A DNA stretch of 58,599 bases from an uncultured Eubacteriales bacterium (GCA_964576265.1 CAZNVB010000150.1:1-58599); one strand, 5' to 3'. Shown: positions 1 through 58,599, numbered from the stretch's first letter. The notes: a model not told the origin generated them from the letters alone. Numbers and translations: made by a program.

Positions 1-1177
1 CTTCGAAGCCGGCGGAAAAGGTGGCTTGGTCGTATTTCTGCCATGGCCGTCCGACGTCATCCTGCGACCGGGCGATGTCTCTCTGGAAGTAGAGGCTGAA
101 TTTGAAGACGTTACCGGCCCCGGCCGCCAGATCCGCCAATCCGAAGACGCCGTAAACCTCGTTGTCGAACGTGCTTTCGAACTGGCGGATCGTCATGGCG
201 GCGTCCTTCCACTGGTCGAGCGTGTTCCGGTAGCCGATGTAAAACGCCCGGAAGCGCAGGGTTGAGCGATCCCCCAAGGAAGTGAATCCGCCGGCGTTGA
301 GGGAGGTGCGGCTCCAGTCCTTGAACCTCCAGTAGCGCGGCCGCTGGACGGAGAGCGCGGGCGGCATGCCGTATCCCGAACGATAAATTGCGCCGTTGAC
401 CATAATCTCGGTTCGGCCGCTGGGTGTGTAATAGAGCTTGGCGCTCAGGTTGAACCGCTCATAATCGCTGTTCGCCCGGGAAACGGTCTTCCCCGTTTCG
501 TCGCGATAGTTGTAGCCATTCGAATCCTGGTAGACGACACTCCCGGCCAGGGCGAATTTCTTGTACTGTCCTTGCCCGTCGAGGACGACACTCCGGGTCG
601 CGCGCTCGCCGTAAGAGCCTGTCAAGGTCAATCGAGGTTCCGGTCCCGGACGGCGGGTGATGATGTTGACGATGCCGCCCAGGGTGTTCGGTCCGTAAAG
701 GACCGAAGAAGGGCCCTTGGTGATCTGGAGCGTGTCCAGCCCCGCCGCCGTCACCGTTTTCAGGTCGAAGGTGCTGTAGTAGGGCTCCACCTCAGGAACC
801 CCATCCAAGAGGAGGGCGACGCGCTTGGCGTCGATTCCGCGGAGTTTGAGCGTGTAGGTATCTTTTTCGCCGAACGTGACCATGACCCCGGGCGCGTACC
901 TGATGGCCTCGGCCAGGTCCAGGGGACGCCGCTGGTCGATTTGGGTGGTCGTGATCGTCGTCACCGTGGCCACGGGAAGTTCTCGCGGCGCCCGGCCGAC
1001 GACGACGATTTCTTCCGTGATCCGGGTTTGCTGGGCCTTCTTTTCGGCCTCTTCTTCTTTTTTGCCGGTCTCCTGAGCCCAGCCGAAGACAGAGAGAAAA
1101 TGAGCGAAGAGGAGGGGAAGGACAAAGGATCCAAAAATGACTTGGTAAAGGGTTGGACCTCGAATTGAATTCTTCAT
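1..1177 (-). CDS. TonB-dependent receptor, N-terminal part (signal peptide, plug, start of barrel); the 3' end of the gene lies beyond the window start
   Basis: Not in the ORF track because it runs off the edge. My own translation from ATG 1177 gives MKNSIRGPTLYQVIFGSFVLPLLFAHFLSVFGWAQE...ITEEIVVVGRAP...LDLAEAIRYAPGVMV...LKLRGIDAKRVALLLDGVP...LQITKGPSSVLYGPNTLGGIVNIITRRP. These are classic plug-domain motifs. AAGGAGG lies 4 nt upstream of the ATG. Confidence 0.85.
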   Translation of the reverse strand, partial: MKNSIRGPTLYQVIFGSFVLPLLFAHFLSVFGWAQETGKKEEEAEKKAQQTRITEEIVVVGRAPRELPVATVTTITTTQIDQRRPLDLAEAIRYAPGVMVTFGEKDTYTLKLRGIDAKRVALLLDGVPEVEPYYSTFDLKTVTAAGLDTLQITKGPSSVLYGPNTLGGIVNIITRRPGPEPRLTLTGSYGERATRSVVLDGQGQYKKFALAGSVVYQDSNGYNYRDETGKTVSRANSDYERFNLSAKLYYTPSGRTEIMVNGAIYRSGYGMPPALSVQRPRYWRFKDWSRTSLNAGGFTSLGDRSTLRFRAFYIGYRNTLDQWKDAAMTIRQFESTFDNEVYGVFGLADLAAGAGNVFKFSLYFQRDIARSQDDVGRPWQKYDQATFSAGFE

Positions 1178-1340
1178 CGGCCCTCCTTTTCAAGCACGGA
1201 AGGCGCGGCCGTTTCCGGCCTCACCCTGACGGTCGCGAGCCCTGGCGATCAGGCCGCGTTAGGCCCTTTGACTCGGAGGAGGCGGATAACTTAGCACAAT
1301 CAATGGGATGGGGCAAGCGCGAGGCGGGAAAATCAGCGAT

Positions 1341-3137
1341 TCAGATCGATTTCCGCTGCTTTCGGCTTGCCGCAAGCCGCATCGCCGCGCCGAGAGCAAT
1401 CATGGCTGCGCCGGCGCCGGCATTCAGGGCCATGGCTTTGAACGCGGCTCCCTGAGTTGCCGTGAAGGCGGCGACGGCGAGAAGAATCAGCCCGTAGACG
1501 ATGAGCGCCAGGCCGACCATAAAGAAAGGGGACCTCCTCGGCTTTGCGGCCGCCGCATCCGGCAAGCTCGGGATAGCCATCCGGGCGATGAATTCCTGCA
1601 CCCGTTTCTGTTCGTCTTCGGGAGGTTTGTATGTCGCCGACCCGATCCACATGCCGAGAATGGTCGAGAGGATGTTGATCCCGATGGAGGCCGAGTTCCA
1701 GCCCTGCTTGAGCCAGTAGGAGAGAGCGGGGTCGGTGGCGAGGCGGTCTTTGGCGGCGGCGAGGAGGACTCCGTTCAAGATGACGAGAGAGACTCCGGAA
1801 ATCGTTCCGGCCGTAACGCCCGCGATCGCTCCTCGCGAGTTCACCTTCTTGATCACCAGACCGGCCAGGAGTGGGATCATGATCGCCGGGCCGAACGCTC
1901 CGAAGATTTTCACCAGGATATCGATCAGGTTGAAGACTTCTTTCAGGTATTTCAGGCCCAGGGCGAAGAAGGTTGTGAGCAGGCCGATCATCGCCGTGTT
2001 GATCCGGCCGATCTTGACGACCCGCGTTTCATCGGCTCCGGGACGGAGGACCTTGTGGTAGAAGTCCTTGGTCAGGACGCCCGAAAGGACGTTGTATTCA
2101 TTTCCCAGGGTCGAGAGCGTGGCGCTGAACATGCCGGCCACGAGGACGCCCATGATTCCCACAGGCAGGATTTTGAGAGCCATGAGAACATAAACTTCGT
2201 CGCTCCGTCCGAGCACATCCGGGCCGATGATCTTAGGGAGATAGGCCCGCGCCGCCAGGGCGGGAAAGAAGAAAATCAGCGGCCCGAGAAAACTCAGGAC
2301 GCCCATCCCCAGGGCCACTTTCTTGGCGTCTTTCTCGGTCGGGACACAGTTGTATTTCTGAACCAGCCCCCAGGAGGCGTTGTAGGAGAGAAAGGCGACC
2401 AGAGCAAACATCAGCCAGTAAAAAAAATCGTAGGGCGGAGCGATCAGATGAAAAAAATTGGTCGGCGCCTCCGGCCCGCTCCGGACTCCGGCCACCAGGC
2501 CGTCGAACCCTCCCACGGCGCCGAGAGATAGGCCGAACATGATGACGATGGCGATGCAGAGGATGGAGAACTGGAAGAAATCCGTCACCAGGACGGCCCA
2601 CTGGCCTCCCAGGACGGCATAGACGATCATGATCAGCCCGACGACGAAAATGCCGACATCGAGGGAAAACCAGCGCTGGCCGATGGCCGGGACAAGGAAG
2701 ATGGAAGTCGCCAGGATGCGGAGGGCGTTGTCGATCAGGCGGAGGGGAAATCCCGTCCAGACAAAGACCTGGTGGACGAGGTTGTTGTAGCGCTGACTCA
2801 TGAACCCGAGAGGCGTGATCACCCGGGCGCGGCGCCAGCGGACGGCGAAGAAGAAAAAAGCGAAGACCATCGCCGGAACCGGGACCCAGGCGATCGCCAC
2901 GGCGACGAGCCCGTACTTGAAGGCGATCTGAGAATAGATGACGAAAAACGTGGCGCTGAACGAAGCCATCCAGAGGGAAATGCTCGAAAGCCACCAGGGG
3001 ACGGAGGCTCCGGCGGCGAAATAATCCCGCGCCTCCTTGATGTACTTGCGGAAATAGGTGCCGATGAAAATGAGGACGGCGAAGTAGCCGACGAGGACGA
3101 CATAATCGAGCCCGTGGAGGATTTGAGTTTCCTTCAT
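1341..3137 (-). CDS. Sodium:solute symporter (SSS/SSF family) transporter
   Basis: 598-aa multi-pass membrane ORF. The N-terminus LDYVVLVGYFAVLIFIGTYFRKYIKEARDYFAAGASVPWWLSSISLWMASFSATFF is typical of the SSF family. It starts 8 nt after the stop of the upstream DUF4861-like gene. Confidence 0.85.
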   Translation of the reverse strand: MKETQILHGLDYVVLVGYFAVLIFIGTYFRKYIKEARDYFAAGASVPWWLSSISLWMASFSATFFVIYSQIAFKYGLVAVAIAWVPVPAMVFAFFFFAVRWRRARVITPLGFMSQRYNNLVHQVFVWTGFPLRLIDNALRILATSIFLVPAIGQRWFSLDVGIFVVGLIMIVYAVLGGQWAVLVTDFFQFSILCIAIVIMFGLSLGAVGGFDGLVAGVRSGPEAPTNFFHLIAPPYDFFYWLMFALVAFLSYNASWGLVQKYNCVPTEKDAKKVALGMGVLSFLGPLIFFFPALAARAYLPKIIGPDVLGRSDEVYVLMALKILPVGIMGVLVAGMFSATLSTLGNEYNVLSGVLTKDFYHKVLRPGADETRVVKIGRINTAMIGLLTTFFALGLKYLKEVFNLIDILVKIFGAFGPAIMIPLLAGLVIKKVNSRGAIAGVTAGTISGVSLVILNGVLLAAAKDRLATDPALSYWLKQGWNSASIGINILSTILGMWIGSATYKPPEDEQKRVQEFIARMAIPSLPDAAAAKPRRSPFFMVGLALIVYGLILLAVAAFTATQGAAFKAMALNAGAGAAMIALGAAMRLAASRKQRKSI

Positions 3138-3145
3138 GGCCGTCC

Positions 3146-4345
3146 CTATTTGACGATCACCTTTGGAGCCAACGGAGCGCGAACCCTGGCCGAGAGGTCC
3201 TCGATTTTTTTGACCCAGCCCGCGGCCTGAGGAGCCTGTGGAGCGGTGATTCCCAGGTGCCAGCCGCCGCAGATCCAGTGGGTTCGTTTTTCGCCCGCCG
3301 GGATCGTCAGCTTGACATAACGGTCGAGGTCGGTCTCGGCGAAGCCGGCGAATTCCGCCGGGTCAAAAACGAGCGCCAGCCCGATGTCCCCGGCTCCCGG
3401 CGCTCCCTTTCCCCAGGTCGCGAGATAACCTTTTTCCTGATCCATCGACCAGGTTTCCTCGGCGAGTTTTTCGATTCCGGGGCTGTAGACGACCGAGCCG
3501 CCGGCGCTCGACTGAATGACGATGTCCTGGCGTGAATAGATATTGTTGGTGAACGCGGACATGATGAGCCGGACGGAATAGGTCGCTTCGGAGGGGCCGA
3601 TGCCGGTAATATCGACGCGGGCGATGCTCCTCACCGGCCCGGCGGCGATGACCTTGCGGGTGTATTGATTCCCGCCCTTGCCGGCCGGATTGACGGTTGA
3701 GATTCGTTTCTCGCCTTCCCAGAGGCTGATCCCGCCGAGGCCGGACGCCTCGCCGACGTGAAGGATATCCATCCCCCAATCCTGCATCTCGTGATAGCCG
3801 TAGTCGGCGGTGAACGCGGACATGATCAGGCGCTCATCCAGCTTGCCGAAGGCCTCGAGTTGTCCCCAGTAGAAGCGGTAGGCCGCCCGGTTCGATTCCC
3901 AGCCGATGTTGGCATCGGCGGTTTCCCAGGCAAGACGGGCGTATGTCCGGACGGGGAAATCAGGTGGTTTCGTTCCGGTCGGTGAATAACGGACGGCGAT
4001 TTCCGACTTCCCCGGAGGAAGCGTGGCCAGGAAGGCGACTTCATCCGGTTTCCCGTCGCCGTCGAGATCGTCCATCTGGAAGGGGAGGACCTCGCCTCGG
4101 GGGCCGGCGAGGCGGCAATTCATCGGGTTGAAGTCGGGGACGAATGAGAGGAGATCGGCCAGCGGGATGACGACCGCCTGGTCGGCAAGCTCGGCCTGGA
4201 GCGGGTTCGAAAGCTCAAGGACGAAGAGCTTTTCCGGCTCTGTCGGCGCTCCCCCGGGCCGTTCAGCTCCTTTCCGACAATTTCCTATAAAAACGATCGA
4301 AAGAGTAAGAATTAGGATGAGGGCCGGGCGGGCTTGGTTGTTCAT
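3146..4345 (-). CDS. DUF4861-like secreted/lipoprotein-like protein (glycan-utilisation associated family, function unknown)
   Basis: The ORF track gives 3146..4360. I prefer ATG 4345 because AGGAGG lies 4-5 nt upstream. The N-terminus is a signal-like MNNQARPALILILTLSIVFIGNC. The motif GWESNRAAYRFYWGQLEAFGK and the ~400-aa size match my memory of DUF4861. No HMM was run. Confidence 0.6.
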   Translation of the reverse strand: MNNQARPALILILTLSIVFIGNCRKGAERPGGAPTEPEKLFVLELSNPLQAELADQAVVIPLADLLSFVPDFNPMNCRLAGPRGEVLPFQMDDLDGDGKPDEVAFLATLPPGKSEIAVRYSPTGTKPPDFPVRTYARLAWETADANIGWESNRAAYRFYWGQLEAFGKLDERLIMSAFTADYGYHEMQDWGMDILHVGEASGLGGISLWEGEKRISTVNPAGKGGNQYTRKVIAAGPVRSIARVDITGIGPSEATYSVRLIMSAFTNNIYSRQDIVIQSSAGGSVVYSPGIEKLAEETWSMDQEKGYLATWGKGAPGAGDIGLALVFDPAEFAGFAETDLDRYVKLTIPAGEKRTHWICGGWHLGITAPQAPQAAGWVKKIEDLSARVRAPLAPKVIVK

Positions 4346-4402
4346 TTTTCCTCCTGTCATTGATCGTCATGGCCGGCGGCAGGAATGAATCTTGAAGGCC
4401 CC

Positions 4403-4431
4403 ATTGTAGTGAAGGCTGGAGAGGCTGTCAA
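4403..4431 (-). promoter_or_regulatory. Sigma70-type promoter, TTGACA-17 nt-TACAAT
   Basis: Read on the minus strand: TTGACAgcctctccagccttcacTACAAT. The -35 is at 4431-4426 and the -10 at 4408-4403. It sits about 55 nt upstream of the SD and ATG of the DUF4861-like gene. Confidence 0.5.
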
Positions 4432-4550
4432 TCGGAGCCGGCCGTTTGTCGTCTGTGTTTACGACATTCATCGTCACGGAGTCTTGTAGCTTGGTGCCGG
4501 AAAGAATTTCCGGATCGGAGATCATGAATGATGCAACCGGCTCTTTCTCT

Positions 4551-7500
4551 TCAAAAAACTTCTTTATTTTTCCTCTCGAAAACCGAATAGACGACGGGGA
4601 CAACGAGCAGGGTGATCAGGGTCGAGCTGAGAAGGCCGCCGATCACGGCCCGGGCCAGCGGCGTCTGGATTTCGCTTCCTTCCTTGAGCCCGAGGGCCAG
4701 CGGGACCATCGCCATGATCGTCGTCGCAGCCGTCATCAGGATCGGCCGGAGCCGTCGCCTGCCCGCCTCTTCGATGGCCTGCCGCAGTTCCATCTTGTCT
4801 CTGCGCCGGAGGAGGTTCGTGTAGTCGACAAGCAGGATGGCGTTGTTGACGACGATGCCGCCGAGCATGATGCAGCCGATGTAGGTCTCGACGTTGAAGG
4901 TCGTGCCGGTCAGGAGGAGAATGAAGACGACGCCGATCACGGCCAGGGGCACCGAGAACATGACGATGAGCGGGTCGCGCAGGGATTCGTAGAGCATGGC
5001 CATGATCATATAGACGAGGAAGATGGCGAGAAGAATACTGATGAGAAGCTCGCGGAAGGCCTTCTGCTGCTCTTCGTAGTCGCCGGTGAAGCCGATGGTA
5101 AAATCCCTGGGCACGGGAACCGATTTCAGGCTGCGTCGGACATCGGAAATGACCGACCCCAGGTCGCGGCCGGCGAGCTCGGCCGAGACGGTGATGATTC
5201 TCTCGCGGTCGCGGCGCTCAATCTGCTGGGGACCACGTTTCGGCTGGACATTGACGACATTCCTGAGGCTGATTTGCTGACCGTCGGAATTCGTCATCGT
5301 CAAATCGAGAATGTCGCTGACATCCATTCTTTCCGAATCCTTGACTTTGACCAGGATTCGATATTCCCGTCCGCCCTCGCGGAACTGGCTCGCTTGAGTC
5401 CCCATGAGCACGGTCTGGATAAACCCGGCGACCTGGTTGACCGAGAGCTTCATTTCCGAGGCCTTCTGCCTGTCGATGAGCAGATGCTGTTCGGGAGTCC
5501 CTTCTCGCCGGCTGATCCGGACATCGGTCACGCCCCGGGTGTTTTCGACGACCCGTCGGACCTGTTCGGCCAGGGCTTGAGCGACGTCCATGTCATAACC
5601 GCGGACCTCGACCTGGAGCCTTTCCTGGCCGCCGCCTCCTCGCATGCCGAACATCATCTGGGCCCCCGAAGCTCTTGTCCTCACTTGGGCGCCCGGCACC
5701 TGAGAAAGCTTCCGGCTGAGATCGGCAGCGATCTCGGCGCTCGACCGAGTCCGCTGGGACTTCGGCTTAAGCCGAAGAGTGATGGAGCCCTGGTTGGCCC
5801 CGCCGCGCCAGCCTCCGCTTCCCGCTCCTTCCTCGATGCTCGAAATCTCGGGCACCTCTTTCTTGACCAGTTCGGTCACGTCTTTCAGCTTTTGATCCAT
5901 GACCATCAGCCGCGTTCCGACTTCCATCTCCACCGTGATGTTCACCTCGCCTTCGTCGGTTTGCGGCAGGTATTCCCGGCCGATGAATCTCATCAAAAAG
6001 AGACTGATGAGGAGCAGGACGGCGGCTCCAACCAGAATGAGGGTGCGGTGGTTGAGGGAATAATGAAGAAGCCTCTTGTATCCGTTTTCTATCCCGGAGA
6101 AGAGAGCTTTGGCCTGGAGTGCGATTTTCGATTCAGGCTTCTCTCGACCCGGGTTCGAGGCGGCCAGGATACGGCTTGAAAACATCGGGACAAGGGTCAG
6201 AGAGACGAAGAGCGAACACAGAAGGGCAAAGCTGACGACATAGGCGAGCTGCTTGAACATGATTCCCGAGGAGCCGCGGACAAAAAGCATGGGGAGAAAG
6301 ACGATAACCGTCGTCGCCGTGCTGGCGATGATCGCTCCGGTCACTTCCCTGGCCCCTTCGACGCTGGCCTTCTGTATGGGGACTCCTCCCTGCTTCATCC
6401 GGAAGATGTTTTCGAGGACGACGATGGAGCTATCGACCATCATCCCGACGCCGAGAGCCAATCCTCCCAGGCTCATGACGTTGAGCGTCATGCCGCCGAA
6501 GTAGATGAGGGAGAATGTGGCGATGATCGAAATCGGGATCGCCGTGGCGATGACCAGCGTGCTCCGGACGTTGGCCAGAAAGAAGAGGAGAATGAAGACA
6601 GCCAACAACCCGCCGTACATGGCCGATGAAGCCACGTTGCTGATGGCATTCCGGATGAACTTGGCGCTGTCGCGGATAGGAATGATCTGGATCTGGGGAT
6701 AGTCCTCCTGCAACCTCGCGATCTCCTTGAGGACCCCTTCGACGATCCTGACCGTATTCTTTCCCGATTGTTTGAAGATCATCATCCGGATGCCGGGAAT
6801 TCCGTTCACCCGGGCCACTCGGGTGATCCGGCGGTAGGTGTCCTCGACGCTGGCGATGTCGCGCAGCCTGATCACTGCGCCCTCTCGGACGGCGACGATG
6901 GTCTCTTTGATTTCATCGACCGAAGTGTAGACTCCGGGGATCCGGACGACGATCTCGTAATTCCCCTTCTCGATCGTCCCGGCCGGGATGTCGATGTTTT
7001 CCTGCCGAATCTTACCGATAATTATATCAAGCGGAAGGCCGAGGGCCTTGACCTTGTCGGGGTAGAGGTTGACCTGAATTTCTCTTTCCAGGCCTCCCCA
7101 AACGTCGACCGAAGCCACTCCCGGGACGCGTTCGATCCGGTAGGAAATCTGCTGGTCGATGATTTTTCTCACCTGGATCGGGTCGAGCTCGCTTAGGGCG
7201 CCGAGCATCAACACCGGCATCTGGGCCGGGTCGAACTTGCGCAGAGTCGGTCTTTGGATATCTTCGGGAAGGCGGCCGATGATCCGGTCGATCCTTTCCC
7301 GAATGTCGTTGGATGCCTCGTCGAGGTTGGTCCCCCAGGCGAACATGACCCGGACGGTGCTCGATCCCTGCGATGAGGTGGAGAAGACCTCTTCCACTCC
7401 CGGGACCGAGCTCATCGCTTCCTCGATCGGCCGGGTGATCATCTGTTCCATTTCCTCGGGCGCGGTGTTGGGATAGGAGGTCGAAATGTTCAGGGTCGGG

Positions 7501-7625
7501 TAGGTGATGTCCGGCATGAGGTCGATGGGCAGCCGGGTCAGAGCGATAAAGCCCAGCACGAGCACCACCAGAGTCAGCATGATGGTGAAAATCGGGCGCT
7601 TGATGGCGAATTCAGAGATGCTCAC
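4551..7625 (-). CDS. RND efflux transporter permease (AcrB/HAE1-like)
   Basis: 1024 aa. The N-terminus MSISEFAIKRPIFTIMLTLVVLVLGFIALTRLPIDLMPDITYPTLNIST fits the family, as does the RND pattern of two large periplasmic loops between TM bundles. It is the last gene of a TolC-MFP-RND operon. Confidence 0.95.
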   Translation of the reverse strand: MSISEFAIKRPIFTIMLTLVVLVLGFIALTRLPIDLMPDITYPTLNISTSYPNTAPEEMEQMITRPIEEAMSSVPGVEEVFSTSSQGSSTVRVMFAWGTNLDEASNDIRERIDRIIGRLPEDIQRPTLRKFDPAQMPVLMLGALSELDPIQVRKIIDQQISYRIERVPGVASVDVWGGLEREIQVNLYPDKVKALGLPLDIIIGKIRQENIDIPAGTIEKGNYEIVVRIPGVYTSVDEIKETIVAVREGAVIRLRDIASVEDTYRRITRVARVNGIPGIRMMIFKQSGKNTVRIVEGVLKEIARLQEDYPQIQIIPIRDSAKFIRNAISNVASSAMYGGLLAVFILLFFLANVRSTLVIATAIPISIIATFSLIYFGGMTLNVMSLGGLALGVGMMVDSSIVVLENIFRMKQGGVPIQKASVEGAREVTGAIIASTATTVIVFLPMLFVRGSSGIMFKQLAYVVSFALLCSLFVSLTLVPMFSSRILAASNPGREKPESKIALQAKALFSGIENGYKRLLHYSLNHRTLILVGAAVLLLISLFLMRFIGREYLPQTDEGEVNITVEMEVGTRLMVMDQKLKDVTELVKKEVPEISSIEEGAGSGGWRGGANQGSITLRLKPKSQRTRSSAEIAADLSRKLSQVPGAQVRTRASGAQMMFGMRGGGGQERLQVEVRGYDMDVAQALAEQVRRVVENTRGVTDVRISRREGTPEQHLLIDRQKASEMKLSVNQVAGFIQTVLMGTQASQFREGGREYRILVKVKDSERMDVSDILDLTMTNSDGQQISLRNVVNVQPKRGPQQIERRDRERIITVSAELAGRDLGSVISDVRRSLKSVPVPRDFTIGFTGDYEEQQKAFRELLISILLAIFLVYMIMAMLYESLRDPLIVMFSVPLAVIGVVFILLLTGTTFNVETYIGCIMLGGIVVNNAILLVDYTNLLRRRDKMELRQAIEEAGRRRLRPILMTAATTIMAMVPLALGLKEGSEIQTPLARAVIGGLLSSTLITLLVVPVVYSVFERKNKEVF

Positions 7626-7649
7626 GGCATCCTCCTTCCTGGGTCCGTC

Positions 7650-8888
7650 CTATTTTTTCCCCGGTCGGTTGCCGGAAGGCAGGGCCGACGATCTCTCGGG
7701 CAGGATGATGTTCATCCCGTCCTGGAGAAGATGCTGGCCGAGGACGACGGCGTAGCCGGAGAGGTCGGCCGGCTCGAGAATTTCGGCGTTTTCTCCCTCG
7801 ACGATGCCGACCTTGACCGCTTTGAACGAGGCCTTCTTCTTTTCGGTATCGGCAATAAAAACCCCGGATTGATTCCCCCTTTGAACAAGGGAGCTGAAGG
7901 GCACGAGCCTGGCTTTTTCGCGTCGGGCAAAGACGATTTCGGCGTTGACGAACATCCCCGGTTTGAGCGATCCGTCTTCGTTGCTGATGTCGATCTCGAC
8001 CCTGGCCTGGCGCGACGTTTCCTTGAGCAGCGGCGCGACGCGCGTCACCTTGCCGGCAAAGGTCTTGCCAGGGAAAGCGGTGCTCGTCACGGCGACATCC
8101 TGTCCCGCCCGGATGCGGAAATACTCTTTTTCGGTCGCATAGATGACCGCCGTAATCGGCTGGAGCTCAATTACGGAAATGATCTGGCTGTTGGGCGAGA
8201 GGAGGGCACCCTCGTCGACATATCTTTCCCCGACATAACGGACAGGGCTTCCCTTCTGCCAGGAAGCCGTGATCCGCGTGTAGGAAAGTCGGACCCGGGC
8301 GGCTTCGAGAGCCGATTCCCGGTTGGACACCTGGGCGGCCGTCACCTTGAACTTCGCCTCCTGGGCGTTGAACTGGGCCCGGGCCGCATCCAATTGGGAG
8401 TCGGACATGATTTTCTTTCCGTGGAGGGTCTCGGCCCGTTCAAGATCGCGACGGGAGAGTTCGACGGCGCTGCGGGCCTCTTCGAGGTTCGCCTTGGCCA
8501 CGTTGAGATCGGCTTCGGCCTGGATGACGGCCTGCTGGTATTCTTCGTCTTCGAGCTGAGCGACGAGCTGGCCGTTCGTCAGCCGGTCGCCGATATCGAC
8601 ATAAAGCTTTTTCAGCTTCCCGGAAATTTTGGGAGCGATGACGAATTGAGATTTCGGTATCAGGGTGCCGGAGAAAAGGCCGAGGTCCCGGATGGACCCC
8701 TCGACGATCGGGGCGATTTCGACGGCGACGGTTCCCATTCGTTGCCCCTGAATCGGGGATTTTCCGGCGATGTTTTTAACGATCAGCCAGACGATAAGAG
8801 CGAGAAGAATGAGACCGGCTCCGACGGCGAGCCTGGTTTTCGGTCCGGAATTCTTGATGCGGATGAGAGGCTTCTTCATGAGATTCAC
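7650..8888 (-). CDS. RND efflux periplasmic adaptor (membrane fusion protein, HlyD/AcrA family)
   Basis: It has an N-terminal TM anchor, a coiled-coil hairpin (QAEADLNVAKANLEEARSAVELSRRDLERAE...) and beta-barrel segments. GTG 8888 overlaps the TolC-like stop (GTGA). ATG 8879 has AGGTGA 5 nt upstream and may be the true start. Confidence 0.9.
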   Translation of the reverse strand: MNLMKKPLIRIKNSGPKTRLAVGAGLILLALIVWLIVKNIAGKSPIQGQRMGTVAVEIAPIVEGSIRDLGLFSGTLIPKSQFVIAPKISGKLKKLYVDIGDRLTNGQLVAQLEDEEYQQAVIQAEADLNVAKANLEEARSAVELSRRDLERAETLHGKKIMSDSQLDAARAQFNAQEAKFKVTAAQVSNRESALEAARVRLSYTRITASWQKGSPVRYVGERYVDEGALLSPNSQIISVIELQPITAVIYATEKEYFRIRAGQDVAVTSTAFPGKTFAGKVTRVAPLLKETSRQARVEIDISNEDGSLKPGMFVNAEIVFARREKARLVPFSSLVQRGNQSGVFIADTEKKKASFKAVKVGIVEGENAEILEPADLSGYAVVLGQHLLQDGMNIILPERSSALPSGNRPGKK

Positions 8889-10516
8889 CTGCTTTCACGG
8901 AAGACGTTGATATTCTGGCGCTCCCGGCCGACGCCCATGACCCGGTCGAGGCCGGCCAGCGAGTTTTCGTAATCGGTCAGCGCCTTGATCTCCAGGGTCT
9001 GAGCATTGGCCAGATCTCTCTGGAACTGAAGGACGGTGTAATTCGTGCTCATCCCGACGGCGAGCTTTTCCAGCTCGGCCTCAAGCTTTTTCTGGGCCAG
9101 CTCCCGAGCGGCGCGGTAGGCTTCGATTCTCTGAAAGTTCGTTTCCACCGCCCGGAGAGCGTTGCCGAGCTCGAGCGTCAGTTGCTGTTCCTGGTTTTTA
9201 ATCTTGAGCTTGGCCTGCTCGAGGCTGATCTTTGCCTGAGCGTGATAGGCGCGGGAGAGAATGTTGCTGACCGGAAGAGTGACCGTCAGACCGACGGAAG
9301 AATTTTTGTACGCGAAATGGAACGCGTCCTGGAGAGCGGAAGATCTTTTCCCGGGGATCTTGCCGATGACGACTCCGGAAAGGGCGTTGTTGTCTTTATA
9401 AAGGATTTGGTCGCCCGAAATTCCCGGGCTCCAGTAGGAAAGCTGGAGACGGACATCGGGCAGGAGCTGGTTTCTGGCATAGCTCAGGGTAAACTCGCGG
9501 CTTCTTGAATCGATCTGCAGCGCCTTGAGGTCAGGCCGGTTTCGGAGCGCCGTCTCGAGAGCGGAGTCGAAATCCAGGTCCACCTTTTCGACCTGGGGTC
9601 TGTCGGTGGGGACGATCTTGATGTTTTTGACGTCGTCCATCTCGGCCGCGAGATTGACGATCGTCTTCAGCAGTTCTTCGTAATTCTTGACCTGGGCTTC
9701 GGCTTCGAGGATTTCGGCCTTCCTCAGGCTGACCTCCGCCTCGGCCGTCAAGAGTTCGATCGGAGGAAGCGTGCCGGCCTCGATCTCCGCTCTGTTCTTT
9801 TCCAGGAGCCTCTCGGCGAGCCGGAGCGACTGCCGGACGACATTCAGGTTTTCCCGGCTGTGGACAAGGCCCCAGTAGGCGATTTTGACCCGGTAGATCG
9901 TGTCTTCAAGGGTCTGATTGAGATTCTCTTCCGAGATGTCGCGGTTGAATCCCGCGACGATGATTTCCCGGCGGCTCATCTTGAACCCGAAATCCTTGAG
10001 GAGGGGCTGGCTGAAGTTGAAGCGCAGCGTGCTTCCATAGCGCGGGTTGATCGTCTGGAAGCTCCGGTTGGAGTTGATCAGATAGTTGTAGAGGCTTGCG
10101 GATAATGTCCCGCCGGTCGGAAGGAGCTGGGAAAGCTGGGTCGTGTTGTCGTTCTGGAAGGTCGTGACGACGTCGGAGGCGTCGAGAAAGGAGTAAGACG
10201 CGTTCTTCGTATTCTGTCTGTTATAGCTGAAAGAGATGGAGGGGAAAAACTTCTCACCGGCCAGGTCGGCGACTTCATCGAGGATTTTCGGGGTCAGCAT
10301 TTCCGCCGCCAGACCGAGGTTGTTCCTCATCGTCTTGAAGATGCATTCATCGAGGGAGAGTTCAAGGATTCTCTGACCTGCCTGAGGATTCGGTGCGCCC
10401 TCTTGTTCAGGCGAGCCGGAAAGCGGCCCCGCGCCCGAGGCAAAAGTCAGGACAAAAAGCCAAAAAATCAGGGAAACCGAGAACCCTGTGGCCGAGATTT
10501 TTTTTTGCGCGTTCAT
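8885..10516 (-). CDS. TolC-family outer membrane efflux protein
   Basis: It has a signal peptide and a duplicated coiled-coil/beta architecture typical of OMF proteins (…LTAEAEVSLRKAEILEAEAQVKNYEE…, …YRAARELAQKKLEAELEKLAVG…). The track starts at TTG 10522. ATG 10516 has GGAGA 6 nt upstream. Confidence 0.9.
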   Translation of the reverse strand: MNAQKKISATGFSVSLIFWLFVLTFASGAGPLSGSPEQEGAPNPQAGQRILELSLDECIFKTMRNNLGLAAEMLTPKILDEVADLAGEKFFPSISFSYNRQNTKNASYSFLDASDVVTTFQNDNTTQLSQLLPTGGTLSASLYNYLINSNRSFQTINPRYGSTLRFNFSQPLLKDFGFKMSRREIIVAGFNRDISEENLNQTLEDTIYRVKIAYWGLVHSRENLNVVRQSLRLAERLLEKNRAEIEAGTLPPIELLTAEAEVSLRKAEILEAEAQVKNYEELLKTIVNLAAEMDDVKNIKIVPTDRPQVEKVDLDFDSALETALRNRPDLKALQIDSRSREFTLSYARNQLLPDVRLQLSYWSPGISGDQILYKDNNALSGVVIGKIPGKRSSALQDAFHFAYKNSSVGLTVTLPVSNILSRAYHAQAKISLEQAKLKIKNQEQQLTLELGNALRAVETNFQRIEAYRAARELAQKKLEAELEKLAVGMSTNYTVLQFQRDLANAQTLEIKALTDYENSLAGLDRVMGVGRERQNINVFRESR

Positions 10517-10760
10517 CGCCAATCTCCGTCCGCTATCATTCGCTTTCTTGAATAGGAAGCCGAGTTTTTATTTCCCCGAGGTCTGTTCGCCGGCCCTTCG
10601 GACCGGAGGCGAAACCGATCCTCGCACCGCCGGCGGGCGTTCTCTCGCCATGAATAGACTCCATCTTCTTAATTTTAGACTCTTCGATTCCCGTTTTCTT
10701 CCCTTTTTTCAGTCCCGCCGGAAAAGATCTGTTGATCTTCCGCTTTGGTTTCCGCTCCGA

Positions 10761-13361
10761 TCACCGCAGCAGGGCGTTGAAGAGGAGCTTGAATGTTCCA
10801 TGCGTCTGGCAGCGGTGCTGGGTCCGGAACCCGATCAGGATCGTTCGACCTTTCCCGAGCCCGACGGAAACCATGGCCGCCTTTTTGGCCAGGCGTTTTT
10901 CCCCGATCAGCCAGCCGCTCTGAAGCACATCTCGTTCAGGGTAGCGAACCACCGTCTCGCAGCGCTCATTGTGAGCGCTGGGGATGATTTCAAAGGCCGG
11001 GTTCGACCAGAAAAGGACCAGCCCTTCAGCGGGCATTCCATAGGCTAGGGGGTGGGTATTGTTGATAGCGACCTTAAGGGTGGATCCGGGACAAAAAAAC
11101 TCTTTCGGGCTTGCTTGGGCGGTTGCATTCCGGACGTTCAGTCCGAGTTTCTCGATGGCAAAATTCGAGGCATCCCCCAGGGCGACCAGGGTTCCGCCTT
11201 TTTCAACAAAAGATTGAAGAGCTTCGACTCCCTCTTTGCCGAGGCCGCTCCGGTATTCGGACGGATAGATCGGCATGCGGCCGCCGTAAGCTTCCGGCGA
11301 TTCGCCCATGAGGATGTTCGTCGTATCGTGAGGCAGGATGAGGACGTCGTATCTGGCGTTCAGGTTTCCCTTTTTTATTTCGGCGTCCATAACAGTGATA
11401 TAGGGGAAGGAGAATTGTTCAAGAAGAAGACGGGTCCAGCCTTCGTCCGCGTTTCCTCCCCAGTAGCGCTGGTAAAGACCGGTGCGCAGGCGAGCGACCT
11501 CATGGACTCCCTGACCCGGCAGTCGGTCGAGGGGACGAAAATCGACGCCTGTTTTCTCGGCCACGGCGGCGAGGATTGCGGCCGGCTCCGGGGCGAGGAC
11601 AAAATCCCCGGCTCGGGCCTCAAACCCGGGGAGCGGCGTGTCGATGCGGCGGACAGAGATCCCGCGGTCGAGAAGGAGATTGACCGCTTTGAACGAGGCG
11701 TTCAACCGGCCGTCGAGAAGGTATCCGGCGCCGGGGGATTCGACTTTCCCTTTCATGGGAATATCGGCAGTCAGCGGGACGAAGCTTCCGTCCGGCATCT
11801 CGTCCAGCGCGTCGACGCGGACTCCCATGAATTCGGCCATGGTGTGAGTCGCCGTGTCGTAGGGCCGAAGCGGAGAGCCGTCCCTGTCGCGGGTCCAGGG
11901 GCTGTCGGTGTAAAGAGTTCGGCCGAGGAGGTTGCGGATGAGCCCCATTTTCGGCTGGGCGAGCGAGACGAGGAAGGTTCCCGCGGGATAAAGGACTCGC
12001 CCGGCAAAAAATTCTTTGCTTGCCTGGAGGATTTCAATCCCCGAGAGCCGGAGCGTGTTGATCATTTTGATCGCCGTCAAGCGGTCGTGCTGCCAAGGGG
12101 GGATGACGTAGGCCGCCGGTTTTCCTTTGGCGCCTCTCTCCGTTTGCCGTTTGGCTTTCAGGACGGCGTTCCTGAGCACGGTCTCCCGGTTTCTGGCGGC
12201 AATGTCGAGAACAGCCCAGCTCGAGATCTTCTGCTGTTCGACGATATCCCGAAGCTTCCACCAGCCGCCCGGCCAGGGGTTGGGGAAGGTCGTCTGGGCC
12301 TCGTACTCCGGAAATTGGAGGGTGCTGCCGCGCAGCTGCTCGGGATGGACATAGAGAGGCGTCGCCAGGTTGGCGTTGGCCGATTCGGTCAGCATGCCGG
12401 CGATATTGTGGAACGGGGTGATCCAGTGCCAGCCGAAATGGCCCCAGCCCGGAAATTGAGCGGCGTTGAGGATGCCGGACTTGCCCGCTTCTTCGAGCCT
12501 ATAGGCCATGTGGGCGCCGTACCAGCTGAGCTCACGCCAAATCAGCGGGTCGGCGTAGGGTCGGAGCGGCTCGCTGTAGGGGGGAACGTAAAGTCGGGCC
12601 CCGTAGCCGCCCATATGATGGTGATCGACATAGGCCTGAGGAATCCATTCGCGGAAGAGGATTTTGGCGGCGTAGACGGACTCGACGAGGTTGATGAAAT
12701 CGGCGTCCCTGTTGTTATCGTGCCCGGCGTATTTGTGATAAAGCCACGGCGGGCTTGTTCCTTCGCTTTCTGTGCCGAGCGTCCTATTGTACCAGTCGGC
12801 GACCATGATTTGACCGTCCGGGTTGAAGCAGGGGATGAGGAGAAAAATCACGTTGTTGAGGATGCGCACGGTTTCCTCGTCGGACCGGCTGACGAGGTCA
12901 AAAGCCAGCTCAGGAGCCATCTGGGTGCCGCCGATCTCGGTCGCATGGAGGCTCATGGACTGGCAGATGACGGCCCGGCCCTCGGCGATCAAAGATTCGA
13001 TTTCTGCGTCGGAAGCGCCCCGCGGGTCGCTGATCCGGGCGTTGATTTCCCTCAGCCGGTCGAGAGAAGCGAGATTTCGCGGCGCGGTGATGATCACCAG
13101 AAGAAATGGGTGGCCCTCGGTCGAAGGGCCCATGTTGAGGACTTTCATCTTATCGCTTTCTTTCTCCAGGAGGGCGAAGTAGTCGACGATCCTGTCCCAG
13201 CGGGCGATCTTGCGGTCGGTGCCGAGTTCGAACCCGAAATACTCACGAGGGGAGGTGATCTTTTGTTGAGCTTCCGGAGATGAAACGAGTGTTCCGAGCG
13301 CGAGAAGGGTCAGGATAAGAAGACGATCAAAGGCAGGTCCAATTTTCAGGCGTTGTCTCAT
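10761..13361 (-). CDS. M14-family zinc carboxypeptidase-like protein with a long C-terminal extension
   Basis: An HxxE zinc motif is present in SMSLHATEIGG. The N-terminal region SPREYFGFELGTDRKIARWDRIVDYF...NMGPSTEGHPFLLVIIT fits the family. I moved the start to ATG 13361 (AAGGAGA SD), which gives the signal peptide MRQRLKIGPAFDRLLILTLLALGTLVSSPEAQQ. Confidence 0.8.
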   Translation of the reverse strand: MRQRLKIGPAFDRLLILTLLALGTLVSSPEAQQKITSPREYFGFELGTDRKIARWDRIVDYFALLEKESDKMKVLNMGPSTEGHPFLLVIITAPRNLASLDRLREINARISDPRGASDAEIESLIAEGRAVICQSMSLHATEIGGTQMAPELAFDLVSRSDEETVRILNNVIFLLIPCFNPDGQIMVADWYNRTLGTESEGTSPPWLYHKYAGHDNNRDADFINLVESVYAAKILFREWIPQAYVDHHHMGGYGARLYVPPYSEPLRPYADPLIWRELSWYGAHMAYRLEEAGKSGILNAAQFPGWGHFGWHWITPFHNIAGMLTESANANLATPLYVHPEQLRGSTLQFPEYEAQTTFPNPWPGGWWKLRDIVEQQKISSWAVLDIAARNRETVLRNAVLKAKRQTERGAKGKPAAYVIPPWQHDRLTAIKMINTLRLSGIEILQASKEFFAGRVLYPAGTFLVSLAQPKMGLIRNLLGRTLYTDSPWTRDRDGSPLRPYDTATHTMAEFMGVRVDALDEMPDGSFVPLTADIPMKGKVESPGAGYLLDGRLNASFKAVNLLLDRGISVRRIDTPLPGFEARAGDFVLAPEPAAILAAVAEKTGVDFRPLDRLPGQGVHEVARLRTGLYQRYWGGNADEGWTRLLLEQFSFPYITVMDAEIKKGNLNARYDVLILPHDTTNILMGESPEAYGGRMPIYPSEYRSGLGKEGVEALQSFVEKGGTLVALGDASNFAIEKLGLNVRNATAQASPKEFFCPGSTLKVAINNTHPLAYGMPAEGLVLFWSNPAFEIIPSAHNERCETVVRYPERDVLQSGWLIGEKRLAKKAAMVSVGLGKGRTILIGFRTQHRCQTHGTFKLLFNALLR

Positions 13362-13549
13362 GGCTGATTCTCCTTTTAAGAGATCATTTAAGGAATCAAG
13401 CCCTAACAATCAAGCTCTAACAATTAACAAATCCTATTTAAGGGATCAAGTTTTATTGTAAAAGAAAAAGAAATATCAAGTTCAGCTGGCGGTTAACGAA
13501 TCGCTCTTGACGACCGGCGAAGACTTGATCCTATGTCCGAAAAAAATCG

Positions 13550-13578
13550 TTGCCATCGAGCCCGGAAAGACATATATT
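13550..13578 (+). promoter_or_regulatory. Sigma70-type promoter candidate, TTGCCA-17 nt-TATATT
   Basis: TTGCCAtcgagcccggaaagacaTATATT lies about 40 nt upstream of AGGAGG (13609-13614) and ATG 13620. Confidence 0.4.
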
Positions 13579-13619
13579 TATTATTCTCGAGAATGATGAT
13601 TGATTGAGTAGGAGGACAC

Positions 13620-15392
13620 ATGGGTTATCGCGACCGAAAAAAACGCCGCCCGGCGGCAGCGCTTCTCCTCTGTCTTTTTCTTTTTTCGCCCCTGATCGCC
13701 CGGGCCGGGGCGACTAACGAATGGACGACCTGGCCGCCGCGCCAATACCTGATCCAGTCCCTTGTTAAGTCCGTCGATGAAATCCTCAAAACCTACCACC
13801 CCGAGACCGGCCGGTTCGGCACCGACCCCTGGATTTGCGGCGACCAGAATGTCATTTTTCCCCTGGCCGCCGCCTGGTCGATCAAGGATCCGGCGAACCC
13901 CTACTATCATGACAAGAAGCTTCTTGCGGTCATCGCCAAAGGAGGGGAGGCCCTGGTCGACGACCAGGACGCTGAGGGAAAGTGGATTTTCCGGAAAAAA
14001 GACAATTCCACCTGGGGGATGATCTTCATGCCCTGGACCTACAGCCGCTGGATTCGGGCTTATGTCCTCGTCAAGGACGCTCTTCCTAAAGCTTCCCGGG
14101 CCAAATGGGAAAAAGGACTTCTCCTCGGCTTTAAAGGAATCCGCCGAGACGAGATCAAGCGGGTTCATAACATCCCCTGCCACCATGCCATGGCTCTCTA
14201 TATCGCCGGCCTGGCCTTCAAGAACGAAGAATGGAAGAAAGCCGCCTGGGATTTCCAGCAGAAGGTGATGGCCGAACAATCTGCCGACGGCTACTGGTCG
14301 GAAAATTCAGGACCCGTGGTCAGCTACAACATGGTTTATCTCGACGCTTTGGGCACCTACTATGCGTTTTCCAAAGACCCGGCGGTTCCCGAAATCCTCC
14401 GTCGGTCGGTGAAGTTTCACAGCGCCATTCTCTGGTCGGACGGAAGTTCGGCCGCGGCCATCGATGAGCGGGTGATTTATCATAAAAACATCAACATCGG
14501 GAATGTCGGGTTCACGTTTTCGCCTGAAGGCCGAGGCTTTGTCTTGAGTCAGCTCTGGAAGGAGAGCGAGGGCGGGAAAAAGCCGGTGGGCGGGGATTAT
14601 GCCGCGAGCCTGCTCCTCTACGGCGGGCGGGGTGATATCGCTCCCCTGCCTCAGACTCAAGCCCAGGGGGTTTCCGTCATCGGCCAAAACGATGCCGTCC
14701 TCGTCCGCAACGCGCCCTGGGAGTGGGCCTTTTCGGCTTTCACCACCAAGCCGATCCAGAATCGCTGGATCCAGGACCGCCAGAATTATATCGATCTGTT
14801 CCACGCCGCGCTGGGGGTTGTCGCCGGCGGCGGCAACACCAAGCTTCAGCCTTACTGGTCGACGTTCACGGTCGGCGACCCGGCCTTTCTGAGGCATAGA
14901 GAAGGCGAGGAGGAACCGAACTTCCTTCCGGCCATCGACCTGAAATGGACGGCCGATAAAGCCGTGATCACCCGGAGCGGGAACCCGACGGAGATGAATC
15001 TGACTTACGGGGACATCGTTTGCTCCGTGGCCGTCGAGGTCATGCCCAGCGGCCAGCTGGCCGTTCTGACCTACAAAGCTCCCGAGGGAAAAAAGATTGA
15101 AGCTCACCTGCCGTTGATGAAAATCGCGGATACGGTGAAGACGGCCAAGGGTGCTGAATTTACGCTCGGTGATGGAGAACTGGTCCTCGACGGCCGCAAC
15201 ATCGGCGATCATTTCGATTTCGGCCGCCTGCGGGTCGTGATTCCTAACGGCGCGACGTTGCGCTGGCCGGCGAGGCAGCACAACCCCTACACCAAGGACG
15301 GCCGTTCCCAGCTCAGCGACGCCAAGCTCGTCCTCTGTCTTCCTTTTGAGAAGACGGGAAGCCAGACGGTCATGCTCTCGGTTTATCAATAA
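13620..15392 (+). CDS. Secreted hypothetical protein (helical-repeat/toroid-like N-terminal half, beta-rich C-terminal half); family not recognised
   Basis: 590-aa ORF with a strong SD and a signal peptide (AAALLLCLFLFSPLIARAGA). GC3 bias is consistent with coding. Segments such as AEQSADGYWSENSGPVVSYNMVYLDALGTYY resemble alpha/alpha-toroid glycan-active enzymes, but no diagnostic motif was identified. Confidence 0.7.
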   Translation: MGYRDRKKRRPAAALLLCLFLFSPLIARAGATNEWTTWPPRQYLIQSLVKSVDEILKTYHPETGRFGTDPWICGDQNVIFPLAAAWSIKDPANPYYHDKKLLAVIAKGGEALVDDQDAEGKWIFRKKDNSTWGMIFMPWTYSRWIRAYVLVKDALPKASRAKWEKGLLLGFKGIRRDEIKRVHNIPCHHAMALYIAGLAFKNEEWKKAAWDFQQKVMAEQSADGYWSENSGPVVSYNMVYLDALGTYYAFSKDPAVPEILRRSVKFHSAILWSDGSSAAAIDERVIYHKNINIGNVGFTFSPEGRGFVLSQLWKESEGGKKPVGGDYAASLLLYGGRGDIAPLPQTQAQGVSVIGQNDAVLVRNAPWEWAFSAFTTKPIQNRWIQDRQNYIDLFHAALGVVAGGGNTKLQPYWSTFTVGDPAFLRHREGEEEPNFLPAIDLKWTADKAVITRSGNPTEMNLTYGDIVCSVAVEVMPSGQLAVLTYKAPEGKKIEAHLPLMKIADTVKTAKGAEFTLGDGELVLDGRNIGDHFDFGRLRVVIPNGATLRWPARQHNPYTKDGRSQLSDAKLVLCLPFEKTGSQTVMLSVYQ

Positions 15393-15511
15393 AGCGCGCC
15401 GTCGCGTCTTCCTTGCCTCTTCTCTCGCCAAGGAAGGAGAATCAAAAGTGAGCGGCCTCGACCGAGGCGACGGCCGAAGCCGCTGAAGGCTGGAAAGAAG
15501 GAGATGGAGCT

Positions 15512-17410
15512 ATGCTAAGAAAAAACAGAATTGGAATTTTCGCGGCAATCGTATTGGTCATCGTTTTTCTTGCGGCTTGCGGCCCGAAGATCCGGTATGT
15601 CGAGAAGGCGGAGGTCCGATCGATCGGCATCCCCGTCAAGTCGGTCAACTGGGTTCGACACCATTTTGGTCTGAACAGGGACGGCGAGCCCCGCATTTAT
15701 CTCACCATGGGCCAGCAGGCGGACAATTTTTTCCTGGTCGAGGTCAACCCTGAAACAGGGGCCTGCCGCCAGTTCATCGCCCAGGGAAAAGAGGCGAACT
15801 ACCCGACCGCCACCCTGATGAGCCGCGCCGGAGTTCTCTATGTCGGCGGTTCCTACGCCGGACGGCTCTATCGTTTTGATCCGCGGAAGGACATCCTTGA
15901 AGACTGCGGCCCGATCAACCCTGAAAAGGCCGTTTTTCCCTGTGCGATCGATGAAGACAAGAGCGGCCGAATTTGGATCGGAAGCTACGGCACGGCCGAC
16001 CTGACCTCTTTTGATCCCCAAACCGGCGAGTTCACCCGTTATGGCCGGATGGATGAAGTCGACATGTACAATTATCCGCTGGTCAACGCCGACGGGATGA
16101 TCTGCAACCGAATTGCCCAGACCAGGCCGAAGTGCGTCGTCCTGGATCCTAAAACAGGGAAAAAGCAGGTCGTCGGGCCGGTGGCCGTCAAAGGCCAGGA
16201 CACGTTCGAGCTTCGCAAGGACGAGAAGGGCTGGGTTCACATCGTCTCCAGCCTGGGAAATTTCCGGATCCAAGGTTTTACGGCTGTGCCGGAAAAAGAT
16301 GCGCCCCAGGCGGTTTCCCGTCCGGCGTTTGGGAACATCAAAGATGTCAGATTCGTTGGCGGCGAGATCGAGCCGTATAAAAAGATGGAGGTCACGACTC
16401 TCGACGGCCGCTCCCGCATCCTTGACCTTGACTATCAAACGGCGGGAACCGAGATCTTCTATATTCACCGGGGTCCGGACGACCTGATCTACGGCTCGAG
16501 CATCCTGCCGCTCCATCTTTTCCGCTATAACCCGGCGAGCGGCGAGCTCGTCGACCTCGGCCGGGCTTCCTCGGCCAACGGTGAGGCCTATTCCATGGCC
16601 AACCTGGAGGGGAAAATCTATATTTCTTCCTATCCCGGTGCCACTCTTTCGGTCTATGATCCGACTCTTCCCTATCGTTTTGACGAGACACCCGACAGCA
16701 ACCCCAAAGATCTGGGCCGAATCGACGAGATCTCCTACCGACCCCGCTCGACGCTCACCGGTCCGCTCGGTCGCGTCTGGGTTGCCTCCGTTCCGGACTA
16801 CGGGCTTTGGGGCGGCCCGCTTTCCTGGTATGATCCGGCGAGCGGCGAGAAGAAGGCGTATTACCGGATCGTCGGCGACGGGAGCTGCTACACTCTGGCT
16901 CATCTCGACGGAGTCCGCCTCATCGCCGTCGGGACGACGATCCATGGAGGCTCCGGAACCCTTCCCAAGGTCGACCAGGCCGTGCTTTTCCTCTGGGACT
17001 ATCAGGCTGAGAAAAAGGCCTGGGAGGGGACGCTGGATCGGCCGGTCGAGACGTTCAATGCTCTGCTCGCCCTGCCGAACGGAAAGCTCCTGGGGACGGT
17101 CGTCGGCGGCGATAAACCCGAACTTTTCCTCTTCGATCCTGTCTCAAAAAATTTCGAAAAACGGGTCGATCTGCCTGCCGGCCGGCCGCTCGACCTCGGC
17201 CTCGAGCTCGGGCCCGACGGAAAAGTCTACGGGTTTACGACGGATTGCCTTTACCGGCTCGATCCCGGAACTCTGGTGGCGGCCGAGATCCTGTGTCAGG
17301 ATGGAGGCTTCGATATTGCCGGCCCCATCCTCGGCCGGGAGATTTATTTCGCCAAGAAAGCCGAATTGCGGTCCATCCGGCTCTTCGAACATCTTCCCGA
17401 GAAACGATAG
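15512..17410 (+). CDS. Lipoprotein with a beta-propeller-like repeat domain (function unknown)
   Basis: A lipobox is present: IVLVIVFLAAC. Blade-like motifs recur: GVLYVGGSYAGRLYRFDP, GRIWIGSYGTADLTSFDPQTGEF, DLIYGSSILPLHLFRYNPASGEL and GKVYGFTTDCLYRLDP. It is collinear with the C-terminal 600 aa of the 48952..51963 protein. Confidence 0.8.
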   Translation: MLRKNRIGIFAAIVLVIVFLAACGPKIRYVEKAEVRSIGIPVKSVNWVRHHFGLNRDGEPRIYLTMGQQADNFFLVEVNPETGACRQFIAQGKEANYPTATLMSRAGVLYVGGSYAGRLYRFDPRKDILEDCGPINPEKAVFPCAIDEDKSGRIWIGSYGTADLTSFDPQTGEFTRYGRMDEVDMYNYPLVNADGMICNRIAQTRPKCVVLDPKTGKKQVVGPVAVKGQDTFELRKDEKGWVHIVSSLGNFRIQGFTAVPEKDAPQAVSRPAFGNIKDVRFVGGEIEPYKKMEVTTLDGRSRILDLDYQTAGTEIFYIHRGPDDLIYGSSILPLHLFRYNPASGELVDLGRASSANGEAYSMANLEGKIYISSYPGATLSVYDPTLPYRFDETPDSNPKDLGRIDEISYRPRSTLTGPLGRVWVASVPDYGLWGGPLSWYDPASGEKKAYYRIVGDGSCYTLAHLDGVRLIAVGTTIHGGSGTLPKVDQAVLFLWDYQAEKKAWEGTLDRPVETFNALLALPNGKLLGTVVGGDKPELFLFDPVSKNFEKRVDLPAGRPLDLGLELGPDGKVYGFTTDCLYRLDPGTLVAAEILCQDGGFDIAGPILGREIYFAKKAELRSIRLFEHLPEKR

Positions 17411-17501
17411 AATCCCGCTGGCCGCTGATCTCCTTCCAGGGTTTGATGTTAATCCCACATTTCGTCGTCTACCCTGACGATTATTAAGCTGCCAAATCGT
17501 G

Positions 17502-17507
17502 TATAAT
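17502..17507 (+). promoter_or_regulatory. Perfect -10 hexamer TATAAT upstream of the sulfatase-like gene (no convincing -35)
   Basis: gtgTATAATaaattgagcgaaatcgATG. The -10 ends 16 nt before ATG 17524 and no SD is visible, implying a very short leader. Confidence 0.25.
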
Positions 17508-17523
17508 AAATTGAGCGAAATCG

Positions 17524-19680
17524 ATGAGAAAATGGATTCTTCGGCGCCAGGGCCCGGTTGTCGTTCTCATTCTAGTCGCGGTTCTCGCCGGAGTTCTAAT
17601 TTTATTGAGACAAAAAGAGCCTGGAGCGGGAAGGGTCGCGCGGCGTCCCGGGGCCAACCTTCTCCTCATCACTCTTGACACGACCCGGCCCGACCGGATC
17701 GGGGCTTACGGCTATTCCCGGGCGGTCACGCCGGAAATCGACCGTCTGGCTCGGGCCGGCGTCCTCTTTGAAAACGCCTACTCGCCCGTTCCGCTGACGC
17801 TTCCCGCTCACGCCTCCATCCTCACGGGCACCTATCCTCTCTATCACGGTGTCCGGAATAACGGGAAATATCTTCTCGTTCCCCAGGCCGTGACCCTGGC
17901 CGAGATCCTCAAGGCAAAAGGATATGCCACGGCGGCTTTCGTCTCGTCGTTCATCCTCGATTCGCGATTCGGGCTCGACCAGGGTTTCGATTATTACGGC
18001 GACCGCACGGACGACGCCTCGACGATCAAGAACCTCGAATCCGAGCGCCGGGCCGATTCGGTCTACCGAGATTTTGAGCGCTGGTTTGAGGGACCGGGCC
18101 GGACACCCTTTTTCGTCTGGCTCCATTTTTTCGATCCCCATTTCCCTTATGATCCTCCCGAGCCGTTCAGGTCCGACCCCCGCCTTCCCGATCCCTATGA
18201 CGGCGAAATTGCCTTTATGGATCTCTATGTGGGGAAAGCCGTGCGCCTCCTCGAGGAAAGAGGCCTTCTGGATCGAACCGTCCTCATTCTGGCTGGAGAT
18301 CACGGCGAGGCCTTCGGCGAACACAAGGAAAACGGGCACACGATTTTTTGCTACGAAGAGAACATCCGCGTCCCGCTCGTTTTTTTCGGGCCGGATTTCT
18401 GGCCGCAGGGCCTCGCGATTTCCCCGCGCGTCGATCTGGTCGACATCCTGCCCACGGCTCTTGACCTTCTCGGAGTGAAAGCCCCCGGATTTGTCCAGGG
18501 ACGAAGCCTCATTCCGCTTGTCGAAGGCCGGCGTTTCCCGGAGAGAGACTTTTATTTTGAGAGTCTTTACTCCAGGGAAGTTCTCGGCTGCGCGCCTCTC
18601 CAGGGCCTTCTCTCCGGGCCTTTCAAATTCATCCGGCTGCCGAAGGCCGAGCTCTACGACCTGACCGCCGACCCGGCGGAAAGGAGCAATCTTGTCGATA
18701 AGCAGCCCGAGCGAGCCGCCAAAATGCTTGCCGCGCTGGCCAGGTTTGAAAAAGAGCACGCGGGAAACGAATGGCTTTCGGATCGCGCCCTGAGCGGGGA
18801 AGAAAAGAGGCGTCTGGAATCCCTCGGTTACCTTTCGGCGGCCGGGCGGCGGGGGCCACCTTCCTCTTTCGACCCCAAGGAGCGGATCGATTTCTGGAAC
18901 AGGTCGCGGCAGGCGAGCGAGCTTCGGGCCGAGAAGGAATTCGCCGCCGCCGAAAGCCTTCTCCTGGCGCTCTTTGAGGAAGACCCGCATTTTCATCCGG
19001 TGATCGAAGAACTGGGAGAGCTCTACTTTCAGCAAAACAAAATTCCGTCGCTGGTCGATTTTTTCGAGAAGGCGATCAGAATGAATCCCGATTCGAGCGG
19101 CTTGAGAATCGCCTACGGCCGTCACCTCATCCGCTCCGGTCTGGCCGAGCGAGCTCTCCCCGTGCTTGAAGAAGCGGAAAAGCTTGCCGGGCCGGACGAG
19201 ATGGAGCAGGTTCATTTCACCCTGGGAAACGCGTTCGGACAGCTCCGGCGTTACGAGGATGCGGCGCGGTCTTTGGAGAAGGTTCTCGACCTCGAGCCGG
19301 AAAACTCCGAGGCGGCGCGGCTCCTGGGGTTCACCTGGATGCAACTCGGCAGGTATGAAGAAGCCCTGGCGTCTTTCCGAAACGCCGAGAAAGGGATGCC
19401 GGAGAATCCGCGCCTGCTTGAAGACATGGCCGTGACTCTGGCCTCCCTCCGGAGATTCGAAGAGGCCATCCCTTATTTCGAGCGTGCGGTGAAGGCCGCC
19501 CCGGCCGCGGCGCTCTATGCGAATTATGCCCTGGCCTGCGCCGAGGTCGGAGATTACGAGCGTGCCGTCGCGTTGATGGAGACGGCGGTCGCGAGGGCCG
19601 ACGCCGATCCCGGCCTGAGAGCCCTCGGCCTGCGGCACCTCGCCGCCTGGCGCCGAAAGGGGTCAGGTCTCAACAATTGA
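17524..19680 (+). CDS. Sulfatase-like (alkaline-phosphatase superfamily) hydrolase/transferase fused to C-terminal TPR repeats
   Basis: N-terminal TM anchor. LLLITLDTTRPDRIGAYGY...TPEIDRLARAGVLFENAYSPVPLTLPAHASILTG is the sulfatase-fold metal/nucleophile region. The C-terminal ~250 aa are TPR-like (…EELGELYFQQNK…LGNAFGQLRRYEDAARSLEKVLDLEPENSEA…). Confidence 0.85.
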   Translation: MRKWILRRQGPVVVLILVAVLAGVLILLRQKEPGAGRVARRPGANLLLITLDTTRPDRIGAYGYSRAVTPEIDRLARAGVLFENAYSPVPLTLPAHASILTGTYPLYHGVRNNGKYLLVPQAVTLAEILKAKGYATAAFVSSFILDSRFGLDQGFDYYGDRTDDASTIKNLESERRADSVYRDFERWFEGPGRTPFFVWLHFFDPHFPYDPPEPFRSDPRLPDPYDGEIAFMDLYVGKAVRLLEERGLLDRTVLILAGDHGEAFGEHKENGHTIFCYEENIRVPLVFFGPDFWPQGLAISPRVDLVDILPTALDLLGVKAPGFVQGRSLIPLVEGRRFPERDFYFESLYSREVLGCAPLQGLLSGPFKFIRLPKAELYDLTADPAERSNLVDKQPERAAKMLAALARFEKEHAGNEWLSDRALSGEEKRRLESLGYLSAAGRRGPPSSFDPKERIDFWNRSRQASELRAEKEFAAAESLLLALFEEDPHFHPVIEELGELYFQQNKIPSLVDFFEKAIRMNPDSSGLRIAYGRHLIRSGLAERALPVLEEAEKLAGPDEMEQVHFTLGNAFGQLRRYEDAARSLEKVLDLEPENSEAARLLGFTWMQLGRYEEALASFRNAEKGMPENPRLLEDMAVTLASLRRFEEAIPYFERAVKAAPAAALYANYALACAEVGDYERAVALMETAVARADADPGLRALGLRHLAAWRRKGSGLNN

Positions 19681-19828
19681 CAAAATCACAGCCGAGACCG
19701 GGTTCGATTCTCCCGCTCAGACGCTGGCCTTGCAGCGGGAGCATCTGGGTTTCGCTTCTCCATTAAAATCATCGCGGTCTTCCTGAAATCATAAATTAAT
19801 TTCCGGGAGGTCTCCAAAAAGAGAGACG

Positions 19829-19864
19829 AAAAAAAAGCCGCCCCCCCGCGGGGGGGCGGCTTTT
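19829..19864. terminator. Bidirectional intrinsic terminator between convergent genes
   Basis: A8-GCCGCCCCCC-cgcg-GGGGGGCGGC-TTTT: a perfect 10-bp GC stem (19837-19846 / 19851-19860) with a 4-nt loop. It is flanked by an A-run and a T-run, and lies between the sulfatase-like stop (19680) and the TonB-receptor stop (19890). Confidence 0.85.
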
Positions 19865-19889
19865 GTGCTTCGACTCGAACTCGGGCTTT

Positions 19890-22800
19890 TTACCTGAAGC
19901 TGAAGCGGACTCCGAGCTGGAAGACTCTCGGTTTCATGACGTCTGTCGGCTGATCGGGCGTGGTCGGGACTTTGGACTCGTTGATCATCGTCGTGATCAT
20001 GTTGTCGGTGACGTTATAGCCGGTGATGTAGACGGTGCTCGTGACGTTGTCGCTGAACTTGAACGGCTTTTCCAGGGTCAGGTTCATGTACCAGAGGTTG
20101 GGCATGCGCCAATCGCCGTACCGGTCGGTTTTCGCCGGCAGGGACTGGCCGAGATAAGAAGTGACCCACTTGCCGTTGATCGGGTAGCCTTCCCGGGCAT
20201 CGAGGAAACCGGAGAGGTTGACTCCGAACGGAAGCTGGACCAGACCGGAGAGCTTGAAGTGCCAGCGGGCGTTCTGTCCGGGCTCGGTGCTTCGGTACTG
20301 GTAGGCCTGGTAGGGACGATCTTGATAGTAATCGAACAGCGTGGACATGCCGACCTCGCCTTTGTCGGCGTGGTACCTCCAGTCCTGAAGGTCGGCGGAA
20401 GCCTGGAACATCCAGCCGTGGCTGTATCTCTTCGTGAAGATGAACTGCACGCCCTTGAAATAGTTATAGGTGTTCCGGTAAGCGTCAAAGGCGTAGCCGC
20501 TCGGATTCGGGTATTTCGAGTCTCTCTGGTAGATGTCCCAGCCGGTCACGGGGTCGGTGCCGACCTTGATGCTTGTATCATTCGGCAGAAGAGTGACGCT
20601 GCTCGGAGAACCGGTGTAGGTTCCGACATAGCCGCGCTGCCATTGGAGGTTATAATTCTTCTTGTAGGCGAGCAGAACCTGGAAGCTCATGTCCTTGGCC
20701 AGCATCTTTTCGTAGCTGAGCATGATTTCCCTGACTTTTTCCGGAGTGTAGCTATCGAGCAGGAAATCTCTGGGATATAAGCCCGTGGCTTTGTTGCCCA
20801 GCGGATTGCCGGAGAAACTCACATACATCCATCCGGGATACGTCCAGGCGTTCCAGGGGACCTGGCCGACGCCATAAATCGCTTCCAGGGCGGTTTTCTC
20901 GGCTTGTGAAACCTGCTTCACCGTCTCGACATCAGCCGGGGTGGGCCAGCGGCCGAACCAGCTGAGGAAGAAGATCTCGTTGGTTCCCCAGTCAGGAACC
21001 CAGTTGTTGTTGTAGTCGATGAAGGGCATGTTGAACTCGCCGCGCGTGTTCCCCGGCTTGAAGTAGGCGCTGATCCGGATCCCGCTTTCGAACATTCCGC
21101 CATAATCGGCGTAATTCAGCTTGACGATGTCGCGGCCTTTTCCGGTGACGTCATAGCTCAGGGTGATTCTCGGGGAGAAAGTGGGGTCGACGGTCAGCCT
21201 TCCGCCCGCGACCTTGGTCTCGCCCGTCCACTGATCCCATTGACCGCCCGTAACATCTTGGTCGCCGGGCCTGAGAGCATGATAGGTCACAGGCTCCCAG
21301 GCAATGGCGTGCCAATCCAGGCGCGCTCCAAGATTGATGGTCAGGCGGCCATAGGTCATAACATCCTGGACATAGACACCCGTGCGCTCCGCTCGTTTCT
21401 CGCCGTACCTGTCGCAGTAAGTCCTGAACCGGCCCCAGTAGTTTCCGAACGGTCCCACGGAGGGGGCATTATTGGGGACCGAGGTGGACATCGACCAGGG
21501 AAGGACATCGACGAACACCTGATTTGGAGCCATGTACTCTTCAATAAATCGGGAGTAGTTCCGGTCGACTCCGACCTTAAACTCATGGTCTCCACCGATA
21601 AAGCTCTCGGCGAAATAGTTCGCTTCAAGAACCCAGTAAGGCCGTTTCTGAGCGTCGCCGTAATGCTGCCAGTGGCCGGTCGATTCCGTGTTATAGGGGG
21701 GAGACTTGAAATAGTTAAAGGTGTAGTATCTGCCGGGTGGATTGTAGGTCCGGCCCTCCTCGTAGCTGACATCCCCGGCGCCGGTCCACTTAAAGTTGGC
21801 CTGGTGAGTCTGCGTCTTTCCAGAAAAATAGGTTAATTTGGCGCTCAGCAGAAGCTTGTTCCAGAGGGTTTGAGTGGCCTGGGCTGTGTACGTATTATAG
21901 GGGTTGAGACGGTCGAGGTTGTTGGGAGAGTTGGAGAACCATTGGTCATTTAGGGCCACGCTGTCCGTGTGGGCGTATGAGACTTCGGCCGTGGTTTTTT
22001 TCCACTGGAAGCTGATTTTTCCGTACATATCAGGCTGATAGTAGCGACTGGTGGGAGCTCCATAATAGTTTTGGCTCATGGGATCGATGACCGCCCAGGA
22101 GCCGAAGAACCACAGATGGTCTCTTAAGATCGGCCCGCCGAGAGCCACCCCGTAGTCATAGGTTCTGTAAACGCCCGCTCGTGCCGTGTATCCAAGATAG
22201 GTCACGGCCGGATCGGCGCCCGTAGCGGGTTTCGGCCCCATGTTCGCCGGCAGCTTCTTATCCGACTGCAGGGCTTTTGCCATGTAGGCAAGGTAGGCTT
22301 CTCCGGCCAGGCGGTTTCCGCCGCGCTTGGTGACGAAGTTGACCGTGGCGCCGCCCTGCACATTGGAGATATCCTGGCCAGAAGTGACGACCTGGGTCTC
22401 TTCGACGCGAATCGTGTTGACTCCGGTCGGCATGCCGCTTGCGCCATAGGTCGACCGGAAGGACGCGCCGTCGAGGCTCCATTCACCGAGCTGGTGCCGG
22501 ACGCCGAAGCCGTGGATGACGCCCGTTCCCTGGCCCGCAATCTGAGGATGGGCGCTCAGCGTTCCGGGAGCGAGGTTGATGATCTCGGACGTTCTCCTCG
22601 CCACCGGCAGGGAGACGACGGTATCGCTCGTGAAGCTCGCTCCGACTTTTGCTTTCCGGGTGTCGATCAGAGGAACTTCACCGACGACCGTCACTTCCTC
22701 CTCGATCGCTCCGGGCTCCAAGGCGACATCGACACTGACCGTGCTCAGGATGTTCACCCGGATGCCGCTGCGAACAACGGTTTTGAACCCCTGGAGCTCG

Positions 22801-23036
22801 AACTTGAGATCGTAGTTTCCGGGAGGAAGTTTCCAGAATCTGTAGTTGCCCTCTTTCGTCGTAATGAAATCATTGCGACCGTAAGTCTGTCCCGTCAAGG
22901 TGACCGTTACTCCGGGAAGAGGCGAGCCGTCTTCGGCGAGAGTGACCTTGCCGATGATTTCGCCGGTGACTTCCTGGCCGTAACTGAGGAAGACAGAGAG
23001 GGCAATGAGTGCGAAGAATAAAGTCAGCCTTTTCAT
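19890..23036 (-). CDS. Oar-like TonB-dependent outer-membrane receptor with an N-terminal carboxypeptidase-regulatory-like (CarboxypepD_reg) domain
   Basis: After the signal peptide: EVTGEIIGKVTLAEDGSPLPGVTVTLTGQTYGRNDFITTKEGNYRFWKLPPGNYDLKFELQGFKT, then a plug-like segment and about 850 aa of beta-rich Y/G/N/W sequence. I chose ATG 23036, which has AAGGAGG 4 nt upstream. The track's TTG 23051 sits on top of that SD. Confidence 0.85.
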   Translation of the reverse strand: MKRLTLFFALIALSVFLSYGQEVTGEIIGKVTLAEDGSPLPGVTVTLTGQTYGRNDFITTKEGNYRFWKLPPGNYDLKFELQGFKTVVRSGIRVNILSTVSVDVALEPGAIEEEVTVVGEVPLIDTRKAKVGASFTSDTVVSLPVARRTSEIINLAPGTLSAHPQIAGQGTGVIHGFGVRHQLGEWSLDGASFRSTYGASGMPTGVNTIRVEETQVVTSGQDISNVQGGATVNFVTKRGGNRLAGEAYLAYMAKALQSDKKLPANMGPKPATGADPAVTYLGYTARAGVYRTYDYGVALGGPILRDHLWFFGSWAVIDPMSQNYYGAPTSRYYQPDMYGKISFQWKKTTAEVSYAHTDSVALNDQWFSNSPNNLDRLNPYNTYTAQATQTLWNKLLLSAKLTYFSGKTQTHQANFKWTGAGDVSYEEGRTYNPPGRYYTFNYFKSPPYNTESTGHWQHYGDAQKRPYWVLEANYFAESFIGGDHEFKVGVDRNYSRFIEEYMAPNQVFVDVLPWSMSTSVPNNAPSVGPFGNYWGRFRTYCDRYGEKRAERTGVYVQDVMTYGRLTINLGARLDWHAIAWEPVTYHALRPGDQDVTGGQWDQWTGETKVAGGRLTVDPTFSPRITLSYDVTGKGRDIVKLNYADYGGMFESGIRISAYFKPGNTRGEFNMPFIDYNNNWVPDWGTNEIFFLSWFGRWPTPADVETVKQVSQAEKTALEAIYGVGQVPWNAWTYPGWMYVSFSGNPLGNKATGLYPRDFLLDSYTPEKVREIMLSYEKMLAKDMSFQVLLAYKKNYNLQWQRGYVGTYTGSPSSVTLLPNDTSIKVGTDPVTGWDIYQRDSKYPNPSGYAFDAYRNTYNYFKGVQFIFTKRYSHGWMFQASADLQDWRYHADKGEVGMSTLFDYYQDRPYQAYQYRSTEPGQNARWHFKLSGLVQLPFGVNLSGFLDAREGYPINGKWVTSYLGQSLPAKTDRYGDWRMPNLWYMNLTLEKPFKFSDNVTSTVYITGYNVTDNMITTMINESKVPTTPDQPTDVMKPRVFQLGVRFSFR

Positions 23037-23047
23037 TAGACCTCCTT

Positions 23048-23107
23048 TCAAAAAACCCCGTCTGAAAAAGACCCTTGTAGCCTTAAGTTTGAGGACCTCC
23101 AGGGCAT
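23048..23107 (-). CDS. Candidate 19-codon leader ORF (MPWRSSNLRLQGSFSDGVF) in the 5' leader of the Oar-like receptor gene
   Basis: ATG 23107 is preceded by AAGGAGGTGA with 2 nt between. Its TGA stop (23050-23048) directly abuts the SD (23047-23041) of the receptor gene. No homology is claimed. Confidence 0.3.
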   Translation of the reverse strand: MPWRSSNLRLQGSFSDGVF

Positions 23108-23216
23108 TCTCACCTCCTTTGATGAATGATATTTTGGGCAGAAAACAGGGCCATAAGTAGAAAGAGGGCGGGAAAAAAATAAAAAATCAAAAATTCCGCC
23201 TCCCCGGGCAAAACAG

Positions 23217-23235
23217 TGTTCAAAATCATTGAACA
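23217..23235. promoter_or_regulatory. Perfect 7-5-7 inverted repeat TGTTCAA-aatca-TTGAACA (candidate operator)
   Basis: Read directly from the sequence. It lies in the 291-nt divergent region between the Oar-like receptor gene and the GWxTD gene. Confidence 0.35.
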
Positions 23236-23240
23236 GAATT

Positions 23241-23269
23241 CGTATATCATATCGGATATATGATGTCAA
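23241..23269 (-). promoter_or_regulatory. Promoter candidate TTGACA-17 nt-TATACG with a palindrome filling the spacer
   Basis: Minus strand: TTGACAtcatatatccgatatgaTATACG. The spacer contains the inverted repeat ATCATAT-cggat-ATATGAT (23246-23264). The -10 lacks the final T. Confidence 0.3.
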
Positions 23270-23296
23270 GTCTTATCGAAAATTTTATCTCCAGGC

Positions 23297-23336
23297 AAAA
23301 AGCGCGTTTGGAATATAGCGCTTTTTAAGATAAAAT
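23297..23336 (+). promoter_or_regulatory. Promoter candidate TTGGAA-17 nt-TAAAAT overlapped by a 9-bp inverted repeat; placed for a leaderless transcript
   Basis: The -35 is at 23308-23313 and the -10 at 23331-23336, and ATG 23343 follows only 6 nt later with no SD. AAAAAGCGC (23297-23305) and GCGCTTTTT (23318-23326) bracket the -35. Confidence 0.4.
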
Positions 23337-23342
23337 ACAAGT

Positions 23343-25415
23343 ATGAAAATCAGAACGACCATCGCCTCCTGCTGGCTAATTTTTTTCGCCCTCTTCAGTC
23401 CTGCGGTCGGGCAAAAAAAGCTCAAAGAATCGGATTTGCCCCCAAAATACCAGGATTGGCTCAACCTGGTCGCTTATATTATCCTTCCCCAGGAAAAGGA
23501 TGTTTTCCTTCAGCTCCAGGCCGATTTCGACCGGGATATTTTTGTCGAATCCTTCTGGCGCCAGCGAGACCCGACGCCGGGGACGCCGCAAAATGAATAC
23601 CGAGACGAAATCCAGAAGAGGTTCGATTATGTCAATAAAGAATTCGGCAAAGGCACCCCGCGGCCGGGCTGGATGACGGACCGGGGGCGCATCTACATGA
23701 TTCTGGGCGAGCCGCAGGGCCGGGAAAGAATCACTCTGCCCGAGCTTCAGCCGTGCGAGCTGTGGTCTTATTACGGCGATACGAGCAAAGGATTGCCGAC
23801 GTATTTCGGCTTGATCTTCTTCCGCCGGGAAGGGATCGGGGAATACACGCTTTACAGCCCGGTGGCGGACGGACCGAAGAGCCTGATTATCTATGCCCCC
23901 AACATCGGCCTCAATCCCGACAGCCGCCTGGACGTCGTCCAGTATATCCGGGAGCTCGCTCCGAACCTGGCTCCATATACCCTTTCCATCACTCCTCAGG
24001 ATCATACGCTCAACATGGATCCCTCGGTTCATTCAGAGATCCAGCTGGCTCAGATTCTCGAGTCGCCGCGCAAAAGCGTCAACCCCGCCTATGCGACTCA
24101 TTTCCTGAATTACAAGGGCATCGTCAGCACGGAATATCTGACCAATTACGTCGATTGCGAGGCCACGGTGGCTGTCGTTCGAGATCCGGTCGAGCAGATT
24201 CCTTTCGTCCATTTCTCCGTGGCTCCGAAATCGATCTCCATCGACTATTACGAGGCGGGAAATCAGTATTATTGCAACTATGCCGTCGATGTCAGCCTGA
24301 AAAAGGGTGAGACGTTCATCTATCAATCGTCCAAAGATTTCAGCTATTATTTCCCGCCCGCGGAAAGCGATCTGGTCGCCGCAAACGGCATCGTCATCCA
24401 GGACAGCTTCCCCGTTATCGAAGGAAAATACCGCCTGACCGTGCTTCTCCGGAATTCGGTGGGAAAAGAATTCAGCCTACTGGAAAGAGATGTCGCTATC
24501 GACAGCGTCCCTTCGACTCGGCTCGGGGCTGTTCTGGTGGGGTATAAAACAGAGATCGTCCGGGACGACAGCCTGGCGGCTTTCAGGGTTGGAGAGCAAC
24601 GAATTCTGACCGATCCCAAGAACACGTTCACTTCGGCGGAGACGATCGTCTTTCTCCACCAGGTGGAAAACCTGACCAAGGATATCTGGGAAAACGGTGA
24701 AATCCGGCTCACGGTCAGGGGGCTGAGAGAAATGTCTCCGTCGGTAAAAACTCTGACTTTGCCGCTCAGGGGACAGCCTTTTCGGCGGACGTTGACTCTC
24801 GCCTTCTCTCTGCTGGCATCCGAACTCTCTCCGGATTACTATGAGTCGGCACTCAGCTTAAGGCAGGGTGAACAGGTCATCGACGAGAAAAGGACGAATT
24901 TCATCATTTCGGCATCGACCGCTCTGGCCCGGCCGATCATCTTAACGAAGGCTCAGCAGCGCGCCCGTCTTCATTTCCTGTACCTTGAGCTCGCCGGCCA
25001 GGCCGAAAAGGCCGGAGACGGAACCGCCGCCGAGGGCTACTTCCGGCGGGCGATGAGCCTTGCTCCCGATGATCCTGAGGTCGCGGCTTATTACTGCGGC
25101 TTTCTGATGCGTTCGAAAAAATTCGCCGAGGCCCTGGAGCATATCGAAAAGGTCAAGGCGGACCCGACTCTTCAGTTTGATTATTTTCTCATCAAAGGCA
25201 AAGCGCTCCGCGAGCTCGGCCGCTGCGAGGAGGCGATTCCGCTGCTTCTCGAAGGGAACAAAATCTATAACAGCGATACGCGGCTGCTCAACGCTCTCGG
25301 CTATTGCTATTACAAGACGGGCCAAAACACCCGCGCCCGCGAAGCCCTGAACGCCTCGCTCCGTCTCAACCCCGATCAGGAAGAGATCAAGAAGCTCCTC
25401 GCCGAAATCAAATAG
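23343..25415 (+). CDS. GWxTD-domain protein with C-terminal TPR repeats
   Basis: It has a signal peptide. FWRQRDPTPGTPQNEYRDEIQKRFDYVNKEFGKGTPRPGWMTDRGRIYMILGEP contains the eponymous GWxTD motif (GWMTD, nt 23667-23681). The C-terminus is TPR-like (…AEGYFRRAMSLAPDDPEVAAYY…LNALGYCYYKTGQNTRAREALNASLRLNPD). Confidence 0.85.
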   Translation: MKIRTTIASCWLIFFALFSPAVGQKKLKESDLPPKYQDWLNLVAYIILPQEKDVFLQLQADFDRDIFVESFWRQRDPTPGTPQNEYRDEIQKRFDYVNKEFGKGTPRPGWMTDRGRIYMILGEPQGRERITLPELQPCELWSYYGDTSKGLPTYFGLIFFRREGIGEYTLYSPVADGPKSLIIYAPNIGLNPDSRLDVVQYIRELAPNLAPYTLSITPQDHTLNMDPSVHSEIQLAQILESPRKSVNPAYATHFLNYKGIVSTEYLTNYVDCEATVAVVRDPVEQIPFVHFSVAPKSISIDYYEAGNQYYCNYAVDVSLKKGETFIYQSSKDFSYYFPPAESDLVAANGIVIQDSFPVIEGKYRLTVLLRNSVGKEFSLLERDVAIDSVPSTRLGAVLVGYKTEIVRDDSLAAFRVGEQRILTDPKNTFTSAETIVFLHQVENLTKDIWENGEIRLTVRGLREMSPSVKTLTLPLRGQPFRRTLTLAFSLLASELSPDYYESALSLRQGEQVIDEKRTNFIISASTALARPIILTKAQQRARLHFLYLELAGQAEKAGDGTAAEGYFRRAMSLAPDDPEVAAYYCGFLMRSKKFAEALEHIEKVKADPTLQFDYFLIKGKALRELGRCEEAIPLLLEGNKIYNSDTRLLNALGYCYYKTGQNTRAREALNASLRLNPDQEEIKKLLAEIK

Positions 25416-25435
25416 GGGGAAGGGATCTTTTTCGC

Positions 25436-26506
25436 TTAAACTTCCAATCCTCGAAGAAGCTCATCCAGGTGCACTTCTTCACGGCGCCGGGCCGATTCAT
25501 AAAGCGCCATGATCAGGTGGAGCGAGCGGCGTCCTTCGAGGCCGTCGCAGATCAATTCCTCCTCGCCCCGGACGGCGGCGATAAAATTGGCGATCTGCTT
25601 GATATGACCCTCGACCGGAAAAACCGTGGCTGACGAAGCGGCCGTGCTGGCTTTTCCCTCGACGCCGCTGACCGTCTCTTTGGCCAGCGTTTCCTTCGAG
25701 TCCGAAACCGCCCAGCTCGTGATCGTGTCTTCGACCAGCACGGCGCTGCCGTGCGTCCCGTTGAACTCGAAAATATTTCCCTGGCCCGGATTGGTGGCTG
25801 TTGATGTCTGAAGGCGTCCGTAAGCGCCGTTCTTGTACTTGAGGAGAGCGAGAGCTACGTCCTCGACTTCGATCCGGATGTGGGCCACCGTGTCCATCCA
25901 GGCGTAGATCTTTTCCACATCGCCCATCATGTAGAGAAGAAGGTCGATCCCGTGCGTGCCCTGGGTCATCGTCGCGCCGCCTCCTTCTTTGTCCCAGGTT
26001 CCGCGCCAGTCGGCGCTGTCATAATAAGCCTGATTCCGCCAGTATTTAATCGAAGCGTCGCCGAAGACCATCCGTCCGAAAACGCCGTCGGCGATCGCTT
26101 TCTTGATCCGCAGGGGCGCTTCCTCAGTCCTCTTCTGGAAGATCACGGCCAGCTTGACCTTGCGGTCTCGGGCGGCGACGATCATCCGGGTGGCGTCTCG
26201 AAGGTTGATGGCCATGCTCTTTTCGACGATGACGTGTTTTCCGGCGTCGATAGCGGCCAGGGCATGTTCGGCGTGGAGAAAGGTCGGCGAGCAGACGCAG
26301 ACGGCGTCGATATCCGGCCGGCGGAGCATGGCGTCGAGATCGGTCATCGCCTCGCCGCCGTGCTCGGCGACAAAGCGATCCGCCGCCGCCCGGTTGATAT
26401 CCGCTACCGCGACGATTTCGCCGTCCGGATGGGCGCGAATAGCCTTGGCGTGATAATCGCTGATCACTCCGGCTCCGATAATGCCAAAACGGAACTTTTC
26501 TCCCAT
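25436..26506 (-). CDS. Gfo/Idh/MocA-family NAD(P)-dependent oxidoreductase
   Basis: Rossmann N-terminus FRFGIIGAGVISDYHAKAIRAHPDGEIVAVADIN, then EKSMAINLRDA (EKP-like motif). The length and the C-terminal alpha/beta domain are typical. GGAGGAAGAC lies upstream of the ATG. Confidence 0.9.
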   Translation of the reverse strand: MGEKFRFGIIGAGVISDYHAKAIRAHPDGEIVAVADINRAAADRFVAEHGGEAMTDLDAMLRRPDIDAVCVCSPTFLHAEHALAAIDAGKHVIVEKSMAINLRDATRMIVAARDRKVKLAVIFQKRTEEAPLRIKKAIADGVFGRMVFGDASIKYWRNQAYYDSADWRGTWDKEGGGATMTQGTHGIDLLLYMMGDVEKIYAWMDTVAHIRIEVEDVALALLKYKNGAYGRLQTSTATNPGQGNIFEFNGTHGSAVLVEDTITSWAVSDSKETLAKETVSGVEGKASTAASSATVFPVEGHIKQIANFIAAVRGEEELICDGLEGRRSLHLIMALYESARRREEVHLDELLRGLEV

Positions 26507-26543
26507 GTCTTCCTCCGGATAATCAAGGAATGTCCATTCAATT

Positions 26544-26572
26544 TATATACAGTTATTATCCATGTGTCACAA
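26544..26572 (-). promoter_or_regulatory. Promoter candidate TTGTGA-17 nt-TATATA between the DegT-like and Gfo-like genes
   Basis: Minus strand: TTGTGAcacatggataataactgTATATA. The palindrome GAATGTCCATTC (26528-26539) lies just downstream. Confidence 0.3.
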
Positions 26573-26619
26573 CAGCTCTCTCAGACCTTGAGCCGATTTG
26601 AAGCTCCCTTCCGCTTGCT

Positions 26620-27897
26620 TCACAGGGTTGCCGTTTTTCGCGCCTGCCTCAGGACGGCCGATCCCATGAACGCGTCGGCCTCGACTTTGACGGCGAGGAG
26701 CTCTCCGGCGTGGCGGCGGAGTTTTCGAACGGCACCGGCGATCTGGCTCACCCGCTCCGTGTCGGCGAGGAGCAGATTCTGCTCGAGGAAGAAAACTTCC
26801 CGGCACAGCCGCTCGGTCACCGGGCAGGGCAGATGCCTCATCCCGAGCTTGCGGTTTGACTTATAGACAGGCTGTTCGTAAAGCGGCATCGGATAGAAGG
26901 AGCTCGCCGGAACGCCTTCAGCGTTGAGGGCGGCCAGGAATTGAGCCCGGCTCGCTCCGCCGAAATTCTCGCTATCGAACCGAATCAAGAAAAGGTGGTG
27001 TCCGTGGCGGGTGCAGTAGGGCTCGTAACGAAAGGGTTCAATCCCTTCGATTCCCTCAAGCTCTCTCAAGAGCAATTTGGCGTTGGCCAGCCGTTTTTCC
27101 GTCTGCTCTTCCAGCCGCTCGAGCTGGCCGAGGACGATAGCCGCCTGGATTTCGGTATAACAGGCGTTCCAGCCGAAATTGTAGTGAATGTGCCCGGCGT
27201 ATCTTTCCCGGATGCCGCGGCCGAACTTGCCGAGCGAATAGTGGATTCGGTCGATGAACTCGGCGTCGTCCGAGGTGATGAACCCGCCCTCGCCGCTCTG
27301 CAAGTTTTTAGACTGCTGGAAACTGAAGGACCCGGCGTCGCCGAGCGACCCGGCCATCCGGCCCTTATATTTTGCGCCGTGCGCCTGGGCGGCGTCCTCG
27401 AGGACCTTGATCCCGCGGCGGCGGGCGATGTCCATAATCGGGTCCATGTCGGCCGGGTGACCGCCGATGTGGACCGGGATGACGGCTTTTGTCCGTTCGC
27501 TGATCGCCTCCTCGAACCGGTCCGGATCAAGGTTGGCCGTCCGTGGATCGAGGTCCGCATAGACGACCGTGGCTCCCTGATGATGGGCGGCGATCGCCGT
27601 GGCCATGAATGTGGCTGCCGGGACGACGACTTCGTCGCCGGGACCGACGCCCCAGGCTTCAAGGCAGAGTTCCATCGAGACGGTCCCGTTGGCCACCGCG
27701 GCTCCATATTTTGCCCCGCAGTAGGCGGCAAATTTCGCATTGAGCTCCGTGATTTTCGGGCCGAGTCCTGTTCCTCCCCAGACCGTGCTGGCGAAGACCT
27801 CTTCGAGATGACGCCGTTCCGGTTCGCCGAGGACGGGCCACCTCGGCCAGGAGCCGGCAAGCGTCGGTTTTCCGCCGAAAATAGCTAATTCACTCAT
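26620..27897 (-). CDS. DegT/DnrJ/EryC1/StrS-family PLP-dependent aminotransferase
   Basis: MSELAIFGGKPT...LEEVFASTVWGG...ELNAKFAAYCGAKYGAAVANGTVSMELCLEAWGVGPGDEVVVPAATFMATA...SFQQSKNLQSGEGGFI, which includes the Lys-containing SxxxxK region. This is typical of the sugar/aminocyclitol aminotransferase family. Confidence 0.9.
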   Translation of the reverse strand: MSELAIFGGKPTLAGSWPRWPVLGEPERRHLEEVFASTVWGGTGLGPKITELNAKFAAYCGAKYGAAVANGTVSMELCLEAWGVGPGDEVVVPAATFMATAIAAHHQGATVVYADLDPRTANLDPDRFEEAISERTKAVIPVHIGGHPADMDPIMDIARRRGIKVLEDAAQAHGAKYKGRMAGSLGDAGSFSFQQSKNLQSGEGGFITSDDAEFIDRIHYSLGKFGRGIRERYAGHIHYNFGWNACYTEIQAAIVLGQLERLEEQTEKRLANAKLLLRELEGIEGIEPFRYEPYCTRHGHHLFLIRFDSENFGGASRAQFLAALNAEGVPASSFYPMPLYEQPVYKSNRKLGMRHLPCPVTERLCREVFFLEQNLLLADTERVSQIAGAVRKLRRHAGELLAVKVEADAFMGSAVLRQARKTATL

Positions 27898-27924
27898 CGT
27901 CTCATCTCCGTTTTGTTTCGAGTC

Positions 27925-27937
27925 ATGGACAGTCCAT
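27925..27937. promoter_or_regulatory. Perfect 13-bp palindrome ATGGAC-a-GTCCAT upstream of the DegT-like gene
   Basis: Read directly. It lies 28 nt upstream of ATG 27897. A related half-site is present in GAATGTCCATTC at 26528-26539. Confidence 0.3.
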
Positions 27938-27939
27938 TA

Positions 27940-27979
27940 TTTTTTCTTTTTTTTCTCTTCTCTTCTCTCTCTCTCTCTT
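27940..27979. repeat. 40-nt pure polypyrimidine tract (plus strand) ending in a (TC)7 dinucleotide repeat
   Basis: tttttcttttttttctcttctcttctctctctctctctt. The (TC)7T run is at 27964-27978. The tract is intergenic, between the AKR stop (28044) and the DegT-like start (27897). Confidence 0.9.
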
Positions 27980-28043
27980 AGCCAGTGTTTGCCTCTAACA
28001 TTGGGCGAATGATGGATGCGATCACTGTTTTAGGTCATCCTCG

Positions 28044-29018
28044 TTATTTCACCGTGCCGGTCGCGTCCTTGATTTTTGCCGGTGGTCCGAAATCGAGCGT
28101 CCGGCGAATCGTGAAGTAATCCGGCCGCTCGACGGTTTTTCCCAGCGCCCCGGCCGCTTCCCGCACCTGGTCTTCCGTCTTGACGCCGATGACGGCGCAG
28201 TGGATCGCCGGATGGGTGAGTGTCGCCGCCAGAACGAGCTGATAGATGCTTAAGCCGTAATGCGCGGCCAGAGGCGCCAGGCGGCCGACCGCCTCGGCGA
28301 TCATCCGAAAGCGTTCGCCCTGAAAGTCCGGATGATGACGGCGGAAATCATGGAATGTTTCCGTGCCCTTGTATTTTCCGCTGAGCAGGCCCTTGTGGAG
28401 CGGAGAGTAGATCATCACACCGATCCCGTTCGCCAGGCAGAAGGGGAAAAGGGATTGCTCCGCTTCGAGGTCGATCAAGCTATAGGGAGGCTGGAGAACG
28501 CTGAAATTCCCCGCCGCCACGGCGGCGCGCAGCTCTTCGATCCGGAAATTGCTCACGCCGTAATGCCGGATCTTGCCCTGCTCTTTGAGGTCCTCCATCG
28601 TCTCGGCCACGACGTCGAGCGGCGTCAGCTGATCGTAGAAGTGAAGAAGATAGAGGTCGATGTAGTCCGTCTGAAGGCGTTTGAGCGAAGACTCGCAGCG
28701 TTCCCGGATGTGAGCGGGCGAAAGATCGGGATAGCGCGTCCCGTCCGGGCTGAAGTGGTTGAAGACCTTGGTGGCGATGATGACCTTATCGCGGGGGACG
28801 GGCTTGAGGGTTTCGCCGAGGACGCTTTCGGCCAGACCGTCGCCGTAGGCGTCGGCCGTATCGAAGAAATTGATGCCGAGGTCGAGGGCCGCGCGGATGG
28901 CCCGAGCGACATCGGCTCTCGGCACCTCGCCCCAGAACCGCGGGCTGAGCTGCCAGGTGCCGAAAGCGATCCGCGAAACCTCCAGACCCGACTTGCCGAG
29001 GATGACGGTCGTCTTCAT
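28044..29018 (-). CDS. Aldo/keto reductase (cytoplasmic, AKR11/YhdN-like)
   Basis: LGKSGLEVSRIAFGTWQL...GINFFDTADAYGDGLAESVLGE...ATKV...DYIDLYLLH...IRHYGVSNF. The canonical AKR D-Y-K-H context and length are present. Confidence 0.9.
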   Translation of the reverse strand: MKTTVILGKSGLEVSRIAFGTWQLSPRFWGEVPRADVARAIRAALDLGINFFDTADAYGDGLAESVLGETLKPVPRDKVIIATKVFNHFSPDGTRYPDLSPAHIRERCESSLKRLQTDYIDLYLLHFYDQLTPLDVVAETMEDLKEQGKIRHYGVSNFRIEELRAAVAAGNFSVLQPPYSLIDLEAEQSLFPFCLANGIGVMIYSPLHKGLLSGKYKGTETFHDFRRHHPDFQGERFRMIAEAVGRLAPLAAHYGLSIYQLVLAATLTHPAIHCAVIGVKTEDQVREAAGALGKTVERPDYFTIRRTLDFGPPAKIKDATGTVK

Positions 29019-29195
29019 GGTGAGCGTCCTTTTCGACTTCGAGAGAAAATATTATATATCAATCGCTCGCGTTTATTTATCCTCCGGTGTTGTTGTTCCG
29101 CCTTTTTTTAAGCTCTCCTCGCCGGGTGTTCATCGGAGCGAGCGGGGGTCGGGTTGAAATCGTTGCGGCCGTTCGCCGCGATGCGGACGGAGCGC

Positions 29196-29645
29196 TCAGA
29201 CAAGGACTTTGACCACGGCTTTTTTGACCGGTGCCGGGGAAACGACGGCCACTCCGGGCAGGTGGGCGTCTTGGGGGGCGAGCAGCATGAACATCCCGGC
29301 GCGCACGGTCAGGAAATCTCCGGCCGCTTCGAGAATCTCCTGAAAATCCTTGGCCTCGTCGTAAGCCCCGAGTCGGCAGGCGTCGAGCGGGGCATAGCCG
29401 ATCCACTCGGTGCCGGAGATCAAGTATTGAATATCGATATACCGCTTGTGGGCTTCCCATTTCCCCTGGGCTTTCGGCTTGGTCTCGTACTCCGAGATCA
29501 CGGCAAAAAGATTCGTTCCGTCAAGCTCATGGCGGCCGGCCGAAAGCTTGGACAGGTCCTGACTCTGCAGCCAGCGCAGGCCGGCCGAGATCCGCTCGCG
29601 CACCCCGAAATACAGGGCGGCGTTTTTTAGGTGGTCAATGATCAT
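29196..29645 (-). CDS. YhcH/YjgK/YiaL-family (DUF386, EbgC-like) protein
   Basis: 149 aa. MIIDHLKNAALYFGVRERISAGLRWLQ...GRHELDGTNLFAVISEYETKP...WEAHKRYIDIQYLISGTE...FMLLAPQDAHLPG matches the family pattern from memory. AAGGAGAAG SD. Confidence 0.8.
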   Translation of the reverse strand: MIIDHLKNAALYFGVRERISAGLRWLQSQDLSKLSAGRHELDGTNLFAVISEYETKPKAQGKWEAHKRYIDIQYLISGTEWIGYAPLDACRLGAYDEAKDFQEILEAAGDFLTVRAGMFMLLAPQDAHLPGVAVVSPAPVKKAVVKVLV

Positions 29646-29877
29646 TCATCTTCTCCTTGTCATTGGCTTATCTTTTCTCGGTCGCTCTTCCGCTAAGGAT
29701 CTCTCCATTTCTTTCTTAGTTTATCAAACTTCAGTCCGAATGTTGAGTCCCTTTTCGTCATCGTTGCACCCGTTGGAATTCTTGTGCTATAAGTGCCGGG
29801 GAAGATCTTTCTCCGATATTGAGCAGGAGTTTCTCTTTTTTCTGCTCCGTGCCGATTTGAGACCAAGCGAGGAAAAC

Positions 29878-31092
29878 ATGAATCGCTTCCGGAAGTTCCT
29901 TCTTGTCTTCATCCTTTTCCTGAAACTTTTTTCTTTTTCATCTGAAGAACGGCTCGAGCGGCCGGAACCGAAGACGGCCGCCGACCTCGTCCCCGCGGAA
30001 ACGGCTCGGCGGCTTCTTGACTGGCTCGAGGACATCAATTCCTGGATCCTGACTCTCGAGCCGGGAAGCCAAATCCTGAAAAAAACGGAGGACACGGCCG
30101 ATTCGATTTTCATCAACGGCAACTTTGCCCGGCTCCTCGCCGCGTCCTTCCGGATTACCGGAAACGAGGCCTATCTTCGGGAGGCCCTGCGCTGGGCGGA
30201 TTCCTTTTACCATCATCAGCGGCTGGCCATGACTTCCAAGCTTGAGGAAGCCAGCTACTGGGTCGACCTGAGCCGCAATCCCTATGGCAATATCTATTTC
30301 GGCGACGGGGGGACTGCCGCCTCCGCTTTGGCGATGCTTCTGAGCTACGCGGAGCCGGAAAAGAAGGCCCTATATCTCCGAACCCTGGAACGCTACGCCC
30401 GGTTTGTCGTCGACGGCTGCCGTGTCGATCCCCAGGGGCTCGGCCGAGAACCGTCTCCCGGCTGGCTGATTCCGCAAGGAGAAGACCGGGGCGCTCTCGG
30501 CTGCGGGTACTACGAAGGCCACCTCAGCCTGAAACCCTACACGATTTCCACCGCCACGACCGGAGGAGGATTTTTTTCAGCCCTTTATGCTCTAACCGGG
30601 AAGGCGGAATACGGGGACATCGCCGCCGGAGCCGTGGCCTGGCTTCTGAAAATCAGGAAGCCCGACGGAGAGATCCCTTATCTTCTCGACGGCGAGGTCT
30701 CGGCCGATTGGCCGCTGGACACGCTGACCTATTGCACGGAAGCGTTCGTTCCCGCCGACCTCTATCTCAAGGACAAAAAAACTCGGGAGATGTTGCGGCG
30801 GGAAATAAAGCCGACGATCGAGTGGCTTCTGGCGAGACAGAAGGCCGACGGCTCATGGGGCGAGATGCGCAGCGCCGACCAGCAGCGGAGTCCGAGGGCT
30901 GTTTCGCTCCTGGCCTGGTATTACCGAAGCGTCCAACCTGATCCGAAGATTCAGGCTGCCGTAAGGCGGTACGTCGCTTTCCTCCTCGACCCGGAGAGAG
31001 CGCGCGACTACGGCATCAAAACGCTCGTCCGAACGACCGGGTTCGCCGGCCTGACCGTCGCCGAAATTCTTCTCCCCGGTTCCACTTATTGA
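29878..31092 (+). CDS. Secreted prenyltransferase/terpene-cyclase-like alpha/alpha-toroid repeat protein
   Basis: The track ORF starts at 29638 and overlaps the divergent gene. In-frame ATG 29878 gives the signal peptide MNRFRKFLLVFILFLKLFSFSS. It has repeats of the type IRKPDGEIPY and ARQKADGSWGE, like those of the squalene-cyclase/prenyltransferase fold. Confidence 0.65.
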   Translation: MNRFRKFLLVFILFLKLFSFSSEERLERPEPKTAADLVPAETARRLLDWLEDINSWILTLEPGSQILKKTEDTADSIFINGNFARLLAASFRITGNEAYLREALRWADSFYHHQRLAMTSKLEEASYWVDLSRNPYGNIYFGDGGTAASALAMLLSYAEPEKKALYLRTLERYARFVVDGCRVDPQGLGREPSPGWLIPQGEDRGALGCGYYEGHLSLKPYTISTATTGGGFFSALYALTGKAEYGDIAAGAVAWLLKIRKPDGEIPYLLDGEVSADWPLDTLTYCTEAFVPADLYLKDKKTREMLRREIKPTIEWLLARQKADGSWGEMRSADQQRSPRAVSLLAWYYRSVQPDPKIQAAVRRYVAFLLDPERARDYGIKTLVRTTGFAGLTVAEILLPGSTY

Positions 31093-34000
31093 TCGTCCTG
31101 ATCGAGGACCCGGTCTAAAAACTCGTAAGCCTGCATCCGAATCTCGGGAGGAAAATGGTGACCGGCATCCGGGTGGACGGCGACGATTCCTCCCTTGGCG
31201 CTCAAGAGCTCGTAGACCGGCTCGGCCGCCCGAACGCAGTCCCGAACTCCCGAGACCTCAAAATTCTCATCCTGGAGCGGGGCGTTGATGAACACCGGCC
31301 TCGGCGCCAGGGCGGCCAGGAGTTCGGTGAAATCGAAGGGTATTTGATTCGGGTCCTTTCCGTAGATCGAGGCGATCTTGGGCATGTAGCCTTGGTGACT
31401 CCAGCCCGTCAGATCTCCGCCGTAGTATTTCCGGAACGAATTGAACCCGCAGCTTGTCACCACGGCCTTCAACCTCGGGTCGAAAAGAGCGGCGAAGATC
31501 GCGTTGTGGCCGCCGAGCGAATGGCCGACGACGGCGATCCGCTCGACGTCAACCTCAGGAAGCGAAGCCAGAACATCCACGGCTCGGGTATGGTTCCGGA
31601 TGCCTTTCATGGTTGCGCTTTCGTAGCCCAGCGCATAGGGATCCGAGACGTCCTCTCCGAACCCCGGATAGTCGGGCGCGAGCGTGACGTAGCCGCGGCG
31701 GGCGAGCTCGAGGGCATAAAAAAGATCCGGGCTTCCGGAGATTCCGGCCGGTTCATCCTTGCCTTGCCGTGTTGTCTGGTGGAGGCACAGGGCGGCGGGA
31801 GCCCGGCCGGGGAGATTTTTGGGGATAAAAAGAAAAGCCCGGACGAAGCTTCCCGGTTCGGCCGCGAAGGAGATCTTTTTGCGGACGATCCCCCCGAGAT
31901 CTTCTTCTTCCAGAACCTTCACGTCGAGCGGAATATCTTTTCCGGCAGCCGGAAAAGGTCCGGCCACCTTCTGCAAATTGAGGAGGATGTGGTGGCGGCG
32001 GATTTCCCAGTCGTTCGAGGTCTGAACTCGACGCTCGACTCCGTCTTCATCCTTGTAAGATAAGAGGTTCGATTTATCGGCGTAAAAGGGCGCGGCGGCG
32101 ATTGTTTCTTTTGTCCCGGAACCGAGCTCTTTTCCCAGCCTTTCCAGTGCCGGCGCCGCATAGCTTGCCTCCAGGGCGTCCGGAGCATTGGCGTGACTCG
32201 ACGAGAATTTCGTCGACAGAGTGTCGGATTGAAGAAGAAGCGCGAGATCCCGGGCCGTCCAGAGCGCCGCTCGGGCCGCGCCCTTCCGTCCCGAGGCGAA
32301 ATGGAACGTTGTCCGGCAGAGGGCGTCGTAAAAAAAGACGGTTCGTTCGGCGTAGCGGAAGACGCGCTCGTCCTCGACGATCCTTCGCCAAACGTCTTTG
32401 GGCGCCTCCAGCTTCGCGGCCTGATCGATCAGGCGGCGGCACCGTCTCGCCGACTCCAGGATTTCCACGAGGTCAGGCCCGTCATCGGCGGAAAAAGCGG
32501 TTTTTTCATATTGAAGATGACGATCGGGGAAAAGATCCGCCTCGCCCCTTCCGAGCCTCCGGCCGAGATTGTATTTGAGTTCGGAGACATTGGAGAGCAT
32601 CGCCTCGAGGCTTTCATAAAACTCGCGCATCAGCCGGTGAGCCGGGCCGTAGCGCCCTTCGAAATAATCCTGCCACAGCCTTTCGGCGTCGAGGTCGGGA
32701 TCCCAGAGCATACGCGCCATCTGCCAGTTCGTCAGGGCCTTACTCCCCCAGCGGTCGGTCGTGACGTGCATGTAGTGAAAGTGACGGGCGCCGGCTTTAT
32801 AATAATAAGGAATGTCGCGGGCCATCGTGTGCATGAAACAGACGGGCAGGCACTTGTAGCCGGAGACATTGTAGTATTCGCCGATGCAGACCTGGCCGCG
32901 ATAATAGCGCTCGGGCTTGAGAAACCAGCCTTCCAGGTGCTTGAGGTATTCGCCGTTCACCGAACAGCGGCGATCATCGAATTCATGGACATAGCAGCGC
33001 TTGATCGGGAAATAGGTGGCGATGCACATGTCGTAGTCGAAATCGGCGGGCAAAGGCCGGGTCGGAGGCTCGAGGACATCGGCATAAGCGAGGAAGAGAA
33101 GCCGCACCGGTCGGTTGATGAGGCGTTCAGCCTGCGCTTTCTTGATCGCCTTGGCGTAGGCGTGGACGAAGAGAATGTTGCGGTCGGTGGGGGTGCCCAG
33201 AGCGAGGCAGTTTTCACACTCGCACCAGTTGCCGACGTCGAGCGTCCAGGCGTTGATGAAGGTCGCGTCCTTGTAGCGGCCGTGGGCCAGGTCGGCCACG
33301 GCATTTTTCATCCACTCCGCCATGGCCTCGGCATTCGACGTACAGAAGTTGTCGCCGAAATCGCCCTCGATCCGGGAACTCCGCTTGCCCTTGATCAGGC
33401 CGTACCATTCCGGGTGAGCCTCGAAATAGGTGAGCGTTCCGTTCCCGTCGGTGTCTCCCCGATAGTCGGGCGAAACAGGATAGGGATCAGCGGGCTTCGC
33501 CTCATCACCCTCGAATTGAGTATGATTATAGGGATACTCGAGATTCGGACCGAGGTAGAGCGAGGTCAGGACGTGAGCGCCGCCGGCGAGCTGGATCCCG
33601 AGCTTGTGGAGAAACGGCTTGTCCGACTGCTCGACGCACCAGTAGTTCAGGCGGTTGCGGGCCATCCAGAGGAGGAATTCGCGGTCGGCCCGGTCCTCCC
33701 AGGCGTGAAAACCCCGGGTCAGAAAACGGGGCTTTTCCACAATGTCGAAATCTGCGGCCAGCGGATCGGACACTTGACGCAGAAAGACTTCATGGCCAGG
33801 GCCGGGGGCGTACCAACGGACTCCGAGGCGGTGGAGGAAATCGTAGGCTCCGTAGAGAAGGCCGACCCGGCCGGGAGCGGCGATGATCAGACTCGGGTGT
33901 TCGGAAACCGCGACCGACTTAATGAGATAGCCTTCAGGACCGAGGTCATCCGTCAGATTCGCCATCCTCCGGAGTCTGGCCAAAAAACCCTGCTCGAGCT

Positions 34001-34331
34001 CTTCGAAGGTGACCAGGAAGATCGCGCCTTGATCGGGAATGGAACTGAGCTCTTTGGGACTGATGATGACGAAATCTTCAGGCCGGCCCGTCATTTTCCG
34101 CAGATAACGCTGCAGTTCGACGGCGGCAAAGGAGGCCGTGCAGATTGTATCGTCGCCCGGTTCGCCGTCGGTCCAGTTGACGTTTTTCTCGTCGCAAGCC
34201 GCTTTCTCGGCCGAAGGATATCGGCCGTAGTTGACGACGATCACGGCGGCCTCCAAAGCCGCCGTTTCGAGAACAAGGATCAAGAAGAAGAAAAGAAAGC
34301 CGAGTGATTTCTTTTGACATTCTCTTTTCAT
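31086..34331 (-). CDS. Large secreted fusion: DUF4838-like glycosidase-like N-terminal region + C-terminal alpha/beta-hydrolase (esterase) domain
   Basis: 1081 aa with a signal peptide. The N-terminal part has CTASFAAVELQRYLRKMTGR, RWYAPGPGHE, FLTRGFHAWEDRA and the Cys cluster WCECENC, as I remember for DUF4838 proteins. The C-terminal ~290 aa (about 31086-31960) has LARRGYVTLAPDYPGFGE and the nucleophile elbow GHSLGGH. Confidence 0.6.
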   Translation of the reverse strand: MKRECQKKSLGFLFFFLILVLETAALEAAVIVVNYGRYPSAEKAACDEKNVNWTDGEPGDDTICTASFAAVELQRYLRKMTGRPEDFVIISPKELSSIPDQGAIFLVTFEELEQGFLARLRRMANLTDDLGPEGYLIKSVAVSEHPSLIIAAPGRVGLLYGAYDFLHRLGVRWYAPGPGHEVFLRQVSDPLAADFDIVEKPRFLTRGFHAWEDRADREFLLWMARNRLNYWCVEQSDKPFLHKLGIQLAGGAHVLTSLYLGPNLEYPYNHTQFEGDEAKPADPYPVSPDYRGDTDGNGTLTYFEAHPEWYGLIKGKRSSRIEGDFGDNFCTSNAEAMAEWMKNAVADLAHGRYKDATFINAWTLDVGNWCECENCLALGTPTDRNILFVHAYAKAIKKAQAERLINRPVRLLFLAYADVLEPPTRPLPADFDYDMCIATYFPIKRCYVHEFDDRRCSVNGEYLKHLEGWFLKPERYYRGQVCIGEYYNVSGYKCLPVCFMHTMARDIPYYYKAGARHFHYMHVTTDRWGSKALTNWQMARMLWDPDLDAERLWQDYFEGRYGPAHRLMREFYESLEAMLSNVSELKYNLGRRLGRGEADLFPDRHLQYEKTAFSADDGPDLVEILESARRCRRLIDQAAKLEAPKDVWRRIVEDERVFRYAERTVFFYDALCRTTFHFASGRKGAARAALWTARDLALLLQSDTLSTKFSSSHANAPDALEASYAAPALERLGKELGSGTKETIAAAPFYADKSNLLSYKDEDGVERRVQTSNDWEIRRHHILLNLQKVAGPFPAAGKDIPLDVKVLEEEDLGGIVRKKISFAAEPGSFVRAFLFIPKNLPGRAPAALCLHQTTRQGKDEPAGISGSPDLFYALELARRGYVTLAPDYPGFGEDVSDPYALGYESATMKGIRNHTRAVDVLASLPEVDVERIAVVGHSLGGHNAIFAALFDPRLKAVVTSCGFNSFRKYYGGDLTGWSHQGYMPKIASIYGKDPNQIPFDFTELLAALAPRPVFINAPLQDENFEVSGVRDCVRAAEPVYELLSAKGGIVAVHPDAGHHFPPEIRMQAYEFLDRVLDQDDQ

Positions 34332-35041
34332 GGGGTCTCCTCATAGATGGAGGCGATAGCATCTAGAATGACGATCGCTTTGTCGGCATACCGTTCGTCG
34401 GCGGTCAGCGTATAAGCATAGACGAGGTTCTCCAGCGCCTTGAAGGTCAGCGTTTCGACGACCCAGGAATTGTAGGTCCCGACAAAATAATGATTGCGGC
34501 CGTCGGGGCCACGGTAGCCGTTTCCCTCATCGGGGTGATCGTTGTCGGGAAGCGTGTGTCCGTTCGGACAGGTGACATGCCCGGGATTTTCGAAGCTCGC
34601 CCCGTCCCGAGCCCAGGGTCCCCAGTTGGCGCCGCAGATCGGGCAGCCGCTGATGCCGACGGCAAAGGATGCCCCGGGCAAAGGAACGGTCCGGCGAAGC
34701 CAATCGTCTTCCCGTTTGAGCCATTCGGCGGCTTCCCGGAGGACGGCGTCGGCGATCTGTCGCGCCCAATCATAGCGCTCAATATTCCGTCGTGCGCGTC
34801 GGACGTCGGCCGGAGTAATGAAGACGGTCGGGTGGACCTTTGCGCCTTCGATTTTCAACGTCCCGGATGACCGGGTGAGATCCGATTGCCTTCGCCCCGG
34901 GATCGAGGAAACACGGCTCTCGGACGGTTCTTTCTTCCGCCGTCTGGTCCGCGATATGGAAACGCCGGAGGAGCTGGTTAAGAAAGCCAAACCGTCCCTT
35001 TCATTGCTGGCCGGGGGTACCAATCCTGATCGTCCGGGCAT
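34328..35041 (-). CDS. 237-aa protein: basic S/R-rich N-terminus + alginate-lyase/heparinase-N-terminal-like helical segment with a CxxC...CxxxH cluster
   Basis: ATG 35041 has AGGAGG 7 nt upstream and overlaps the 3' end of the 963-aa gene by 41 nt. Its stop overlaps the next start (ATGA at 34328-34331). The sequence VFITPADVRRARRNIERYDWARQIADAVLREAAEWL...GCPICGANWGPW...VTCPNGH...ALENLVYAYTLTADERYADKAIVILDAIA resembles only the first ~170 aa of much longer lyase-like proteins. The track's longer ORF (to 35539) is a run-through. Confidence 0.5.
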   Translation of the reverse strand: MPGRSGLVPPASNERDGLAFLTSSSGVSISRTRRRKKEPSESRVSSIPGRRQSDLTRSSGTLKIEGAKVHPTVFITPADVRRARRNIERYDWARQIADAVLREAAEWLKREDDWLRRTVPLPGASFAVGISGCPICGANWGPWARDGASFENPGHVTCPNGHTLPDNDHPDEGNGYRGPDGRNHYFVGTYNSWVVETLTFKALENLVYAYTLTADERYADKAIVILDAIASIYEETP

Positions 35042-37883
35042 CTGACGTCCTCCTGTTTTCCCGCGGCGAATTGTCCCGGGCGATGACATAGAAGGTGTGA
35101 TAACCTTCCCCGGGTCGGCCGGTCCAGAGCCACGGCTCAGCGCCGAGTCTGGCCACGGACTTCCCGTCGCAGAAAACTTCGATCTCCTTGATGCCGCTCT
35201 GGTCGCCGCAGGCGATGCCGAGCTGGACGCGGCCGTCCTCGCGGATCGAAAGATCGTCGATTTCAACGGCCGGGCCCGTCGTGTCGGCATGGATTTCTTT
35301 TTGATTGACGACCGTGACCTCGCCGTCGATTTCGAACAGGAACGCTCCGTCCTTTTCTCGCGCTTGAGCGGAGATCTCCCGGAGAATTTTTCCTTCCGGG
35401 TCGAGGATTTGGAGGGGGCCGGCTTCGCCGCTGAAGCGGAGCCGAATCTTCGTTTGATCTCCCGGGGTCGGTTTGACCGCATAGCGGCCCAACGAGAGAC
35501 GGCGGATTTCCACCGGAGCGTTACCCTGAACTTCCGCATAAACGGTGATGGTATCGCCGAGCGTATCGAACGGAGCCAGGCTCAGAGGAATGACCGCTTT
35601 TTTCCCTTGAATAAAGGAGGAAACTTGAGTGATCGGAGCGCCTTCGTCGAAAGAGAGACGAAGAGTCGCTTGCGCTGTCCCCCCGTAGAGATTCGCCACG
35701 GCGAGGCGGCGGGTCATCGTCTTTCCCTTTTCTCCTGAAATCAAGAGGCCTTTCCATCCTCTCGGGAGGACGAGTGTTTGTTCGGCGAGTGATCGGGAAG
35801 CCTGACTGATCGCCGAATGCCCGGTTTCGGGGAAAAAGACGGCGGCCAGATCTCCCGCGGTCTCGCCGGGTTTGAGCTCCACCCCTCGGAGGGGTGAAGC
35901 GAAAATGGTGTCGCACTTATCCTTGTAGGCGTCGGTCCGCGCCCAGTTCCTTCCGACCGTCCTCTCGATTTCGAGTTCTCCCGTGCCGCCGACGAACGCC
36001 GCGCCGAGAAGGTCGTTGACACACCACCAGCTCGAACGTCCTCTGTAGGGTTGCTCGAGGCGACGCTCTCCCGAAGCGTCGAAATAGCGACGGCTCGATG
36101 TCATTCCCGGCCGGGCGTAAAAATAGACCGGGACACCGCTCCAGTCCAGTTTGGCCTTGTCGTTGGCGAGGAATGTATTGAAGAAGATACAAGGACCTTC
36201 AGCGAACGAGAAGAACGCCGCCCGCTGCTCGACGGGTCCGCTGGTCATCCGGCCGGCGGAGTGGAATTGGGTTTCGTCCCGGCGAAAAAGATAGAGGTCG
36301 GAAGGAAGCGGGCCGCGGATTTTTTCACCCCGGCTGTCGGTCACTTCGTATTCTCCCGCGATCGAGTGAGGATGGAGGTAGACCAGCGGTTCGGGCGTCT
36401 TGTCTCCCAGACGGGCCGGGATGACGTAGCCGCAGACACCGCTTCCCGCACCGCCGAAATGCTCGCCTGAAGAAGAAATTGTTCCCCAGGAGAAGGAGGC
36501 GACCTTGAGGCGATCGCGGTGCCATAAGTTTTGCCACCAGCGGTGGTGGAATGTGCCCTCGAGCGCCTGCCAGGCTTTTTCGAAGGAAAGCGGTTCGGCG
36601 CGGCCGTCCCCGTATTTATGAGCCAGGTAGCCGAAGGCGGCTTTGGCCCAGTTGTTCCGGTGGTAATCGTAAATCGGGAGAGCCCGGGAGTTTTTTTGGA
36701 GGAGAAGCGCCGCCTTTTCTTCCAGGGTGGCCGAGACCGGATCTTTTTTGACGATCGCACCATAAAGATAACCGAGGAGCCCCGACCCATAATAGGAATC
36801 GTATTCCATGCCGTGGACCGAGGCCGGCTCTCCCTCAGGAAGACAAAGAATTTTAACCCGCTCGAGCACTCCCTCGAACCCGTTTCCCGGATAGGTGAAC
36901 GTTTCAGGCACTCGTGATTTATAAAGACGGCTGAGAAAATCGACATACCAGAAACCTTCATAGAGTTTGTCGCAGCCGTACCAGATCTGGGCCCAGCCGT
37001 GGTGGTCGCTTGAGTAGTCCTGGTAAAGGTTCCACCCGCGCGCCAACTCATTCAGCGGCTTTCCCTCCACGACAATCGTGCGGGCGAAATCGTGAAGGGT
37101 CGACACCATATCGAGACCGTTCAGGGCGACGATGTCCCAGTAGAGCTTTCGGTCCGGCCTCTCGGGAAAGAGAAAAGCAGCGCCGATCGTGCTGGAGAGA
37201 TCCTGCTTCACCTGGTCCTGGTTTCCGCCCTGGGGAGGTTCCCAAGTCCGGACGAGGCGCTCCTTGGGCGCACCACCGATCATCACTTCCTCGACGAGTC
37301 CCCGTGTTTCTGAGTCGAGCCTGTCCCAGAGTTTGGCGGCGGCGAGGGTCAGGAATCCGACTTCGTCGGCCCGGTAGCCGAACTCGCGGCGCCAGTACTT
37401 ACCCTCGAGAAATTGCGGCGCCGTATCTTCATAGATGTAAGGAAAGCGGTTTTTCACATAGACGCTGGTCAGGCAGCACCAGCGGATCGATTTTACGGCG
37501 TGATCGAGCAGAACGGAGCGGGGAATTTTCTTGGCCGTAAAGTGCGTCTTATCCGTTTCCGTCAGCAGGACGCTGTAGCAGAAATCGACCAGACCGTTGA
37601 GCGGAATGGTGACGATTCCTGCGTAGCCTTTATAGGCGGGAGTCCAGTCGTCGTATTTGCGGGCGTCGAAAAAGCCGCTGTTCGGGATGCGCTTGGAGTC
37701 GTCCACCCAGAGCGGCTCAAAGGCGGCGACCGCCTCTTCGATGATCCCCAGGTAGAGGTCCGTCAGCTCTTTTTCGGTCATTTGGCCCGGGGCCCGAAGC
37801 GACGTCGCGCCGAAAAGGGAGAGAAACGAAAAGACGATTAAGACCGCCGTTGAGCGGCCTCCGTTGTGGCGGGAAAATTTCAT
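35001..37883 (-). CDS. Large secreted hypothetical protein (helical N-terminal half, beta-sandwich/Ig-like C-terminal modules); polysaccharide-lyase-like architecture is a guess only
   Basis: The ORF gives 960 aa from ATG 37883 (AAGGAG 8 nt upstream; the track starts at GTG 37892). It has a signal peptide (STAVLIVFSFLSLFGATSLRAPG) and strong GC3 bias. No diagnostic family motif was recognised. Confidence 0.7.
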   Translation of the reverse strand: MKFSRHNGGRSTAVLIVFSFLSLFGATSLRAPGQMTEKELTDLYLGIIEEAVAAFEPLWVDDSKRIPNSGFFDARKYDDWTPAYKGYAGIVTIPLNGLVDFCYSVLLTETDKTHFTAKKIPRSVLLDHAVKSIRWCCLTSVYVKNRFPYIYEDTAPQFLEGKYWRREFGYRADEVGFLTLAAAKLWDRLDSETRGLVEEVMIGGAPKERLVRTWEPPQGGNQDQVKQDLSSTIGAAFLFPERPDRKLYWDIVALNGLDMVSTLHDFARTIVVEGKPLNELARGWNLYQDYSSDHHGWAQIWYGCDKLYEGFWYVDFLSRLYKSRVPETFTYPGNGFEGVLERVKILCLPEGEPASVHGMEYDSYYGSGLLGYLYGAIVKKDPVSATLEEKAALLLQKNSRALPIYDYHRNNWAKAAFGYLAHKYGDGRAEPLSFEKAWQALEGTFHHRWWQNLWHRDRLKVASFSWGTISSSGEHFGGAGSGVCGYVIPARLGDKTPEPLVYLHPHSIAGEYEVTDSRGEKIRGPLPSDLYLFRRDETQFHSAGRMTSGPVEQRAAFFSFAEGPCIFFNTFLANDKAKLDWSGVPVYFYARPGMTSSRRYFDASGERRLEQPYRGRSSWWCVNDLLGAAFVGGTGELEIERTVGRNWARTDAYKDKCDTIFASPLRGVELKPGETAGDLAAVFFPETGHSAISQASRSLAEQTLVLPRGWKGLLISGEKGKTMTRRLAVANLYGGTAQATLRLSFDEGAPITQVSSFIQGKKAVIPLSLAPFDTLGDTITVYAEVQGNAPVEIRRLSLGRYAVKPTPGDQTKIRLRFSGEAGPLQILDPEGKILREISAQAREKDGAFLFEIDGEVTVVNQKEIHADTTGPAVEIDDLSIREDGRVQLGIACGDQSGIKEIEVFCDGKSVARLGAEPWLWTGRPGEGYHTFYVIARDNSPRENRRTSDARTIRIGTPGQQ

Positions 37884-38115
37884 CGGCTTCACTCCTTATG
37901 GGTTCTCGGGATCGCTTTTTATTTTCATCGCCTTCCATTTATATTATTGAACCGGGGAGAGGTCAACCCCGTTCAAGCCGGCAAGCATCCTTCAACGGGC
38001 GACGGGAAAAACGTCCGCGAAAGGCGTGGAGGACCCGAGCCCTGGCCCCGACATCCCCCGGTTGCCAAGCGGACTCATCCCGCATCCGGAGAAGCTCTCT
38101 TCAAGCTGTCCATTC

Positions 38116-38144
38116 TTGCGCCGGGCGGCAAAATCGAATACAAT
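38116..38144 (+). promoter_or_regulatory. Promoter candidate TTGCGC-17 nt-TACAAT, 8 nt upstream of ATG 38153
   Basis: TTGCGCcgggcggcaaaatcgaaTACAATccccgaccATG. This geometry implies a leaderless or near-leaderless mRNA. Confidence 0.4.
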
Positions 38145-38152
38145 CCCCGACC

Positions 38153-39406
38153 ATGCGGCCGGAAAGCGAAATGAAAAGCTCGATTTCTCCTCCCTCCTCT
38201 CGGCTCGATTCGATCGATCTTTTCCGCGGGCTGACGATCTTTCTGATGATCTTCGTCAACGAGCTCGGCGGGCCGGGAATGGGGGACATCGTCGGCTATC
38301 CCGCCTGGCTTTGGCATGCGATGAAGCCCGACCGGTTTCATTTCGCCGATATCGTGGCGCCGGCGTTTTTGTTCATCATGGGCGTCTCGCTGCCTCTCGC
38401 CGTCAAAAAACGTCTGGAACAGGGGGATTCTTTGGGCCGGGTCTGGCGCCACGTCCTTGTCCGCACGGCCAGCCTGATGATCATCGGTATTTCCATGGGA
38501 AACATGCGGGCGGGCCGGCTGACGATGAGGCCGGTCGGTCTGAGTCCCATGCTCTGGACGACACTCCTCATGGCGAGTTTTCTTCTCATCTGGCTTCAAT
38601 ACCCCAAGGCCGGCGGCTGGAAGAAGGCTGTTTTTCTCGGGCTGCGCCTCGCGGGGGTCGTGCTCCTCGTCTCTCTTCTGGCAGTCTACCGGGAGGGACC
38701 GGAGCTCGGCTGGATCAAGGTCCGCTGGTTCGTTCTGGGCCTCTTGGGCTGGGCCTATCTCATCGGCTTCATCGCCTATCTTCTTTTCAAGCGCCATCCG
38801 GCCGGGATGGTCGGCCTGATCTCGCTTCTTTTTCTTTTAAGCATCGCCGAAAAAGCCGGTGTTTTTTCTCCTTATCCCTGGCTGATGTCCGTCAACAAAG
38901 TCGTCAACCTCGGCTCCGTGATCGGACTTCATCCGGCGATGACGGTCTCGGGCGTGTTCGTCGGCCTGCTCTTCCTTCCGGATTCCCCGGCCGGAACGGG
39001 TGGGAAACGCCTGAAGTGGATGCTCGCTTTTGCCGCCTGGGCGCTCCTGGGCGGGGTTTTTACCCGGCCGCTCTACGGGGCTTTCAAGCAGCAGATGACC
39101 CCGTCCTGGGGACTCTATAGCGTCGGCATCAGCGCGGCCGTTTTCGCCTTCGTCTACTGGCTGGTGGATGTCCGGAGGGTCAGAGCCTGGGGACGGATAT
39201 TCCGGCCGGTCGGGCAGAATCCGCTTCTTCCGTATTTCCTTCATTATATGCTTCACCCCCTGCTCATCGTCCTCGGCATCCACGGCGTCAACCATTATCT
39301 CCATTCCGGCTGGCCGGGCGTTTTCCGAACCCTCGGCGTCACCGTTCTTCTCGTTCTCTTTTCCAACTGGCTGACCGTCCGCTATCGCCTGCGGCTCAGG
39401 CTCTAA
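38153..39406 (+). CDS. Heparan-alpha-glucosaminide N-acetyltransferase-like (HGSNAT/DUF5009/DUF1624) integral membrane acyltransferase
   Basis: The family hallmark is at the N-terminus: RLDSIDLFRGLTIFLMIFVNE...PAWLWHA...FHFADIVAPAFLFIMGVSLPLA. About 10 further hydrophobic segments follow. The track's upstream extension (37850) has non-protein-like composition. ATG 38171 (GGAAAG SD) is an alternative start. Confidence 0.75.
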   Translation: MRPESEMKSSISPPSSRLDSIDLFRGLTIFLMIFVNELGGPGMGDIVGYPAWLWHAMKPDRFHFADIVAPAFLFIMGVSLPLAVKKRLEQGDSLGRVWRHVLVRTASLMIIGISMGNMRAGRLTMRPVGLSPMLWTTLLMASFLLIWLQYPKAGGWKKAVFLGLRLAGVVLLVSLLAVYREGPELGWIKVRWFVLGLLGWAYLIGFIAYLLFKRHPAGMVGLISLLFLLSIAEKAGVFSPYPWLMSVNKVVNLGSVIGLHPAMTVSGVFVGLLFLPDSPAGTGGKRLKWMLAFAAWALLGGVFTRPLYGAFKQQMTPSWGLYSVGISAAVFAFVYWLVDVRRVRAWGRIFRPVGQNPLLPYFLHYMLHPLLIVLGIHGVNHYLHSGWPGVFRTLGVTVLLVLFSNWLTVRYRLRLRL

Positions 39407-39558
39407 GATTCCTGGAAGAAAACCGTGGAGTTCGATCGCCGGTTGATCTTCCAGTTCATCGCCGATAGAATTTCCGGCGTGGAGAGGTCATCGAGTGGCG
39501 ATGAGTTTACTTCGGTCTGCCGGGGAAGCTGAATAACATTTTCTCTCCCGGGGAGGAG

Positions 39559-41397
39559 GTGTGGATGTTCGCAAGACCGTCGATCCTGATTTTTGGAATC
39601 GGCGGAATGATTCTCGCCGCACCGCTTTTTTCTCAAAGCGCGAACGATATTTTCGAGCGCCTGGTCGGACCGGCGGCGAAGATGGATCCCGCCGTCGTGA
39701 AGATGGTCTTGAAAAGCCTCCCGGGCATGAAATTCCGCCTGGATACGGACGGCGACGGGAGGGCGGACACGATCTATTTCATCGACAACCATGAGCGCCA
39801 TTCCGCCGACCGGCAGCCTTTGCTCGTCAAGGTCGTCGACGAAGACGGCGACATGGAGGAGACGGGGGAAGGCGACCGGGACAGCGATCTTTATATCGCC
39901 GACTGGAACGGAGACGGAACGGTCGACCGGGCGGTGGACTACATCGACCTCGATCACGACCAGGATGTGGACGAAGAGGTCCAGTACCGCTGGCATGAGA
40001 ATCTCCAGTTCCGGGACGACACATGGGAATCCCTTGTCTATGACGGACGCGCCTATTCCGCCTTCTGGGCCCGGGATGTCGGCGACGACAACCGCTTGCT
40101 CTTCGAGCGGAACTACGAATACAACCAGGAAACGACTCAGTGGCAGTGCGACTTCAACGGGGATGAAATCATCGTCTACGCTTTTCTTTATGACGCCGGG
40201 GAAAATCGCTTTGTTCCCGGCTGGGAAAATCCCTTCTGCTGGTATGACCTCGATGGAGACGACCTGGCCGAGGAGGTCGTTCGACTGACCGGAAACCGAG
40301 GCATTATCCGCAGCCTCCGCTACAGCTGGGACATCGATGACGACAACGGGGAGGAGAGCCCGCGCGACTATGATCTCTCCATCACGTCGCTCGGGCCTGT
40401 TTCCTACGGTGAAGAGGACTGCTTTCGCCTCGTCCTCAGGGGCATCCCGACGGGTCCGGTCGTCGCCTGGGAAAAAGCCAGGGAGCTGGCCAAGAAGGCC
40501 GACTGGTCGAAGGCCCATCTGACGTTCGATGAGAACGACAACAACATCGACCCGAGAGAAGGGCAGGCCCATAACGAGCGCTGGGAGGGGGTGCTCAACC
40601 ATCCGAACGAGTATTTTCCCCAGGTCGGGGGTCCGTCCTGCGGGCCGTTCAACAAGAGAAACGAAGTCGACAGCGACAATTCGGGCGGCTTCAATTTTTA
40701 TTATTCGGCGGTCGACCGGCGCTGGCATCTGTTTGGCGCGGAGGTCGGCTGGATCAAGGCGGACTACGATTATGACGGAATAATGGACATGGAGATCCGG
40801 TTTGAGGATCGCGACGCCGACGGCTTTTTCGATCTCTGGAAATACGATCTCGACGCCGATGGAGAATGGGACCGGGAGTTTCGACTCGAGAAGGACGAAA
40901 CGGAGCGAGTGCCGTTTGAATATGAACTTCTTCATCGAGCCTACGTTCGCGAACTGGGAACCGTCATCGAGGAGAATCGGCGGTTGATCGAAACTTTGAA
41001 GATAGCGCTCCGGAAACTGGAGCCGAATTTTGTCGTCGATCCGGTGGAGGAGTATTTCGCGGAGCGCTTGGCGAAGGAATACGACCGGGGATTCAGGCTG
41101 GGAGAAAAGATCAAGAAGAGCCGGGAGGCGAATCGGTACTACAGCGACCTGATCCGGGAACGCTATTTCATGCGCTTCTTGAACGTGGCAGAAGGGAAGA
41201 TCTCGGCCGTCGAAGAGATCCTGAAGGTCTTTCAGGCCGGCGAGTACGGGAAGGCGGCGGAAATTCTGGAGAAGGCATTGAAAATTCGGAAAAGTTCGCC
41301 GATTCCGGCTCAAGGGAGAACATGCTCAGGCGCGTTTCGCGAAGGCGTGTGCGGGCAGGGCGCGCCGGCTTTGCCGCCCGATACGCCGCCGCTTTGA
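39559..41397 (+). CDS. Secreted Asp-rich protein with several DxDxDG-type (EF-hand/FG-GAP/dockerin-like) calcium-binding loops
   Basis: Signal peptide: MFARPSILIFGIGGMILAAPLFSQS. Loops: DTDGDGRADTIYFID, DWNGDGTVDRAVDYIDLDHD, DLDGDDLAEE and DRDADGFFDLWKYDLDADGEWD. The GGAGGAGG SD favours ATG 39565 over GTG 39559. GC3 bias favours this strand over the antisense ORF 39403..41313. Confidence 0.75.
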   Translation: MWMFARPSILIFGIGGMILAAPLFSQSANDIFERLVGPAAKMDPAVVKMVLKSLPGMKFRLDTDGDGRADTIYFIDNHERHSADRQPLLVKVVDEDGDMEETGEGDRDSDLYIADWNGDGTVDRAVDYIDLDHDQDVDEEVQYRWHENLQFRDDTWESLVYDGRAYSAFWARDVGDDNRLLFERNYEYNQETTQWQCDFNGDEIIVYAFLYDAGENRFVPGWENPFCWYDLDGDDLAEEVVRLTGNRGIIRSLRYSWDIDDDNGEESPRDYDLSITSLGPVSYGEEDCFRLVLRGIPTGPVVAWEKARELAKKADWSKAHLTFDENDNNIDPREGQAHNERWEGVLNHPNEYFPQVGGPSCGPFNKRNEVDSDNSGGFNFYYSAVDRRWHLFGAEVGWIKADYDYDGIMDMEIRFEDRDADGFFDLWKYDLDADGEWDREFRLEKDETERVPFEYELLHRAYVRELGTVIEENRRLIETLKIALRKLEPNFVVDPVEEYFAERLAKEYDRGFRLGEKIKKSREANRYYSDLIRERYFMRFLNVAEGKISAVEEILKVFQAGEYGKAAEILEKALKIRKSSPIPAQGRTCSGAFREGVCGQGAPALPPDTPPL

Positions 41398-41449
41398 CAA
41401 GCTCGTTCGCATCGTGATAATTATCCCATAGAGGTTAACGAGGTGAATC

Positions 41450-42664
41450 ATGCGAAAAAATCTGAAGACGGATGAGAGGCAGGTGTCGCTGGGCCGGCGG
41501 AGTTTTATAAAGAATGCCGGGCTGCTTTCAGCCGGGGCGGTCCTCGCTCAAAATCAGGCCCGAACAGCCGCGGCGGCGCCCTCCTTATCCCAGACCTCCG
41601 GACAGGGGAGACCGTTGGAGCCGCGGACGCTCGGCCGGACCGGCCTCAAGGTCTCGCCCATCGGGCTGGGGACGATTCCCCTCTTCCGCGCCCCCCGGGA
41701 GCAGGCCATTGCCGTCGTTCGCAAGGCCGAAGAACTGGGGATCAATTACATTGATCTGGCCCGGGGCTACAGGCGAGGCCTGGCCGAGGAATGGGTCGGC
41801 GAAGCGATCAAAGGCCGCCGCGACAAGTTCGTCATCGTCACCAAGTCCACCGACTACACGAGCAAGATCAGCCAGGCCGTCGAGCAGAGCCTCAAAGCTC
41901 TCCAGACCGACTATATCGATGTCTATTGCTTCCATTCGTTGATGCAGGACGAGCAGTGGAAAACCGTCATCGGCCCGAACGGCGCCATGGAAGCGCTGAA
42001 GAAAGCCCAGAAAGAGGGGAAGATCCGGTTCATCGGGATCAGCGGCCACCGTTCCGATCAGTTCACCGAAATCATCAAGGGCGGCGACATCGACCTGGTC
42101 ATCATGATATTCAACTATGTTTTTGACGACGCTCTCTACGATCTTTTGCCCACGGCCAAGGAGCTGAATGTCGGGTTCGCCGGGATCAAGCCCTTTGCCG
42201 GTTGTTTTCTCAATCAGCACGAGCTGAGCCTGCGCTGGATTCTGGAGCATCCCGTGGACGTTACTGTGCCGGGGATGTGGCAGATCGACGAGGTCGTCCA
42301 GAACACCCGGGTGCTGAGAGAATTCACCCCCGTCAACGAGACGGAACGAGAATTCCTGGCTGAGGAAAAGAAGTACTGGTATTACCGGATCTGCCGCGTC
42401 TGCTACCAGTGCAAACCGTGCCCTCAGGGCATCCCCTACACATCGATTTTCATGCTGCCGCTGTTCCTGCGGCGGAACGGCTTCTATTTGACCCTCGAGG
42501 AAAACAAGGGGAAATTCAAATACCTCAACGAAATGGACAAGATCGAAAAGTGCGACCACTGCGGGCTGTGCATCGAGACCTGCAAGTATCACATGCCGAT
42601 CCCGGACCTCATCCGGGACGTTAAACGAACTTACTACGACGTCATCAAACTCTATAAAATCTAA
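41450..42664 (+). CDS. Aldo/keto reductase with a twin-arginine (Tat) signal and a C-terminal double Cys4 (Fe-S) domain
   Basis: Tat motif GRRSFIKNAGLLSAGAVLAQ (RR at 41495-41500). The AKR core has GINYIDLARGY...VIVTKS...VYCFHS. The C-terminus has CRVCYQCKPCP and CDHCGLCIETC (42392-42583). GAGGTG SD. Confidence 0.85.
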   Translation: MRKNLKTDERQVSLGRRSFIKNAGLLSAGAVLAQNQARTAAAAPSLSQTSGQGRPLEPRTLGRTGLKVSPIGLGTIPLFRAPREQAIAVVRKAEELGINYIDLARGYRRGLAEEWVGEAIKGRRDKFVIVTKSTDYTSKISQAVEQSLKALQTDYIDVYCFHSLMQDEQWKTVIGPNGAMEALKKAQKEGKIRFIGISGHRSDQFTEIIKGGDIDLVIMIFNYVFDDALYDLLPTAKELNVGFAGIKPFAGCFLNQHELSLRWILEHPVDVTVPGMWQIDEVVQNTRVLREFTPVNETEREFLAEEKKYWYYRICRVCYQCKPCPQGIPYTSIFMLPLFLRRNGFYLTLEENKGKFKYLNEMDKIEKCDHCGLCIETCKYHMPIPDLIRDVKRTYYDVIKLYKI

Positions 42665-44605
42665 TTACCAGAGATCGATGCCGTTGTCCTTGAAATAGCG
42701 CAGCCAGACGGTTCCGGCGGATTTGGCTTGGTCCTTTCCGGCCGCCAAAGAAACGCGAAGCGTGTATTTGGCGCCCGGGCGGACGCGGGCGATGCGAAGC
42801 GGATATTTGCTGAACGCATCCGTTTGGCTGCGGTTGAGCTCGGTGAACCGGGAGATCTCCCTTCCATCCTCGAACAGAGCCGCCCACTCGAAGAAAATCT
42901 CGTCGTTTCCGGCGTTCTGGACAAAGTTGAAACGATAGATTCCTTCTTGCTTGACATAGGGAGTCACGTCCCACCACAACTGGGTCCAGAGCCGTCCGAT
43001 TTCGCCTTCTTTCCATTCCCCGACTTTGATTTCGGGCCGGTGATAATCGACTCCCAGGGCGTCAAGCTTTGGGAAGTGCTCCTTGAGGCGGTTTGAGAAC
43101 GCGGCCAAATCTTTGCCTGCAGCCGGCGACCAGACGGCTTCGGCGAAGGCGCAGAGCCGAGGAAACATCTGCGGATCGACTTCAAATTCCTGGGTGTATT
43201 CCGCCCACAGGCAGCACTCTCCGCCCATGATGAGCGAAGCCTGTTCGGCCGTCAGTTCCGCCGGAACCGGGTTGAACGCATAGGCTTTCTCCAGCGAATT
43301 CAGAGTGCCGTAGTTTGCCCGGACTTCTTCGGGAACCTGCGGGCAGTAAAAATAGGTTCCGTGCCAGGGCGAGGAAATGACCGGATTTCCCTGCTTGGCT
43401 GCCGCCACCGCTCCGGCCAGCCCGCGCCAGGACTGAACAACCGAGGTCGGCGAGACGCCGCCTTCGAGGATCTCGTCCCAGCCGATGATGCGGCGGCCTT
43501 TCGATTGCATGTATCGATCGATCCGGCGGGTGAAATAGCCCTGGAGCTCGTTCTCATCCTTCAGGCCTTCGGCCTTGATCCGCGCCTGGCACTCGGGGCA
43601 GGACTTCCAATAATATTTCGGGCATTCATCGCCGCCGATATGAACATAGGTCGAGGGAAAAAGCGCGCAGACCTCGTCGAGGATATTTTGAAGGAATTCG
43701 AAGGTCAATTCCTTGCCCGGGCAGAAGACGTCGTTGAAGATCCCCCAGTGGTTTTCGACCGCGATCGGCTTTCCCGTGCAGGAATACTCCGGATAGGCGG
43801 CCAGCGCGGCCACGCTGTGTCCCGGCATCTCGATTTCCGGAACAACCGTGACGTAGCGGCTTTGGGCGTAAGCGACGATGTCCCTGACCTCCTCCTGGGT
43901 GTAAAACCCTCCGTAGCGTTTGCCGTTTTGTGTCCGCCAGGCGCCGACCTCGGTCAGTCGAGGATAGCGCTTGATCTCCAGCCGCCAGCCCTGATCCTCC
44001 GTCAGATGCCAGTGAAAGACGTTCATTTTGTGGTAGGCGAGAAGGTCGATGTAGCGTTTGATCAGGTCGACAGACATGAAATGCCGGCCGCAGTCGAGGA
44101 GCATGCCCCGCCAGGCGAAGCGCGGCCGGTCCTCTATCTCGAGGCAGGGGATCTGCCTCTGCCCCGCGATCAGCTGCCGGAGCGTCTGAATTCCGTAGAA
44201 CAGGCCCGCCGGCTTGAGAGCGGAGATGACGATCGAACGGGGAGCGATTTTCAGCCGATATCCTTCGGCGCCCAAATTCTTGAGTGATTTGACGATTCCC
44301 AATGCGATCATGGCGGGAGAGCGGATTTCATCTGACGTTTTTTTGATTTCGAGCTGATCCCCGCGGCTTTCCTGCCAGACTTGCGCCAGATAGGCAGCCA
44401 GGTCAGCCACCTCCCGTTCGCTGGTCTTGGTCAGGATTTCCGGCTTCTGAGCGGTGAAGAACGATCCCTTCTCGATGATGATCTTTTCCGGTCGCGGGAT
44501 GATCCCGATTCCGGCCTTGGCCGTCGCCGGCACTTCCTGCATGGCGATCGCCCATAGACCCCATCCGAAAAACCCGAGACTGAAAAATGTCGCTATTCTG
44601 TTCAT
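42665..44605 (-). CDS. GH20 beta-N-acetylhexosaminidase with a C-terminal beta-sandwich extension
   Basis: RFAWRGMLLDCGRHFMSVDLIKRYIDLLAYHKMNVFHWHLTEDQGWRLEIKRYPRLTE...VTVVPEIEMPGHSVAAL...VHIGGDECPK, which includes the catalytic D-E pair context. It has a signal peptide and an AGGAGG SD. Confidence 0.92.
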   Translation of the reverse strand: MNRIATFFSLGFFGWGLWAIAMQEVPATAKAGIGIIPRPEKIIIEKGSFFTAQKPEILTKTSEREVADLAAYLAQVWQESRGDQLEIKKTSDEIRSPAMIALGIVKSLKNLGAEGYRLKIAPRSIVISALKPAGLFYGIQTLRQLIAGQRQIPCLEIEDRPRFAWRGMLLDCGRHFMSVDLIKRYIDLLAYHKMNVFHWHLTEDQGWRLEIKRYPRLTEVGAWRTQNGKRYGGFYTQEEVRDIVAYAQSRYVTVVPEIEMPGHSVAALAAYPEYSCTGKPIAVENHWGIFNDVFCPGKELTFEFLQNILDEVCALFPSTYVHIGGDECPKYYWKSCPECQARIKAEGLKDENELQGYFTRRIDRYMQSKGRRIIGWDEILEGGVSPTSVVQSWRGLAGAVAAAKQGNPVISSPWHGTYFYCPQVPEEVRANYGTLNSLEKAYAFNPVPAELTAEQASLIMGGECCLWAEYTQEFEVDPQMFPRLCAFAEAVWSPAAGKDLAAFSNRLKEHFPKLDALGVDYHRPEIKVGEWKEGEIGRLWTQLWWDVTPYVKQEGIYRFNFVQNAGNDEIFFEWAALFEDGREISRFTELNRSQTDAFSKYPLRIARVRPGAKYTLRVSLAAGKDQAKSAGTVWLRYFKDNGIDLW

Positions 44606-44628
44606 CGGACCTCCTGATTGGCGAGGCC

Positions 44629-44658
44629 AGTGTAGTGCTTCGGCAGAAAAGATGTCAA
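44629..44658 (-). promoter_or_regulatory. Promoter candidate TTGACA-18 nt-TACACT for the GH20 gene
   Basis: Minus strand: TTGACAtcttttctgccgaagcacTACACT, about 20 nt upstream of AGGAGG and ATG 44605. Confidence 0.4.
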
Positions 44659-44741
44659 CCCGCCAGCGGCAAATTGACTTTCTCTTGCGATTTCTATAAG
44701 AAAAACTCTGTGTTCATTATTCTGATGAGGAGGGTCAAGCG

Positions 44742-47444
44742 GTGCGCGTAAAAAGACAGGTCCGGCGGGTTCTTCGGCCGTCGATTTTATTTGCGGCGGC
44801 GTTGCTTGTGTTCATGGTCGACAGGGGCTCGGCCATGACCGGGGCGACTGACCAGCCTCGGATTCCTTATTCCAGCCAAGAGCTCTTCGCTCTCGGCGGG
44901 CAGAGAGTCTTCGAGGGGGAGAATCTCAATGAGATTGCCTTTCCGCTCGGCGGAATCGGAACCGGGACGGTCTCTCTAGGCGGCCGCGGAAACCTTCGGG
45001 ATTGGGAGATTTTCAATCGTCCCGGTAAAGGCGTCAACCTTCCGTTCACTTTTTTTGCCCTCTATTATGAGGAAGAGGACGGTCGGAAAGGCGTCCGTGT
45101 CCTTGAAGGTCCCTTGAACCCGCCGTTCAGCGGCCGCGACGGCGTCCCTCGGACCGGGGTCCCCGGACTTCCGCGTATGGAAAAAGCGCGATTTTTCGGC
45201 GAATACCCCTTAGCAAGAGTGGAGTTTGAGGACAGACGGGTCCCTCTGGCGATTTCGCTGGAAGCGTTCAACCCATTCATCCCCCTGAAGCCGGAAGAAT
45301 CCGGCATTCCCGCTGCGGTCCTCCGGTTTCGGGTCAAGAATCTCAGCCGGACGAAGATCAAAATCACCGTCGCCGGGTCGATCATGAATCCGATCGGCTT
45401 TGACGGACGCGACACAATCGCCGGCCTAAGCAACGAGAAATTCGGCGGAAACCTCAACCAGATCCGCCGGACGCCGACTCTTTCCGGCCTGTTCATGAGT
45501 TCGAAAAAGGTCGAACCGGGCTCCCCCGCGTTCGGCACCATGGCCCTCGCCACGACATGGAAGGACATCACCCACGTTTCCCATTGGGTGCGAGGCGATT
45601 GGTGGGACGACCTGCAAATTTTCTGGGATGATTTCAGCGACGACGGCCGGCTGAAGGCGACGGCGGAAGAAGATGCGTCTCCCGACAGGAGGACGGATGT
45701 CGGCTCCCTCGGACTTCTGGCCGTGATCGAACCTTATGCGGAAATTCAGCTGCCTTTCTTTCTCACCTGGCATTTTCCGAATGTCCTGAACGACTTTGAT
45801 ATTGTCCGGGAACAGAGGGGCGGCGTTTTCAAGAACCGTTACGCCGAGCGCTTCGCCGACGCCTGGGACGCAGCCGAACATCTCGCCGCCGCTCTCCCGC
45901 GCTTGGAAAGGGAAACCCGGCTTTTCCATCAGGCGCTCTTTTCGACGACCCTGCCTCCCTATGTGATCGACGCTCTCTCCAGCCAGATGTCCACCATCCG
46001 GACGACGACCTGTCTCTGGCTCGAAGGCGGAAAATTCTTCGGGTTCGAGGGATGTAACGATCGGAGCGGATGCTGTCCGCTGAACTGCGCCCATGTCTGG
46101 AACTATGAACAGAGTCTGGCCTTCCTTTTTCCCAGCCTCGAGCGCTCGATGCGCGAAACGGATTTTCTCACTCAGGTCAGGCCGGACGGAGCGATGATCT
46201 TCCGAACCTCGCTACCCCTCGGCGCTTCCTACTGGAATTTTCGGCCGGCGGCGGACGGTCAGATGGGGCGAATCATCAGTCTCTACCGCGACTGGCAGAT
46301 TTCAGGCGACAACGAATTTTTGAGGAAACTCTGGCCTCAGGCGAAGAAAGCCCTGGAATACGCCTGGATATCCTGGGATGCGGACCGGGACGGAATCATG
46401 GAGGGAGAGCAGCACAACACTTACGACATCGAGTTCTACGGTCCGAACAGCATGATGGGCGGATTTTATCTCGGAGCGCTTCTGGCGGGGTCGAAGATGG
46501 CCGAAGCCATGGGCGACAAAGGTGCGGCCAGGATGTATCTCGATCTTTTGGAGAAAGGGAAAAAGAAGTATGACGAGCTTCTCTGGAACGGAGAATATTA
46601 CGTCCAGAAATCCGATCAGGTGATGGAGAAAAAATATCAGTACGGCGAGGGCTGCCTTTCCGACCAGGTCCTTGGCCAGTGGCTGGCCATGGTTGCCGGG
46701 CTCGGCCGCTTTCTCCCCGAGAACCGTCTCCAAACGGCCCTCGGCTCGATCTTTCGCTACAACTTCAGGCCAGATTTCCGCGACTTTTCCAATGTCCAGA
46801 GGACTTATGCCCTAGGCGATGAGAAAGGGCTCTTGCTCTGCTCCTGGCCGAAGGGCGGGCGTCCGCCGCTTCCGTTTGTCTATTCGGATGAAGTCTGGAC
46901 GGGGATCGAGTATCATGTCGCTTCGCATCTGATTTATGAGGGCTTGCTCGAAGAAGGCCTGTCGCTTGTCAAAGCCGTGCGCGACCGCCATGACGGCCGG
47001 CGCCGCAACCCCTGGGATGAATTCGAGTGCGGGCATCACTACGCCCGGGCGATGTCGTCATGGGGACTGCTTCTCGCTTTATCCGGGTTTTCGTATTCGG
47101 GCCCGGATCTTCGGCTCGGATTCGCTCCGTGCCTCTCAGCGGAGAGTTTTCGCACCTTCTGGTCCACGGGATCCGGCTGGGGAACCTTCGAGCAGAAAGC
47201 GAAGAATGAAAAGGCGGTCGAAGCGGGATTGGCCGTCGCCTCGGGCGAGCTCGGGCTCAAAGAATTCTCCTTCCTTCTCCCGCCGGCTTTTCAAGATCGA
47301 GATCCGGTGTCTACGAGTGCCCGGCTCGACGGGAAGCCCCTCAAGCTCCAGGCCGTCAAGAACAGCCGCCGGGTCATCATTCGTTGGGAAAAGCCGGCCG
47401 TCCTGAAGGCCGGAGATCAGCTGTCGATCGAACTGGGGTTTTAG
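44742..47444 (+). CDS. GH116-family beta-glucosidase (GBA2 / non-lysosomal glucosylceramidase-like)
   Basis: The N-terminal domain signature is IAFPLGGIGTGTVSLGGRGNLRDWEIFNRPGKG. The catalytic (DUF608-type) region has GCCPLNCAHVWNYEQSLAFLFP and DGIMEGEQHNTYDIEFYGPN. The GTG start has GAGGAGGG 7 nt upstream. Confidence 0.88.
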   Translation: MRVKRQVRRVLRPSILFAAALLVFMVDRGSAMTGATDQPRIPYSSQELFALGGQRVFEGENLNEIAFPLGGIGTGTVSLGGRGNLRDWEIFNRPGKGVNLPFTFFALYYEEEDGRKGVRVLEGPLNPPFSGRDGVPRTGVPGLPRMEKARFFGEYPLARVEFEDRRVPLAISLEAFNPFIPLKPEESGIPAAVLRFRVKNLSRTKIKITVAGSIMNPIGFDGRDTIAGLSNEKFGGNLNQIRRTPTLSGLFMSSKKVEPGSPAFGTMALATTWKDITHVSHWVRGDWWDDLQIFWDDFSDDGRLKATAEEDASPDRRTDVGSLGLLAVIEPYAEIQLPFFLTWHFPNVLNDFDIVREQRGGVFKNRYAERFADAWDAAEHLAAALPRLERETRLFHQALFSTTLPPYVIDALSSQMSTIRTTTCLWLEGGKFFGFEGCNDRSGCCPLNCAHVWNYEQSLAFLFPSLERSMRETDFLTQVRPDGAMIFRTSLPLGASYWNFRPAADGQMGRIISLYRDWQISGDNEFLRKLWPQAKKALEYAWISWDADRDGIMEGEQHNTYDIEFYGPNSMMGGFYLGALLAGSKMAEAMGDKGAARMYLDLLEKGKKKYDELLWNGEYYVQKSDQVMEKKYQYGEGCLSDQVLGQWLAMVAGLGRFLPENRLQTALGSIFRYNFRPDFRDFSNVQRTYALGDEKGLLLCSWPKGGRPPLPFVYSDEVWTGIEYHVASHLIYEGLLEEGLSLVKAVRDRHDGRRRNPWDEFECGHHYARAMSSWGLLLALSGFSYSGPDLRLGFAPCLSAESFRTFWSTGSGWGTFEQKAKNEKAVEAGLAVASGELGLKEFSFLLPPAFQDRDPVSTSARLDGKPLKLQAVKNSRRVIIRWEKPAVLKAGDQLSIELGF

Positions 47445-48955
47445 AGGCCCGCCTTTTGAGCTTGATCGAGTTCCCGGGCGGCCAGCTCCGCCTTGATTTT
47501 CATCATGACCATCCGATCGACGGGGTAAGCGAGAATGACCAGGAAGGCCAGTCCGGCGAAGATTGCTCCCGAGATGAAGGTTTCCAGGGCGACATTTCTT
47601 GCCGCCTGAGCCGTCTGGACTTTGGCCTCGGAAACGATTCCGGCCCAGTTGAGCATCAACCCGGTGAGAAGGAGTCCCAGAGAAAGCGCGGCTTTGGAAA
47701 AAAAACTGAAGACCGCGGCATAGCTTCCGTCTTTGAGAACGCCCGTCCGATGCTTATTGATCTCGGAGAGGTCGGCGACCATGGAGGCAGCAAGGGGACC
47801 GATGACGCCGCTTCCTGCCCAGTACATTGCCTGGAAAAATGCGAAGGCGATCACGGCGAGGGGAAGAACCGTCCTGCCCAAGGCCGGAATTCCCTCCGGC
47901 AGGACGAGAACAGCCCGGGGACGGAGGAGGCCGCCGCCGAAAAGAAGAAGGAGCATCAGATTTCCCGCCACACTCAGCGCCACTCCGACCCCGGCCGCAG
48001 GCTTCTTGTCCAGCCGGTGCACCAGGATCGGCGCCAGCCAGGCGCCGAAGGCGAAGCCGACCATCGTGCTGCCGTGAGCCAATGTTTTCTGGAGATCGGT
48101 GAACTCCATGTAGAAACGGTAGGTGAACATTTGGATCTGGGCGACAAACATCATCCCCAGCTGAGCGACGCCGAAAAAGAGGAAGACGATCATCGCCCGC
48201 CGGTCGGTCAAGATCTCCCGCATGTCGCGAAAGAACTCGTTCCAGCCTTTGCCCTTGATTTCTCGGCTGGCTCGGGTGTCGTAGGCGTAGCGACGGGTGG
48301 AGAAAAAACAGATCAGGATCAAAACGAAAGACGCTAGGGCGAGGACCGCGCCCATCCGGGGGTAGTTTGATCTCAATGTTGTTCCGTCCACCAGCGCGCC
48401 GCCTGTCGATCTTCGGTCGGAGAAAAAAAGCATCCAGCCGCCGGCGTTGAAGAGGAGATTCATCGTCATGTTGAAAATGGAACGGACGCTCTGCAGGGTG
48501 GCCCGCTCCTCATAGTCGGTGCAAATTTCGAAACCGAGGGCCGCGTAAGGGACGCCGAACACCGTCCAGGTCGTGCGGACAATCAAGTTGACGACGAGGA
48601 TATACCAGAAAATCGCTGTCGGCCCTTGAAACGCCGAGGGAACAAACCAGAGGAAGAAAAAGGAGACGGCCAGGGAAAAACCGCCGACAAGGATGTAAGG
48701 ATGGCGCCGGCCGAAGCGGCTGCGGGTGTGGTCGGTGATGTGCCCCATGACCGGATCGGAAACCGCGTCCCAGAGCAGAGAAATAGAGAGAGCCAAACCG
48801 GCCCATTGGCTGTTCAGCCCGAGGACCTGAACATAGTAGAGCAAAGCGAAAGCGGCGATGCCGTTCATCGTCAACGAGGTCGCCCCTTCGCCGCTGGCAT
48901 AGAGAATGATTTGCCGGAGCGGCGTCCTCCGGCTTTGATTCATTCCCGGTTTCAT
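47441..48955 (-). CDS. MFS transporter, glycoside-pentoside-hexuronide (GPH):cation symporter family
   Basis: LYASGEGATSLTMNGIAAFALLYYVQVLGLNSQWAGLALSISLLWDAVSDPVMGHITDHTRSRFGRRHPYILVGG is the GPH/MelB-type signature region. I place the start at ATG 48955, which forms an ATGA overlap with the upstream stop. The track starts at 48997. Confidence 0.88.
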   Translation of the reverse strand: MKPGMNQSRRTPLRQIILYASGEGATSLTMNGIAAFALLYYVQVLGLNSQWAGLALSISLLWDAVSDPVMGHITDHTRSRFGRRHPYILVGGFSLAVSFFFLWFVPSAFQGPTAIFWYILVVNLIVRTTWTVFGVPYAALGFEICTDYEERATLQSVRSIFNMTMNLLFNAGGWMLFFSDRRSTGGALVDGTTLRSNYPRMGAVLALASFVLILICFFSTRRYAYDTRASREIKGKGWNEFFRDMREILTDRRAMIVFLFFGVAQLGMMFVAQIQMFTYRFYMEFTDLQKTLAHGSTMVGFAFGAWLAPILVHRLDKKPAAGVGVALSVAGNLMLLLLFGGGLLRPRAVLVLPEGIPALGRTVLPLAVIAFAFFQAMYWAGSGVIGPLAASMVADLSEINKHRTGVLKDGSYAAVFSFFSKAALSLGLLLTGLMLNWAGIVSEAKVQTAQAARNVALETFISGAIFAGLAFLVILAYPVDRMVMMKIKAELAARELDQAQKAGL

Positions 48956-51900
48956 GGGATTCTTGCCGGTTTCAGATCGGGAAGCCGGTACCGCCAAAGA
49001 CGGGCATTGGAGGCAAAATACAGCATCCCATCCTTAACGGCCAGGCCTGCCGTGGCCGGAACCGGAAGATCGGCCAATTTTTCCGGGCTGATCGGCCGGT
49101 CGAGGCGGAGGATGGACGAGCTGAGGAGGCCATAGATCGTTCCTCCCTGGGCCGCCGCCAGAGCGGGCCGGACCAGGCTGCCGAAGCGGGACAGATCCTC
49201 GAGGTGGACGACTTTCTTCTGCTTGAGGTCGAAGACAAAATATTTCGAACCCGAGGCGAGGCCGTAAATCAGTCCGTCCGGACCGACCTCGAGGCTGAAA
49301 ACCTCCTCGGCGCCTGGGACCGGAACCGTGCGGAAGACGACTTTTTTTGTCTTCCAGTCCAGGAGATAGAGGACGCCCTCCTTTTCCCGCGGATGACCCC
49401 CGCCGGGCGTGAGAACGCTCGTTCCGCCCACTAGGTCGCCGTTGGGCAGAGCTTTGAGAGTGTGAGTGCTGTGAAAGGGAATGACCTGCTCATGAGTGAG
49501 GAGGGTCTTTTCACCCGTCCTGAGATTGACGATGCCGATGCCTCCGCCGGTCATGCCGTATCCCATGAACCCGGCCATCAGGACGTGCTCTCCATCAGGA
49601 TGAGCGAGACAGGTCCGGGGTCGGGCGATGTCGCCCTCGAATTGAGCGATGATCTTGGGGTTCGGGTCGGCCGGATTCTCCTGATCGAACGGTCGGCTGG
49701 TGTCGAAGAGGTGGAAGTACCCGCTACTGTAGGAAGGCCCGACAAGGAATTTTCCCTGGGTGGCCAGGGCGCAGATATTGCCGCCGCCGATCCCCTTGAC
49801 GGGACCGAAGTCGGTCGTCGTCTGGGTTGCGGGATCATAGGCAAAGAAATGCATCGGATGCATCGTCGAGCCGTAGATTTTTCCGTCAGGGCCGACCGCG
49901 ACGGTGCTGATGGCCGCGCCGCCGGAGCGAAACCGGATCTCGATTTTCTTCTCCGAACCTGTTTTTGGGTCTCTGATCACCATCCATCGCTCCGGCAGAT
50001 TGTAGCGGACAAGCTCGCGGCCATCGGGGAAGACGCCGCTCACCGTCCCGAACGGGATCGCCTGCCGGGGCTCGAATTCCGGCAGGCTTTCTTTGGTCAC
50101 AGGCTCCGCTTTTCCGGCGAGCATCCTGAACCATTTTTCCCCTGCCTCCCCGTAAACGCGGCCGTCCAGGCCTCTGTGGACGCGGGCGGTCCCGAGAATC
50201 CGATCCTTTTCGGGAACAAGGGACCGCATCTCTCCGGTTTTCGGATCGAACGCGACGACGTTCATGCGGGCCGTCCCGATGCCGCAGTAGATCCATCCGG
50301 CCGAGTCCGTCGCCATGTTGCTCGGATAATGCTCCTCAGGGTCCATCCGGCCGTGGTCTTTCATCTCCTTTGTTTTCGGATCGAAGGAGACAAGATGGGA
50401 GTTCGGGTAGCTTCCCGCGTAGATCCTGCCGTCCGGGCCGTCGACCATCGCGCTTCCGGTGTAGCATTCCTCGGTCGGCGCCGGCACGCCGGCGAAGGTG
50501 AAACGCCGTTCGTCGAGGTCGAATTCGAGGAGGGTCGGACCGGCAAAGGTATAGAAACGGCCGTTTCGACTGAGGAGCGAGGCGTAGGGCGCCCAGGCGG
50601 CGAATCTTTCCGACCGGGTCATTTCCGGGAAGACATGCTGCTCTGTTTCTCCGCTATCGATGTCCGTGACGAGAAGCGAGCCCAGGGGACTCATGTCGAG
50701 CAGGCAGGCGATGGCCAGAGATCGTCCCTTGGCATCCTGGGCGACGACGACCCCGCGGCTCTCGGAGACCGGGGCGGCGATGCCGAGGTCGGCGAATCCG
50801 CTCTCCTTGACCAGGCTGGATCGGATCGCCTCTTCCCCTTTAAGATGCTTATCCAGCCAGCCGTAGATGAGCTGGCGGGCTTCGTAAGGGACGGAATGAC
50901 CCTGGCCGTGACTGTAGAAGGCAAAATTCTGCGGCGCCTGCTCCAGCTCATAGACGTCCATCACTTTCATCAGCATCAGGACCCGCTGGCGGTAGGTGAG
51001 TTGGGCGAGCCGAGGTTCGTCGCCGGCGATATAGTCGTTGAGGGCGCTGAGATCGAGGAAGGGACGCGGGGCGACGAGGGCCATGATCTCATGCATGTCG
51101 ATCGGCGGAAGCTCGCCCCGAAGCAGTCCGGGCCGCAGATGCTTGAAATACACATACCACTCGTCCCGGGCCCAGGCTTCGACCTTGCTGTTCTGTCGGA
51201 AGGGAGCGCAGGCCGAATTGGCGACGGTGACCTTGATTCTCGGATCGTAGGCGGCCAGGAAATAAGCTCCGTGCCCGCCGAGAGAATGGCCGATGACTCC
51301 GATCCTCTCCGGGTCGACTTCGGGCAATGTCTGAAGGACATCGACGGCGATGGCGTGCTCATAGGCGGCTTTCCCGACAGCCGTCCACTGGGGATGCTTC
51401 TCGTAAAACCGCTGGGTGTTGTAAGCGCCCTCGGGAGGGATGCGTTCCCCGGCGACAAAATGATCGGGAGCGATGACGACATAGCCGCGCCGGGCGAGCT
51501 GGTCGAGAAACGCTTTCTCCGGATTGTCTTCGAGGCCGGCCTCCCGCTCTTTCCCGCGGGGGTACGTGCCGTGAAGGGTGACCATCGCCGGGGCCGGTTT
51601 ATTGATCCTCAGCGGAACGGCGAGAAATGCGTGGGCCCTTTCCTCCGGTTCGACGGCGTAGCTGATCAGCCGGCGCTCATAGATGCCGTCGACTTCCACC
51701 GATTCATGGGTGATGAGGCCGAGGGGAGGCTTGGCCGGCTTATAGGCGTCGCGGATGAGCTCGAGATATCTTTTCCTCAGGATTTCTTTGCGCTCTTTCC
51801 AGTCGGCGGCATTTCTTACGCCCTCGAGAAGGTCATCCCAGGAGCTGACGATCGGCTGAGGATCGGAACGGCGGCGGACGGGCTGATCCTGGCGGAACGA

Positions 51901-51963
51901 GCCGGCAAAGGAAATGAAAAAGAGAAGGACAAGAACGATTCCGATCTCGGCTTTTCTCTTCAT
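48952..51963 (-). CDS. Secreted fusion: N-terminal alpha/beta-hydrolase (esterase) + C-terminal beta-propeller-like domain
   Basis: ATG 51963 (GGAGAGG SD) gives the signal peptide MKRKAEIGIVLVLLFFISFAGS. Esterase part: LARRGYVVIAPDHF...LPEVDPERIGVIGHSLGGHGAYF. Propeller part: GRIYAGSYPNSHLVSFDPKTKEM, GWIYCGIGTARMNVVAFDPKTGEM, GKIYGSTMHPMHFFAYDPATQ and GLIYGLASGSKYFVFDL. Confidence 0.8.
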   Translation of the reverse strand: MKRKAEIGIVLVLLFFISFAGSFRQDQPVRRRSDPQPIVSSWDDLLEGVRNAADWKERKEILRKRYLELIRDAYKPAKPPLGLITHESVEVDGIYERRLISYAVEPEERAHAFLAVPLRINKPAPAMVTLHGTYPRGKEREAGLEDNPEKAFLDQLARRGYVVIAPDHFVAGERIPPEGAYNTQRFYEKHPQWTAVGKAAYEHAIAVDVLQTLPEVDPERIGVIGHSLGGHGAYFLAAYDPRIKVTVANSACAPFRQNSKVEAWARDEWYVYFKHLRPGLLRGELPPIDMHEIMALVAPRPFLDLSALNDYIAGDEPRLAQLTYRQRVLMLMKVMDVYELEQAPQNFAFYSHGQGHSVPYEARQLIYGWLDKHLKGEEAIRSSLVKESGFADLGIAAPVSESRGVVVAQDAKGRSLAIACLLDMSPLGSLLVTDIDSGETEQHVFPEMTRSERFAAWAPYASLLSRNGRFYTFAGPTLLEFDLDERRFTFAGVPAPTEECYTGSAMVDGPDGRIYAGSYPNSHLVSFDPKTKEMKDHGRMDPEEHYPSNMATDSAGWIYCGIGTARMNVVAFDPKTGEMRSLVPEKDRILGTARVHRGLDGRVYGEAGEKWFRMLAGKAEPVTKESLPEFEPRQAIPFGTVSGVFPDGRELVRYNLPERWMVIRDPKTGSEKKIEIRFRSGGAAISTVAVGPDGKIYGSTMHPMHFFAYDPATQTTTDFGPVKGIGGGNICALATQGKFLVGPSYSSGYFHLFDTSRPFDQENPADPNPKIIAQFEGDIARPRTCLAHPDGEHVLMAGFMGYGMTGGGIGIVNLRTGEKTLLTHEQVIPFHSTHTLKALPNGDLVGGTSVLTPGGGHPREKEGVLYLLDWKTKKVVFRTVPVPGAEEVFSLEVGPDGLIYGLASGSKYFVFDLKQKKVVHLEDLSRFGSLVRPALAAAQGGTIYGLLSSSILRLDRPISPEKLADLPVPATAGLAVKDGMLYFASNARLWRYRLPDLKPARIP

Positions 51964-52015
51964 GGCGGTTTCCTCTCCAAACGAAATCGGCCGGCCCATC
52001 GCGGCTCAAGCCAAG

Positions 52016-52045
52016 AAGATATCTCTTTCCGCTCGGTCGGGTCAA
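52016..52045 (-). promoter_or_regulatory. Promoter candidate TTGACC-18 nt-TATCTT for the esterase-propeller/GPH operon
   Basis: Minus strand: TTGACCcgaccgagcggaaagagaTATCTT, about 50 nt upstream of ATG 51963. An AT-rich stretch lies further upstream (52084-52135). Confidence 0.35.
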
Positions 52046-52289
52046 GAAGAGATCGGCTTGATAACGGCTCTCGTCCCGACCCTGATTTGATTATTTCTAT
52101 AAAATTTATCGGAAAAATAGGAATAAAATCCTCCAAGGACGGCGAGTTGGATACGCGGCCGGCCACGGGGACGGGGAATTCCTCGTCGGGGAAGCCGAGG
52201 GGGCCAGCGGATGGAATCTGAGCCCTCGGCTGCGGTCGGTTCGGAGTCTGACCCCTCGGTCGCAGGCTGCGGGTTCATCCTCCGCCCGA

Positions 52290-53609
52290 TTACCAGCGGA
52301 AGCCTGTCCCGAGATTCACGACATCTCGGCGCAGTCCGTCTCCCTGGCGGCGGGTGTAGTTGAGCTGCAAGCGGAGATGCCCCATGATCACCCAGTCGAT
52401 GCCGGCGAGATAAATCGAGCTCCGCGCGATGTCGAGGTCATCGACGGCGGCGATCTCGTAGGGTCTCGATCCCCGGCCGAAGGCAAACCAGAGGAAGTTG
52501 GAGTCGCTGAAATAGGTTCTCAAGTTGGCCGTCCAGGAAAAGGCGGCTCCCTTTTGATCCGGCGTGTAATACCAGCGCAGGAAGACCAGGAATCTTCCCA
52601 GATAGCGGCCGATGCTTCCGAAATAGATATTCGCCGGTCGGGACGAGAAATTCATTCTCCGATACCCGAGAGAGAAATCCCAGGCAGATGAAATTCCTTG
52701 ATAGATCTCCACCAGATACTGAGAGTGCGGAAGATGAGCCGACCGGGGAGAGACGGCGGCATCCAGATAAGCATAGGCCCTCTTCCACAGGCGGGGGTAG
52801 AATTCGAGATCGAAATAAGTTTCCTTCTCGCCGAAGCGCTCCGCCCGTCCGATTTTAAGGACAAGGGGCCCGGCGCGGGTGAGCGGGATTTGAAAGGCAA
52901 GGCGCTCGTCCAGATAAGCGCTTCGGCCGTCGCTCCACGATTCGTTTTGCCCCTCGAAGCGGATTTCAAACCGATCCTGCCATCGGGGCGAAGCGGTTTT
53001 CAGGGCCCGCTCGTAGTCTTTGTTGTCGGGGGAAAGGCGGAGCGCCTGCCCGAAGAGTTTTCTCGCCCGGGCATAATTTCCATCCCAGAGATAAACTCGG
53101 GCGAGGCGGAAATGAAGATCAGGGTCTTCCGGATGCTGTTCTTTGAGCTGGGAATAGAGGGAAACGGCTGTGGGATAATCCCCCTGCCACGAGGCGACCT
53201 CGGCTAGCCCGATCAGGGCTTCTCTGTTTCCGGGGCTCAGGGTCAGGACTTCTTGATATCCGGACACAGCCGCGGGGTAATTTTTCTTCCAGGACTCGAC
53301 TCGCGAACGGAAGAGAAGGACATCGGTGTTTCCCGGATAGGCCCGGCTCATTTTATGGAAGATTTCCAGGGCTTCCTCGTACCGGCCGGAATAAGCATAA
53401 GCGCGGCCAAGGAGAAAATTCAGCTCGTAATCGATGGGATCAAACTTGAGTTCGTCAAGACAGAGACGAACAGCGTTCGAATAATCTCCTCTCCGGATCG
53501 CTTCCGAGGCTTTTTCTATTGTCGCTTCTTTAGATTGTCCGGACAGCCGGGGCAGGAAAAGAAAAAGGAGGCCGGAAAAAAGAACGATGGACCGGAAGCG
53601 TTTCGGCAT
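52290..53609 (-). CDS. Outer-membrane protein: N-terminal TPR repeats + C-terminal YaiO-like beta-barrel (candidate exopolysaccharide export porin)
   Basis: It has a signal peptide (IVLFSGLLFLFLPRLSGQS) and about 5 TPR units (…GDYSNAVRLCLDELKFDP…GRYEEALEIFHKMSRAYPGN…GDYPTAVSLYSQLKEQHPEDP…). The last ~230 aa have alternating beta-strand character and end in the aromatic GTGFRW. Segments IGRAERFGEKETYF and FSLGYRRMNF resemble E. coli YaiO as I recall it. Confidence 0.65.
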   Translation of the reverse strand: MPKRFRSIVLFSGLLFLFLPRLSGQSKEATIEKASEAIRRGDYSNAVRLCLDELKFDPIDYELNFLLGRAYAYSGRYEEALEIFHKMSRAYPGNTDVLLFRSRVESWKKNYPAAVSGYQEVLTLSPGNREALIGLAEVASWQGDYPTAVSLYSQLKEQHPEDPDLHFRLARVYLWDGNYARARKLFGQALRLSPDNKDYERALKTASPRWQDRFEIRFEGQNESWSDGRSAYLDERLAFQIPLTRAGPLVLKIGRAERFGEKETYFDLEFYPRLWKRAYAYLDAAVSPRSAHLPHSQYLVEIYQGISSAWDFSLGYRRMNFSSRPANIYFGSIGRYLGRFLVFLRWYYTPDQKGAAFSWTANLRTYFSDSNFLWFAFGRGSRPYEIAAVDDLDIARSSIYLAGIDWVIMGHLRLQLNYTRRQGDGLRRDVVNLGTGFRW

Positions 53610-53612
53610 CGG

Positions 53613-55028
53613 CTACCTCGTTATGGCAAATCCTTTTCTCTCCATGGCCCCCCACTCTGTTTTCCCCCGGAAGAAATCGTAGAACGCCCGGACGCGGACG
53701 ACGGCAAGCCATTGGCGGTAGACGATGTTTTCGAAGAAGCTGAACAGGGTAATGATCAGGATGTCCTTGAGACGGGGATAGCGGTGGGAAGAGAATTCCT
53801 GAAGAAGAAGGGAAATCAAAGACAGGAGAATGCCCATGATGACGGCGACGAGGAAAAAGAGCAGGGCAAAGGGAAAGTCGACAAGGTTGAAAAACAGGCA
53901 GGCGGCAAACATCAGGTATCCTAAGACTTCGATGATCGGGCCGAGCATCTCGAAAAAGAAGTAAAAAGGCATGGCCACAAACCCGGTAACGCCGTAACGG
54001 GGGTTGAAGAGCATTTTGGAATTATAGAGAAGACAGTCGACGAGACCCCGATGCCAGCGGTTTCTCTGTCTGGCCAGGAGGCGCAGGGATTCCGGCGCTT
54101 CCGTCCAGCAGATCGGGTCGGGGATGAACCGGATCGCGTATGGTTTTTTCATCTCATGGAGATGTCTCCGCAGCCTGATGACAAGGTCCATATCTTCGCC
54201 GACCGTTCCTTTTCGATAGCCGCCGCACTGGAGGACGACATCTTTGCGGAACAAGCCGAATGCGCCTGAAATGATCAAAAGACTGTTGAGCTTGCTCAGC
54301 CCGGTCCGCCCGCCCAGAAAGGCCCGCAGGTATTCGATGATCTGGAAGCGGGCCAGGGTGTTGCCCGGCATCCCGACCCGGACGAGCTGGCCGTTTTTGA
54401 TCGCGCAACCGTTGCTCAGGCGGATGATCCCGCCGGCGGCGACGGTCTTTTCCGGCTCTTCGAGAAACGGACGGACCATTTTCAAAAGCGCGTCTTTCTC
54501 GAGAAGAGAGTCGCTGTCCACGGCGCAGAAAAGGGGAAAGCGGGAGATGTTCAGGCCGGCGTTCAAGGCATCGGCTTTTTTCCCGTTGACTTTATCGACC
54601 ACCACGAGTCTCGGATAGAGAGGAGAGGCATAGATTCCTCTGACCGGCTGGTGGTCGACGATCTTGCGGAAGACGCGTTTCGTCTTTTCCAGATGGAAAA
54701 AGCGGATGAGCTTTTCGAGCGTCCTGTCCTTCGATCCGTCGTTGACGACGATGACCTCGAAATTCGGATACTCGAGGGAGAGCAAAGACCGCGTGCTTTC
54801 GATGATCGTGTTCTCTTCGTTGTAGGCCGGAGCGATGATGGAGATGGGCTTGACGAGCGGCAGGCGGAAGATCTCCTTGAAGCGGATGTAGGTCGTGAGG
54901 TGGCGATAATGGAAAAGGCCGTGGAGCGAAAGAAGATTAAAGAGGATGTAAAAGCCGTTGACCAGGAAAAAATAGGTGAGGATGACGATATTGATCGTCC
55001 GGAGGGCGGCGCTCAACATTTCGATCAT
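53613..55028 (-). CDS. Processive family-2 glycosyltransferase (PgaC/IcaA/BcsA/NfrB-type membrane-embedded polysaccharide synthase)
   Basis: N-terminal TM helices, then IIAPAYNEE...VIVVNDGSKD...CAVDSDS (DxD)...GEDMD...QRNRW (54054-54068). Several C-terminal TM helices follow (FVAMPFYFFFEMLGPIIEVLGYLMFAACLFF...). Confidence 0.88.
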   Translation of the reverse strand: MIEMLSAALRTINIVILTYFFLVNGFYILFNLLSLHGLFHYRHLTTYIRFKEIFRLPLVKPISIIAPAYNEENTIIESTRSLLSLEYPNFEVIVVNDGSKDRTLEKLIRFFHLEKTKRVFRKIVDHQPVRGIYASPLYPRLVVVDKVNGKKADALNAGLNISRFPLFCAVDSDSLLEKDALLKMVRPFLEEPEKTVAAGGIIRLSNGCAIKNGQLVRVGMPGNTLARFQIIEYLRAFLGGRTGLSKLNSLLIISGAFGLFRKDVVLQCGGYRKGTVGEDMDLVIRLRRHLHEMKKPYAIRFIPDPICWTEAPESLRLLARQRNRWHRGLVDCLLYNSKMLFNPRYGVTGFVAMPFYFFFEMLGPIIEVLGYLMFAACLFFNLVDFPFALLFFLVAVIMGILLSLISLLLQEFSSHRYPRLKDILIITLFSFFENIVYRQWLAVVRVRAFYDFFRGKTEWGAMERKGFAITR

Positions 55029-55031
55029 GGG

Positions 55032-56093
55032 TCAACTCGCTCCCGGGAACTGGACCAGCTCGTTCAGAATCATGACCGACATATCTCGGGCATACCTGTC
55101 CTCTTCTTGAGCGGCGACCTCCTTCAGGCGGTGGAGTCCAGTTTCGCCGATCTCGGCCAGAGCCTGGGCGGCGCTATAGCGGACATACCAATGGGGGGAA
55201 AAGAGGGCCTTAACCAGGATCTCCACGGTCTGCGGATTCTTGAGTTTTCCCAGGCTTTTGAGCGCCTGGGTCTGGACTTCCCAGGCCTGATCGGACGCCA
55301 AAGCAATCAACGATTCTGCGGTCTCGGGGATGAGAAGGTTTCCCAGAGCCCGGGCAACCTTGATCCGGATTTCCTTTTCGGGGTGAGAGGCGAGACGGAC
55401 GATCTCTTCCCAGACGGAACGGACCGGGATCGCGCCGGCGAGTTCGACGAGAAGCCCGACTTTTTCAATCGGCAGCGGCTTGCGCAGATATTCTCTGAGC
55501 AGGGACTCGACTCTCGTGCCCAGGCTGAACATGATGTTGAAATAGATCCTGCTCGCAGATCCCGGATCCTGCTCGAAGGCCTGAAAGAGAAAATTCATCA
55601 TCTCCGGAGAGGGGATCCGGGAAAGGGCCGTGAGCACGGCCAGTTTGATGATTGGTTTATCTTGAAGAAGCCGAAGAAGGACCTCTTTGTCTTGGCGGCT
55701 GAAGAAAATGACGAACAGCCGGGCATTTTGAAGACGGCGGATCGTGCGCCTCGAGTTCAGGGATTTCAAACAACGGTTCCTGATAGTGCGGTCGAAGATG
55801 ATTTGCAGTTGGGTCCGGCCTTCGCCGGTGAGAAGATCTCCGTAATCGAGAAGGACTCGGGTCAGAACCGAGAGATGATGTTTGTGACGCGCGGCAATTC
55901 GGCTGGAGACGTCCGCCTGTCCGAGGGAAATGGCCTGCAGAATGTCGTTTTCAATCCGGCGATAGCTTTTTTCGAAGCGATCCTTTTGCCAGTCGGTTAC
56001 GAGGCGACGGACGACGATGAAGAGAAAAAGGGAAAGGGAAAACAGGACGAGAAAAACGATGCCGGAGAGGGCAATGAGGGCGGAAGGATTCAT
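55032..56093 (-). CDS. Single-pass membrane protein with cytoplasmic HEAT/PBS-lyase-type repeats
   Basis: TM helix ALIALSGIVFLVLFSLSLFLFIVV, then helical-hairpin repeats: HPEKEIRIKVARALGNL, DQAWEVQTQALKSLGKL and SPHWYVRYSAAQALAEIG. Its start overlaps the upstream stop (ATGA, 56090-56093). Confidence 0.75.
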   Translation of the reverse strand: MNPSALIALSGIVFLVLFSLSLFLFIVVRRLVTDWQKDRFEKSYRRIENDILQAISLGQADVSSRIAARHKHHLSVLTRVLLDYGDLLTGEGRTQLQIIFDRTIRNRCLKSLNSRRTIRRLQNARLFVIFFSRQDKEVLLRLLQDKPIIKLAVLTALSRIPSPEMMNFLFQAFEQDPGSASRIYFNIMFSLGTRVESLLREYLRKPLPIEKVGLLVELAGAIPVRSVWEEIVRLASHPEKEIRIKVARALGNLLIPETAESLIALASDQAWEVQTQALKSLGKLKNPQTVEILVKALFSPHWYVRYSAAQALAEIGETGLHRLKEVAAQEEDRYARDMSVMILNELVQFPGAS

Positions 56094-56950
56094 GAACCGG
56101 AATCCAAAATTTTCTTGATCTTGGCTAGAAGAACCTGGGGAGAAAACGGCTTGGTGAGATAATCCGTGGCGCCGATTTCCAGGCCCTTCAGGACATCCGC
56201 CTCCTCGGCCAGAGAGCTGAGGATGACGACCGGAATATGGGCTTTTTCTTCGTCATTTTTATAAAGAGAAAGGAATTGAAAGCCGTTGAGGTCTGGCATC
56301 ATGATGTCCAGGATAATAAGGGCGGGATCTTCCTTAAAGGCTTTTTTCAGCCCTTCCACCCCTGAAAGAGAGCTGGTGACGTCGTAATGCTCTTGCTTTA
56401 AAAAATGAGTGATGATTTTCACCGTGGTCGGGTCGTCATCGACGACCAGGATTTTCTTTGTTCCCATGGCGGGAGACGGCGCGCTCGCCGGAACTTTTTC
56501 GAGCGTCGAGGGAAGAGAAGACTCCAGCAGCTTTTTGATCATCAGCAGCTTCTCGAGTTCGCGATCGAGCTCCTGTTTCCATTGATCCTCAGAGTGATCG
56601 GGAGAAGGGTTAGACGGCGGGTTTTCCGTTTGCGCCGGCGATGGGAGCTCCAGAGCTTTTTCGCCTCCGTTCGCTTTCAGGCTTTCGATGGCTTCTCTTA
56701 GTTCCTTGACTTTGATCAACTCGGAAAAGGCAGATTCGGCCAATTTTTCCAATTTGGCTTTCATTTCGGTGGCGAAGGCGTGATGCGCATCGACTTCTTG
56801 TCTGATCTTGCCGATCATCGAGGCGACTTCCCTCCGGTCAAAGGAAAGATTGATCTTCGGGCGGCAGGCTTTTTTGGCCGACTTCGAGAGGCCGGACTTT
56901 TGCCTGGGCTTCGATTGGCCGGATGGAAACGGCGATTCTGTCTGGCTCAT
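56090..56950 (-). CDS. Response-regulator receiver protein with an N-terminal coiled-coil / Pro-Ser-rich region and no recognisable output domain
   Basis: The C-terminal REC domain is KKILVVDDDPTTVKII...ALIILDIMMPDLNGFQF...PVVILSS...GATDYLTKPF, with the acceptor Asp, Ser/Thr and Lys all present. The N-terminal ~160 aa are coiled-coil (KIRQEVDAHHAFATEMKAKLEKLAESAFSELIKVKELREAIESL) plus a PSPAQTENPPSNPSP linker. Confidence 0.8.
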   Translation of the reverse strand: MSQTESPFPSGQSKPRQKSGLSKSAKKACRPKINLSFDRREVASMIGKIRQEVDAHHAFATEMKAKLEKLAESAFSELIKVKELREAIESLKANGGEKALELPSPAQTENPPSNPSPDHSEDQWKQELDRELEKLLMIKKLLESSLPSTLEKVPASAPSPAMGTKKILVVDDDPTTVKIITHFLKQEHYDVTSSLSGVEGLKKAFKEDPALIILDIMMPDLNGFQFLSLYKNDEEKAHIPVVILSSLAEEADVLKGLEIGATDYLTKPFSPQVLLAKIKKILDSGS

Positions 56951-57114
56951 CGGTCTTCAGCGGTTGACGAAATCTCGCTTTTCCAGCTTATTCCAGGTGA
57001 AAACCCCGTCCTATCCCCTTAGACGGTGAATTTAAGGGGGATTTTTCCGCTTTCTTAATCCTCGGTTGCGGGCATTCAGGGTCATCTTTCGGGAGGGGGA
57101 TCGGCCGGCTGATT

Positions 57115-58428
57115 TCAGGCTTGAAGGAATTCGCGCTGTTCCCCCCTGTAGAGACGAAAGCGATTTCGACCGTCGGCCTTCGCCCGATACATGGCGATAT
57201 CGGCGTTCTTGACAAGAGCGTCGGCATCGTTTCCATCCTCGGGATAAACGGCAATTCCGATGCTGGCGGTGATCGGGATTTTCCGGTTCTCGACATCGAA
57301 CGGCTTTTGAAAAGACAGAATCACTCTTTCGGCGACGTTTTTGGCGACTTCGATGGTCGGGATTTCGGGCAGAAGAAGAATGAATTCATCCCCGCCCAGT
57401 CGGGCCATGGTGTCGCCTTTGCGAAACATCTGAAGAAGCCGGTTGGAGACGCTCTGGAGAAGCCGGTCGCCCGTATTGTGTCCGAAGGTGTCGTTGACCT
57501 TCTTGAATTCGTCCAAATCGAGCATCAGAACGGCCAGGCGGTGAGTTTCTCTCTGGGCGCGGGCGAGAGCCATCGTCAGCCGGTCGAAAAACAAGGACCG
57601 ATTGGGGAGCTCGGTCAGATGGTCGTGGATGGCGTTGTGGCGCAGCTTTTCTTCGTACCGCCTCCGCTCGGTGATGTCGTAAAGAACGAGGACTAAACCG
57701 CTGGTCTCGCCTTTGTTGTCCCTGGTCACGGTCGCTTTGAGCTCGACGGGAACTTTGTCCTCATAGTTGACGATCAGGATACTTCCGTCGGCCGGAACTC
57801 CCAGCTTACCGTTGAGGATGTCCGCAACCGAGAGTCGGATCAGGCGTCCCGAGCTCTCCTCCACCAGATGAAGAATGCTGAGGATCGGCTTGCCGATGCT
57901 TTCCTCCTTGCTCCAGCCGGTCAGTTTCTCCGCCACGGGATTCATAAAACTGACGTTCCCCTGGCGGTCGGCGGCGATGATCCCCTCGCCGATGCTCCGG
58001 AGGATCGTGCTCAGCCATTCCTCGCGTTCTTTCAGCTTGAGCTCCATCTGATGTTTGTAGAGGGCCATCTCGATGACCGTGATCAATTCTTTCTGGTCGA
58101 CCGGCTTGAGCGTATAGCCAAGAGGCTGAGTAAATTTGGCCCGGCGGAGAGTGTTTTCGTCGGCGTGGGCGGTCAGATAGATCACCGGGATGTCGGACCG
58201 CTCGCGAATTTTCTCGGCGGCTTCCACGCCGTCCATCTCTCCTCGCAAGACGATGTCCATCAGGATCAGGTCCGGCTGCATTTTCTCGGCCAGCAGGAGG
58301 GATTCCTCGCCGGTCGACGCCAGGCCGCAGACCTCGTAGCCGGCGTTTCTGACGATGAGTTCGATATCCTGAGCGATGAGCGCTTCGTCCTCGACGATCA
58401 AAATCCGCGCTTTTTCAGGTGGGCTCAT
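57115..58428 (-). CDS. Response regulator diguanylate cyclase (REC-PAS-GGDEF)
   Basis: REC: ARILIVEDE...DLILMDIVL...TLKP. PAS: STILRSIGEGIIAADRQGNVSFMNPVAEKLTGWSKEE. An intact GGDEF is at 57382-57396 (GGC GGG GAT GAA TTC). The RxxD I-site RKGD lies five residues upstream, the same spacing as in PleD. Confidence 0.92.
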   Translation of the reverse strand: MSPPEKARILIVEDEALIAQDIELIVRNAGYEVCGLASTGEESLLLAEKMQPDLILMDIVLRGEMDGVEAAEKIRERSDIPVIYLTAHADENTLRRAKFTQPLGYTLKPVDQKELITVIEMALYKHQMELKLKEREEWLSTILRSIGEGIIAADRQGNVSFMNPVAEKLTGWSKEESIGKPILSILHLVEESSGRLIRLSVADILNGKLGVPADGSILIVNYEDKVPVELKATVTRDNKGETSGLVLVLYDITERRRYEEKLRHNAIHDHLTELPNRSLFFDRLTMALARAQRETHRLAVLMLDLDEFKKVNDTFGHNTGDRLLQSVSNRLLQMFRKGDTMARLGGDEFILLLPEIPTIEVAKNVAERVILSFQKPFDVENRKIPITASIGIAVYPEDGNDADALVKNADIAMYRAKADGRNRFRLYRGEQREFLQA

Positions 58429-58599
58429 GGTTTTTGTCGGGCGCCGGATTCTTCAAAGCGAAGGATGAAATTCGTTCCCGGATGCCGGACGAGTTCGATG
58501 GCGGCGTCGATCTGGCCGGCGAGGGTGCAGACGATCTGCAGGCCGAGGGTCTCGGTCCGGCGGAAATCCAAGCCCTCCGGCATCCCCACCCCGTCATCC
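58425..58599 (-). CDS. Sensor histidine kinase, C-terminal HATPase_c fragment (5' end beyond the window)
   Basis: Not in the ORF track. My own translation gives DDGVGMPEGLDFRRTETLGLQIVCTLAGQIDAAIELVRHPGTNFILRFEESGARQKP*. This is the G1/G2-box-to-end region of a histidine kinase. Its TGA overlaps the ATG of the GGDEF regulator (ATGA, 58425-58428). Confidence 0.8.
   Translation of the reverse strand, partial: DDGVGMPEGLDFRRTETLGLQIVCTLAGQIDAAIELVRHPGTNFILRFEESGARQKP

Follow-up and report, generated by a model that had tools for sequence, protein, structure and literature searches.

Synthase-dependent exopolysaccharide (EPS) systems are recognised by a membrane-embedded processive family-2 glycosyltransferase (GT2) with D, DxD, (T/G)ED and QxxRW motifs and a transmembrane (TM) channel, a periplasmic TPR scaffold fused to or accompanied by an outer-membrane barrel porin encoded in the same operon, an inner-membrane c-di-GMP receptor or co-polymerase (PilZ, PgaD, Alg44, PelD, MshEN or GIL), and an operon-encoded periplasmic enzyme that modifies or cleaves the polymer. 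The hyaluronan, cellulose and PNAG synthases polymerise the chain and thread it through their own channel, and several synthases, namely PgaCD, BcsA-PilZ and NfrB-MshEN, are activated by c-di-GMP; to our knowledge all of the well-studied synthase-dependent systems are under c-di-GMP control. In E. coli-type cellulose secretion, the single-pass protein BcsF tethers BcsE, a cytosolic regulator with a receiver-like domain, to the synthase.

Here a stretch of 58,599 nucleotides (the window) from an uncultured Candidatus Aminicenantes bacterium was analysed, at one end of which six minus-strand genes follow each other closely (Table 1). The overlaps and gaps between these genes described in the initial annotation agreed exactly with the open reading frame coordinates: the REC and HEAT genes overlap by 4 nt, as do the stop codon of the histidine kinase (HK) gene and the start of the cyclase gene, and the HEAT-GT2 and GT2-TPR/YaiO junctions each have a gap of 3 nt. 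The core of the system consists of four genes, REC, TM-HEAT, GT2 and TPR/YaiO, forming one operon at 52290-56950. The intergenic gap in front of the operon holds a hairpin with a 10-bp stem (57014-57040), and promoter and terminator signals in this gap were not above shuffled expectation; it is likely that the transcription unit of the four-gene operon starts here. No polymer-modifying or polymer-cleaving periplasmic enzyme was found in the operon by Pfam, and the esterase/propeller and MFS genes downstream were not kept beside the operon at any other locus.

Table 1. Genes and intergenic gap of the analysed region, in window coordinates.
Feature	Coordinates	Strand	Length
TPR/YaiO gene	52290-53609	minus	439 aa
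GT2 gene	53613-55028	minus	471 aa
TM-HEAT gene	55032-56093	minus	353 aa
REC gene	56090-56950	minus	286 aa
Intergenic gap, cyclase to REC	56951-57114	none	164 nt
REC-PAS-GGDEF (cyclase) gene	57115-58428	minus	437 aa
HK gene, partial (3' end), cut by window edge	58425-58599	minus	57-aa fragment

The GT2 protein matched Glycos_transf_2, Glyco_tranf_2_3, Glyco_trans_2_3 and Chitin_synth_2 in Pfam, and the processive-synthase motifs DxD, GED and QRNRW that had been ascribed to it were all present; as D171xD173 (DSD), E278-D279 (GED) and Q321RNRW325 they are, like D97, invariant across 36 orthologues. The AF2 model (moderate confidence, pLDDT 74, with low-confidence loops round the active site) has one N-terminal helix and five C-terminal helices, and its best fold matches in the PDB were the hyaluronan synthase (HAS) of Chlorella virus (TM 0.65), Xenopus HAS1, BcsA (TM-score 0.53) and chitin synthases. 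The predicted fold is the same as that of the class I hyaluronan synthases (Chlorella virus and vertebrate HAS) and of BcsA over nearly the whole chain, at a sequence identity of 15-18%, and residues 18-412 could be aligned to the Chlorella virus enzyme by sequence profile, in agreement with the fold match. In HAS and BcsA polymerisation and translocation take place within one protein; HAS acts alone, BcsA requires BcsB and a PilZ domain, and neither has a HEAT or REC partner. The window GT2 scored 40.2 bits with the BcsA family TIGR03030 (cut-off 699.1) and had no PilZ match in Pfam. The motifs and the predicted fold point to an inner-membrane processive GT2 that would probably act both as polymerase and as translocon.

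The last gene had been described as TPR repeats followed by a C-terminal YaiO-like barrel, and this description held. Besides many TPR family matches, the protein scored above the cut-offs of PF19413 (1.2e-29, 103.9 bits against 23.9) and TIGR04390 (1.5e-25, 90.6 bits against 32, residues 243-439), and in its confident AF2 model (pLDDT 88) 12 helices precede 14 strands, which span residues 215-438. In the predicted layout a signal peptide is followed by about 6 TPRs and, at the C-terminal end, by a YaiO-type barrel of 14 strands; the N-terminus, MPKRFRSIVLFSGLLFLFLPRLSG, contains no Cys. Foldseek matched the model to TPR proteins, BcsC (9b8h), PelBC (9h80_M) and Omp33 (6gie, TMt 0.63), the matches to the export porins BcsC and PelBC being whole-chain ones. 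Porins of the Pga, Bcs, Pel and Alg type have 16-18 strands; the predicted 14-strand barrel is narrower, which counts against reading it as an export porin. The combination of TPR scaffold and barrel in the same operon, found here from the domains, the predicted model and the 3-nt gap behind the GT2 gene, is the one used by synthase-dependent EPS systems, and the protein is probably an export porin and periplasmic scaffold in the outer membrane.

Outside the present system, a YaiO-family barrel gene next to a GT2 gene was seen only in E. coli, where the gene order yaiO-yaiX-yaiP-yaiS bears out the neighbourhood described in the initial annotation. YaiP, which has DxD, ED and RxxRW, is distantly but detectably related to the window GT2 (30% identity over 237 aa, including IISGAxGxFR). 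Unlike the window protein, E. coli YaiO has no TPR domain; the pairwise similarity between the two is not significant and only the profiles of Pfam and TIGRFAM link them. Besides a deacetylase, the E. coli cluster encodes an acyltransferase, which IS2 disrupts in K-12, and HEAT and REC genes are absent from it. This cluster is cryptic and gives no functional guidance. The compact operon with a GT2 and a TPR/barrel outer-membrane protein is, by annotation, also reminiscent of NfrB-NfrA-YbcH, the c-di-GMP-activated N4-receptor glycan system of E. coli. At 34 bits over 84 aa the similarity to NfrB is however marginal, Pfam shows nothing in the window GT2 like the C-terminal MshEN of NfrB, a YbcH-like gene is absent, and NfrA matches a short TPR stretch only.

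The TM-HEAT protein matched HEAT_2 in Pfam (3.5e-23); in comparison with the PDB only residues about 203-349 matched HEAT repeats and residues 30-200 matched nothing. It is a single-pass protein with one N-terminal TM helix followed by RR, an arrangement that would place its body in the cytoplasm. The full-length family is small: when 1.8 billion proteins are clustered at 50% identity, about 12 representatives belong to it. For the REC protein the sole Pfam match was Response_reg (1.2e-26, residues 167-279), and Pfam found no output domain. Its N-terminal ~160 aa, made up of low-complexity helical segments and Pro/Ser-rich linkers, contain no invariant His and are kept in close relatives (63% identity over residues 16-286 in L011). 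The residues needed for phosphorylation are present in the window protein as D171, D172, D215, S245 and K267, and among 72 REC genes located upstream of HEAT, Asp215 was found in 71, Ser245 (as Ser or Thr) in 72 and Lys267 in 72, the acidic pair, Asp, Ser/Thr and Lys being in register in 70-72 of the 72. The C-terminus is predicted to be a canonical phosphorylatable receiver, and the protein a regulatory subunit. As the initial annotation had noted, a HEAT-repeat membrane protein and an output-less REC protein stand in place of the usual accessory parts: searches of the four core proteins against Pfam/NCBIfam (E<=0.01) gave no PilZ, MshEN, GIL, PgaB-like or PgaD-like domain and no degenerate GGDEF/EAL domain, and where an inner-membrane receptor or co-polymerase of the kinds listed above (Alg44 and PelD included) would be expected there are TM-HEAT and REC. 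The arrangement is similar, in concept only, to BcsE-BcsF, with a membrane tether and a receiver-type regulator that may act at the synthase. However, the receiver of BcsE is degenerate and c-di-GMP is bound via GIL, whereas the window protein has a canonical receiver. The part of the tether falls to a HEAT solenoid that, like the REC protein, has no sequence relationship with BcsE-BcsF.

The conservation of the gene set was examined in 39 Aminicenantes-type loci, among them those of 29 species genomes (L011-L039), and in 51 loci from other phyla, with taxon labels as given with the MAG records; the sample is biased since the loci were fetched through one conserved HEAT peptide pattern. In the Aminicenantes species genomes GT2 directly followed HEAT in 29/29, and in those with room REC was upstream of HEAT in 27/27 and a TPR plus barrel gene downstream in 22/26, plus one cut by a contig end. 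A same-strand TPR/barrel gene was not found beside the operon in L024, L028 and L031 (the first two have a weak barrel/TPR match on the opposite strand), nor was a TPR/barrel gene found beside it in the complete genome in L001. For the loci from other phyla, the corresponding numbers were 45/50 for GT2 directly after HEAT and 34/49 for REC upstream; the 15/49 in which an adjoining REC was missing were mostly Actinomycetota, indicating that some loci do without REC. HEAT and GT2 as a pair, in most cases together with REC, were present in Gemmatimonadota, Alphaproteobacteria (including the cultured Mesorhizobium ciceri), Myxococcota, Planctomycetota and Actinomycetota; Alphaproteobacteria have all four genes, in the order REC-TPR/YaiO-HEAT-GT2, and monoderm Actinomycetota have HEAT-GT2 alone. 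The HEAT protein is the constant partner of the GT2 across phyla, and the gene linkage suggests that HEAT contacts both GT2 and REC. REC-HEAT-GT2-TPR/YaiO was found in differing genomic neighbourhoods. Given that the gene order was repeated in dozens of independent genomes, it is no chance arrangement. The domain profiles predicted for the region (YaiO, GT2, HEAT_2, Response_reg and GGDEF) were all matched and the quartet is syntenic across many genomes; no curated NCBIfam or Pfam family above cut-off covers the system and a literature search found no published description, consistent with the suggestion that this is a new variant of a synthase-dependent EPS gene set with unusual accessory parts.

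The system had also been proposed to be wired to a c-di-GMP module. The gene upstream of the gap indeed carries Response_reg (5.5e-22), PAS (2.8e-12) and GGDEF (3.4e-54) domains, and in its translation the stretch RKGDTMARLGGDEF contains an intact GGDEF with RKGD (an RxxD I-site) five residues before, as had been claimed; from these motifs the protein is predicted to be an active diguanylate cyclase of the response-regulator type. The loci L002, L003, L011, L012, L013 and L017 were the only ones with an orthologue (about 69% identity) upstream of the operon, and the pair of HK and REC-PAS-GGDEF genes was present in 6/39 Aminicenantes-type loci, in 5/29 species-genome loci and in 0/51 loci from other phyla. 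The cyclase thus adjoins the operon in the window, but it is a lineage-specific neighbour outside the conserved core and the c-di-GMP wiring is a trait of one sub-clade. The HK fragment, whose reading frame closes with a stop codon at 58425-58427, has no Pfam match of its own. In L002, L003, L012, L013 and L017 a kinase gene comes before the cyclase gene, and the C-terminal end of this kinase is 60-66% identical to the fragment; the full kinase gene in L002 and L003 has GAF, PAS, HisKA_2 and HATPase_c domains.

The partners that recur with the module are parts of His-Asp phosphorelays, i.e. histidine kinases, an Hpt-REC fusion (Gemmatimonadales) and a separate Hpt gene. The last is found in the Mesorhizobium ciceri locus, where the operon is MESCI_RS31995-32015 in strain WSM1271, together with a hybrid HK, two response regulators, YaiO, HEAT and GT2, a Symbiobacteriaceae locus has the order HK-REC-HEAT-GT2 with a kinase recognised by its H-box sequence, and in the window the HK gene is located two genes upstream of the operon. 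Across phyla, links of the gene set to phosphorylation signalling are thus more frequent than links to c-di-GMP. The only direct hint of c-di-GMP came from one Hakubella genome, in which the REC subunit is a 4xMshEN-REC fusion and so carries the receptor fold that is also present in NfrB; MshEN is a known c-di-GMP receptor fold (PMC5013675).

The reading that we favour, with a probability of roughly 55%, is that the four genes encode a synthase-dependent EPS secretion machine gated by a phosphorylatable REC protein docking on HEAT. Judging from its motifs and predicted fold, the GT2 would polymerise a sugar nucleotide in the inner membrane and thread the chain through its own channel; the periplasmic TPR domain would take over the chain and the 14-strand barrel would carry it over the outer membrane, as suggested by the order of the domains, the predicted structure and the linkage within the operon. 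The membrane-anchored cytoplasmic HEAT solenoid would be the obligate partner of the synthase, presumably in contact with it, and the docking site of the single-domain receiver protein, whose Asp, when phosphorylated by a cognate histidine kinase or phosphorelay, would switch the synthase on or off. In the window the cognate kinase is most likely the HK at the edge, which may also phosphorylate the REC-PAS-GGDEF cyclase; we propose that polymer synthesis and local c-di-GMP production would in this way be co-regulated. The conserved input would not be c-di-GMP itself. Given that PgaC/IcaA are the nearest characterised relatives, a hexosamine-containing homopolymer is the first guess for the product.

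Alternatively, the product of the local cyclase could bind an unrecognised site on HEAT, REC or GT2 and activate the synthase. The adjoining cyclase, with its intact GGDEF and I-site 164 nt upstream and its presence beside the operon in six related loci, and the fusion of the Hakubella REC subunit to four MshEN domains leave room for a c-di-GMP input, and such control is general among the well-studied synthase-dependent systems. However, the cyclase is not beside the operon in 24/29 species-genome loci, and neither is it in 33/39 Aminicenantes-type and 51/51 other-phyla loci. In addition, the core proteins are devoid of PilZ, MshEN, GIL and degenerate GGDEF/EAL domains, the recurrent neighbours are Hpt and HK partners, and the phosphorylation site of REC is complete, which would be needless in a purely nucleotide-binding pseudo-receiver. 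Gating of the synthase by c-di-GMP is in our view unlikely.

It is distinctly improbable that the operon arose from pgaABCD by rearrangement in one lineage and is a divergent PNAG system (Pga/Ica/Hms-type) in which the GT2 makes poly-beta-1,6-GlcNAc, even though no characterised homologue of the GT2 is closer than E. coli PgaC (E 1e-27) and PgaC_IcaA is the best NCBIfam match of both the window and the Mesorhizobium GT2 (6.4e-39 and 1.7e-42). The scores (134.1 and 146 bits) are far under the cut-off of 422.3 for the equivalog TIGR03937, and the identity to PgaC is just 25% compared with 43-51% among GT2 orthologues across phyla. The window system shares with PgaABCD/IcaADBC/HmsHFRS an inner-membrane processive GT2 with D, DxD, ED and QxxRW, a small membrane-anchored synthase partner, and an outer-membrane protein of periplasmic TPRs and a C-terminal barrel. 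In contrast to Pga, it lacks the PgaB/IcaB deacetylase (or a PgaB-type hydrolase), has an unrelated 353-aa TM-HEAT protein where PgaD would be, and includes a phosphorylatable REC protein in the operon with no evident c-di-GMP receptor. Its barrel, a member of the YaiO family, is built of 14 strands, whereas that of PgaA has 16, and the PgaA model (TIGR03939/NF007468) reached 48.9 bits against 366.65, aligning only with TPR residues 137-203 and leaving the barrel outside. A product that is not secreted appears very unlikely. The GT2 would then make a membrane-bound or periplasmic glycoconjugate (glycolipid, periplasmic glucan or protein glycan) and the TPR/YaiO protein would have an unrelated role in the envelope. 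GT2 enzymes with flanking TM helices do include non-exporters, the lower Foldseek ranks of the GT2 model contain mannosyltransferase and DPMS-like enzymes, several genomes have no TPR/barrel gene beside the operon, and the monoderm Actinomycetota have HEAT-GT2 alone; monoderms without a porin are, however, what is expected of a secretion system. The top full-length fold matches were all channel-forming polymer synthases, conservation extends to QxxRW and to the bundle of C-terminal helices, and the TPR/barrel gene is translationally coupled through its 3-nt gap and co-conserved both in the 22/26 Aminicenantes genomes and in Alphaproteobacteria.

The gene set, present in many phyla, is far more widespread than a single window could show. 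More tentatively than the gated secretion machine proposed for the window, it is possible that these operons represent a widespread and unrecognised class of EPS machines whose post-translational switch is His-Asp phosphotransfer instead of c-di-GMP, the phosphorylated receiver on HEAT directly activating a PgaC/HAS-like synthase. If this is true, YaiO-family proteins, the orphan one of E. coli among them, would constitute a new kind of export porin for polysaccharides, small and with 14 strands.

The gene map that the initial annotation had read on the minus strand was recovered in the ORF list with identical coordinates, overlaps and gaps (see table), and the motifs quoted for the two enzymes were present in the translations: DSD, GED and QRNRW in the GT2, and RKGD five residues ahead of GGDEF in the cyclase. 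The barrel of the 439-aa protein matched both YaiO families (PF19413, 1.2e-29; TIGR04390, 90.6 bits against a cut-off of 32). The 57-aa fragment at the window edge had zero Pfam matches; it shares 60-66% identity with the C-terminus of a GAF/PAS-HisKA_2-HATPase_c kinase, namely the one encoded ahead of the cyclase in related contigs. By the names of the closest homologues, the organism belongs to Candidatus Aminicenantes. No signal exceeding the shuffled expectation was obtained in a promoter/terminator scan. A hairpin with a 10-bp stem (CCCCTTA...TAAGGGG) lies between the cyclase and the REC gene and, given that its T-run is on the plus strand, it is terminator-like for the non-coding strand only. 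Two long plus-strand ORFs are taken to be shadow ORFs opposite real genes and not genes.

Coordinates of the features of the window discussed in the text
Feature	Position	Strand	Remarks
Partial ORF, 3' end of histidine kinase gene	window edge to 58425	-	ORF list
REC-PAS-GGDEF (cyclase), 437 aa	57115-58428	-	4-nt overlap with edge ORF; Pfam and NCBIfam
Hairpin	57014-57040		inside 164-nt gap
Lone Response_reg (residues 167-279), 286 aa	56090-56950	-	after 164-nt gap; Pfam and NCBIfam
HEAT_2 protein, 353 aa	55032-56093	-	4-nt overlap with REC gene; Pfam and NCBIfam
GT2, 471 aa	53613-55028	-	3-nt gap from HEAT gene; four GT2-type families including Chitin_synth_2
TPR families and YaiO barrel, 439 aa	52290-53609	-	3-nt gap from GT2 gene
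Esterase/propeller protein, 1015 aa	48952-51999		about 700 C-terminal residues without Pfam match
MFS_2 sugar transporter	47441-48997		
GH116	44742-47444		
GH20 hexosaminidase	42665-44605		
DUF5009/HGSNAT-like acetyltransferase	37850-39406		
GH67-like/DUF4838 protein fused to glucuronyl-esterase-like domain	31086-34331		
ORF, 503 aa	54651-56162	+	antisense to HEAT, GT2 and REC genes
ORF, 919 aa	49462-52221	+	antisense to esterase gene

The GT2 is 65-80% identical across Aminicenantes, and D97, D171/D173, E278-D279 and Q321-R-N-R-W325 were invariant in the 36 sequences compared. Its AlphaFold2 model, of moderate confidence (pLDDT 74), places a GT-A domain between one N-terminal membrane helix and five helices at the C-terminus. 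In the PDB the model came closest to two hyaluronan synthases, the full-length Chlorella virus enzyme (TM 0.65, E 7e-10) and Xenopus HAS1; BcsA (TM about 0.53) and chitin synthases ranked next. Independently of the fold, the sequence profile aligned residues 18-412 to the Chlorella virus enzyme and residues 255-398 to BcsA. These synthases were reached only with the profile and by fold searching; a single-sequence PDB search returned N-terminal GT-A matches only. Given that the fold targets polymerise and translocate their own product, the GT2 is predicted to be of the processive type, as the initial annotation had proposed, and does not group with non-processive transferases. Among characterised proteins PgaC is the closest homologue (25% identity over 353 aa, E 1e-27), and the score against the PgaC/IcaA equivalog (134 bits) was far short of the cut-off of 422.

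For the last gene of the operon, the proposed YaiO-like C-terminal barrel was borne out by the structural model as well as by the family profiles. The model was confident (pLDDT 88) and contained twelve TPR helices followed by fourteen beta-strands (residues 215-438), and a signal peptide without Cys lies ahead of the TPRs. Foldseek with this model returned TPR proteins and, over the whole chain, the polysaccharide export porins BcsC and PelBC; the barrel protein Omp33 (TMt 0.63) was also among the matches. The predicted 14-strand barrel is narrower than the barrels of the known export porins.

Individual homologue look-ups recovered the same REC-HEAT-GT2-TPR/YaiO quartet in unrelated Aminicenantes genomic neighbourhoods, which places the gene set in synteny well outside the window. 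A word-indexed search with the HEAT protein found Aminicenantes-type relatives only. An exhaustive profile search of 1.8 billion representatives returned mostly long multi-HEAT proteins, with only about a dozen clusters of the full-length HEAT subunit family. The wider distribution was obtained by scanning an alignment of these full-length clusters over 185,579 species genomes, which gave 80 loci; retrieval hinged on a single conserved peptide pattern of HEAT, which biases the sample and makes the distribution a minimum estimate. Arrangements were counted by running HMMs built from our own alignments on every stop-to-stop ORF of all loci, greedy longest-ORF calling having been dropped for the high-GC loci, where it gave antisense and over-extended ORFs. 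Taxa are named as in the MAG records, some of which seem mislabelled. Seven loci (L013, L014, L015, L017, L019, L027 and L030) carry an operon with 62-75% identity to the Aminicenantes GT2 under the titles 'uncultured Eubacteriales' or 'Clostridiales bacterium', and these labels look wrong.

In the Aminicenantes-type species genomes GT2 directly followed HEAT at all loci (29/29), REC lay upstream of HEAT wherever there was room (27/27) and a TPR gene with barrel lay downstream in 22/26 loci with room; in one more locus it was truncated at the end of the contig. The complete Aminicenantes genome CP070750.1 (L001, 3298071-3319129) has REC-HEAT-GT2 with no adjacent barrel gene, and no downstream TPR/YaiO gene was found within loci L031, L024 and L028; a weaker barrel/TPR gene is present on the opposite strand in the last two. 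The other phyla were represented by Gemmatimonadota, Alphaproteobacteria, Myxococcota, Planctomycetota, Verrucomicrobiota, Actinomycetota, a Symbiobacteriaceae MAG, Hakubella and Marinimicrobia. Here GT2 directly followed HEAT in 45/50 loci with room, REC was upstream of HEAT in 34/49 and a TPR gene was found upstream or downstream in 23 of 51 loci. Most of these GT2 proteins are 43-51% identical to that of the window (39% at L079 and L085), with a weak match below 300 bits in five loci. Alphaproteobacteria have all four genes in the order REC-TPR/YaiO-HEAT-GT2. Actinomycetota, here taken to be monoderm, usually have HEAT-GT2 and no barrel gene, and this fits the prediction for an export system. 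Based on the locus counts and the barrel-less Actinomycetota, the conserved core is therefore HEAT and GT2, usually with REC, and with the TPR/YaiO protein in diderms.

The initial annotation had wired the operon to c-di-GMP. The adjacent cyclase is real but the link is not conserved: apart from the window, only six close relatives (L002, L003, L011, L012, L013 and L017) have the kinase and REC-PAS-GGDEF pair upstream of the operon, and it was absent at the remaining Aminicenantes-type loci and at every locus from other phyla. This indicated that the c-di-GMP connection is a local feature of one sub-clade. A direct effect of c-di-GMP through an unrecognised site on the system is possible, given that the REC subunit of Candidatus Hakubella thermalkaliphila (L080:3658-5955, NZ_BLRZ01000012.1), a 765-aa protein encoded directly upstream of HEAT-GT2, has a receiver preceded by four N-terminal MshEN domains (3.2e-75). 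The MshEN fold is a receptor for c-di-GMP, and an MshEN-REC fusion has been noted before without an assigned function (PMC5013675). This was the sole direct hint of c-di-GMP, and against such a site stand the sub-clade limit of the cyclase pair and the Pfam and NCBIfam searches, in which the four core proteins had no PilZ, MshEN, GIL or degenerate GGDEF/EAL domain, in agreement with the earlier reading that the first three are missing. A cryptic Hpt or MshEN in the N-terminal 160 residues of the Aminicenantes REC protein, which form two poorly conserved helical segments with Pro/Ser-rich linkers between them, was rejected because there was no Pfam match and no invariant His.

The REC genes point to phosphorylation as the input. 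The phosphorylation site is conserved almost throughout (phospho-acceptor Asp 71/72, Lys 72/72, Ser/Thr 72/72, acidic pair 70/72), and the recurrent companions of REC are phosphorelay parts. In Gemmatimonadales the subunit is an Hpt-REC fusion (L045, about 5000-5760, Hpt 7.7e-12, Response_reg 3.8e-17, motif HKIRGSAGSFG; also other loci of L040-L055, L059 and L063). At a Symbiobacteriaceae locus the order is kinase-REC-HEAT-GT2, the kinase being identified from its H-box. On plasmid pMESCI01 of Mesorhizobium ciceri bv. biserrulae WSM1271 (L092, NC_014918.1 384387-392367) a hybrid kinase (5TMR-LYT-PAS-HisKA-HATPase-REC) and two single-domain receivers accompany a 580-aa TPR/YaiO protein (170 bits against TIGR04390), HEAT and GT2, with an Hpt gene on the opposite strand; these genes carry generic annotation only. 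Similar HEAT matches were seen on Devosia and Paraburkholderia replicons.

Under gating by receiver phosphorylation, the GT2 would polymerise and translocate a glycan and the TPR/YaiO protein would carry it through the periplasm and outer membrane. In the HEAT protein a short N-terminus is followed by one TM helix and then Arg-Arg; its solenoid would be cytoplasmic, binding the synthase and offering a surface to the receiver, whose phosphorylation would gate synthesis. In the window the edge kinase probably phosphorylates the receivers of both the cyclase and the operon, so that polymer synthesis and c-di-GMP production would rise together. A kinase shared in this way would explain the adjacency of the cyclase without c-di-GMP as a conserved switch.

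Several loci carry further genes beside the core. In Gemmatimonadales a protein of about 850 aa (N-terminal TPRs and a large domain without Pfam match) and then a second TPR gene lie 3' of GT2. At two alphaproteobacterial loci (L057:2310-4247 and L090:2282-3898) a 540-645-aa protein with no match in Pfam, NCBIfam or PDB is encoded just upstream of REC and may be an unrecognised accessory, perhaps a polymer-processing enzyme. In a Planctomycetales MAG a 720-aa CotH kinase-family protein (L046:3075-5237, 5.1e-70) precedes REC-HEAT-GT2 and a 561-aa protein without domain match follows it. In the window itself, 28044-51999 is a glycan-degradation neighbourhood. The 1015-aa esterase/propeller and MFS_2 genes were considered as parts of the system, for example as the missing deacetylase, and were rejected because no counterpart adjoined the operon in any other locus and their neighbours are glycan-degradation genes.

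The predicted working mode is like that of the synthase-dependent Pga, Bcs, Pel, Alg and Nfr systems. The operon falls outside all of these, both by the curated models and when E. coli PgaC, PgaA, NfrB and NfrA are compared pairwise, and all Pga membership tests were negative even though PgaC is the closest characterised relative of the synthase. The E. coli yaiO-yaiX-yaiP-yaiS cluster, to which the initial annotation had pointed, exists, but it has no HEAT or REC gene and its product is not known; YaiP is a distant relative of the window GT2, whereas YaiO lacks TPRs and is tied to the window protein through the family profile only. No account of a HEAT-GT2-REC or YaiO-linked polysaccharide system was found in the literature searched, in which YaiO appeared chiefly as an E. 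coli PCR marker. The operon is real and conserved, and it seems to be an as yet uncharacterised variant of what we infer to be synthase-dependent exopolysaccharide secretion. Its defining novelty is the HEAT-repeat partner together with a phosphorylatable receiver subunit and, in diderms, a YaiO-type protein as the putative porin. Because PgaC/IcaA are the nearest relatives, a hexosamine polymer would be the first guess for the product.

The commonly cited bacterial synthase-dependent polysaccharide systems are five (cellulose, PNAG, alginate, Pel and Nfr) and to our knowledge all of them are switched by c-di-GMP. If our reading is true, the operon would represent a sixth kind, conserved from Aminicenantes to rhizobia and Actinomycetota, in which such machines receive direct two-component input with a receiver domain and a HEAT scaffold as the regulatory parts, and it would provide the first functional context for the YaiO outer-membrane family. 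The hypothesis is directly testable, since the cultured and genetically tractable M. ciceri WSM1271 has the gene set on a plasmid. Aminicenantes are abundant in anoxic sediments and digesters, and the polymer may matter in their biofilm or aggregate formation.
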